Below are positions 1 through 18,492 of a stretch of 18,492 bases of DNA, in pieces. The number at the start of each line of letters is the position of its first letter. Positions within the stretch are counted from its first letter, which is position 1. The notes beneath the pieces are model-generated. The model made no database searches, was not told the DNA's origin, and was given only the letters and a program-made list of their open reading frames with translations. The DNA comes from Candidatus Heimdallarchaeota archaeon. Lineage in GTDB: Archaea > Asgardarchaeota > Heimdallarchaeia > Hodarchaeales > Hodarchaeaceae. The stretch is taken from contig CP070695.1 in assembly GCA_020353515.1 (NCBI GenBank), forward strand, positions 2,886,639 through 2,905,130, given 5' to 3'. The translations under genes and the position numbers were made by a program.

Positions 1-1447
1 CTTCATCTATTTCGATTTCTAAAATCCTTGAATGCCCTGATGAATTTTCTATTGTCATAGTGGACGGATTCGATTGGTTAAACAGGTCATTATCATAAAG
101 GATGAACTTATTTGCACTGATCCGTTCTAACCCATGTGGATGGCAGAAAAGAGTATTTACCTCTTCTTCTGCTTTATTAAGCAAAGTGAACTCCCCACCA
201 CGACCAGCATCCCAAATTACTTCTTTCGATGTATAATTGATTTTCAGAATTGTATCTAGATTGCGTACATTCAAATAAATGAATTTTTCGTCTTTATCCC
301 AAACAAAACTATTGGAATGCATCCAATCAGCCCCCCCACGGAATGTCTCATTCACACCTAAGCTTTCATGTCGTGTAGTATTGAATGGAAAATAAATACG
401 GGGATCCCACTGCCATACTACATCCCCCACCCAGTTATATTCCGAGAGAAGGTCATAAATCACAGACACATTATTCCCCCCCCAAAGTTCATCAGAATAA
501 GCATATTCTAATACCATAAATGTGTCTGTGGTGGGATTATAATCAAGATCGTGATGCCCACATGGAACCTCTAATGTTTCGACCTTTCCTGTCTTATAAT
601 TCCATAATTCCATAAATCCAGGATCTTGTCCTCCCATCATGATGGTAGTTGAATTAATGAATTTATGTACAGAATGACCAGAATTTCCTAGTTGTGCGAT
701 AATTTCCCCATCGTGGTTTACAATAAAAACTGTGCCTGATCCTATTTGTGACATATGTTGCTCTCCAAGATGATTAGGATTGAGGGTGACATTTACGCAG
801 GGAAAGAGAGTTAATCCTTCTTCTATATAGAGATCTTCGTTATTTGAAGTGATCTCAATAGTAGGTCCACCAAATCTAATTGGGGTGTAAGTATCCATCA
901 CAGTAGCACTGACGACTAAAACAATTTGAGCAACTTTTAGCGCGTTCTCAAAAACACCTTCATATGTTAAATCACCTTCCAGAAAAGCCGACAATGGGGT
1001 TTTATCTTGTTTTAGTATATCAGTAAAAGTTTTAAAGTTTAATTTGATCAATAGATCGTAGTCTTGAGGAGGGTTGGTATCAACTTCTATAATGGCTACA
1101 TTATTTTCAATAATCCACCACATATCATATGTCGAGTTATCAATTTCAAACATAACGGTCTGTTTCCACCCCTTAATTAATGCAAGAATATCTGGACAGT
1201 TATCTGCCATCCATTGACTAAAATTCAGGAATGTCAACCTATCTTTTTCCCAAGAAAACGTATGATTCTCTAATTTCTCTTTTATATCATTTCGAGCAAC
1301 GATGATATGTTCTGGAGCGTCATCCAAATTAAATGGTTGAGCTTTTTCTCCCATTTTGAGAATATTAGTAATAATGAAGAGAGTAGGGATACTAAGTATT
1401 AATATGATAACACTGAGAATTGCGAGGATTTTCACTGATTTCCGCAT
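1..1447 (-). CDS. Membrane-anchored/secreted arylsulfotransferase (ASST-like beta-propeller) with N-terminal SCP2-like lipid-binding domain; 3'-partial
   Basis: Not in the ORF track because there is no stop in the window. Hand translation from ATG 1447 is open to the edge: MRKSVKILAILSVIILILSIPTLFIITNIL (signal/TM); FTDILKQDKTPLSAFLEGDLTYEGVFENALKV (SCP2-like); GHHDLDY, VVWQWD, DWMHSNS, HPHGLE, LYDND (ASST-type His motifs). SD AGGTGA lies 7 nt upstream. Confidence 0.8.
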   Translation of the reverse strand, partial: MRKSVKILAILSVIILILSIPTLFIITNILKMGEKAQPFNLDDAPEHIIVARNDIKEKLENHTFSWEKDRLTFLNFSQWMADNCPDILALIKGWKQTVMFEIDNSTYDMWWIIENNVAIIEVDTNPPQDYDLLIKLNFKTFTDILKQDKTPLSAFLEGDLTYEGVFENALKVAQIVLVVSATVMDTYTPIRFGGPTIEITSNNEDLYIEEGLTLFPCVNVTLNPNHLGEQHMSQIGSGTVFIVNHDGEIIAQLGNSGHSVHKFINSTTIMMGGQDPGFMELWNYKTGKVETLEVPCGHHDLDYNPTTDTFMVLEYAYSDELWGGNNVSVIYDLLSEYNWVGDVVWQWDPRIYFPFNTTRHESLGVNETFRGGADWMHSNSFVWDKDEKFIYLNVRNLDTILKINYTSKEVIWDAGRGGEFTLLNKAEEEVNTLFCHPHGLERISANKFILYDNDLFNQSNPSTMTIENSSGHSRILEIEIDE

Positions 1448-1454
1448 GGATGAG

Positions 1455-1460
1455 TCACCT
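1455..1460 (-). promoter_or_regulatory. Shine-Dalgarno AGGTGA
   Basis: Plus-strand tcacct at 1455-1460, 7 nt before ATG 1447. Confidence 0.7.
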
Positions 1461-1497
1461 TAGATGTAATAATATAAATGTAACTTTTCGTGAATAA

Positions 1498-2646
1498 TTA
1501 GAAAACATACCCATACTTTTCTGCAATTTCCCCCGTTATTTGGATGATTTTTTCTTGTTCCTTGGTTGAGAATTTAGAGATATAATAAGTAGGTTTTGTT
1601 AATCGCTTAGAATAGTATTTTTTAATCTTACGAAATTTCTTTGGATCCACTTCTATATGGTCGATGATTTTATTTATCGTTGCCTCAGATTCTTCACAAA
1701 GATCTTCATAACGAACCATTAGACTCGCTTTGGCTAGATTCGTGTTCCTTTGTAATGTTTTATGAATATATGAGTATGCTTCTGCCCAATAAACAGCCCA
1801 CCCTTCTATATATGTTTCTTTACGCTTCCAAAAAGCACGAATTTTTTGCACAATTTTTGGATTGTTAAAATTGATACAGACTTTTGCGGTTCCGAACTCC
1901 CTATGCCCGATTAATTTTGTCCAATCCAGTAATCGGGGATCGTTATGTTCCAATTCTTTTAATATTCCATCTTGTTTGGCTAGAGAAGCTATATGGTCAA
2001 AGGGGTTCCTGATAATGATGATAAATTTAACATCAGGGAATAATTTTTGTAAATATTCCATTCTAGCGACGTTATAATTGTTTTTTGCTATATAACGAGA
2101 GGCGTTTCGATTAATCAATAGCTTTTTCAGATGGTCAGAATAAAATCTTTCGAATTGTGGATTTTGAGTTGTTGTGTCCAAGATATTAGATTTAGTTTCA
2201 TCATGGGTATTCTTAAAGAATCTCTGCCAGAATATTTCCTCAACAGCCTCAGGACTATCTCGAGTGACTGCTATTCTATCTTTATGGAGCCTTTCTACTG
2301 GTGATTTCATTATAGGAGTATAATCTGCAATATTTTGAGTCCAATGTGGTGAATATGGTAAAACCATATGTAAATATCTATGTGCAGCCACGTCAGGATG
2401 TTTATTGAGCATTTCAAGAGTAATTGTAGTTCCTGCTCTTGCCAATCCCGTTACATATATCGGTCGATCGATAATGGTCTTTTCCATTCTTTTCTTCAGT
2501 TGGTATGATTCAACAGTATGAACGATATTCGCAAGAGGAGAGAAAGTATGAAAAAATTTGACAATAAAATACATTGGTGCTGGGAAGTCAAATTCTTTGA
2601 GTTTTTTTGTTTCTGTTTTCTTGATTTTGATCAAGGGACTTTTCAC
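1498..2646 (-). CDS. PAPS-dependent sulfotransferase (Sulfotransfer_3-like)
   Basis: 5'-PSB loop RPIYVTGLARAGTT, 3'-PB motif IIIRNPFDHIASL, VRYEDL, C-terminal YGY. The GTG start is uncertain; the ATG at MYFIVK is an alternative. Confidence 0.9.
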   Translation of the reverse strand: MKSPLIKIKKTETKKLKEFDFPAPMYFIVKFFHTFSPLANIVHTVESYQLKKRMEKTIIDRPIYVTGLARAGTTITLEMLNKHPDVAAHRYLHMVLPYSPHWTQNIADYTPIMKSPVERLHKDRIAVTRDSPEAVEEIFWQRFFKNTHDETKSNILDTTTQNPQFERFYSDHLKKLLINRNASRYIAKNNYNVARMEYLQKLFPDVKFIIIIRNPFDHIASLAKQDGILKELEHNDPRLLDWTKLIGHREFGTAKVCINFNNPKIVQKIRAFWKRKETYIEGWAVYWAEAYSYIHKTLQRNTNLAKASLMVRYEDLCEESEATINKIIDHIEVDPKKFRKIKKYYSKRLTKPTYYISKFSTKEQEKIIQITGEIAEKYGYVF

Positions 2647-3028
2647 GTCTATTTTACATATTGGATCTCATTTTGTAGATGAAAATAAATATCTAATTAG
2701 TGTTTATAGGCAATGAAGGATTAAACAATGTTTCTGTTTAATATTTTTGTATTTATTAAGAAAAAGACTCATAGAAAGTTGTAGAATTTCATTATACTGG
2801 ATGTAAAAGCTTAAGATACTTTTTATTTGTCAATTAGATAGTTGATTACAATATGAATGAGAACATTATAGTGATTTTTTCAAAGGCACTATTATTTTCA
2901 TTCCATTTTACATTTTTAAAAGTTCATATGAGGCATAAAGAAGAGAAAAAATTAGAATATTTCATGAGAAATAATAAATGGTCTTAAAATAATTTCTTGA
3001 TTTATTATCCTCCAGGATTGTATGAGAT

Positions 3029-4912
3029 ATGCCTCTAAACAGCTCTAAAAAGGATTCTAAAGGAAGAACGTTTAAGTTTCAAGCTGAGATTCAACGAGTG
3101 CTAGACATTCTGATAAATCGTTTATATAAAAACCGAGAAATTTTCCTTAGGGAATTAATTTCCAATTCTGCTGATGCTTTACATCGGATGCGAATCGTAC
3201 AATTTGAAACGAAAGATTCTATCCTTGATCCTGATATTGAACTTGGAATTAAAATTACATTCGATGAGAATGAAAATACCTTAACAATTTCGGATACAGG
3301 CGTTGGAATGTCCTATCAGGAGATCAAGACCAACCTTGGTACTATTGCTCAAAGTGGAACTCTAGAATTTTTACAGCAATTAGAAGAGTCCCCTGATGCA
3401 ATTAACTTAATTGGTCAATTTGGTGTTGGATTCTACAGTTCCTTCATTGTGGCAAAGGAGGTTGTTGTCCGTTCTCGTTCGTATCCAGAAGATTCTCGAG
3501 GAGTAGAATGGCGATCCGACGGATCAGGTAAGTTTTCAGTCGCCTATGTTGACAAAGCTGACAGGGGAACTGAAGTTATTCTTTATCTAAAGGATGATAC
3601 CAAGGAGTTTGCTAATAGGTTTAAACTGGAATCCATTGTCAAAAAGTACAGTGATTTTGTAGGTTTTCCCATTCGTATTGCAGATGATGACCAAATTGTG
3701 AATCGTCAAGTTCCTATTTGGTACCAATCTGATGAAGTTACTGATGAAGAATTTAACGAGTTTTATCGTCAAGTGAGTTTAGATTGGACGGAACCTTTCC
3801 ATCGGATTCAACTAAACGTTGATGCTCCAATCCAATTTCGCGCACTGCTGTTTTTACCCAAACAACGCAGTCGAATGATGATGACATCTATGTATCAAGA
3901 TTATGGTCTCCGTTTATACAGTAAGAAAATCTTAGTTCAAGAAAAAGCGAAGGATCTTCTGCCTGAATACCTTCGATTCGTTTTTGGCGTGGTCGATAGT
4001 GAGGACCTTCCACTCAATGTATCCAGAGAAGTGATTCAGGTAGATCGAACTATACGTCGGATATCAAAAGTTATTACTGGCAGAATACTTGATGAGCTTG
4101 AGAAAATTGATGAGGATAAATATTTAGAATGGTGGGAACAATTTGGGGTGTTCATTAAAGAAGGCATTTCTCAAGATGAGAAACGACGTAAAAAGCTTCT
4201 AAATCAGCTTAGGGTAAGAACCTCAAAATCAGAAGATCAACTTATTGCCTTAACCAAATACGTTGAACAAATGCCGGATGTGCAGGAAGAGATCCTTTTT
4301 CTTCTAGGTGAAAGTCTCCCGATTCTAAAACGCAGTCCTCATTTAGAACACTATAGAAAAGTAGATCAAGAAGTAATTCTTTTCTCAGAACCTATAGATA
4401 GTTTCGTCGTTATGCATGTAACTGAATTTCAAGGTAAGAAATTCAAAGCTATTGACCAAGCAGAAGCGGAACCCTTTAAGGATGAGGATAAAGAGGAAGA
4501 AGAAACAAAGGAAGAGAAAGAAGAACCAGAGAAGGATCCATTCCTAACCCACTTAAAAGAAATACTAGAAGATCGAATTATTGATATAAAATATACTGAT
4601 TTTTTAACAGATAGTCCTTGTCGTCTTGTGAATCCTTCAGGCACTACAGCATTCACTCGAGTCTTAAAGTATATGGATGAAAACTATGTTCCTCAAAAGA
4701 AGATCATGGAAATCAATCCAGACCATTCTCTAATAATTAATTTAAATTCTTTATTTGAAAAAGACCCAGAGTCTCCTCTTATTCAAATATGTGCTTTCCA
4801 GTTGTTAGAAAATCAAGAATTAGCTGAAGGATCGTTACAAGATCCGACTGATATGATTAAACGAGTGAATCAACTGATGCAACAAGCCTTGGGAATAAAT
4901 CGAAATTCGTAG
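3029..4912 (+). CDS. htpG: Molecular chaperone Hsp90/HtpG
   Basis: FQAE, LYKNREIFLRELISNSADAL, DTGVGM, NLGTIAQSGT, IGQFGVGFYSSF, GVVDSEDLPLNVSRE, MEINPDH. No long N-M charged linker and no MEEVD, so HtpG/TRAP1 type. Confidence 0.97.
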   Translation: MPLNSSKKDSKGRTFKFQAEIQRVLDILINRLYKNREIFLRELISNSADALHRMRIVQFETKDSILDPDIELGIKITFDENENTLTISDTGVGMSYQEIKTNLGTIAQSGTLEFLQQLEESPDAINLIGQFGVGFYSSFIVAKEVVVRSRSYPEDSRGVEWRSDGSGKFSVAYVDKADRGTEVILYLKDDTKEFANRFKLESIVKKYSDFVGFPIRIADDDQIVNRQVPIWYQSDEVTDEEFNEFYRQVSLDWTEPFHRIQLNVDAPIQFRALLFLPKQRSRMMMTSMYQDYGLRLYSKKILVQEKAKDLLPEYLRFVFGVVDSEDLPLNVSREVIQVDRTIRRISKVITGRILDELEKIDEDKYLEWWEQFGVFIKEGISQDEKRRKKLLNQLRVRTSKSEDQLIALTKYVEQMPDVQEEILFLLGESLPILKRSPHLEHYRKVDQEVILFSEPIDSFVVMHVTEFQGKKFKAIDQAEAEPFKDEDKEEEETKEEKEEPEKDPFLTHLKEILEDRIIDIKYTDFLTDSPCRLVNPSGTTAFTRVLKYMDENYVPQKKIMEINPDHSLIINLNSLFEKDPESPLIQICAFQLLENQELAEGSLQDPTDMIKRVNQLMQQALGINRNS

Positions 4913-4987
4913 ATAATTTTATCAATAGCTATTGTTATGACAAAGCTACTGATTAATACTTACTATTAATTAAGAGATGCTTTTGAA

Positions 4988-6013
4988 ATGCCAAGGAATG
5001 ATACAAAAAAAGGCACTAGTGCGACTGAGGGGTTGATTATAACCATTTTTGAGGATTATGGTCCTCAGAACATCTATAATTCTTCTCCATTATCTGAGGA
5101 AGAGGCTTTCAATCTTGCTATTAAATCTTTAACTGCACTAAGTTCAGATATTCCCCAATTTGGAGAGATTCGTTCTTATGGACCAATACCAACACCTCGG
5201 GATCCCTTCTTAACAATTGGATTCATTTTTTCTTTAAAAGCAGTGGATTCTGAAGATGTTCGTATTACTCAGTTTGGTAGAATAGTAGTTTTTTGGGTCA
5301 TAACGCGATCTAGCTCAACAGTAAAATATGTTGGTGTTCTAAAGCAATTGTTACGGAGAACAATTCGGTCATATAAGATACGTACAGATATTGATCTTAA
5401 TAATAAGGAAGTATTGAAAAAAATTGATGAGAAATTGCAGATTATAGAGACTGGTATTGAGTCGTTTTATTTAACAGATAGGGGGACGTTTGAACCTTTT
5501 TTAGAACTCGCTCTTCTTCCTACAAACGCTCCAATTATGTTGGTCGATAACCCAAATAAGCAGATAAATGTTTTATTACGAGAAGAAGTTACACCTTCAC
5601 TTAAACTTAATATGCTACATCTTACTAAGAATTTCGCGGGGAAACTGCCCAAAGGATCCCTCTACAAAGTAGAAATTATATCAGATGAGTTAACTGTTCA
5701 AAGAATGCTTTCTAAAATTGGGTTGATCTCTCAAACCGAAACAGGCTTTCAATATCGAATCCGATTTACCTCTCAACTCTCCTACGATGAAGTTGATGAA
5801 TGTTTAAATTCTCTCTTTACTCAGAAAAGACAATCATTGGCAAAATTGATTGTCCTTTCATATGAGAAGAAATCTCCATTAAACCTTGAGGAGGCTGCAG
5901 TTCAAACAGGAATTTGTGAAGCAATGGTAAAAGATTTAATTTTTGGTTTAATAGATGTTGGTCTTGTTAAAAATGGGAAAATCGAGAATGGCTTTTTAAG
6001 TTTCAATAAGTAG
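4988..6013 (+). CDS. Longin/uDENN-like + possible gelsolin-like + C-terminal winged-helix (PCI-like) protein, paralog 1
   Basis: 341-aa ORF colinear with 6101..7138. IITIFEDYGPQ hairpin; FIFSLKA..DVRITQFGRIVVFWVI; C-terminal LNLEEAAVQTGICEAMVKDLIFGLIDVGLVKNGKIENG. CDS is secure; domain calls are inferred. Confidence 0.65.
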   Translation: MPRNDTKKGTSATEGLIITIFEDYGPQNIYNSSPLSEEEAFNLAIKSLTALSSDIPQFGEIRSYGPIPTPRDPFLTIGFIFSLKAVDSEDVRITQFGRIVVFWVITRSSSTVKYVGVLKQLLRRTIRSYKIRTDIDLNNKEVLKKIDEKLQIIETGIESFYLTDRGTFEPFLELALLPTNAPIMLVDNPNKQINVLLREEVTPSLKLNMLHLTKNFAGKLPKGSLYKVEIISDELTVQRMLSKIGLISQTETGFQYRIRFTSQLSYDEVDECLNSLFTQKRQSLAKLIVLSYEKKSPLNLEEAAVQTGICEAMVKDLIFGLIDVGLVKNGKIENGFLSFNK

Positions 6014-6100
6014 ATTTGTGGCTAAGCAGATTACTTATTATTTCAGCCTCAGATATAAAAAAAATATGAATCAGAGTTTTAAGAAATGTAGGTTTAAGCC

Positions 6101-7138
6101 ATGAGTAAGGAAAATACGTCTAGTGGAAGCACAATAACAGATGGTTTAATTATTTCAGTTTTTGAAGATAATGGTCCTGTTAATGTATATAATTCTTCCC
6201 CGTTAAACGAAAGTGAAGCATTTAATATGGTTTTAAAGGCATTACCAGCAATAGGCTCTGATGTTCCACTAGAACATGGGGAAATACGTTCATACGGGCT
6301 TATACCAACACCCAAAGAACCTTTTTTATGTTTAAGTTTTATTTTTATGCTGAAAGCAGAGAAAACAGATGACTCTAGGATTGCTCGTTTTGGACGAATA
6401 ATAGTATTCTGGATAATAACAAGATCTTCTGCCCTAATGAAATATATTGGACTTATCAAGCGCATGATTAGGCGAGAAATTCAAATTTACCACATTAAAA
6501 CTGATACTGATCTGAAAAAAGAGGAAATTATGAGAAAGATTGATAAGAGAATCCAAATCATTGAAGTAGGTATTGAGAGTTATTATATCTCTGATATGAA
6601 TTCAATTGAGTCATTTTTAGATCTTGCATTTGTTCCTAAAGAAGCGCCAATTATGTTGGTGGATAAGCCAAATAATCAAATTAAGGTGTTATTGAGAAGC
6701 CATTCTAATCCGAGTAGAAAAATGGAATTATTACAGTTAGTAAACGATTATAAGAGAAACATTCCAAAGGGTACGATCTATAAAACAGAAATAATCTCTG
6801 ATTCTCTTACAGTTCAACAATTATTAGCTAAGACTGGTTTTATTACTCAATTTGATATTGGTACTACCATTAGACTTCGATTTACTAATGAGCTGACCTT
6901 TGAGGAGCTTGACAGCTTTTTTAACTTTCATCTTACACCTAAAAGGCAGCAGTTGGTTACTCAAATTATACAAGCTACTGATAGCAAAATTCCATTAAAT
7001 CTGTATGAATTATCGGTCCAAACCGGGATAACAATGGAATTAATTGAAGAGTTTATTGCGAGTGCTATAAACTCGGGATTAATTCAAGATTTCGAAATTA
7101 AGAATGGATCCCTTGTTTTTATAAAAGAAGTGGAATAG
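6101..7138 (+). CDS. Longin/uDENN-like + possible gelsolin-like + C-terminal winged-helix protein, paralog 2
   Basis: 345-aa ORF sharing YNSSPL, EAFN, GEIRSYG, IPTP, FGRI, FW-ITRSS, APIMLVD, PKG, EIISD, PLNL and QTGI with paralog 1. Confidence 0.65.
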   Translation: MSKENTSSGSTITDGLIISVFEDNGPVNVYNSSPLNESEAFNMVLKALPAIGSDVPLEHGEIRSYGLIPTPKEPFLCLSFIFMLKAEKTDDSRIARFGRIIVFWIITRSSALMKYIGLIKRMIRREIQIYHIKTDTDLKKEEIMRKIDKRIQIIEVGIESYYISDMNSIESFLDLAFVPKEAPIMLVDKPNNQIKVLLRSHSNPSRKMELLQLVNDYKRNIPKGTIYKTEIISDSLTVQQLLAKTGFITQFDIGTTIRLRFTNELTFEELDSFFNFHLTPKRQQLVTQIIQATDSKIPLNLYELSVQTGITMELIEEFIASAINSGLIQDFEIKNGSLVFIKEVE

Positions 7139-7201
7139 TCTCTTCAAAGCAGTATATGTAAAAATTTATCTTTTAACCTCGTTATTATATCATTTTTAAA
7201 A

Positions 7202-8113
7202 TTATAAAAGACCTCGAACGATATTGGCGATTTGTTCCATTTTAACAAGCACATAATGAAGAGGTGCGACCTTCTTGGCAATTCCAGTAAGAAGGAGTTC
7301 CTCTTTAATTTTATGAAAGACAAACATATAATCATCTGTTTCTAAAGTCGTTTTAAAGGTAACTTCAGTCTCGAACTCAGTTTTAATTCTATCGTAATTA
7401 GTTAACCAGAGATTAGCTGGAAGGATGATTCTTTCCACTAATTCACCCTCTTCAAATACAGGTAATCCATCATCAGTATATATTGCGATTCCTGATAGCT
7501 CGCTATGTTGTTTGATGAATTCCTGTATTGCATCAGATACAGTTTTTGCCTTTGTACTCTGGAGTATTAATGTTTGTATCATTTCACCAATAGCCAAGTA
7601 TATTGATTGATCAAAGATTGAAGTTTTACGATAATAAATTTTAATATCTTTGACAGGAATAAAATACTGTTTCATGGTTTCACTAACTTGCTCACGCATA
7701 TCAGGCAGTAAAAGATCAAGTTTATGAAATAAGCAAAAAACAATGGCGCTAGGAGAAAACTCTGCCAGTCTATTTACTGCGTGATCAAAATAAAATTTAC
7801 TTGTTGAGACTTGATCAAAATTACTAACATCAACTACCCAAACAAGAATTGTAACATCACTAAATATGAATTCAGCCTGTTCTCCGACAAATACAGAAAT
7901 AAAACTCTCTTGGCCACCACAATCAAAAATCTGGAATGCACTATCAATGATGCTTTTTGTTGAACGCGTGTAATTTATTGTCGCAGAATAATCTTTTACA
8001 TCCTCTGGTGATTTTCCTTCGAAAACTACTGACCTAATGCTACTCTTACCACTCGCTCCAAGTCCCATGAATAGTACTTTTTGCGCTGGAGGTGTTATTG
8101 TCAATAACTTCAA
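7202..8113 (-). CDS. Rag/Gtr1-family (RagA-like) small GTPase with C-terminal roadblock-like domain
   Basis: G1 KVLFMGLGASGKSSIRSVVF, G2 SATINY, G3 FDCGGQ, G4 FCLFHKLDL, G5 KTSIFD match RagA/Gtr1 motifs. C-terminal LSGIAIYTDDGLPV...LLLTGIA is roadblock-like. The true start may be TTG at 8104, which has GAGG 9 nt upstream. Confidence 0.9.
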   Translation of the reverse strand: MKLLTITPPAQKVLFMGLGASGKSSIRSVVFEGKSPEDVKDYSATINYTRSTKSIIDSAFQIFDCGGQESFISVFVGEQAEFIFSDVTILVWVVDVSNFDQVSTSKFYFDHAVNRLAEFSPSAIVFCLFHKLDLLLPDMREQVSETMKQYFIPVKDIKIYYRKTSIFDQSIYLAIGEMIQTLILQSTKAKTVSDAIQEFIKQHSELSGIAIYTDDGLPVFEEGELVERIILPANLWLTNYDRIKTEFETEVTFKTTLETDDYMFVFHKIKEELLLTGIAKKVAPLHYVLVKMEQIANIVRGLL

Positions 8114-8510
8114 CCTCTTGCTAGTTTCTTTTCTTTAGGTGAGATATAATGAAATTTCTTTTAAATTTATCTGAACAGTAGTATGAAGTTTAAATAAAGA
8201 GAGTTTTCTTAAAACTTGTTTTGGAATTATTAACTCCCTCATTACATGTATCATTTTCAACTCTGATGAAACATGAGTTGATTTCTCAGATTACGAAATC
8301 TATTGAATATGGGTCACCATATTATTTTAACTTAAAAATAAAGTCGAACTAGTAATAGCTAAAACTTGAATTGTCCATTAATCAAGATTATCTGTATTTT
8401 GCATACATGATGAGAGGTTTTTCAGTACTATTTATAACATACAGGAAATTAAAAAACTTAAACATAAAAAAAAACTGGCCAAGTTAGTTGGTCAATAACT
8501 TTAGGTTTAA
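8114..8510. promoter_or_regulatory. Divergent promoter region between the two GTPase genes
   Basis: 397-bp AT-rich gap between head-to-head genes. TATA-like TTTATAA at 8431-8437 (+) and TTTAAAA at 8165-8159 (-). Specificity is low in AT-rich DNA. Confidence 0.4.
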
Positions 8511-10730
8511 TTGCAAATGTCTGAATGGGTGTCTGAATCTGAAATAACGGCTCGATTGGGTTATAAAATATTGATTGCTGGCTTAAGTGAAGCTGGGAAG
8601 ACTGCCGTAAAAAGAATTTTCTTTCTTAAACAGCAGACTGAAGATGTTGATAGTCTTTCGGCTACAATCAATTATGAAAGGATGTCACTTACGATCCATG
8701 ATACACCAATCACGATTGTAGACCTTGGTGGACAGAAGATATTCTTAAAACGATTCTTAAGCGGATTTAGCCCATTTGTCTTCAGTAGTGTGAAAACTTT
8801 TGTTTTTCTAATTGATGTGGCCAATAAAACTTCTCGGAATAATGCAATTCAATATTTTCAATCTTGTCTCGAAAAACTCTCAACTTTTTCTCCTGAAGCC
8901 ACAATCTTCGTTTTTCTACATAAAAACGATTTAGTAAGAGACTCACCTAATTATGAAAGTATTCATGAACAGTTAAAGGAACAATTTCAACTAGAATCTT
9001 CCCAAAAACTCAGATTTTTTCGAACTACAATTTACAGACCAGAAACAGTTATTAATAGTTTCGGGCGCATTTTTGAACTAACTATTCCCCAATTAGCTGA
9101 AAGTGAGTTTGTTGATTTTAAAACAATAGGTACAATTGAAGAACATCATGAAGAAGATATGACAATACGAGATTCAACACCTAAAGCTGAAATAGATCAA
9201 AAACCCGAGCCAATTTCTCCTACTGCTCCCAAAATAGCTGGCAATCAAGTAATCTTGAAGAAGTTACAAGGTTTGATGCAGCAAGCTGTAAAAAAAGAGT
9301 TTCCATCAGCATATCATTCCCCAAACCAAATGTCTCAAAAAGCCATATTTCTTGGAAATGCTGCAACAGAAGAATCTACTACGGAAACAATCTTAACTTC
9401 AGCAAAAGTGGTGGAGGAAACACCCACTTCTCCACAAATAGAAACCCAGCCGCATTCTACGCCGGTAGATGAAGAATCCATTGCATCTGAAGCTCAAGAA
9501 ATATTGAAACACGAAATAACAGAAATAAATCCCCAAATCAGTCATTTGGTGGACTTTTTCCGAATAGAAGCAAACGAAGCTGTAGAGATCGTTAATACTG
9601 GGTATGGCGATGTTTTTGAAATGGCAGTTACATCAGGGATTCCAATACCACTTGTAACTGATGTCATGTTGAAATATTTACCCTTTATTCAAAAATCACA
9701 AGGACTTGAGAAATATAAGCTAATAAATCGGGAAAAGTTATTAGAATTATTTCATGTTTTCTTGAAAGGACAATTACAAGAAAAAGATATAGTTAAATGC
9801 CTTGTATTAGTAACAGAAAAACCTAAAATGAGTATTGATGATATTGCAAAGAACTATCTCACTCCAAAGAAAAAGGTAAAAAAGAAGAAAGAAATCAAGG
9901 AGAAAATCCCGCTTGACTTTGCAAAACTAGACATCCCTGTTGAAGCAGAAAGTGTTGAAGGAATTATTACTTTACCCGATACTCAGGGAATGGGCTTTAA
10001 AGTCGAGATTATTAAACCAGAATGTTTGAATGCTCGTTTAACATTCCATTTACAAGGCCCTGTTGGCCAACGAGAACTTATTGGAAGCTCAATAGTTTCA
10101 ACTAAGATTACAAGTCAAGAGATCCTTTATCTTTTAGCTTACGAGATGAATATGACAGGATTGGGTATTTTTGAAGATGGAATCGGTTCTATGAATTTCG
10201 CTGCAAAGATAATTCGTGAGGCAATCCAACAAGTTCGTGAAGAGAACTTAAGCTCCACATCAGAGGTAAAAACCAAGAAAATCCGAAAAGAGGAGGGATA
10301 TCTGACTGAAACCATAAGTTTCATTATTCCTATGGAGATTAAAATTGAGGAAAATCACATTCTCATCCCTGACAGTGAGAAGGTAGCTTTTTTAGTAGAA
10401 AAAGCTAAGAAAGGGCTATTATTAAGTTTCGTCCAGCGAGGTTTTCCCATAGGCCAAGTAAATGTTGCAGACTCCATTACTGTTCCTCAAATTCGAAGAT
10501 TATTAAAAGAAGCAATGCAGATACCAATTGAGTCAGAAGGAGCCGTTGATTTTGCAAGTCGTATTATCCATGCTGCTATAAGAAGTCTAATTGAATCACC
10601 AGAAGCAGTACTTCCAATTAAATCAACAAAAATCCAACCTAAAATTATAGAAAAACCTGTTTTAGAAGAACCAAGAGATGAGACGTCAGAGAAACTCTTG
10701 AGTTACCTAGAACTTCTAGAAAAAGACTGA
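8511..10730 (+). CDS. Rag/Gtr-like GTPase with long C-terminal extension (linker, helical domain, two repeated alpha/beta domains)
   Basis: KILIAGLSEAGKT, SATINY, DLGGQ, FLHKNDL and FRTTIY in the first ~190 aa. Start is TTG 8511 or ATG 8517. Confidence 0.85.
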   Translation: MQMSEWVSESEITARLGYKILIAGLSEAGKTAVKRIFFLKQQTEDVDSLSATINYERMSLTIHDTPITIVDLGGQKIFLKRFLSGFSPFVFSSVKTFVFLIDVANKTSRNNAIQYFQSCLEKLSTFSPEATIFVFLHKNDLVRDSPNYESIHEQLKEQFQLESSQKLRFFRTTIYRPETVINSFGRIFELTIPQLAESEFVDFKTIGTIEEHHEEDMTIRDSTPKAEIDQKPEPISPTAPKIAGNQVILKKLQGLMQQAVKKEFPSAYHSPNQMSQKAIFLGNAATEESTTETILTSAKVVEETPTSPQIETQPHSTPVDEESIASEAQEILKHEITEINPQISHLVDFFRIEANEAVEIVNTGYGDVFEMAVTSGIPIPLVTDVMLKYLPFIQKSQGLEKYKLINREKLLELFHVFLKGQLQEKDIVKCLVLVTEKPKMSIDDIAKNYLTPKKKVKKKKEIKEKIPLDFAKLDIPVEAESVEGIITLPDTQGMGFKVEIIKPECLNARLTFHLQGPVGQRELIGSSIVSTKITSQEILYLLAYEMNMTGLGIFEDGIGSMNFAAKIIREAIQQVREENLSSTSEVKTKKIRKEEGYLTETISFIIPMEIKIEENHILIPDSEKVAFLVEKAKKGLLLSFVQRGFPIGQVNVADSITVPQIRRLLKEAMQIPIESEGAVDFASRIIHAAIRSLIESPEAVLPIKSTKIQPKIIEKPVLEEPRDETSEKLLSYLELLEKD
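9927..10589 (+). repeat. Protein-level tandem duplication of a ~90-105 aa domain
   Basis: Copy 1 (~9927-10235): IPVE..IITLPDTQGMGFKVE..IGSSIVSTKITSQEILYLL..MNFAAKIIREAI. Copy 2 (~10320-10589): IPME..HILIPDSEKVAFLVE..IGQVNVADSITVPQIRRLL..VDFASRIIHAAI. Confidence 0.75.
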
Positions 10731-10737
10731 AAAACAA

Positions 10738-10749
10738 TTCTTTTCTTTT
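10738..10749 (+). terminator. Possible oligo-T archaeal terminator between convergent genes
   Basis: T-rich tract a few nt after the stop at 10730. Confidence 0.35.
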
Positions 10750-10780
10750 ACAATTTATACTGTAAAGGAAGTGAAATTTT

Positions 10781-12106
10781 TCACTTGTGATCTTCAGTAG
10801 TGGTCATATATTTTCCAAAAAGATTCAAAATATCATCCATTGCAATTTGGAGTTGTTCCCGATTTACTCCTTTCGATCTTTCAAACCAACCGCGTTTAAT
10901 CGTTGATTTTGAGTCGTCATGATATGCTATTAAATTTGTAGCGTCATTGAAGACATCACGTAGTTCTGGAATAAGAGGTAAACCAAAGAGTAAGAGAATA
11001 GAAGACCGGTCTATATTTGGATCATCATAAGTCACAAATGATGGTTGTATCGATCCGCCTTTTACAAGGTAAGGTGCAAGAATCTTTTTTAAGTGAGCTG
11101 AATATTCTAGCTTAGCTATATCCTTATGTCCACTAAAAATGGAATAAACAGAACCAGCCATGGGTTTTGTTTCAATATCAGTTAAAGAACAGTGATTAAC
11201 AGCATATCTTGCTGCGAGAGCCATCTGTTTTTCCATACTACCATATTTAGGTAGAAAGTACATATCCTCGAAATAACAAGGAACCACCACTGGATCCAAT
11301 CTTCGGGAATAATCAGCTAGATCTGTAGTTGGCATGACTTTTTTGCCTGGTTCCTGAATGCTTGGGGAAAGAATTGCCTCTATAGTTTGTAAAGCCAACG
11401 GATTTACCAACTGAGTAAATTCTACCTCTGTTTCCATTCGCTGTTGCTCATCACTTGAAGCTAAGTCAGCAGAATCAATGCCTAAAGATTGGTCTAGTAA
11501 TGCACTTGCACGCCCCTCCCTCCAAGCCATAACCCTTTTTAACATTGTTTTATTTGATAATAAAAAGATCAAATTAGGCCCTTTGTTTGGTTCTAATTGA
11601 TTTCTTAATAAGGTTGATAACGACCAGATTGAGTTTATTGCTTCTGATGATTGATTCTCAAACGGTAAAACACCAAATACATAAATAAAAATTCGTCGTT
11701 CTTCTGAAAATTGCTTATGGAGAAGTTCTACTAGTGCTGGGGTTCCACCACAACCAGTACCACCTCCAAGACTGGTTAGAATGATAAAACCAGAGACCCC
11801 CTCATATCCAAGTCCTTTTAATTGATTAAGAATAAGATCCTGATTTTTTATGACAAGATCATAACCTTCCTTAAATTTTCCTCCCACACCTATTTCTTCA
11901 TCAGAATACATCAGAGTATTTTGGTTAGGAATTGAATACTCAGTACGTGTTTTCATAAGATCAGTCTTATCAGTGTTTATTATAAGATATTCACGGATAC
12001 GAGATGCTCCTGTTTGTTTCTTACTTTTTTGGATGTAGGAACCTACAAGATTTGAGCCACATTCTCCTGCTCCAATTATGAATACATCTGCTTCTCTACT
12101 TACCAC
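10781..12106 (-). CDS. Tubulin/FtsZ/CetZ-superfamily GTPase, divergent, with tubulin-like C-terminal helices
   Basis: T1 IIGAGECGSNL, T2 INTDKTDL, T3 GVGG, signature SLGGGTGCGG, VLPF, LSN, T7 TTDLADY. GTG start with AGGAGG SD. Confidence 0.92.
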   Translation of the reverse strand: MVSREADVFIIGAGECGSNLVGSYIQKSKKQTGASRIREYLIINTDKTDLMKTRTEYSIPNQNTLMYSDEEIGVGGKFKEGYDLVIKNQDLILNQLKGLGYEGVSGFIILTSLGGGTGCGGTPALVELLHKQFSEERRIFIYVFGVLPFENQSSEAINSIWSLSTLLRNQLEPNKGPNLIFLLSNKTMLKRVMAWREGRASALLDQSLGIDSADLASSDEQQRMETEVEFTQLVNPLALQTIEAILSPSIQEPGKKVMPTTDLADYSRRLDPVVVPCYFEDMYFLPKYGSMEKQMALAARYAVNHCSLTDIETKPMAGSVYSIFSGHKDIAKLEYSAHLKKILAPYLVKGGSIQPSFVTYDDPNIDRSSILLLFGLPLIPELRDVFNDATNLIAYHDDSKSTIKRGWFERSKGVNREQLQIAMDDILNLFGKYMTTTEDHK

Positions 12107-12114
12107 AATAGGAT

Positions 12115-12120
12115 CCTCCT
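12115..12120 (-). promoter_or_regulatory. Shine-Dalgarno AGGAGG overlapping the upstream gene's TAG
   Basis: Plus-strand cctcct at 12115-12120; upstream stop at 12121-12119; 8 nt to GTG 12106. Confidence 0.75.
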
Positions 12121-15100
12121 ATCTATTTGTTACATAGAGTTCTACCGCTGAAGATAAATATTGAATCATCGGTTGATGATTATATGCTTCCTCAATTTCT
12201 CGTTTGGCATTTGCAATATAAGTTATCTGTTCATCACTGTTAGTCGTTGGTTTATAATCACTAATAAATAAAAAGAGAACATTGTGCCATTTTGAAATCA
12301 CTGGTAACCAATCTTGCTTCCATTGCGTTTTTAATTTGGAGATTGTTGTTAAAAGATCATAAATTTCCATTAGATTAGCTGATGATTGAATTTTTTCTCT
12401 TGCAGCATTTAATTCATTGAGTGAGAAAATCTCTTTTGAGCATTCTTCAAGTTTAAATCGAAAAACTTCTTGAATACTCTGATAATATGGTAATCTTGGA
12501 TCAGTTTCTAGTTCAGATAAGTAACTATCAAAGTTCTCCTGTTCTAATTGTCGAATAGCCTGAATGAGTTCCTTTGACCTTTGTATTACTTCAACTGTTG
12601 ACTTAGCGATGAGATCAAAGGACCAAAATTGAATCGCTACTTTTGCTTGTTTAATTGCGACAACTTGAGGCATTAATAAATGTTGAGCGTTTTTCCAACC
12701 TAATGCTTGAACAAAATCAAATATCCTACCAGCAATGTCATTATTATCTTCAATTATTTTAAATAATGATTTCTGAAGCTCCTCATTTTTTAATATCTTA
12801 TCCAGTTCTACAAAAGATTGAGTAATCATTTCAATAGACATCATATCAGAAGAATCTGCTTGAACTAACTGTGTAAAGACTTCGATTTGTTCTCCTACTA
12901 AATTTTGGAGACTAATTCCAAGAGCTTGAAGTTCAGCAATCCGCATGAGTAAGTTTTTGCTTGAGATGCTTAGGAGTTCCATAAGTTTTGCTAATAAGAC
13001 ATATTCGTAATCATGGATGGTTTCAATGACCAAACGATGGATAGATTCAAGAGTTTGATCTTTTCTGGGAATTGTGCTCTCTAAATAGCTATAGACCTTA
13101 CGAACTTCTGGGGAAACCTCTCCCATTACTTCTGTGATTCGGGGAAGACTAACTGTGACCTTATTGTAATAGAAAGCTTTTAATTTCTCAAGACATTCTT
13201 GGGATTTACTAGTTGCGCTACTAAGATAAAATTCAAACTTTGACAACGCTTCTTCTGCGCCTAATGATAGGTTTAATTCTGATAAGGCGGAATCAAGTAT
13301 CAGAAATAGAGGATTAAAAATAGCTGAATAATGTGGTGGCAGAGATTTGTACTGTTTTAACCAGTTTGACAAGATTTCCCGACATTTTAGCTGGACTAGT
13401 TCTGTTTTTTTATTGTTAAATGTGGATAAACGGAACCATAATTCTAAGAGCTCAGAGTAATCCAAAGCTTCAAGATCTCTAGGAATTTCAAAAATAGGAT
13501 CTGATCCAATTACCTCGTTGAAGTATTTTAAGGATGATTGGTTTGTCCTTTCCATTAGATCAATCTGTTTTAAGGTTTCTTCGATCATCAGATTTTTAGA
13601 AGAAGACATCACTTTTTTGAAGTCAAAATAAGCTCTAATTGTGGAGACGAAATTTCGACTAGCCGCAGTTCCAGTTAATTGGGTTAATAGAGTGTTTTTC
13701 TCTTTTCTCAAATCTACTGGAACCTCTCCAGGTATCATTGGAAATGTCAAAGAATCAATTTTATTTTTGAGAAATGAAATTACTTCTCGTTTCCATTCCT
13801 CTACTTTTTCAATTCTACTAAGTAATTCAGATAGGTCCAACTCACTAGCATCTTCAACAAATGGAGGACGGGGAATCTGTGAATCTGATTCAAGTAACTG
13901 TAGCACTGTAACGTCTTTTAAGAAGTCCTTTATGAATGCGGCCGTTAATGTAACAAATTGTTTATATAATCGTTCATAAGATCGTCGGTACAGTAAAAGA
14001 GTTTGTACTTCGGATTCTGAAGCCATCTTCTCATAAAGAGATGTAAGTTCAGCTTGAAAATTAGGCGGAAAACTGCTTATTCCCTTTCTTTCTAATTGGT
14101 TAACATTGATTATTGTGTCATTTACGGCGTGTCTAGTCTCCTGTAAAACATTAACTAGCCTGTGTTTCCAAATAGTGACTGCTCGAAGATAACTTAATAA
14201 CTCAGAAGGACTGTCAGATTGCAGATTAACATTTGGTGGTTTGAGTGATATCAATGCACTGGAGTCAGAATCAGTGAAATCCAAGCTCAAACTGTCACTA
14301 ATCTTGTCACGTAGAATATTAAGAAACTCATTATAATAAGTTTGAAAATGTTTCAATTTTCTTACTGCTTCTTCAATATTAACTTCTTCTTGGACCTGAT
14401 TAGCACTTTCAGTTGCATTTGCTAATAAAGTATTGGGTATACTAACCCCCTCCTGAAGAGCTCCCTCTGTGACTTGCTTCATTTCTTCAACAGAAGCAAA
14501 TTTCTTTATCCCGCCGAGAATCTGGCTTTTCCATTTATTTATCTTTTCAAAATAGGTCATTAATTCAGTGATAGAAGCTTTTGGATCTAATTCAGGAGGT
14601 GAAGCCATCCATTTGTCTGTGAGTGCAGGGAACATTCCTTGAATCTGGACGATTAAATTTCTTGTTGTTGTTCTTGCACGTGTTATCTCTGATTTAAGCG
14701 TTGTTCTGTATTTTGTAGTATATTGTGAGATTTTAGAGTTTAGTTGATTCAGCTCACCAATCGATTTTGCCATTTCAATCTGATTAATAATCTCTTTAAT
14801 TCCATGGTATTCCTCCATATCGGGAATGATTTTCCTTTTAGCTCCCTCTTGGATAGAATAAATTAAATCATGAGCTGACTGCAGTAATTTCTCTTGAACA
14901 GTTTCAGATGATACAGTAAGTTGTTGATTAATGAGTTCCTCTTCTTTTTTAAGAGTAGAATACGATTTTAATAAATCAGAGATCGCAAGAGAATTGAGAG
15001 TGTCTTTTGTTAGGATTTTTGTTTGTTGATATATACTTGCGTCGAGAGAGATGAGATCTTTATACATTTCTATTTTAGATTGGTTATCGTTCAGAATTAC

Positions 15101-15541
15101 TTCGCAAAGTGATCTTATTTGCATAGTTGTTTCAGCTTGAACTTTCTCTACTTCTTCAAGAAAAGATGACATTGTATCAATTTCTGAAGTCAATGGAAAC
15201 CTCAGATTCCTTAAAAAACTCGCAGCTTGGGGAGCAACAGCTGATAGGGCTTGGATTTGAGTTTCAAGGAGAGGTTTTAGATCTTTTATCAAAGAATTAA
15301 AGATACATTGCAAACAAGCTTCCTCAGATCCCATTAAATCCGACTGTAACTCTTCCTGTTGCTTTTTTAATCCCCGTTTAGCGAGTCGTCCAGCTTTATC
15401 AACTTCTGCTTCTAACTGAGATTTTTGCTGAATAAGCTTAGATAACTTTGTCAGTTCAGGTGCGCAAACAGGTTTTGAGAGGAGCTTATTAATTTTGGAA
15501 AGAATTTCTGATATTAAGGTTAAGTTATCTGAAGACATCAA
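12119..15541 (-). CDS. Large all-alpha-helical repeat/coiled-coil protein of unknown function
   Basis: 1140 aa rich in L/E/K/Q/S, with no evident TM segment or P-loop and a ~120-127 aa internal period. Start is probably ATG 15538. Confidence 0.8.
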   Translation of the reverse strand: MMSSDNLTLISEILSKINKLLSKPVCAPELTKLSKLIQQKSQLEAEVDKAGRLAKRGLKKQQEELQSDLMGSEEACLQCIFNSLIKDLKPLLETQIQALSAVAPQAASFLRNLRFPLTSEIDTMSSFLEEVEKVQAETTMQIRSLCEVILNDNQSKIEMYKDLISLDASIYQQTKILTKDTLNSLAISDLLKSYSTLKKEEELINQQLTVSSETVQEKLLQSAHDLIYSIQEGAKRKIIPDMEEYHGIKEIINQIEMAKSIGELNQLNSKISQYTTKYRTTLKSEITRARTTTRNLIVQIQGMFPALTDKWMASPPELDPKASITELMTYFEKINKWKSQILGGIKKFASVEEMKQVTEGALQEGVSIPNTLLANATESANQVQEEVNIEEAVRKLKHFQTYYNEFLNILRDKISDSLSLDFTDSDSSALISLKPPNVNLQSDSPSELLSYLRAVTIWKHRLVNVLQETRHAVNDTIINVNQLERKGISSFPPNFQAELTSLYEKMASESEVQTLLLYRRSYERLYKQFVTLTAAFIKDFLKDVTVLQLLESDSQIPRPPFVEDASELDLSELLSRIEKVEEWKREVISFLKNKIDSLTFPMIPGEVPVDLRKEKNTLLTQLTGTAASRNFVSTIRAYFDFKKVMSSSKNLMIEETLKQIDLMERTNQSSLKYFNEVIGSDPIFEIPRDLEALDYSELLELWFRLSTFNNKKTELVQLKCREILSNWLKQYKSLPPHYSAIFNPLFLILDSALSELNLSLGAEEALSKFEFYLSSATSKSQECLEKLKAFYYNKVTVSLPRITEVMGEVSPEVRKVYSYLESTIPRKDQTLESIHRLVIETIHDYEYVLLAKLMELLSISSKNLLMRIAELQALGISLQNLVGEQIEVFTQLVQADSSDMMSIEMITQSFVELDKILKNEELQKSLFKIIEDNNDIAGRIFDFVQALGWKNAQHLLMPQVVAIKQAKVAIQFWSFDLIAKSTVEVIQRSKELIQAIRQLEQENFDSYLSELETDPRLPYYQSIQEVFRFKLEECSKEIFSLNELNAAREKIQSSANLMEIYDLLTTISKLKTQWKQDWLPVISKWHNVLFLFISDYKPTTNSDEQITYIANAKREIEEAYNHQPMIQYLSSAVELYVTNR
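13390..14602 (-). repeat. Protein-level helical repeats, period ~120-127 aa
   Basis: aa~314 SPPELDPKASITELMTYFEKINKWK; ~434 KPPNVNLQSDSPSELLSYLRAVTIWK; ~558 RPPFVEDASELDLSELLSRIEKVEEWK; ~685 EIPRDLEALDYSELLELWFRL. Confidence 0.7.
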
Positions 15542-15603
15542 TGGCCATCCCTATTGACTACTTTTTACTTGTCATTTTTAAAATAGTTTATATTACAAAT
15601 CGA

Positions 15604-16539
15604 TCATATTTCAGTACTAGAGGATTGAATCTGATCCAATGCTAGAGAACAACGAGCAATATATTCCGCAATTTCTTTAACCTGAGATCTAAGTGTTTTT
15701 CGTACAGTTAGATCTACAAATCGAAATGGAACATTTGACAAATCTTCCCCTGTAGTTCCCAAGATTGTCTCTGTGATTTCATTGAGCTTTTTAGAAATAT
15801 GTGTAGACATAACCGAGACATATTTTGCCCTTTCATCTTGAATCATAAGGCCAAGACTTAATCGGTGTAATTGTCCTTTATCTAACCATTTTGCAGGAGT
15901 ATAGATGAATATAGAGAAAGATTTATCAGCAACTTCAAGATTAAGCACAGAGGAGCCAAGATCTTTTCCAAATTGATCATCTTTTTGTGTTGACTCTTCG
16001 ATCTGTTTTTCAGCAAATAGAGAAAATACATCCAAAATTTCCTTTTTATCGACATCTGTAAATTCAAGAATTGTTTCCCAAAGGCTAGAAGTTGAACCTT
16101 GAAGTGCTGAAAAAAAATCAATTATTATTACAACATTGGCTTCCTTCATAACATTGTAGACTTCTTCATAAGGTATAGTTTCAGAAAGAGCTACCATACT
16201 TTGAAAAGTAGAAGCATCAGCTTCTAATAATGAAACAAACTCCGTTTCTGCTGAACTTGTTTCTCCGACTTCTTCCCCAAAAGCCATAAAAGCAATGTCT
16301 TCAAGATCCATCTCTTGAAGTTCTTGCTTTTGCTTTTCCCTCTCTTGTATATCTGAGAATAGAGCGTCGACCATTGATGAATCATAAAATAATTGATAAA
16401 TCCTCATCATAAGATCATCTAAACTCTTACCTTCTCCATCTTCCATATATTCTTTTAAAATTGACCGCATGACAACATGTTTCGCAATTCGTGCACCACG
16501 AACTTGATCTTCCACTTCTTCTGTGACAAATTGGGACAT
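15604..16539 (-). CDS. Hypothetical protein: acidic helical N-terminus plus possible degenerate longin/uDENN-like domain
   Basis: 311-aa ORF with ATG start. VVIIIDFFSALQGS and FSIFIYTP..WLDKGQLHRLSLGLMI follow the longin strand order. CDS is secure; the domain is tentative. Confidence 0.55.
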   Translation of the reverse strand: MSQFVTEEVEDQVRGARIAKHVVMRSILKEYMEDGEGKSLDDLMMRIYQLFYDSSMVDALFSDIQEREKQKQELQEMDLEDIAFMAFGEEVGETSSAETEFVSLLEADASTFQSMVALSETIPYEEVYNVMKEANVVIIIDFFSALQGSTSSLWETILEFTDVDKKEILDVFSLFAEKQIEESTQKDDQFGKDLGSSVLNLEVADKSFSIFIYTPAKWLDKGQLHRLSLGLMIQDERAKYVSVMSTHISKKLNEITETILGTTGEDLSNVPFRFVDLTVRKTLRSQVKEIAEYIARCSLALDQIQSSSTEI

Positions 16540-16728
16540 TTTTCTTCATCTTAACAGAAATGTTAATCCCATTAATTATTTAATAATTAAATATTCAATC
16601 GAGTTCAGTTTATAAGTTATCATGCTAATCATAATTAAACCTTTTTTAAATCTTCTAATTGTAAAAACCTATTACACTAGTCTCTTCTCTCTTCGACATG
16701 AGAAGTGAAAGTTTCTTCATATTTAATA

Positions 16729-17094
16729 TTAATGTGTGATTCTTAGTATTATATTGTCGAGTTCTTTTGATTTTATAATAAGGTATTGAAAATTTATTCT
16801 TTTTTTTTTTCCGACTCGTTCCCACACCTTTTTTAGAGTTTGTTTTGTCCAAATCATTCCTGAATTCTTTGAACATGGCTGTTTATACACTTTCTCAATC
16901 TTGAATGATGTTCCTAGACCTTCATCATCAATGTTCCAAAATGAAGCCAGTATTTCCGTAAGATCCCAAGCTTCTGCAGCAGAAGATGCTGATATAAAGG
17001 CGCAATTATCTACTCGTCTATCATCTAGTACTATTGTGAATTTTACATAGAAGATTTTTTCAATTAATCCGTCATTGGACATATTTCTTTCCAA
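16729..17094 (-). CDS. Small hypothetical protein
   Basis: 121-aa ORF filling the gap and co-oriented with its neighbours. AAGGGG lies upstream of the TTG (alternative ATG 17082). The C-terminus after an A11 tract is uncertain. Confidence 0.5.
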   Translation of the reverse strand: MERNMSNDGLIEKIFYVKFTIVLDDRRVDNCAFISASSAAEAWDLTEILASFWNIDDEGLGTSFKIEKVYKQPCSKNSGMIWTKQTLKKVWERVGKKKRINFQYLIIKSKELDNIILRITH

Positions 17095-17140
17095 ATGATC
17101 TTCCCCTTAGTTAATTTATCTATTATAGCGCCATAAATCA

Positions 17141-18492
17141 TTAATTTTCTTCTGTAATTAGTTCAGTTGTCCCATAAATCTTTTCATATGATAACACGAT
17201 TGACGAGACTAATTGTCTCAATTTAAAGACTTTACTACGAATTTTGTTCTTGTCTGAATCCTCATTGTCCATAAGTTTGTGTATTGCGTGTATTTTCCCT
17301 TTAATCTCCTCTTTGAAAGATTCAACTAATGGGAATAATTCTTGATGAACTAAAATGTTACAAGTAAGATTCTCTTGGCCTCCTCTAGCAGTTGGCCGTT
17401 CTAACGCGTACCCAAAACTCAGTACACTAGTACGAAGACCTCGGGCTAATACAAAGTCATAACTAGAAGGGATCTCAGTATCAAAGTCATCACAAAAGCC
17501 AGTACCACTAAAAGATCGATCAGAAAGGTCCACCAGCTTTGAAAAGTTATCTTTCAAAATTTCTGGTATAACTATAATTGGGATAGGCCCGTGTCGTTGG
17601 TCGAAAAACGATACCACTACCCCAATTGTGTGAGAATCAAGTGATGCCATTACTTCAGCTTCAGAGATATCTGCAATTTTATCAAGGACTAATTCTTTGT
17701 CAAGACCAACCAATTCGGGTTTTCGAATGAATTTCACATATACAACAGAACCGAAGATTGCAACGAAAATAGTGATCCCAACAATAAGCAGGACAAATGT
17801 GGGTTCAATACCTGCTGATATATAATTAAAGCGGGTTTCACTGATGCGATCAGGATCATCTAGTATATCATAAGCAATACCACTATTTCCCGCGCTATCT
17901 GTGGTTACAATATAGTACAAAATATCTCTACTCGTACCATTATGATCAAAGGGAACAGTGACCTTATAAATCGGAACACCGTCCGTAGTGGTATTATGAT
18001 AAACCATACTTGCTTTTCGGTATAGTTCCGCCTCCTCTTGGCTAATAGATGATCCTAATCCTGCTAAAGACTGGGTAGTTTCGTTGGATGCCTCCCTAAA
18101 GTAGTAATAAATCGATACATCGGTAATGTCAGACCCATATTCAAGAATTCCAGTGTAAAAAGCAATTTCTGTGGGATTACTTGGATCATCAAGCTTGTAT
18201 CTCGTTAACTCCTTTTTCACTCGGGGGGGAGTTAAATCCTTTACTGTCAAGTTGAAGGTCACTTGTGAAATAATATCATATTGTCGCAAGTTTTCACTGG
18301 AATTGTATTCTACTGTGGCGATTGCTTTAACAACGATGACCACTGTTGTCTCAAGATATTTTTCGAGCTTTTCGATCGGAATTTGATAGTGTAAATTCCA
18401 GAGATTACCAATTGATGCTTTATCAAAGTAATCAGAGTCCGTTACATTATCATAGTATTTTATTGTGAATTCAACTTTGAAATCTTCCTCTG
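17141..18492 (-). CDS. Single-pass membrane protein: beta-rich ectodomain, TM helix, cytoplasmic folliculin/SMCR8-like longin (uDENN) domain; 5'-partial
   Basis: The frame stays open beyond GTG 18343 to the window edge (..EEDFKVEFTIKYYDNVTDSDYFDK..). Ectodomain has N-x-S/T sequons (NVT, NSS, NLT, NET, NTT, NGT) and VKDLTPP. TM FVLLIVGITIFVAIFGSVVYV (~17729-17797) is followed by KFIRK. Cytoplasmic part has VVVSFFDQRHGP and ERPTARGGQE. Confidence 0.8.
   Translation of the reverse strand, partial: EEDFKVEFTIKYYDNVTDSDYFDKASIGNLWNLHYQIPIEKLEKYLETTVVIVVKAIATVEYNSSENLRQYDIISQVTFNLTVKDLTPPRVKKELTRYKLDDPSNPTEIAFYTGILEYGSDITDVSIYYYFREASNETTQSLAGLGSSISQEEAELYRKASMVYHNTTTDGVPIYKVTVPFDHNGTSRDILYYIVTTDSAGNSGIAYDILDDPDRISETRFNYISAGIEPTFVLLIVGITIFVAIFGSVVYVKFIRKPELVGLDKELVLDKIADISEAEVMASLDSHTIGVVVSFFDQRHGPIPIIVIPEILKDNFSKLVDLSDRSFSGTGFCDDFDTEIPSSYDFVLARGLRTSVLSFGYALERPTARGGQENLTCNILVHQELFPLVESFKEEIKGKIHAIHKLMDNEDSDKNKIRSKVFKLRQLVSSIVLSYEKIYGTTELITEEN

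Follow-up and report, generated by a model that had tools for sequence, protein, structure and literature searches.

Two tandem genes of a Candidatus Heimdallarchaeota archaeon (contig CP070695.1) encode paralogous proteins with a longin domain, a gelsolin-like domain and a winged helix, and the second gene lies tail-to-tail with a gene for a RagA/Gtr1-like GTPase, Rag303. The proteins most likely regulate a Rag GTPase and probably do so as GTPase-activating proteins (GAPs), an activity that is predicted. The full reading, in which each gene product is a regulator with three domains that acts on the neighbouring GTPase as a putative GAP via an arginine of its longin domain, is given about an even chance. 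The window, that is, the whole stretch of DNA analysed, is 18,492 nucleotides long, and its relevant features are listed in Table 1.

Table 1. Features of the tandem longin genes and the neighbouring GTPase genes (positions within the window)
Feature	Position	Strand	Basis
Copy 1 (famA, P0001), 341 aa: longin, gelsolin-like domain, winged helix	4988..6013	+	ORF, AlphaFold2 model, fold matches
Copy 1 longin core, residues 13-128, β-β-α-β-β-β-α	5024..5371	+	
Copy 1 GP motif F21-E-D-Y-G25-P26, β1-β2 turn/start of β2	5048..5065	+	AlphaFold2 model and conservation
Copy 1 loop D90-V-R92-I-T-Q-F-G97-R98, candidate arginine finger R92	5255..5281	+	Model (β4-β5 loop), conservation
Copy 1 gelsolin-like middle domain, residues 155-247	5450..5728	+	
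Copy 1 C-terminal winged helix (PCI-like), residues 275-341	5810..6010	+	AlphaFold2 model
Copy 2 (famB, P0002), 345 aa: same three-domain layout	6101..7138	+	Inferred from full-length 51% identity
Copy 2 GP motif F21-E-D-N-G25-P26	6161..6178	+	Translation; invariant in alignment A4
Copy 2 loop D91-S-R93-I-A-R96-F-G98-R99	6371..6397	+	Translation; alignment A4
Rag303 (P0003), RagA/Gtr1-like GTPase, C-terminal roadblock part	7202..8113	-	Pfam Gtr1_RagA E 1.8e-39
Rag739 (P0249), long Rag-type GTPase, divergent from Rag303	8511..10730	+	Pfam Gtr1_RagA E 9e-31, residues 19-196

Domain layout and conserved motifs of the tandem copies

The two genes are co-oriented in tandem with a gap of 87 bases. 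End-to-end BLASTP of P0001 against P0002 gave 174 identical positions of 342 (51%) with 1 gap and an E value of 4e-133, a sequence similarity far above chance, which bears out the full-length duplication that an earlier note on this DNA had read from the letters. In the family alignment, the identity between the copies is 57% for the longin domain, 54% for the gelsolin-like domain, and 40% for the winged helix. We propose that the copies arose by duplication within one Heimdall/Hodarchaeales-type family. Their history is either an old tandem duplication followed by differential loss or a later acquisition of an HSP90-famA block; the family tree, in which 8 of the 23 inner branches are open and the backbone has no firm order, favours neither scenario.

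The AlphaFold2 model of P0001 (pLDDT 79.9) shows the β-β-α-β-β-β-α order of a longin fold in the N-terminal domain, the point on which the earlier note had made its own reading depend. That note had described an NPRL2/NPRL3-like layout; the N-terminal longin and the C-terminal winged helix of this description stand, but a middle domain with the β-sheet, long helix, strand, and short helix of the gelsolin fold had been overlooked. Used alone as the query in an atlas search, the middle domain gave no usable match. The C-terminal segment, called wHTH/PCI-like beforehand, was modelled as a winged helix whose best fold matches, in DDRGK1/UFL1 and the COP9 signalosome, belong to the protein-binding PCI type, and weak Pfam PCI matches occur in 25 of the 47 family members (best E 4.6e-4).

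These PCI-type matches argue against taking the proteins for DNA-binding regulators of the winged-helix type that have a sensor domain at the N-terminus and lie beside Rag genes by coincidence. Such a function would fit weak wHTH matches (Lrs14-like, E 0.011; Lrp/AsnC-type, 0.03; for a small number of members, HTH_24 and MarR) and the language-model neighbours named 'winged helix-turn-helix transcriptional regulator' (0.87) and TrmB (0.76), both of which fall under the 0.9 guide. However, a shorter paralogous family that has no winged helix is still linked to a Rag gene (see below), and DNA binding as the function of these proteins appears very improbable.

In the copy 1 model β2 begins at residue 25, which places the GP pair where section 2.4 of PMC12290439 defines the motif, at the end of the β1-β2 loop or the start of β2. 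The FEDxGP motif and the DxRIxxFGR loop, previously claimed for both copies, were read directly in both translations, and the invariant R92, a candidate for the GAP arginine that the note had suspected in the longin loop, lies in the β4-β5 loop of the model. In an alignment of 47 family sequences (A1), G25, P26, D90, R92, and G97 are present in 47/47, R98 and D23 in 46/47, and F21 in 44/47. A wider alignment of 38 sequences (A2), which adds distant relatives of ~250 aa, keeps G25, P26, G65, D90, and R92 invariant (38/38), while R98 varies. The corresponding residues of copy 2 are likewise conserved, D91, R93, and G98 being invariant and R99 occurring in at least 90% of sequences (A4). As described in PMC12290439, the GP motif adjoins the arginine finger, the same motif pair occurs in some Asgard longins, and the combination of GP with a β4-β5 arginine is confined, as reported there, to the GAP class, being missing from GEF-type longins. 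For monomeric DENN proteins of the Avl9 type, longin-type GAP fingers are likewise predicted in the β4-β5 loop (bioRxiv 10.64898/2026.01.05.697756).

Linkage to Rag-type GTPases across relatives

The gene convergent with copy 2, at a distance of 63 bases, encodes Rag303, and the RagA-like convergent neighbour described in the earlier note was thus found on the minus strand with a clear Pfam match (Table 1). In Rag303, a Rag-type G domain leads into a roadblock domain at the C-terminus. Its P-loop, DxxGQ, and HKxD motifs are visible and invariant in alignment A3, as is the switch-II Gln. The profile of the Rag303 family matched PDB sequences of Gtr1 at 5e-39 (profile positions 4-288 of 300), RagA at 4e-37, and RagC at 1e-18; by sequence, Rag303 is nearer to RagA/Gtr1 than to RagC.

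The next gene encodes Rag739, which matches RagA at 3e-19. Of the 16 public loci with a longin-Rag303 pair, 11 also have a Rag739 orthologue next to Rag303, and the cluster is conserved. The C-terminal 410 residues of Rag739 gave a low-confidence model (pLDDT 62.5, from 9 sequences) with no roadblock among the fold matches listed, and the only resemblance seen to the roadblock part of the Rag303 profile is short and weak (residues 549-578). A RagA/RagC-like pairing of Rag303 and Rag739 via roadblock domains is unsupported.

The longin gene is tail-to-tail with a Rag303 orthologue in 16 of 19 public loci. The host family, with 22 genomes, has 25 full-length genes; 17 of these are tail-to-tail with a Rag303-type GTPase and a further 2 are the upstream tandem member. 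The linkage counts come from close kin and are non-independent, and the 22 genomes overlap with the 19 public loci. For four of the 25 genes, no Rag303-type ORF occurs within 1.2-3.3 kb downstream. Two different longin-Rag pairs are present in one genome (L019, L024). In the Rag tree, the GTPases next to famB-type genes (the window, L007, L012, L013) group together with an SH-aLRT of 94, and this grouping mirrors the famB clade (86/88).

The shorter paralogous family consists of proteins of ~265 aa with a longin and a gelsolin-like domain, the motifs xDxGP and DxRIxxxGR, and no winged helix. It was found in 20 of the 22 genomes, including the host genome, and a Rag303-like ORF lies 15-35 bases downstream on the same strand at all 20 of 20 loci.

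Gene linkage alone does not tell what kind of regulator is encoded. The proteins could bind Rag303 without being GAPs, with the longin domain serving as a platform, GEF, or effector/scaffold and the invariant arginine being structural. Longin domains act more often as GEF platforms, which counts against the GAP reading, and TRAPP, Mon1-Ccz1, DENN proteins, and Ragulator-type roadblock dimers are precedents for a non-GAP role. GEF-like roles have also been proposed for Asgard DENN/longin modules (Liu et al., bioRxiv 10.1101/2020.10.19.343400). However, the pair of GP motif and β4-β5 arginine reported as GAP-specific in PMC12290439 is invariant in two paralogous Rag-linked families, and binding to Rag303 without GAP action is considered possible but rather unlikely. 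The longin genes are convergent with Rag303 and are therefore not co-transcribed with it, which counts against the main reading.

Comparison with eukaryotic and Asgard longin proteins

NPRL2-NPRL3 of GATOR1/SEACIT is the GAP for RagA/B and Gtr1, and FLCN-FNIP2 (Lst7-Lst4) is the GAP for RagC/D. The former proteins carry an N-terminal longin and C-terminal winged-helix repeats as described by Levine (2013, PMC3747258). The present copies resemble them in being a paralogous pair with longin and winged helix and in the RagA/Gtr1-type client predicted here. The copies differ from NPRL2-NPRL3 in having one winged helix instead of two or more, an inserted gelsolin-like domain not described for NPRL2/3 in the source cited, GP and arginine in both copies, and in that one copy suffices in most relatives. 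They differ from FLCN-FNIP2 in that no DENN domain follows the longin, the adjacent GTPase is nearer to RagA than to RagC, and no Pfam Folliculin match was obtained.

The earlier note had taken the tandem genes for a heterodimer with possibly a single catalytic subunit. An obligate NPRL2/NPRL3- or FLCN/FNIP-like longin heterodimer, with the finger supplied by one subunit only, would be in keeping with the close co-oriented tandem, with the pairing of paralogous subunits reported for all three eukaryotic longin GAPs (PMC8213707, PMC12290439), and with the winged helices being the most diverged part. However, GP, D-x-R, and G-R are retained in both copies, whereas the non-catalytic FNIP2 and NPRL3 of eukaryotes are described in PMC12290439 as being without GP. 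A single full-length copy is present in 11 of the 18 family-bearing genomes and the tandem form in 2 (G000, G081), as counted in metagenome-assembled genomes 70-99% complete, in which some second copies were possibly missed. The sole copy is famA-type in the L008 and L010 genomes and famB-type in the complete L013 chromosome, and either paralogue type can be the lone Rag-adjacent copy. In four genomes, the second copy sits elsewhere amid unrelated genes. These observations do not support the heterodimer claim, and an obligate pair is regarded as improbable. The two copies are more likely redundant or specialised regulators, as homodimers or an optional heterodimer, because both signatures are complete and most relatives manage with a single copy.

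Pfam scans returned no family for P0001 and P0002 at E<=0.01. The 30 distant relatives, scanned at E<=0.1, matched no family of longin type; for the 47 members at E<=10, longin, Folliculin, and NPR2 were absent among the 25 of 48 families listed. The Pfam Folliculin, NPR2, and NPR3 models gave no match to these longin proteins, and the A1 and A2 profiles searched against PDB sequences at E<=10 gave wHTH and gelsolin matches only, with no longin, FLCN, or NPRL2 match. The names in the protein cluster of the family are 'hypothetical protein' only. Genome-wide, the Pfam NPR2, NPR3, and IML1 models, the last representing the third GATOR1 subunit DEPDC5/Iml1, had zero matches at E<=10 in the host genome, which is 96% complete and a single contig.

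A moderate profile-profile match was obtained with hhalign between A2 and A5, another Asgard longin family present in the host genome, with a probability of 73.5% and an E value of 3e-5 over 129 columns. In this alignment, GP pairs with GP and the loop Asp with the loop Asp. R92 falls two columns before the invariant Arg of A5 and R98 pairs with a non-invariant Arg; therefore, either of the two may be the equivalent arginine. Most A5 members, among those listed, have a precomputed Pfam Folliculin (PF11704) match, and the A5 member of the host genome matched this model with an E value of 2.8e-4 and 21.1 bits, below the cut-off of 23.3. The Folliculin-HMM-positive longin of the host genome is a different protein of 433-439 aa encoded elsewhere (L026).

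The Asgard GP longins described in PMC12290439 share with the present family the longin fold, GP at the β1-β2 turn, a nearby conserved Arg, Heimdall-group hosts, and a suspected role as GAP, for which Rag and ArfR are the candidate clients. Against the account of 15 Asgard proteins in that article, the present family has no Pfam match and adds the gelsolin-like domain, the winged helix, and a conserved Rag neighbour, the last of which that account does not mention. The dimeric longin of the Lokiarchaeota Roadblock-Longin protein (PDB 8yqg) is set apart by its architecture of roadblock plus longin. Compared with the Asgard gelsolins (Thorarchaeota ProGel, PDB 7c2f; 2DGel), the gelsolin-like domain here sits between a longin and a winged helix.

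Proposed role and its meaning

As putative GAPs, the proteins would use a longin domain of the GP-motif/arginine class, together with FLCN, NPRL2, and SMCR8, to dock on Rag303 in its GTP-bound form, at the switch face. From the β4-β5 loop, which adjoins the GP turn, the invariant Arg (R92 in copy 1, R93 in copy 2) would be inserted towards the γ-phosphate and thereby speed up GTP hydrolysis. The gelsolin-like and PCI-like winged-helix domains may be adaptor modules to other partners, with actin as one guess. Rag303 binding, GAP chemistry, the oligomeric state, and the roles of both C-terminal domains are all predictions here.

The presence of a gelsolin-like domain hints at a connection with actin that the sources cited do not report for eukaryotic Rag GAPs. 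A bolder and improbable extension is a minimal pre-eukaryotic Rag switch with its GAP tied to the cytoskeleton. The GP/Arg longin would switch off the RagA-like GTPase, the gelsolin-like domain would bind Asgard actin, the PCI-like winged helix would recruit partners, and the tandem copies, in the lineage of the window, would represent an early step in the specialisation of subunits from which NPRL2/NPRL3 and FLCN/FNIP came.

GP/Arg longins of Asgard archaea have already been published (PMC12290439), and the tandem pair is a modest, incremental addition. A literature search of openly accessible papers found the general longin class described and did not find the present architecture or the Rag synteny. 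A 2025 paper in Traffic asks whether Asgard GP-motif longins act on ArfR or Rag GTPases. The GTPase genes of 'Ca. P. syntrophicum' MK-D1 do not, as a rule, share operons with roadblock or longin genes, which makes it difficult to match regulator and GTPase (Tran et al. 2024).

The locus offers concrete regulator-GTPase candidate pairs in a Heimdall/Hodarchaeales-type lineage. One is the 340-aa longin tail-to-tail with the RagA-like GTPase, and the second, in the same genome, is the 265-aa relative directly upstream of another Rag-like GTPase. With these pairs, it becomes testable whether longin GAPs that use an arginine finger on Rag GTPases existed before eukaryotes, and the tandem duplicates are a natural experiment on the origin of paired longin subunits.

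The paralogue pair and its family

The tandem genes encode P0001 (copy 1, famA) and P0002 (copy 2, famB), which can be aligned over their full length at 51% identity with a single gap (E 4e-133), bearing out the full-length duplication described in the earlier note; the motifs that it had noticed were found in both translations with the residue numbers it had assigned. When 5.8 billion proteins were searched by word index, 63 reached E≤0.001, P0001 itself among them, and their lengths span 224-359 aa; the taxon-bearing names are all Asgard (Hodarchaeales/Hodarchaeota, Heimdallarchaeota, Thor-, Odin-, Hermod- and Promethearchaeota), bar one 'bacterium'. With P0002 as the query, exhaustive HMMER against 1.84 billion representatives gave 52 proteins at E≤0.001 (10 at E≤1e-30), the weaker matches being proteins of ~250 aa with the first two domains in common. 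P0001 and P0002 matched no Pfam family at E≤0.01.

The family alignment contains P0001, P0002 and 45 of the 62 other word-search matches, fragments and close duplicates being omitted. G25, P26, D90, R92 and G97 are invariant across its 47 sequences, and R98 and D23 are conserved in 46. The wider alignment with the ~250-aa relatives (38 sequences) keeps G25, P26, G65, D90 and R92 invariant, with R98 substituted in several rows.

Genes of the window, in order
Gene	Position	Strand	Remarks
Two sulfotransferase-type genes			First in the gene order, before HSP90
HSP90 gene	3029-4912	+	
P0001 ORF	4988-6013	+	341 aa
P0002 ORF	6101-7138	+	345 aa
Rag303	7202-8113	-	303-aa GTPase, convergent with P0002
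Rag739	8511-10730	+	739 aa, N-terminal Rag-type G domain, divergent from Rag303
Tubulin/FtsZ-like gene with large neighbours	10781-16539	-	Pfam Tubulin E 5.8e-19

The G+C content of the window is ~34%. The tubulin/FtsZ-like gene is followed by ORFs of 1140 aa and then 311 aa, both without a Pfam match; at L012 and L015, two related loci, the tubulin gene and the large ORF likewise come after Rag739. At all six famA loci (the window, with a gap of 75 bases, and L007-L011), the gene immediately upstream of the famA-type copy, in the same orientation, is HSP90; at the other family loci, the 8 kb upstream contain no HSP90 gene. In eukaryotes, FNIP1 reportedly interacts with HSP90 (available text of PMC12026037); the adjacency may be a coincidence.

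Longin fold and the candidate arginine finger

The AlphaFold2 model of P0001 has three domains (mean pLDDT 79.9, pTM 0.52), with residues 13-128 modelled as a longin fold in the order beta-beta-alpha-beta-beta-beta-alpha. Comparison with ~48,000 PDB representatives, repeated on Foldseek's top 1000, placed chains of GATOR1 entries among the best longin-domain matches (9o5a_H 9.9, 9o5d_D 9.6, 9v0j_A 9.6, 8fw5_B 9.1, 7t3a_B 8.9). The topology and the fold search uphold the earlier view of the N-domain as longin-like.

GP/Arg longins were already published in 2025 (PMC12290439). In the accessible part of that paper, the GP motif is placed where the beta1-beta2 loop ends or beta2 starts, adjoining the arginine finger; FLCN, NPRL2, SMCR8 and C9orf72 carry it, and FNIP2, NPRL3, adaptins, TRAPP and DENND proteins are listed without it. 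The same part counts 15 Asgard longins with both GP and arginine motifs and raises the question of which GTPases they serve, ArfR or Rag. In the accessible text on Avl9-type DENN GAPs, predicted fingers sit at beta4-beta5 of the longin subdomain (bioRxiv 10.64898/2026.01.05.697756). In the P0001 model, beta1 ends at residue 22, beta2 starts at G25, and R92 lies in the loop joining beta4 (75-84) and beta5 (98-106). Since GP stands at the start of beta2 and R92 in the beta4-beta5 loop, the modelled topology appears to fit the GP/arginine-finger longins.

The genome was scanned with the Pfam models Folliculin, NPR2, NPR3 and IML1. The last three had zero matches genome-wide at E≤10, and Folliculin matched only a 439-aa ORF (L026:1692-3011, equal to G000:C1:680191-681510; E 2.8e-4, 21.1 bits vs a cut-off of 23.3), a longin protein distinct from P0001 and P0002. 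Its gene comes after a Roadblock/LC7-like gene (L026:639-1133), and the two may correspond to the DENN/roadblock module that Liu et al. described. Most members of this Folliculin-like family carry precomputed PF11704 matches; F21, G26, P27 and R94 are invariant, with the motifs FDEEHGP and a D-x-x-A-R-G loop. Profile-profile comparison with our wider alignment (probability 73.5%, E 3e-5, 129 columns) puts GP on GP and loop Asp on loop Asp, with R92 two columns ahead of R94 and R98 on a variable Arg. At the sequence level, this lends moderate support to a common ancestry for both longin domains. R92 is favoured over R98 as the candidate finger because it alone is invariant.

Linkage to Rag-type GTPase genes

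The Rag303 profile matched yeast Gtr1 (5e-39) over positions 4-288 of 300, the C-terminal roadblock part included, as well as human RagA (4e-37), RagC (1e-18) and Gtr2 (1e-13), and the P-loop, DxxGQ and HKxD are all invariant in its family. The Gtr1 and RagA values, compared with that of RagC, show that the neighbour had been correctly called RagA-like. The G domain of Rag739 is also Rag-type (RagA 3e-19); its C-terminal 410 residues gave a low-confidence model (pLDDT 62.5, 9 sequences) in which a helical domain resembles GatB/YqeY and two beta/alpha repeats have no match, with no roadblock among the matches listed. All that the complete L013 chromosome shows of the Rag739 orthologue is a 235-aa ORF (L013:10426-11133; 94% identity over 181 aa), which may be truncated or frameshifted.

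The longin gene is tail-to-tail with a Rag303 orthologue at 16 of the 19 public loci with a family member, and a Rag739 orthologue is next in 11 of the 16; two of the others stop at a contig edge (L011, L017), and L009 runs 3.3 kb without a Rag303 orthologue. A scan of 400 genomes of the phylum gave full-length members in 18 of the 22 that make up the window's family-level group, the window's own included, partial matches in both genomes of the sister family, and none in the other 376. The 18 genomes hold 25 genes: 17 are directly convergent with a Rag303-family ORF, two are upstream members of a tandem pair, four lie amid unrelated genes and two, at contig edges, are not assessable; these counts are not independent events, the genomes being close kin and overlapping with the 19 public loci. 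Two observations are exempt from this caveat: one genome has two distinct longin-Rag pairs (L019, L024), and a family of shorter paralogues (~265 aa, no winged helix, xDxGP and DxRIxxxGR kept, in 20 of 22 genomes) has a Rag303-like ORF 15-35 bases downstream on the same strand at 20 of 20 loci.

In the window's genome, this paralogue (265 aa, longin plus gelsolin-like) has a 309-aa Rag303-like GTPase gene 17 bases downstream, on the same strand (locus L005/L030, G000:C1:4151190-4154984). At L044 (G062:C98:3455-4249), one in-frame TAA splits the 265-aa paralogue into two ORFs, which may point to a pseudogene or to an error in sequencing. At L018 and L023, two Rag303-family genes flank the longin gene, one convergent and one ~2 kb upstream, and a very large ORF is a relative of the window's 400-aa ORF (17141-18343). 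In MK-D1, as a rule, GTPase genes do not share operons with longin or roadblock genes (Tran et al. 2024).

Duplication history and reading of the pair

In the family tree, the window, L007a and L008-L011 form the famA group, and the window, L007b, L012 and L013 form the famB clade (support 86/88); the backbone is unresolved. Two copies occur in seven of the 18 genomes and one in 11, although some single-copy calls may be wrong in MAGs 70-99% complete. Tandem copies occur in only two (G000, the window's genome, and G081), and, as a duplication, the tandem pair is lineage-restricted. The 87-base spacer (6014-6100) has, by eye and unscored, an A/T-rich TATA-like stretch ~40 bases 5' of the second ATG, so copy 2 may have its own promoter.

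The earlier note had proposed a heterodimer with only one catalytic subunit. Every signature residue is retained in both window copies, and either type may be the sole Rag303-adjacent copy (famA in the genomes of L008 and L010, famB on the complete L013 chromosome). The intact signatures, together with the single-copy genomes, speak against an obligate heterodimer in which one subunit is dead, and the tandem pair is not supported as an NPRL2/NPRL3-like heterodimer. An optional heterodimer of P0001 and P0002 is possible.

The available text of Liu et al. (bioRxiv 10.1101/2020.10.19.343400) describes longin proteins resembling NPRL2 in Asgard archaea, along with an operon of roadblock, Rab-like GTPase and DENN genes; we found no earlier description of the longin/gelsolin-like/winged-helix architecture or the Rag linkage in the openly accessible literature. 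The P0001/P0002 family is genuine, conserved and Rag-linked, and probably belongs, with its unusual architecture, to the GP/Arg longin class. Its two window members most likely regulate the adjacent RagA-like GTPase, probably as its putative GAP, a role that we hold with middling confidence.

Follow-up and report, generated by a model that had tools for sequence, protein, structure and literature searches.

An Asg.Tub-family second paralogue from a Hodarchaeales-type archaeon with an FtsZ/CetZ-like core, predicted tubulin-type C-terminal helices and a conserved helical candidate partner

Introduction

Among prokaryotes, Asgard archaea are most closely related to eukaryotes. In eukaryotes, the outer surface formed by H11-H12 of tubulin serves as the platform for motors and MAPs, and in tubulins generally the M-loop face provides the lateral protofilament contacts. 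Proteins of Asgard archaea that share features with both tubulin and CetZ bear on the transition between FtsZ/CetZ-like filaments and tubulin.

The closest described relatives of the protein analyzed here are the Asgard 'CetZ-like' tubulin paralogues that Santana-Molina, del Saz-Navarro and Devos named Asg.Tub in 2023 (PMC9871819), with members from Heimdall LC-3, B3-JM-08 and Thorarchaeales. A 2026 preprint (bioRxiv 10.64898/2026.02.15.705738) refers to the same group as the 'CetZ-related Asgard archaeal clade'. In the 2023 study, the Asg.Tub C-terminus gave no HMM match to any other family, and Asg.Tub and artubulins separated in the trees. The group was judged 'more closely related to CetZ', and inspection of indels argued against an affiliation with tubulin; Figure 4 of the same paper places Asg.Tub next to the tubulins (PMC9871819). 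The Asg.Tub genes described there have unknown helical proteins as neighbours, a feature shared by the locus reported here.

This locus lies in a stretch of 18,492 nucleotides (the window) from Candidatus Heimdallarchaeota archaeon (GCA_020353515.1, contig CP070695.1). It probably encodes an intact second paralogue of the apparently Asgard-only Asg.Tub family, one that would combine an FtsZ/CetZ-like core with tubulin-type H11'-H12 helices, form a GTP-driven polymer and act with a helical partner.

Results

A putative GTPase gene with a complete set of nucleotide-binding loops

The window protein is a 441-aa member of the tubulin/FtsZ superfamily, in which residues 8-168 match Pfam PF00091 (E = 5.8e-19; 69.5 bits, cut-off 33). 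Window positions 10808-10972 (minus strand) correspond to residues I379-Y433 (IPELRDVF ... LNLFGKY). The features of the gene are as follows.

10781..12106, minus strand: Asg.Tub-family tubulin-like GTPase gene, window-type second paralogue (ORF, GTG start, 441 aa)
11519..12085, minus strand: N-terminal GTP-binding domain, approximately residues 8-196 (Pfam and PDB sequence matches over residues 8-169), with loops T1 GECGSN, T2 INTD, T3 GVGGKF..GY, T4 GGGTGCGG, T5 LPFENQSS and T6 LSN
11432..11512, minus strand: low-confidence, length-variable and partly acidic H6-H7 insertion, residues 199-225 (pLDDT <50; length differs across the family)
11312..11329, minus strand: T7 loop TTDLAD, residues 260-265, with presumed catalytic D262 and D265 (aligns with FtsZ N.D[FY]AD and CetZ VVD[TA][AS][DE])
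10922..10969, minus strand: H11-like helix, residues 380-395, IPEL..A..LI (AF2; aligns with H11 of CetZ and tubulins)
10802..10903, minus strand: predicted H11'-H12-like helices, residues 402-435, WF.RSKG ... A..D...LFG.Y (AF2, structural alignment and hhalign)

The protein was aligned loop by loop with CetZ, tubulin and FtsZ, and conservation was scored across 54 family members. The T1-T6 set is complete, and its residues are kept across these members. The reading frame and the four loops quoted in the initial annotation, GECG (G14-G17), INTD (42-46), GVGG (73-76) and DLAD (262-265), read exactly as quoted and are conserved in the same 54 members. T4 (residues 114-121) corresponds to the superfamily signature GGGTG[ST]G and is invariant apart from a Cys variant, with Cys standing where the comparators carry Ser/Thr, and T6 reads SN in the window protein versus DN in all comparators. 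In T7, D262 is invariant and D265 is kept in at least 90% of members; to judge from the sequence, this acidic pair would confer GTPase activity.

The core loops are of the CetZ/FtsZ type, as had been proposed, based on T2 (NTD..DL) and T7 (TDLAD). The likeness to CetZ extends over the NT..DL of T2, the GVG of T3, the T7 acidic pair and an alignable S7-H11 profile. T1 (G.CG.N) and the F..GY of T3 are similar to tubulin, whereas T2 NTD differs from tubulin DLEP and T7 TDLAD from tubulin N.D...[EK]. Overall identity to tubulins is 13-18%.

The lineage is known, and the window gene is a second paralogue

The C-terminal motif order of the family alignment is that of supplement 35 of PMC9871819 (IPEL...LHSG.S.LK..WF.RSKG...LFG.Y). 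The Asg.Tub clade contains the Heimdall LC_3 protein P0083 and Thor proteins in a broad 113-row tree (97*), and in a reduced careful tree it includes the Baldrarchaeial protein P0122 (100/100). The window protein is therefore Asg.Tub, a family named in 2023, and the intermediate lineage suggested in the initial annotation is not a new one. That annotation had named nesting in an already characterized clade as evidence against itself, and what was found counts partly in that direction: the clade is already named, but it is experimentally uncharacterized.

In total, 178 homologues were found, from Asgard MAGs in every named case. A library of 1.8 billion proteins likewise yields full-length relatives that carry Asgard labels where named; a few members of the P0122 (Baldrarchaeial) cluster are labelled Bathyarchaeota or Thermofilum MAG. 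Asg.Tub is common in Asgard archaea, occurring in 126 of 400 genomes, and true tubulins, recognized by Tubulin_C, are rare (8/400). Within the window's genus, Asg.Tub is present in 20 of the 21 other genomes, and neither true tubulins nor Tubulin_C were detected in these 21 or in the genome that carries the window.

That genome encodes two Asg.Tub copies, and two copies are present in 9 genomes of the genus (G000 included). Window-type copies form a clade (7 rows, 100*) with the canonical Heimdall copies as its sister group; the window-type copies are 75-97% identical among themselves and ~50-55% identical to the canonical ones. As a second paralogue, the window gene has been seen in its own Hodarchaeales-type genus alone.

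The predicted fold extends to the end of tubulin H12

The AF2 model of the 441-aa protein (pLDDT 80.5, pTM 0.84) predicts a two-domain fold around the core helix H7, with a strand at residues 368-375 followed by helices at 380-395, 402-412 and 416-430/435. In structural comparison (VIA), CetZ and tubulins give Z scores of 33-34 over 328-362 residues with an rmsd of 3.0-3.3, and the CetZ structures (Haloferax volcanii CetZ1/CetZ2, 4b46/4b45; Methanosaeta thermophila, 3zid) are equal by this measure (Z = 34.4/33.2/32.8). The aligned ranges differ. The alignment with CetZ 3zid (Z = 34.4, rmsd 3.2, 328 aligned) stops at model residue 404, whereas OdinTubulin places model residues 4-434 on chain residues 2-419 (Z = 34.3, rmsd 3.0, 362 aligned) and beta-tubulin places 5-434 on 1-423 (Z = 33.4, rmsd 3.1, 354 aligned). 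For the tubulins as a group (OdinTubulin 7evb, AtubA/B 9f6t, alpha/beta/gamma), the predicted fold matches from the N-terminus to the end of H12. Solved CetZ chains align to model residues 394-404 at most, and thus lack H11'-H12, while residues 405-434 are covered by tubulin chains alone. A Foldseek search with the model likewise ranks tubulins first (E = 5e-19, TMq 0.65).

The superposition that the initial annotation had suggested as a check thus points to tubulin-type H11-H12 helices in the model, with the packing of H12 judged from alignment ranges rather than residue-level model coordinates. Since predictor networks are trained on many tubulin structures, the tubulin-like tail of the model could be partly memory.

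Sequence profiles of the C-terminal tail match Asgard tubulins

Full-length profile-profile alignment of the family with tubulins recovered the N-terminal domain alone, and the C-terminus therefore needed a test of its own. Using hhalign, the family profile of residues 398-436 (39 residues at the C-terminus) was compared with a profile of ten Asgard tubulins. W407..Y433 aligned on Atub 395-422 with a score of 32.1 and P = 3.6e-5 (range to 7.5e-5), in a register that agrees with the structural alignment and places the W-aromatic...G...A...L...Y positions of H11'-H12 in correspondence. None of 200 column shuffles reached this score (mean 12.2, sd 2.4, max 21.1), which lies 8 sd above them, and the reversed tail profile scored 11.3. 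Taken singly, all ten Asgard tubulins matched the tail profile at the homologous place. The likeness to the tubulin C-terminus first noticed by eye is, therefore, beyond chance.

The tail profile scored 8-18, at unrelated places, against 25 other CetZ/CetZ-like proteins, and in hhalign comparisons of CetZ with the family C-terminal profile no alignment extended beyond H11. For the S7-H11 part of the family profile, CetZ gives an alignment of 104 columns (E = 2e-3) and tubulin gives none. The H11'-H12 match is short (28 columns, identity ~25%). Asgard tubulins of the AtubA/B and Odin types give the strongest match; it falls to P ~1e-3 against a mixed tubulin profile and is weak against gamma-tubulins. 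The tail motif recurs in all branches of the family, Baldrarchaeia included. The earlier study found no C-terminal match (PMC9871819), whereas in the present comparison, made with Asgard tubulins published since then, the last 28 residues align with H11'-H12 of these tubulins. We also considered whether an H12-like tail might be general among CetZ-like groups; this idea was dropped, as unnamed CetZ-like lineages near Asg.Tub gave no H11'-H12 profile match.

Together, predicted structure and sequence profile support an H11-H11'-H12 hairpin like that of true tubulins and unlike CetZ. The protein differs from CetZ in its two extra helices (402-412 and 416-435), its long H6-H7 insertion and its lack of CetZ_C. 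CetZ tails are reported to be disordered (Duggin et al., 2015). The window protein differs from tubulins in lacking a long acidic tail, Tubulin_C and an adjacent gene for a heterodimer partner. If the tail is truly an H11-H12 hairpin, the platform used by motors and MAPs would predate, or lie outside, bona fide tubulin.

Placement between tubulin, CetZ and FtsZ

One explanation of these features, which we regard as possible though rather doubtful, is that Asg.Tub is a divergent CetZ offshoot whose extra helices arose independently, with the likeness to H12 reflecting convergence of amphipathic helices together with structure-predictor bias. Such a protein would work as CetZ does, forming cell-shape or membrane-associated filaments. 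The T2 and T7 loops and the S7-H11 profile fit this explanation, as does the published judgement of a closer relationship to CetZ, and the best PDB sequence matches are CetZ2 (7e-11) and CetZ1 (5e-10), versus 2e-5 for tubulins. However, no match to Pfam CetZ_C (PF21011) was found in the window protein at E <= 0.01, compared with 4.2e-49 for the true CetZ P0131; the CetZ clade (99/96) leaves Asg.Tub out; T1 GECGSN and the F..GY of T3 lean to tubulin; and the tail matches Asgard tubulins in the right register, far above shuffles. A sister relationship with true tubulins, in which Asg.Tub kept an ancestral H11-H12 hairpin and represents a genuine CetZ/FtsZ-to-tubulin intermediate, draws on the tail profile, the model region covered by tubulins alone, the Foldseek ranking and the published Figure 4, and on a careful ML tree in which tubulin plus Asg.Tub is split from CetZ plus FtsZ at 95/86. 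We nevertheless consider it doubtful. The tree analysis flags the Asg.Tub-tubulin join as one where long branches meet, and the join depends on the C-terminal columns, with SH-aLRT for the tubulin grouping dropping to 42 when these are removed. A tree constrained to group Asg.Tub with CetZ is not rejected (delta lnL 5.3, p-AU 0.24), the broad 113-row tree has no resolved order among the three groups, Pfam Tubulin_C (PF03953) has no match in the window protein, and the published indel inspection opposes a tubulin affiliation. The intermediate position envisaged by the initial annotation is favoured by the join in the ML tree but weakened by the long branches, the tail dependence and the AU test. 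Its distinction of the protein from OdinTubulin and AtubA/B stands, as Asg.Tub falls outside the tubulin clade (support 100* and 100/100; stem length ~2 substitutions per site) and Tubulin_C is not matched.

A mosaic origin, in which a CetZ-like core gained H11'-H12 by recombination with a tubulin gene of Asgard type, would account for a tail nearest to Asgard AtubA/B- and Odin-type tubulins and weak to gamma, on a C-terminal domain that otherwise matches CetZ. We consider this very improbable. Segment identity of only ~25% means that any transfer of the tail would be ancient, the motif occurs throughout the family, and the potential donors are scarce, given the few Asgard genomes with true tubulins and their absence from the window's genome and the 21 others of its genus.

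A co-duplicated helical protein as candidate partner

Directly upstream of the tubulin-like gene lies a gene for a large all-alpha protein. The features of the pair that bear on a possible interaction are as follows.

12119..15541, minus strand: co-duplicated all-alpha partner gene, 1140 aa, directly upstream (full-length homology to the canonical paralogue's partner, E = 2e-61)
12107..12121, minus strand: intergenic junction, 12 bp (partner TAG stop 12121-12119 overlaps the SD sequence AGGAGG 12120-12115, 8 nt before the GTG)
12167..12292, minus strand: partner C-terminal helices, residues 1084-1125, WH..LFLF..DY and IEEAY (predicted contact with the tubulin-like protein)
11192..11266, minus strand: S7 end, M-loop-equivalent loop and H9 of the tubulin-like protein, residues 281-305 (predicted partner-docking face)

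In Thor and Baldr, the genes at the upstream position encode homologues of the 1140-aa protein; partner and tubulin-like gene have adjacent locus tags in 4 MAGs, and the cassette is kept in Thor and Baldr. The gene pair was duplicated together and is conserved as a pair, and the layout of the junction suggests translational coupling. The canonical cassette has a third gene (~355 aa) downstream; compared with this arrangement, the window copy retains the partner upstream and is without the third gene, of which no homologue was found in the window.

The AF2 model of the partner is all-helical (pLDDT 83.6). Pfam gave no match in the partner, in the 311-aa upstream ORF or in the third gene of the canonical cassette, the ESM Atlas returned the partner's own Thor relatives alone (at 0.78), and a Foldseek search of the PDB with the partner model returned nothing at E <= 0.001. 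As the best Foldseek hits were generic helical repeats (E = 0.06), an identity as spectrin, PRC1 or GCP was not adopted.

Complex prediction, which covered partner residues 700-1140, gave a score of 0.69, compared with 0.00 for the best control; the runs have 65% or more of their contacts in common, and the pLDDT of the partner does not fall below 82. Among solved complexes, 58 of 80 attain this score mark, as do 2 of 110 mismatched pairs; these counts hold only roughly, because alignments built for this analysis were used. The predicted interface involves residues 281-305 and 366 of the tubulin-like protein, i.e., the M-loop/H9 face, and for partner residues 700-1140 no contact was predicted with the H11-H12 face.

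Based on the data above, and with both the fold and the complex being predicted, we infer polymerization, GTPase activity and a cellular role for the protein. GTP would be bound through the complete T1-T6 loops, subunits would polymerize head to tail, and the T7 aspartates would reach the nucleotide of the neighbouring subunit, leading to GTP hydrolysis as in FtsZ, CetZ and tubulin. Given a tubulin-type H11'-H12 hairpin after H11, the outer face of the filament should resemble that of tubulin. The protein may act with the presumably translationally coupled helical protein, whose conserved C-terminal helices would dock on the M-loop/H9 lateral face, so that the role of the partner would lie in organizing or capping lateral contacts and not in binding H11-H12. 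A bolder version, which seems unlikely to us, is that Asg.Tub is the closest surviving sister of tubulin, retaining the ancestral H11-H12 surface and working in a dedicated three-protein filament system with the giant helical protein on its M-loop face; if so, it would offer a snapshot from before microtubule-type lateral bonding evolved.

The conserved helical partner offers a concrete, model-based binding hypothesis for a putative filament system. The C-terminal motif of the partner is common to the Hod, Thor and Baldr proteins, and on the tubulin-like protein the interface residues D281, G289, Q294 and Y301 are conserved family-wide. The remaining interface residues, on both chains, are kept within each paralogue and differ between paralogues.

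A lineage-restricted Asg.Tub paralogue

The two central genes are:
10781-12106 (-), tubulin-like GTPase ORF, 441 aa, GTG start, from ORF reading
12119-15541 (-), partner, an all-alpha ORF of 1140 aa lying 12 bp before the tubulin-like gene, with AGGAGG overlapping the partner stop codon

Residues 8-168 of the tubulin-like protein form a Tubulin/FtsZ GTPase domain (Pfam, E = 5.8e-19), and neither CetZ_C nor Tubulin_C was found in the protein by Pfam. The closest solved proteins by sequence are CetZ2 (7e-11) and CetZ1 (5e-10), with tubulins next at about 2e-5 or weaker, and in every case the match covers the N-terminal domain only. Near-identical proteins are found in MAGs with a Hodarchaeales/Hodarchaeota label; at about 50% identity, relatives occur in MAGs labelled Heimdall, Thor, Loki and Hermod, and a 42%-identical branch of the family is Baldrarchaeial. 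The initial annotation proposed an intermediate lineage, possibly distinct from OdinTubulin, AtubA/B and artubulins. An Asgard paralogue group, 'Asg.Tub', with an unstable placement between CetZ and tubulins, had been described by Santana-Molina et al. 2023 (PMC9871819), and the C-terminal alignment in their supplement, which covers LC-3, B3-JM-08 and two Thorarchaeales, has its motifs in the same order as the window protein. Among the papers searched, the name appears in PMC9871819 only. The lineage is therefore one already named, though experimentally uncharacterised.

A family profile built from 54 members detected Asg.Tub in 126 of 400 Asgard genomes, with several large families lacking it; within the window's genus, 20 of the other 21 genomes have a copy. 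A true tubulin (PF03953) is present in just 8 of the 400, and the window's genus has none. The window's genome, a single 4.94-Mb contig, has three PF00091 genes: one FtsZ and two Asg.Tub copies, the tubulin-like gene and another lying 2.2 Mb from it. In a 113-row tree the window protein belongs to a 7-row clade (100*), whose sister group is made up of canonical Heimdall-type copies, the genome's own other copy among them. The window gene is therefore a lineage-restricted duplicate, and its product a new paralogue within a named but uncharacterised family.

This genome shows a single FtsZ_C-bearing gene (L001, G000:C1:2326672-2327577; 467 aa, with a long extension at the N-terminus), against two in many of the other Asgard genomes searched. 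A 6-Mb Asgard genome (G137; L006, L014, L016, L017) has four tubulin genes with PF03953, including a tandem pair, and another tandem pair is found in a genome from the window's class (G047; L007, L015).

Nucleotide-binding loops

T1, GECGSN, nearer tubulin GQ[AC]GNQ than CetZ GQAGGK
T2, NTD..DL, CetZ/FtsZ-type (tubulins, DLEP)
T3, GVGG.F..GY, GVG as in CetZ plus aromatic..GY as in tubulin
T4, GGGTGCGG, the superfamily signature with Ser/Thr replaced by Cys
T5, LPF, FtsZ-like
T6, residues S184-N185 (SN), 11552-11557 (-), invariant in the family; DN in CetZ, tubulin and FtsZ
T7, TDLAD, keeping the acidic pair of FtsZ/CetZ
H6-H7 insertion, residues 199-225, 11432-11512 (-), low-confidence in the model

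This loop-by-loop comparison upheld the earlier reading of T1 as tubulin-like and of T2 and T7 as FtsZ/CetZ-like. GVGG had also been called FtsZ/CetZ-like; T3 joins the GVG of CetZ to the aromatic..GY of tubulin. From this mosaic of loops we infer a putatively active, self-activating GTPase. The H6-H7 insertion was found in no comparator family; it varies in length across the family, is partly acidic, and is longer in Thor-type copies.

A predicted tubulin-type C-terminal tail

The C-terminal text quoted initially, and read as tubulin H11-H12, is encoded exactly by 10972-10808 (I379-Y433). An AF2 model built with a 54-row alignment (pLDDT 80.5, pTM 0.84) places helices at 380-395, 402-412 and 416-430/435 downstream of strand 368-375, with block pLDDT values of 75-91. 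Beta- and gamma-tubulin, OdinTubulin and AtubB took the top Foldseek ranks (E about 5e-19, TMq 0.62-0.66), with CetZ1 not far below (6e-18, TMt 0.79), and VIA-align scores were tied among three structures:

CetZ 3zid, Z 34.4, rmsd 3.2 A, 328 aligned residues, model 5-404
OdinTubulin, Z 34.3, rmsd 3.0 A, 362 aligned residues, model 4-434, chain 2-419
beta-tubulin, Z 33.4, rmsd 3.1 A, 354 aligned residues, model 5-434, chain 1-423

In this superposition, the tubulins reach model residue 434 and the CetZ chains end at 394-404 (394 for CetZ1 and 398 for CetZ2 in VIA-align). The roughly 34 additional aligned residues are, in this predicted structure, H11'-H12.

Sequence profiles tested the tail independently. 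The family profile over 398-436 aligns W407..Y433 to residues 395-422 of the Asgard-tubulin profile (P = 3.6e-5), a register that agrees with the structural end points, and nothing in CetZ aligns to the family C-terminal profile past H11. Just before the tail, the S7-H11 region matches CetZ (E = 2e-3) and showed no alignment to tubulin in the profile comparison. The observed score of 32.1 compares with a mean of 12.2 (sd 2.4, maximum 21.1) for 200 column shuffles and with 11.3 for a reversed profile. Tested singly, all 10 of 10 Asgard tubulins match at the right place, gamma-tubulins mostly do not, and the best alignments of 25 further superfamily members fall elsewhere, with scores of 8-18. 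Profile, structural alignment and controls together argue for the proposed tubulin-like tail, in predicted structure and detectably in sequence, with a short segment and a prediction underlying both. This argument for a tubulin-type H11'-H12, structural as well as statistical and backed by controls, is one of three additions that the analysis makes.

Phylogenetic position

The grouping of Asg.Tub with tubulin leans on the tail. A broad tree gave an unresolved trichotomy of tubulins (100*), CetZ (86) and Asg.Tub with several unnamed archaeal lineages (95*). A reduced, careful tree separated {tubulin + Asg.Tub} from {CetZ + FtsZ} at 95/86, with the tubulin join flagged as long branches meeting; support fell to 42 once columns from residue 377 onward were removed, so the tubulin affinity comes largely from the tail, the second addition of the analysis. 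Constraining Asg.Tub with CetZ cost 5.3 lnL and was not rejected (p-AU 0.24). Given this and the tail-dependent support, the 'intermediate' status proposed for the lineage between CetZ/FtsZ and tubulin is unproven. The initial observation is confirmed, and its interpretation partly supported.

Unnamed archaeal tubulin-like lineages, P0140/P0173 and P0194/P0199/P0185, grouped with Asg.Tub (95*) and not CetZ in the broad tree, and are without the Asg.Tub H11'-H12 motif. Members of the P0173 cluster bear a Korarchaeota label.

A candidate partner

The partner matched no Pfam family and nothing significant by structure, and locus tags of its orthologues adjoin the tubulin-like gene in four MAGs. 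The canonical paralogue has the same arrangement elsewhere in the genome, its 1171-aa upstream protein being homologous to the partner along the full length (E = 2e-61). Thor and Baldr cassettes run from a large helical protein through Asg.Tub to a 300-355-aa protein, all three genes homologous across classes; the window copy retains the first two only.

When the tubulin-like protein was modelled in complex with residues 700-1140 of the partner, the prediction scored 0.69 against 0.00 for the best control. Of 80 solved complexes 58 reach that mark, as do 2 of 110 mismatched pairs, counts that are only rough given the custom alignments used. Contact agreement between runs was at least 65% and partner pLDDT at least 82. 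On the tubulin-like protein, the predicted interface covers residues 281-305 and 366 (end of S7, M-loop-equivalent loop and H9); on the partner it covers helices 1084-1095 and 1115-1125, the partner's best-conserved part across classes. On both chains, interface residues are kept within each paralogue pair and differ between pairs, around common anchors (D281, G289, Q294 and Y301 with F1092, E1118 and Y1120), the pattern that would be expected of co-diverged, pair-specific interfaces. We infer that the partner may occupy the lateral face of the tubulin-like protein, in place of the lateral protofilament contacts that tubulins make there; this specific docking prediction, on the M-loop/H9 face, is the third addition.

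At each of the Odin-type tubulin loci (L008-L013), a conserved 443-470-aa ORF without an assigned family lies ahead of the tubulin gene in the same orientation, an arrangement that looks like another tubulin-plus-partner pair.

Neighbouring genes

3029-4912 (+), full-length HSP90-family chaperone (PF00183, E = 1e-104), adjoining the GTPase cluster
7202-8113 (-), Gtr1/RagA-type small GTPase (E = 1.8e-39)
8511-10730 (+), second Gtr1/RagA-type small GTPase (E = 9.3e-31), 739 aa, extended at the C-terminus by a long stretch without Pfam match; convergent with the tubulin-like gene, whose 3' end it faces

In the same genome, the canonical Asg.Tub cassette (L004) is flanked by an Arf-family GTPase (1333-2283), a CDC48-type AAA ATPase (2296-4602) and a RING-finger protein (14807-15793).

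Follow-up and report, generated by a model that had tools for sequence, protein, structure and literature searches.

Tubulin/FtsZ-superfamily GTPases of the Asgard archaea include an uncharacterised, Asgard-restricted group, Asg.Tub, described as the 'CetZ-like group in Asgardarchaeota' and placed between CetZ and tubulins (PMC9871819). The published phylogeny treats Asg.Tub as a separate group, and the paper notes neighbouring unknown genes with coiled-coil regions, but it gives no partner families, conservation counts, duplication or function. The closest solved relatives are the CetZ proteins (Haloferax volcanii CetZ1 and CetZ2, PDB 4b46 and 4b45; M. thermophila CetZ, 3zid), archaeal cytoskeletal proteins that do not act in division and for which no dedicated upstream partner gene is known. 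In Prosthecobacter, the true tubulins BtubA/BtubB, which form mini-microtubules, are encoded in one operon with BtubC, a helical-repeat (TPR) accessory protein that binds the polymer surface (mentioned in PMC9871819). A functional analogy is offered by EzrA and other helical FtsZ-binding proteins, in which a long helical-repeat protein binds a tubulin-superfamily polymer and links it to other structures. Longin-domain proteins, in turn, regulate Rag and Rab GTPases in FLCN-FNIP/Lst7-Lst4, C9orf72-SMCR8, NPRL2/3 and TRAPP, and a Roadblock-Longin protein (8yqg) is found in Lokiarchaeota. Hodarchaeales are among the closest known archaeal relatives of eukaryotes, and how their cytoskeleton is built and regulated bears directly on eukaryogenesis. 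True tubulins are reported in only about 1% of surveyed Asgard genomes (PMC13394414).

Here we analysed a window of 18,492 nucleotides from Candidatus Heimdallarchaeota archaeon (GCA_020353515.1, contig CP070695.1, positions 2,886,639 to 2,905,130). A preliminary description had noted three genes on the same strand, for a longin-like protein, a helical rod and a tubulin-like protein, with gaps of 62 and 12 bp and a Shine-Dalgarno (SD) sequence overlapping the rod's stop codon. This observation is confirmed. The features, in window coordinates, are as follows.

16640..16650, minus strand: TATA-like element (TTTAAAAAAGG) about 100 nt upstream of the longin gene, putative promoter of the cluster
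15604..16539, minus strand: P1, a 311-aa acidic soluble protein with N-terminal helices (7-120) and a C-terminal predicted longin-fold domain
15634..16164, minus strand: predicted longin-fold domain of P1 (residues about 126-302)
15539..15603, minus strand: AT-rich spacer between P1 and the rod gene (65 nt from the ATG start)
12119..15538, minus strand: rod, a 1139-aa protein of no known family, predicted all-alpha, the conserved upstream partner of the tubulin-like gene
13499..14623, minus strand: three weak internal repeats of about 125 aa in the rod (residues 306-430, 425-552 and 550-680)
12167..12478, minus strand: rod C-terminal bundle carrying the predicted interface with the tubulin-like protein (residues 1021, 1083-1094 and 1114-1124)
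12114..12121, minus strand: rod stop codon TAG overlapping the SD-like AGGAGGA of the tubulin-like gene
10781..12106, minus strand: tubulin/FtsZ-superfamily GTPase (441 aa, GTG start), clade A of the Asgard Asg.Tub/CetZ-like family
11747..11767, minus strand: T4 signature GGGTGCG (residues 114-120)
11312..11329, minus strand: T7-loop motif TTDLAD (residues 260-265)
11192..11266, minus strand: predicted rod-binding surface of the tubulin-like protein (residues 281-305, M-loop/H9 region by alignment), plus residues 198 and 204 in the family-specific insert
8511..10730, plus strand: 739-aa Rag/Gtr1-like GTPase, convergent with the tubulin-like gene (PF04670, E 9.3e-31)
7202..8113, minus strand: 303-aa RagA/Gtr1-like GTPase (PF04670, E 1.8e-39)

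The rod frame can be read at 12119-15541 as 1140 aa from a TTG, but 1139 aa from the ATG at 15538 is more likely, since orthologs are 1139-1143 aa and begin MSS. The gaps are 62 nt (65 nt from the ATG start) and 12 nt. All three genes have many orthologs under clear purifying selection, so none is a chance ORF. The rod's stop codon (12119-12121) overlaps AGGAGGA, and GGAGG starts 13 nt before the GTG of the tubulin-like gene. In this genome SD-like motifs peak at -13 to -11: 21% of 2833 long ORFs carry one within 20 nt of the start, against 6% in a control window. The arrangement of stop, then GAGG/GGGG, then a 12-13 nt spacer is kept in five other genomes, where the start is ATG. The 12-nt gap and the SD-like motif over the stop argue for the rod and tubulin-like genes being on one transcript, although this, like coupled translation, is inferred from sequence alone.

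The GTPase matches PF00091 Tubulin over residues 8-168 at 69.5 bits against a cut-off of 33 (E 5.8e-19). Its T1 loop GAGECGSN (residues 12-19) and T4 signature GGGTGCG, with Cys at the S/T position, are invariant in 39 family members. In a MAFFT alignment, by sequence only, with the genome's own FtsZ and with CetZ-like proteins, TTDLAD aligns with FtsZ NLDFAD, and the T7 acidic residues are kept; D262 is invariant and D265 is present in 38 of 39 members. With the family profile, the only PDB matches at E <= 1e-5 are CetZ1, CetZ2 and M. thermophila CetZ (1.7e-12, 1.4e-7 and 2.6e-8 over the GTPase domain, with a weak C-terminal helix match). However, the protein does not cluster with CetZ1-type proteins over its full length. 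Only profile positions 13-158 align with CetZ1, the family has a 40-60-aa insert before H7, GECGSN in T1 and Cys in T4, and in an exhaustive search the next relatives score 150 bits or less, against more than 470 within the family. Nor is it a bona fide tubulin of the eukaryotic, OdinTubulin, AtubA/B or BtubA/B type: tubulin chains match only at E 2e-5 to 6e-4 over about 110 residues, and none passes E 1e-5 with the family profile. In contrast to the BtubAB system, here there is a single CetZ-like GTPase, and the partner is unrelated to BtubC and four times larger. The Heimdall LC_3 protein named 'Tubulin-like protein CetZ' is a 51%-identical member of the family. The taxon range, CetZ likeness and neighbours fit Asg.Tub, and identity with that group is inferred from taxon range and description. 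Within the family, the window's copy belongs to a long-branch paralogous clade.

The preliminary description had cited divergent FtsZ-like families that occur with coiled-coil proteins and GTPases and are proposed to remodel membranes, but that background concerns other families (FtsZl/Tubulin_2). Several prokaryotic tubulin-like proteins with dedicated partner genes in small operons are DNA-segregation systems, which raises the possibility that the module is a TubZ/PhuZ-type machine of a plasmid, virus or integrated element, with the rod or P1 as adaptor. We consider this very unlikely. The locus lies in a 4.94-Mb chromosome of even G+C content, the module is inherited consistently within whole Asgard families and sits among housekeeping genes such as HSP90, CDC48 and purine-synthesis genes, no DNA-binding domain, integrase or replication gene was seen, and the closest relatives are CetZ, not TubZ.

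The rod has no Pfam or NCBIfam hit. An AF2 model is all-alpha, with a mean pLDDT of 83.5 and helices of up to 50 residues, but with a pTM of 0.38 the overall shape is uncertain, and whether the protein is physically elongated cannot be read from it. No specific fold match was found: the best Foldseek E was 0.02 and the best VIA-align Z was 9.4, to generic bundles. No sequence or fold match to EzrA emerged from these searches, and the GTPase family differs from that of the EzrA system. The three internal repeats were recognised by reciprocal HMM cross-hits between units (i-Evalue 1e-5 to 3e-4); there are about 5 units in the 1396-aa LC_3 rod and 1 in the 871-aa Thor rod. Full-length homologs include the rod of the paralogous locus (23% identity, E 2e-61) and the Thor and LC_3 rods, while rods outside the order match the profile only at 3-360 and 628-1139. 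The preliminary description had named operon conservation as a test of its reading, and for the rod and tubulin-like pair this is passed very strongly. Over 400 Asgard genomes the tubulin-like gene is present in 124 and the rod in 129, with matching counts in our numbered families (tubulin-like versus rod: f1, 19 and 21 of 21; f12, 15 and 16 of 19; f11, 4/4; f28, 5/5; 75 and 77 of 89 in a further set) and zero in the other families (f4 0/31, f20 0/135). By hand tally of the listed coordinates, 102 pairs are adjacent on the same strand with the rod upstream (gap about 15-215 nt) and 3 have larger gaps; in two species other genes lie between the two. The pair also survived an old duplication inside this genome: the rods are 23% identical and the GTPases 55%, the paralogous GTPase lying at G000:C1:694415-695767 (our genome and contig numbering).

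A complex prediction supports, but does not show, binding of the rod's C-terminal bundle to the M-loop/H9 face of the tubulin-like protein. Three runs gave ipSAE values of 0.68, 0.68 and 0.67, a mark reached by 58 of 80 solved complexes and 2 of 110 mismatched pairs, against a best control of 0.00; the runs share at least 88% of contacts, and partner pLDDT is at least 78. The score is a model's own confidence, obtained with our own alignments and with only the C-terminal half of the rod. The interface falls on the part of the rod best conserved between clades, which had been computed beforehand. In the rod W1084, H1085, L1088, F1091, I1115 and Y1119 are at least 90% conserved, and in the GTPase D281, P286, G289, Q294 and Y301 are conserved across the family. 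An alternative is that the rod is a stoichiometric assembly factor or inhibitor that holds the unpolymerised GTPase, in the manner of tubulin cofactors, stathmin or negative FtsZ regulators, and so blocks lateral association. Tight translational coupling suggests production close to 1:1, the predicted contact is with one subunit's lateral face, and the rod is far larger than needed for simple bundling. Nevertheless, the longitudinal interfaces are left free in the model, the conserved N-terminal region and variable repeat number fit a spacer or tether better, and no similarity to any known cofactor was found in the Pfam, NCBIfam, Foldseek and VIA-align searches, so that we regard this alternative as unlikely.

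What might such a module do? With moderate confidence, we propose that the locus encodes a chromosomal cytoskeletal module, whose core is a GTPase that keeps all nucleotide-binding and T7 residues and so probably polymerises with GTP. The giant helical partner would be made with it from one transcript by coupled translation and would dock through its C-terminal bundle on the lateral M-loop/H9 face and the family-specific insert, leaving the longitudinal polymer interfaces free. The rod would therefore decorate or tether the filament rather than cap it, its central region of one to about five repeats would act as a spacer, and its conserved N-terminal region would hold a further partner. In the ancestral, phylum-wide module the third component is g3, a 355-392-aa unknown protein; in the duplicate in the window g3 is absent, and P1, encoded upstream and next to Rag-like GTPase genes, may connect this copy of the filament system to a Rag-type GTPase switch. 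Gene order and its conservation, the family assignments and the motifs rest directly on our analysis, the P1 longin fold, the all-helical rod fold and the rod contact with the GTPase are predicted by models only, and polymerisation, the spacer and tether roles, the link of P1 to a GTPase and the co-transcription of the genes, including P1, are inferred. None of the three proteins has a TM segment, so any membrane link is indirect. The preliminary interpretation, a filament with a dedicated MAP-like scaffold and a GTPase-linked adaptor, is thus partly supported: the three protein assignments and the scaffold idea hold up, while the adaptor role of P1 remains an inference resting only on its fold and its Rag-like neighbour, and it was missed that the locus is a duplicate of an older module with a different third partner. 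The module is present in about a third of the 400 Asgard genomes searched and is near-universal in several families, yet we found no paper that studies it at the bench. Our analysis makes it experimentally tractable, with defined partners (the rod, g3 and P1), a predicted interface with named residues, a natural pair of paralogous modules in one cell that allows specificity tests, and a possible link to Rag-type GTPases. The rod and g3 are protein families with no known relatives.

The duplicate, clade A, has been found so far only in one Hodarchaeales genus, whereas g3 occurs once per genome and next to the paralogous clade B only. P1 has no Pfam or NCBIfam hit. In an AF2 model (mean pLDDT 72.9, 75-92 over the domain) residues 126-302 show the longin order of elements, with strands 137-144 and 148-155, helix 162-182, strands 198-203, 206-213 and 225-234, then helices. 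VIA-align gave Z 11.1 (rmsd 3.3 A, 142 aligned residues) to the Lst4 longin domain, Z 10.4 to C9orf72, Z 10.2 to TRAPP and Z 8.9 to FNIP2 and to the Loki Roadblock-Longin protein, and the top 40 rows are almost all longin proteins. The Foldseek top hit was 8yqg (E 2.8e-4), and atlas neighbours were Asgard hypothetical proteins, C9orf72, FLCN/SMCR8 and sedlin. There is no significant sequence similarity to the longin regulators; P1 has an extra 120-residue helical N-terminus, and a tie to a tubulin-like operon is not known for any of them. In a weak hhalign alignment (E 0.0054, probability 6.7%) with the longin tails of giant surface proteins encoded upstream, the ARGG of the receptor-tail family, with its putative Arg finger, aligns with DKGQ in P1 (WLDKGQ), placing Lys at that position, whereas GAP longins of the FLCN/NPRL2 type have a catalytic arginine finger. 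It is conceivable, though unlikely on present evidence, that in Hodarchaeales a duplicated tubulin-family filament system has been wired to a eukaryote-type Rag GTPase switch, with P1, a finger-less relative of these tails, recruiting or releasing the rod-decorated filament according to the nucleotide state of the neighbouring Rag-like GTPases; this would be a prokaryotic forerunner of the coupling between small GTPases and the cytoskeleton in eukaryotes.

A Rag-like GTPase gene is adjacent in all six clade-A loci examined: in five other loci a homolog of the 739-aa or of the 303-aa gene lies directly downstream of the tubulin-like gene. As these loci come from one genus, the linkage may be plain inherited synteny, and the clade-B loci have neither P1 nor GTPase neighbours. 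P1 and the Rag-like GTPases could therefore be mere neighbours of a genuine rod and tubulin-like pair, with P1 serving the receptor/Rag system upstream, a reading that we consider possible but doubtful. The weak alignment of P1 with the longin tails of the giant surface proteins encoded upstream speaks for it. The P1-rod spacer is 41-70 nt in six genomes, poorly conserved and AT-rich with TATA-like runs, so that an internal promoter cannot be excluded and P1 could be transcribed separately. Against this reading, P1 was found in 7 of the 400 Asgard genomes, only in those carrying the clade-A pair, and always just upstream of the clade-A rod on the same strand where the contig allows, so that operon conservation holds for the longin gene within this genus. 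Forty-three orthologs at 52-96% identity, named Hodarchaeales/Hodarchaeota and similar, have locus tags consecutive with rod and tubulin-like genes, and the position is kept even where orthologs are only 52-60% identical. An element similar to the putative promoter, ATATTTT(T)AAA(A), lies at a like distance in four other clade-A loci. The gene upstream of P1 differs between genomes, whereas the P1-rod junction is constant.

The window is part of a single 4.94-Mb contig, and near-identical proteins in public data are named Hodarchaeales/Hodarchaeota, which are Asgard archaea. Three ORFs lie on the minus strand:

15604-16539, minus strand, P1, 311 aa
12119-15541, minus strand, the ‘rod’, read from TTG, but more likely starting at the ATG at 15538 (1139 aa), because orthologs are 1139-1143 aa and begin MSS
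10781-12106, minus strand, the tubulin-like gene, 441 aa

The gaps are 62 nt (65 nt from the ATG) and 12 nt. The TAG of the rod gene overlaps AGGAGGA, and GGAGG starts 13 nt before the GTG start of the tubulin-like gene. We checked that this organism uses such motifs. A search for the anti-SD sequence GGATCACCTCC found it once in the genome, but not in an rRNA, and no archaeal 16S gene was found with RF01959 in the assembly, which contains 11,231 N. The rRNA may be unassembled. Genome-wide SD positioning was used instead: among 2833 long ORFs, SD-like words peak at -13 to -11 and occur within 20 nt of 21% of starts, against 6% in a control window. The arrangement of stop, GAGG/GGGG and 12-13-nt spacing is kept in five other genomes, where the start is ATG. 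The gene arrangement reported in the preliminary description is therefore confirmed.

The tubulin-like protein matches PF00091 at 69.5 bits against a cut-off of 33. With a profile of 39 family members, the only solved structures at E <= 1e-5 are the three CetZ entries, which match over the GTPase domain only, while true tubulins match only weakly. T1 (GAGECGSN), T4 (GGGTGCG) and N185 are invariant. A reading of LVNPLAL-x (residues 233-240), in helix H7, as the T7 loop would have suggested that clade A, to which the copy in the window belongs, had lost the catalytic acid. This idea was ruled out by an alignment with the genome's own FtsZ and with CetZ-like proteins, which places T7 at TTDLAD (260-265), opposite FtsZ NLDFAD, with both aspartates conserved and the loop kept in both clades A and B. 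On this basis the protein should be an active, polymerising GTPase, an inference from sequence alone. An exhaustive HMMER search of 1.8 billion representatives finds two full-length 50%-identity clusters for the family, after which scores drop to 150 bits or less. The family is thus tight and isolated. It fits the ‘Asg.Tub’ CetZ-like group named in 2023, whose authors noted unknown coiled-coil genes nearby but went no further, and our literature search found no later paper on it.

The rod has no Pfam or NCBIfam match. It models as entirely alpha-helical, with helices up to 50 residues (mean pLDDT 83.5, pTM 0.38), and no specific structural relative emerged from the fold searches: the best Foldseek E is 0.02, and the best VIA-align Z is 9.4, with all matches being short generic helical bundles (BAR, catenin, vinculin-like) below the level that is meaningful for helical proteins. 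No family is assigned to the rod. An Atlas feature search returned only the Thorarchaeota rod cluster for the rod and nothing for g3, the third gene of the ancestral module. The rod contains three weak repeats of about 125 aa, whereas the 1396-aa homolog in Heimdall LC_3 has about five and the 871-aa Thorarchaeota homolog has one. Rod length therefore varies by repeat number, while the N-terminal ~360 and C-terminal ~510 residues are shared. P1 has no family match, but its residues 126-302 model as a longin fold. By VIA-align the best match is the Lst4 longin domain (Z 11.1, rmsd 3.3 A, 142 aligned), followed by C9orf72, TRAPP, FNIP2 and a Lokiarchaeota Roadblock-Longin protein, and the Foldseek top hit has E 2.8e-4. 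None of the three proteins has a TM segment.

The same genome holds a paralogous module (G000:C1:684000-703000 of the genome studied here, positions 6849-12868 of that interval) with a 1171-aa rod (23% identical over its full length, E 2e-61), a 456-aa tubulin-like gene (55% identical) and a 359-aa unknown gene, g3, with CDC48 and a MoCF-biosynthesis gene upstream. A cell with two rod and tubulin-like pairs raises the question of partner specificity. The same triad occurs in Thorarchaeota and Heimdall LC_3 contigs. In Thorarchaeota-type contigs (loci L006, 2185-4065, and L007, 2080-4050) a WD40 beta-propeller gene of 626-656 aa lies divergently upstream of the rod gene. The per-family patterns are the same for all three genes of the triad, and all three are absent from the other families, for example 0/31 and 0/135.

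Table. Occurrence of the module's genes among 400 Asgard genomes
Gene: genomes with it
Tubulin-like: 124
Rod: 129
g3: 123

A hand tally of the listed coordinates gave 102 cases in which the rod is directly upstream of the tubulin-like gene on the same strand and three in which the gap is larger (0.57, 4.3 and 9.9 kb). In two of those three, extra unknown genes are inserted. In these two species the clade-B rod and tubulin-like genes (locus L046, genome and contig G058:C96, 2855-6463; locus L045, G061:C230, 4469-13390) are separated by an extra unknown protein of 1202 or 773 aa. The two proteins are 61% identical to each other and unrelated to rods, and in G061 further genes, including an AAA ATPase, also lie between the pair. 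A finding that homologs usually occur unlinked had been set beforehand as the condition that would refute the operon reading, and this condition clearly does not hold.

The copy in the window (clade A) is found in 8 of the 22 genomes of one genus, each of which also has clade B. P1 is found only in those genomes, 7 of 400, with the eighth cut by a contig end, and it always lies directly upstream of the clade-A rod. g3 occurs once per genome, beside clade B only. BLASTP and profile comparison revealed no similarity between P1 and g3, and P1 is therefore not a relocated g3. A quick tree puts clade A on a long stem, sister to Heimdallarchaeial clade B, with Thorarchaeota outside, although the outgroups are distant and the search was short, so that the root is tentative. 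The simplest history has three steps: duplication of the rod and tubulin-like pair within Heimdallarchaeia, fast divergence and a swap of the third partner.

Does the rod bind the tubulin-like protein? A complex prediction with rod residues 580-1139, a fragment that leaves out the N-terminal region and most of the repeats, and the tubulin-like protein gave ipSAE scores of 0.68, 0.68 and 0.67 against a best control of 0.00. That mark was reached by 58 of 80 solved complexes and 2 of 110 mismatched pairs, counts that hold only roughly here because our own alignments were used. The runs agree in at least 88% of contacts and partner pLDDT is at least 78. This result supports binding but does not show it. 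No like complex is known to us, and thus a pass that merely reflects the model's memory seems unlikely. On the rod, the predicted contacts are residues 1021, 1083-1094 and 1114-1124, which correspond to the conservation peak that had been computed beforehand and include W1084, H1085, L1088, F1091, I1115 and Y1119. On the GTPase, they are residues 281-305, the M-loop/H9 region by alignment, plus 198 and 204 in the family-specific insert. That is a lateral surface, so the longitudinal interfaces would remain free.

Taken together, the locus holds a real, conserved and uncharacterised module, whose cytoskeletal nature is inferred. The preliminary description, which envisaged a filament with a dedicated MAP-like scaffold and a GTPase-linked adaptor, is supported only in part. 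Gene order, its conservation and the family and motif assignments are established by the analysis, and the rod and tubulin-like partnership is well supported by comparative genomics and by a passed complex model. In contrast, the longin assignment is supported at the level of a predicted fold, the helical architecture of the rod and its contact with the GTPase are likewise model predictions, and GTPase activity and polymerisation are inferred. The GTPase-adaptor role of P1 is an attractive inference that remains open. While the GTPase family is already named in the literature, our work adds the phylum-wide counts, the in-genome paralogy with partner swap, the repeat-number variation of the rod, the T7 assignment and a specific predicted interface.

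The surroundings of clade A bear on the proposed adaptor role. A Rag/Gtr1-like GTPase gene lies immediately downstream, convergent, in all six loci examined, but all these loci come from one genus, so synteny alone is weak evidence for a functional link. In the window, two tandem unknown genes (4988-7138, plus strand; 341 and 345 aa, no Pfam hit) lie next to two Rag/Gtr1-like GTPase genes of 303 and 739 aa (7202-10730), and the 739-aa form is single-copy in this genome. Upstream is the end of a giant protein (17141-18490, minus strand), whose roughly 200-aa C-terminal tail belongs to a multi-copy family with about 100 matches in the genus and 6 copies in this genome, which ends open frames of up to about 10,000 aa. 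P1 aligns colinearly with that tail family, but only weakly (hhalign E 0.0054, probability 6.7%), with Lys where the tails have Arg. A relation between P1 and the tails is only weakly supported. A search around the other copies of the giant-receptor tail in this genome found no gene like the 739-aa Rag-like GTPase nearby, and a general receptor-Rag pairing could not be confirmed here. Other clade-A genomes carry a conserved gene of about 250 aa upstream of P1 (loci L009, 7454-8254; L011, 385-1116; L012, 9082-9837), which looks like a metallophosphoesterase (SDIHSN...GDLVGYGPDP). The window has an unrelated 121-aa ORF in that position (16729-17094, minus strand), so the upstream neighbour of P1 is not fixed.

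Follow-up and report, generated by a model that had tools for sequence, protein, structure and literature searches.

At one end of the window, the whole stretch of 18,492 nucleotides that was analysed, from an Asgard archaeon of the Heimdall/Hodarchaeales type, lies a gene for a surface protein (P0001) whose reading frame stays open up to the window end and closes with a TAA stop codon (17141-17143). The window is one entire contig within a scaffolded genome, flanked on both sides by joins of 100 Ns; the 5′ truncation of the P0001 gene is therefore genuine, and its missing part cannot be retrieved from the present assembly. Reading past the window for the full gene was rejected, since the 100-N scaffold join leads to an unrelated contig. 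The P0001 gene is located upstream of a same-strand set of rod and tubulin-like genes. The 121-aa gene next to it has a paralog directly downstream of a 3687-aa paralog of the P0001 family in the same genome. Two genes for Rag-like GTPases and two tandem paralogs are also found in the window (Table 1).

Table 1. Features of the locus, with positions numbered along the window.
Feature	Position	Strand	Remarks
C-terminal 449 aa of type-I surface protein (P0001), gene	17141..18490	-	5′ end cut by contig end
Membrane-proximal ectodomain, residues 1-228	17807..18490	-	two tandem β-sandwich (FnIII/Ig-like) domains, 6 sequons
Single TM helix, residues 229-252	17735-17806	-	hydropathy, Kyte-Doolittle 2.87
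Cytoplasmic longin domain, residues 253-449	17144..17734	-	two N-terminal helices, then β-β-α-β-β-β-α-α
FFDQRHGP, residues 295-302	17585-17608	-	'GP motif' of GAP-type longins, β1-β2 hairpin
RPTARGGQE, residues 365-373	17372-17398	-	β4-β5 loop
121-aa gene	16729..17094	-	46 bp downstream of longin-tail gene
303-aa Rag-like GTPase	7202..8113	-	Gtr1/RagA G domain (DCGGQ, HKxD) and C-terminal domain; candidate partner; orthologs adjoin longin-tail genes across many genomes
739-aa large Rag-like GTPase	8511..10730	+	second candidate partner
Two tandem paralogs, 341 and 345 aa	4988..7138	+	function unknown; accompany 303-aa Rag-like and longin-tail genes elsewhere

The P0001 fragment contains two β-sandwich ectodomains, a single transmembrane (TM) helix and a cytoplasmic domain of 197 residues. 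The structure model of the ectodomain consists of two β-sandwiches, and this region is kept in ~100 relatives, immediately N-terminal of the TM helix. N-x-S/T sequons are enriched in it (6 in 228 residues, against 2.07 expected from shuffles, P = 0.008), and across the family their density is 2.8 per 100 residues outside versus 0.87 inside. Hydropathy reveals one TM segment in P0001, followed on its C-terminal, cytoplasmic side by the positively charged stretch KFIRK. Full-length relatives run from an N-terminal signal or anchor through a lectin/Ig-type ectodomain and one TM helix to a C-terminal domain inside, and at the family level the criteria for a type-I single-pass protein (N-terminal signal, ectodomain, one TM helix and cytoplasmic C-terminus) are met. 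For P0001, whose own N-terminus is missing at the contig end, the signal peptide is inferred from these relatives. The tail domain occurs in 151 cluster representatives, many of them with an N-terminal hydrophobic signal, and nearly all of the long ones end in it, with the domain taking up the final ~200 residues right after the TM helix. Two full-length paralogs in the same genome show the identical layout, one of them with Laminin_G_3 and DUF2341 modules outside. Surface proteins of this type reach about 10,000 residues and are present in 1-11 copies per genome. Their ectodomains resemble giant adhesin or cell-surface modules more than they do receptors that bind a ligand, and signalling, if any, may run in either direction.

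The AlphaFold2 model of the cytoplasmic tail shows a longin fold (pLDDT 91.7). A DENN domain is absent, the protein ending 197 residues past the TM helix and the model comprising only the longin fold and helices. The closest eukaryotic match in VIA-align is a folliculin-complex chain (8dhb_J; Z 12.9, rmsd 2.7 Å over 135 residues, 18% identity), ranking above NPRL2 and C9orf72 (Z about 11). Two further chains, 6nzd_H and 6ulg_L, score 11.7, the GATOR1 chains 11.0-11.5 and the C9orf72-complex chains 11.2. The non-GAP longins overall score 7-9, with DENND1 at 8.8 and TRAPP, Ykt6 and Mon1 at 7-8. By Z, the GAP-type longins thus outrank other longins, and far outrank PAS and GAF domains. Foldseek likewise places chains of the FLCN-FNIP2 complex on top, in a list that also holds LOV/PAS and GAF domains, and the structure atlas points to Heimdall Folliculin, C9orf72, Avl9 and uDENN FLCN/SMCR8 clusters. 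The highest score overall (Z 13.3) belongs to a Lokiarchaeal longin whose function is unknown, and the non-catalytic Lst4 longin scores equal to NPRL2; fold alone therefore cannot tell catalytic from non-catalytic longins. As predicted by the model, the tail adopts a longin fold that is closest, among eukaryotic structures, to a folliculin-complex chain.

At the sequence level, P0001 itself has no match among the Pfam and NCBIfam models. The Pfam Folliculin family (PF11704) gives sub-threshold matches in 28 of 104 relatives (best E 2e-4), and every other family is matched by at most 6 of the 104. Searches of PDB sequences with phmmer and profiles, using the tail, its family profile and the soluble folliculin-like family of this genome (whole or longin-only), returned no folliculin, and the matches obtained were coiled-coil noise. 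The link of the tail to PF11704 is indirect and runs via this soluble family, most members of which carry PF11704. Aligned by hhalign, the tail and soluble families match with E 3.4e-5, at a probability of only about 72%, and the GP and ARG motifs are paired with their counterparts at an identical spacing of 68 residues. A PF11704 search of this genome found the soluble 439-aa gene only and left the tails unmatched; weak matches (E≤1) were also obtained in 8 of 14 control genomes. The soluble 439-aa folliculin-like gene, at a separate locus (L013), adjoins a Roadblock gene.

In an alignment of the tail domain (104 sequences, 22-80% identical to the P0001 tail), residues F296, G301, P304, R369 and R425 are invariant and P302 is nearly so, and the GP and ARG motifs are the best-conserved features of the domain. 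In the model, the HGP tripeptide (residues 300-302) sits between strand 36-45 and strand 49-56. A GP motif occurs in FLCN, SMCR8, C9orf72 and NPRL2, and its presence beside the finger is a published mark of GAP-type longins, including those of Asgard archaea (PMC12290439). Arg369, encoded by an AGA codon at 17386-17384, lies within loop 113-119, between model strands 101-112 and 120-130. The β4-β5 loop has been named as the site of SMCR8 R147, the counterpart of FLCN R164 (bioRxiv 10.1101/2020.04.16.045708). Invariant and located in this same loop, Arg369 is a candidate arginine finger; the loop correspondence is taken from the literature, without residue-level superposition on FLCN, and catalysis is inferred. 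A second ARG sequence in the tail (LARGL, Arg350) was rejected as the finger, being unconserved even among same-genome paralogs.

An earlier note, made from the sequence alone, had described a receptor-like protein with FLCN/SMCR8-type motifs, and this observation is confirmed. The topology that it proposed, with a sequon-rich ectodomain, one TM helix and the tail inside, holds for P0001 and for the full-length relatives, and the ectodomain is truncated as stated, the gene being cut at the contig end. The proposed folliculin/SMCR8-type domain also held, as a longin fold. The arginine codon held as well: the residue is the invariant Arg369 of the β4-β5 finger loop and, given the lack of conservation of Arg350, the correct arginine had been picked. 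As for the FLCN and SMCR8 motif strings that were quoted, the literature confirms FLCN R164, SMCR8 R147 and the GP motif, not the strings letter by letter.

In many genomes, some of them distant, members of the longin-tail family are neighbours of genes for Rag-like GTPases. Both GTPases of the window score best as Gtr1/RagA and contain the HKxD motif; in the 303-aa protein this Rag-type motif is retained together with the catalytic glutamine (DCGGQ). At three syntenic loci (L014, L017 and L023) longin-tail genes are flanked by orthologs of the 303-aa Rag, the 739-aa Rag and the 345-aa gene, and at L014 the ortholog of the 739-aa GTPase directly adjoins the longin-tail gene. The rod and tubulin genes are missing from these three loci, which retain just the Rag-like and 345-aa-type genes. 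In an order-level search, 19 of 33 genes of the 303-aa-Rag type shared their contig with a longin-tail gene no more than about 10 kb away, and two such pairs are only 63 bp apart. An adjacent Rag-like gene is also found at three loci from other families or classes, where the tails are only 26-40% identical. No Rag gene lies near four of the five same-genome paralogs, nor at loci L016 and L022. It has been noted that Asgard GAPs and GEFs are not matchable to their GTPases from genome layout (PMC10933270).

Two neighbouring proteins, of 311 and 345 residues, were considered as candidate second subunits, and neither gave a significant profile match. The idea that the former is a 'dead longin' partner remains unproven (hhalign probability 4%), the structure atlas offering feature-level leads only, to NPR2 and LST7 clusters, below 0.9. 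A longin identity of the 345-aa protein is equally unproven (hhalign probabilities 0.3-1.7%), and here the atlas gives a vague pointer to winged-helix proteins.

A complex of two tails with the G domain of the 303-aa protein, GTP and Mg was predicted with ipSAE values of 0.75, 0.75 and 0.74, against 0.00 for the best of three controls. This mark is attained by 58 of 80 solved complexes versus 2 of 110 mismatched pairs, in a calibration that excludes custom alignments and riding ligands as used here. At least 75% of the contacts agree between the runs, and the partner pLDDT is at least 84. In the predicted interface, tail residues 44-51 and 117-122 face the P-loop (18-20), switch I (41-52) and switch II (68-71) of the GTPase. 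The GP hairpin is predicted to contact the P-loop and Gln68 of switch II, and Arg369 to contact residue 44 of switch I, beside the nucleotide. The scoring covered the GTPase only, so that the tail homodimer is unsupported. The score may also reflect memory of the solved FLCN-RagC, GATOR1-Rag and C9orf72-SMCR8-ARF1 structures; since similar complexes have already been solved, the predicted complex shows likeness only.

The link to Rag GTPases, which had been claimed in the earlier note, is supported by the conserved gene neighbourhood and by the predicted complex. GAP activity and the relay of an extracellular cue, both also claimed, are still inferences. The 'Arf-like' target named alongside fits less well, since Gtr1/RagA is the best-scoring assignment for both GTPases of the window and HKxD is present in each.

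Taken together, these observations are best accommodated by a folliculin-type tail that acts as a GAP on a Rag-like GTPase, a reading that is favoured by a modest margin. The architecture, the fold, the invariance of the motifs, the gene linkage and, at the level of a model only, the interface are shown; that the tail catalyses as a GAP, that it forms a dimer and that it is regulated through contacts of the ectodomain are inferences, without activity data. In this view, P0001 would be a type-I cell-surface glycoprotein with a stalk of β-sandwich domains as its ectodomain, which in relatives extends by up to thousands of residues with lectin and Ig-like modules, and it would hold a ~200-residue folliculin/Lst7-type (uDENN) longin tail on the cytoplasmic side of the cell membrane. 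As a longin dimer, the tail would most probably dock on the nucleotide face of a Rag-like GTPase, i.e. the neighbouring 303-aa protein and perhaps also the 739-aa one. Arg369 would then be inserted from the β4-β5 loop beside the GP hairpin to speed GTP hydrolysis, as do FLCN R164, SMCR8 R147 and NPRL2. The nucleotide state of the Rag-like switch, or at least its location, would thereby be tied to the surface protein.

In the most serious alternative, which remains possible, the tail would work either as a platform without catalytic activity or as a GEF, with the arginine and the GP motif serving binding and not catalysis. A platform would bring Rag-like GTPases to the membrane beneath the surface protein, or keep them there, in a Ragulator-like or MglB/TRAPP-like manner; a GEF would stimulate the exchange of nucleotides, which is what longin and DENN modules mostly do. 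GEFs and scaffolds do account for most longin and roadblock platforms (PMC10933270), a GEF role was suggested for the Asgard FLCN-like module by Liu et al., the fold-search scores of Lst4 and the Lokiarchaeal longin are as high as that of FLCN, and gene linkage and the predicted interface indicate binding at best. Against this, the two invariant features of the tail are precisely those reported to set GAP-type longins apart, and in the model the arginine is in the finger loop, near switch I and the nucleotide, while the GP hairpin rests on Gln68 and the P-loop.

The adhesin-like nature of the ectodomains (Laminin_G_3, DUF2341, Ig/FnIII-like stalks; up to about 10,000 residues and 1-11 copies per genome) would also fit an inside-out or sorting role, in which no cue passes inward and the tail is a handle for a Rag-like GTPase or other cytoplasmic machinery that controls where giant surface adhesins are placed, how they cluster or how they are turned over. 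The position of the P0001 gene upstream of the same-strand rod and tubulin-like set, whose products might be such machinery, and the lack of an own Rag gene for most paralogs speak in its favour. This reading is nevertheless considered unlikely: the rod and tubulin genes are not found in the three syntenic loci, and the idea is compatible with GAP chemistry, so that it rivals the direction of signalling only. That the likeness is accidental, with a generic longin/PAS-like α/β domain carrying chance GP and ARG strings and unrelated to folliculin, could be argued from the shortness of the motifs, from the lack of a significant direct sequence match to FLCN and from the LOV/PAS and GAF domains in the Foldseek list. 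It is very improbable, given that both motifs are invariant in 104 sequences at identities down to 22%, that their spacing equals that of the PF11704-bearing soluble family, that GAP-type longins rank by Z above other longins and far above PAS/GAF, and that the Rag-like gene linkage is conserved.

If the GAP reading is pursued further, a folliculin-Rag switch would operate at the cell membrane in the archaeal lineage nearest to eukaryotes, as the output of a large family of adhesion-type receptors that carry their own longin GAP. This bolder reading is possible but less likely than not; were it true, the lysosomal FLCN/GATOR-Rag nutrient pathway would descend from, or be sister to, a plasma-membrane receptor-to-GTPase pathway. 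Rag GTPases and longin GAPs such as folliculin and GATOR1 form the core of eukaryotic nutrient sensing, the origin of which is unknown. The key arginine is kept and Rag-like genes lie nearby; a surface-to-Rag link may therefore predate eukaryotes, a possibility for which no activity data exist. Asgard Rag-like GTPases and soluble folliculin-like longins were previously known. Here, a longin with GAP hallmarks forms part of a surface protein, and its gene is paired with those of particular Rag-like GTPases, which provides a concrete testable pair (residues 253-449 and the 303-aa GTPase) and a physical location, the cell membrane. Should the activity be real, P0001 would represent a prokaryotic single-pass receptor bearing a eukaryote-type GTPase regulator.

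Among known systems, the best overall structural match, the Lokiarchaeal Roadblock-Longin protein (PDB entry 8YQG), is likewise an Asgard longin and dimerises, but it is soluble and roadblock-fused, whereas the P0001 tail is membrane-anchored. Soluble Asgard longins of the folliculin/SMCR8 type with FD..GP and ARG motifs have already been published from the same lineage (Traffic 2025, PMC12290439; Liu et al., bioRxiv 10.1101/2020.10.19.343400); the membrane-anchored form was not found in the literature searched. Those proteins are cytosolic, comprise about 430 residues with an extra C-terminal domain and are recognised by PF11704, whereas the domain of the P0001 family is the C-terminal tail of type-I membrane proteins. 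NPRL2 (of GATOR1) and SMCR8-C9orf72 share the fold class (Z about 11) and the GP motif with the tail; in them a longin dimer presents an arginine finger to the nucleotide face of a Rag or Arf GTPase. Unlike P0001, they are part of soluble heteromeric assemblies that contain additional domains (DEPDC5, WDR41), and their identity to the tail is only 8-9%. More generally, longin GAPs of eukaryotes form heterodimers and possess DENN domains, neither of which has been shown for the tail. Plexins are single-pass receptors as well: a large region outside the cell is followed by one TM helix and, on the inside, by an arginine-finger GAP that acts on a small GTPase. They are animal proteins whose GAP domain has a RasGAP-like and not a longin fold, and their likeness to P0001 is functional only.

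The closest counterpart is folliculin/Lst7, the catalytic subunit of the FLCN-FNIP GAP for RagC/D (PDB entries 8DHB, 6NZD and 6ULG), which has in common with the tail the longin fold, the GP hairpin, the arginine between β4 and β5 and the association with Rag GTPases. The tail differs from folliculin in that it lacks a DENN domain and an identified partner of the FNIP/Lst4 type, and remains below the PF11704 threshold. In being longin-only it resembles yeast Lst7, from which the DENN domain present in FLCN and SMCR8 is also absent. Finally, FLCN is a soluble protein that is recruited to lysosomes, whereas the tail of P0001 is tethered by its TM helix behind a large ectodomain.

The longin-tail protein is encoded by a minus-strand frame of 449 residues, open up to the end of the window. 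Because the window is one entire contig within a 4.94-Mb scaffolded genome and 100-N joins directly flank both sides, the 5′ truncation of the gene is real and the DNA past the join is unrelated. Hydropathy reveals a single transmembrane (TM) segment, followed by KFIRK. Residues 1–228 contain 6 N-x-S/T sequons (2.07 expected, P = 0.008) and the cytoplasmic part contains 2 (0.8 expected); across the family there are 2.8 sequons per 100 aa outside against 0.87 inside, hence an N-out, C-in topology. The genome contains four further tail paralogs and one broken tail fragment. Two paralogs, with open frames of 3687 aa and 1173 aa, are full length: both begin with a hydrophobic signal or anchor, continue with a long ectodomain (bearing Laminin_G_3 and DUF2341 domains in the 3687-aa paralog) and, after a single TM helix, end in the C-terminal domain shared with the window's protein. 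The single-pass layout proposed by an earlier note from sequence alone (ectodomain, one TM helix, cytoplasmic domain) is thus upheld. An 81-aa tail fragment (67% identical), which runs from the ARGG loop to helix 3 and lies downstream of a paralog designated B at a distance of about 1 kb, looks like a decayed copy; stop codons are present in tail copies of several relatives.

Coordinates of the longin-tail protein features and neighbouring genes (window positions unless prefixed; G000:C1 is the sequence of the window's genome)
Feature	Position	Strand	Remark
HSP90/HtpG-type chaperone	3029-4912	+	full length; Pfam HSP90, E 1e-104
341-aa tandem paralog	4988-6013	+
345-aa tandem paralog	6101-7138	+
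303-aa Rag-like GTPase	7202..8113	-
739-aa Rag-like GTPase	8511-10730	+
1140-aa rod and tubulin/FtsZ-like pair	10781-15541	-
311-aa protein	15604-16539	-
121-aa gene	16729-17094	-	46 bp downstream of longin-tail gene
Longin-tail gene	17141..18490	-
TM segment	residues 229-252	-
FFDQRHGP	residues 295-302	-
RPTARGGQE	residues 365-373	-
Arg369	17386-17384	-	codon AGA
Arg425	17216-17218	-	R173 of domain
Tail fragment (locus L006)	G000:C1:338948-339190
439-aa folliculin-like gene (locus L013)	L013:199-2571 (G000:C1:679138-681510)		follows 164-aa Roadblock/LC7-like gene
Paralogous rod and tubulin/FtsZ-like pair	G000:C1:690860-695755
Paralog of 121-aa gene	G000:C1:3125122-3125448		60% identical
Third copy of 121-aa gene	G000:C1:3257180-3257434

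A search through all 1.84 billion representatives matched 151 proteins to the tail. Every named match is a 'hypothetical protein' from Hodarchaeales, Heimdallarchaeota, Kariarchaeaceae or other Asgard bins, with no Pfam domains on record, and in nearly all long matches (proteins up to 5809 aa) the tail forms the last ~200 residues, directly past the TM helix. Tail copies, 1–11 per genome and with open frames of up to 10,431 aa, occur in 22 of 24 genomes of the window's own order. Phylum-wide, 32 of 151 sampled genomes match, the strong matches being confined to the window's class and one other family; weaker matches elsewhere (E 1e-9 to 1e-13) are frames of ~250 and ~470–500 aa, for which the status of soluble longin is not established.

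Just five columns (F296, G301, P304, R369 and R425) are invariant in a 104-sequence alignment of the tail (22–80% identity to the query), and P302 is nearly so. The two motifs picked out by the earlier note are therefore confirmed as the most conserved features of the tail, and the arginine codon lies exactly where the note had placed it. The AlphaFold2 model obtained from this alignment (pLDDT 91.7) shows two N-terminal helices followed by a β-β-α-β-β-β-α-α arrangement, with the first hairpin bearing the GP and the loop that joins the fourth and fifth strands bearing Arg369. Foldseek, suggested earlier as a check against FLCN/SMCR8, returns chains of the FLCN-FNIP2 complex as top matches. With VIA-align, Z-scores against the tail model are 13.3 for the Lokiarchaeal longin 8yqg, 12.9 for 8dhb_J, 11.7 for 6nzd_H and 6ulg_L, 11.0–11.5 for GATOR1 chains, 11.2 for C9orf72-complex chains and for Lst4, 8.8 for DENND1, and 7–8 for TRAPP, Ykt6 and Mon1. 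The output labels PDB entries, not individual chains; on the basis of length and residue range (2..268), 8dhb_J, 6nzd_H and 6ulg_L, the three chains from folliculin complexes, are most likely FLCN itself. Neighbours in the structure atlas are Heimdall Folliculin, C9orf72, Avl9 and uDENN FLCN/SMCR8 clusters.

SMCR8 R147, the counterpart of FLCN R164, is located in the βL4-βL5 loop of the longin domain (Tang et al.), and FLCN R164 sits beside the RagC nucleotide (Jansen et al.). A 2025 paper in Traffic reports that FLCN, NPRL2, SMCR8 and C9orf72 are distinguished by a GP motif adjacent to the finger, a motif which non-GAP longins lack and soluble Asgard longins possess. Arg369 and G301-P302 fit both of these descriptions; the finger position claimed by the earlier note is supported by invariance and strand-loop placement, without a residue-by-residue superposition on FLCN. 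Arg350, the other ARG arginine of the tail, was rejected as the finger, as it varies even between paralogs. The second invariant arginine, Arg425, lies in the last long helix, outside the predicted GTPase interface, and its role is unexplained.

The sequence-level ties between the tail family and folliculin are weak but consistent. No Pfam model matches the protein itself and profile searches of PDB sequences never reached FLCN; below threshold, PF11704 (Folliculin) is matched by 28 of 104 relatives and every other family by at most 6. The same genome encodes a soluble 439-aa protein, adjoining a Roadblock gene, which bears FDEEHGP and PEARG; most of its homologs carry PF11704, and its own match is just below the cut-off (21 bits). 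Alignment of the two families by hhalign (E 3.4e-5, probability 72%) places GP opposite GP and ARG opposite ARG, with a spacing of 68 residues in each.

The G domain of the 303-aa GTPase was modelled in complex with two copies of the tail, plus GTP and Mg. The ipSAE values were 0.75, 0.75 and 0.74, whereas none of the 3 controls scored above 0.00; in calibration, 58 of 80 solved complexes attained this mark, as did 2 of 110 mismatched pairs. At least 75% of the contacts agree between runs, with partner pLDDT of at least 84. The confident interface involves, in domain numbering (residue minus 252), tail residues 44–51 (the FFDQRHGP hairpin), helix 1 and residues 117–122 (the ARGG loop), and on the GTPase the P-loop (18–20), switch I (41–52) and switch II (68–71, including Gln68). 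Arg117 of the domain (Arg369) contacts switch I residue 44. Because similar complexes have been solved (8DHB, 7T3B, 7MGE), the pass may reflect memory, and likeness is shown, not binding. Custom alignments and ligands fall outside the calibration, and the score covers no tail homodimer.

Both GTPases of the window, of 303 and 739 aa, are of the Gtr1/RagA type, and the former, widely conserved in Asgard bins, retains DCGGQ and the Rag-type HKxD. Of 33 genes in the order that resemble the 303-aa Rag, 19 lie no more than about 10 kb from a longin-tail gene of the same contig (lists compared by hand); many of the genes without one sit on short contigs. The chance expectation is a few percent, with the proviso that related genomes do not count as independent cases. 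Of greater weight than the within-order count are three loci in other families or classes, with tails only 26–40% identical and a Rag-like gene within 0.2–0.4 kb. The linkage is not universal, being absent from two further loci (L016, L022) and from four of the genome's five paralogs. At locus L014 the longin-tail gene adjoins orthologs of both GTPases (51% identical for the 739-aa protein) and of the 345-aa gene; L017 combines a 303-aa GTPase ortholog with two longin-tail and two 345-type genes; and at L023 a 3684-aa family member is followed, after 60 bp, by a relative 67% identical to the 303-aa GTPase.

Several neighbouring genes merit description. About 540 residues past the G domain of the 739-aa GTPase have no family match. 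The 341- and 345-aa paralogs are 51% identical to each other, and their type neighbours 303-aa Rag-like and longin-tail genes at L014, L017, L021 and L023. By eye their N-terminus has a longin-hairpin look, with an invariant GP (FEDxGP) and invariant arginines preceding a hydrophobic strand, and atlas matches weakly suggest a C-terminal winged helix; profile comparisons with the tail family gave nothing significant. The 121-aa gene has no family match and is absent from L014, L016 and L017; its paralog lies directly downstream of the 3687-aa paralog. Among the language-model neighbours of the 311-aa protein are fungal LST7/Folliculin and Asgard clusters in which 19% of members are NPR2; its hhalign alignment to the tail family spans the domain and is not significant (probability 4%), and it is conceivably a non-catalytic longin partner. 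The paralogous rod and tubulin/FtsZ-like pair shares a contig with the soluble folliculin-like gene, at a distance of about 9 kb. HSP90, present here, is uncommon in archaea.

The best-supported account, which we favour by a modest margin, is that the tail is a membrane-anchored, Lst7-like longin that would engage Rag-like GTPases at the cell membrane and would probably work as an arginine-finger GAP; catalysis is inferred, without activity data. The ~200 residues preceding the TM helix are also kept in about 100 relatives and are modelled as two β-sandwich domains (pLDDT 87.5), a predicted generic extracellular stalk that best matches tandem receptor FnIII pairs and the Ig-like repeats of SiiE, a giant adhesin. 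The ectodomains look like adhesin or surface-layer modules, and any sensing by them is unresolved. For this reason the relay of an extracellular cue, as envisaged in the earlier note, is not established, outside-in signalling being one of three possible readings: the GTPase side may instead exert inside-out control on the ectodomain protein, with no inward cue, or the tail may simply place a GTPase under a surface protein.

Earlier publications describe Rag GTPases in Asgard archaea as well as soluble folliculin-like longins with GP and Arg motifs; a transmembrane form is not mentioned in the literature searched, including a full-text search. To the membrane-anchored longin the window contributes a tail copy clustered with both Rag-like genes and a passing, model-predicted complex for the tail/303-aa pair. 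The Roadblock plus FLCN-like module of Liu et al. is matched by the L013 gene pair of the same genome, and the longin-tail protein recalls the functional layout of plexins.
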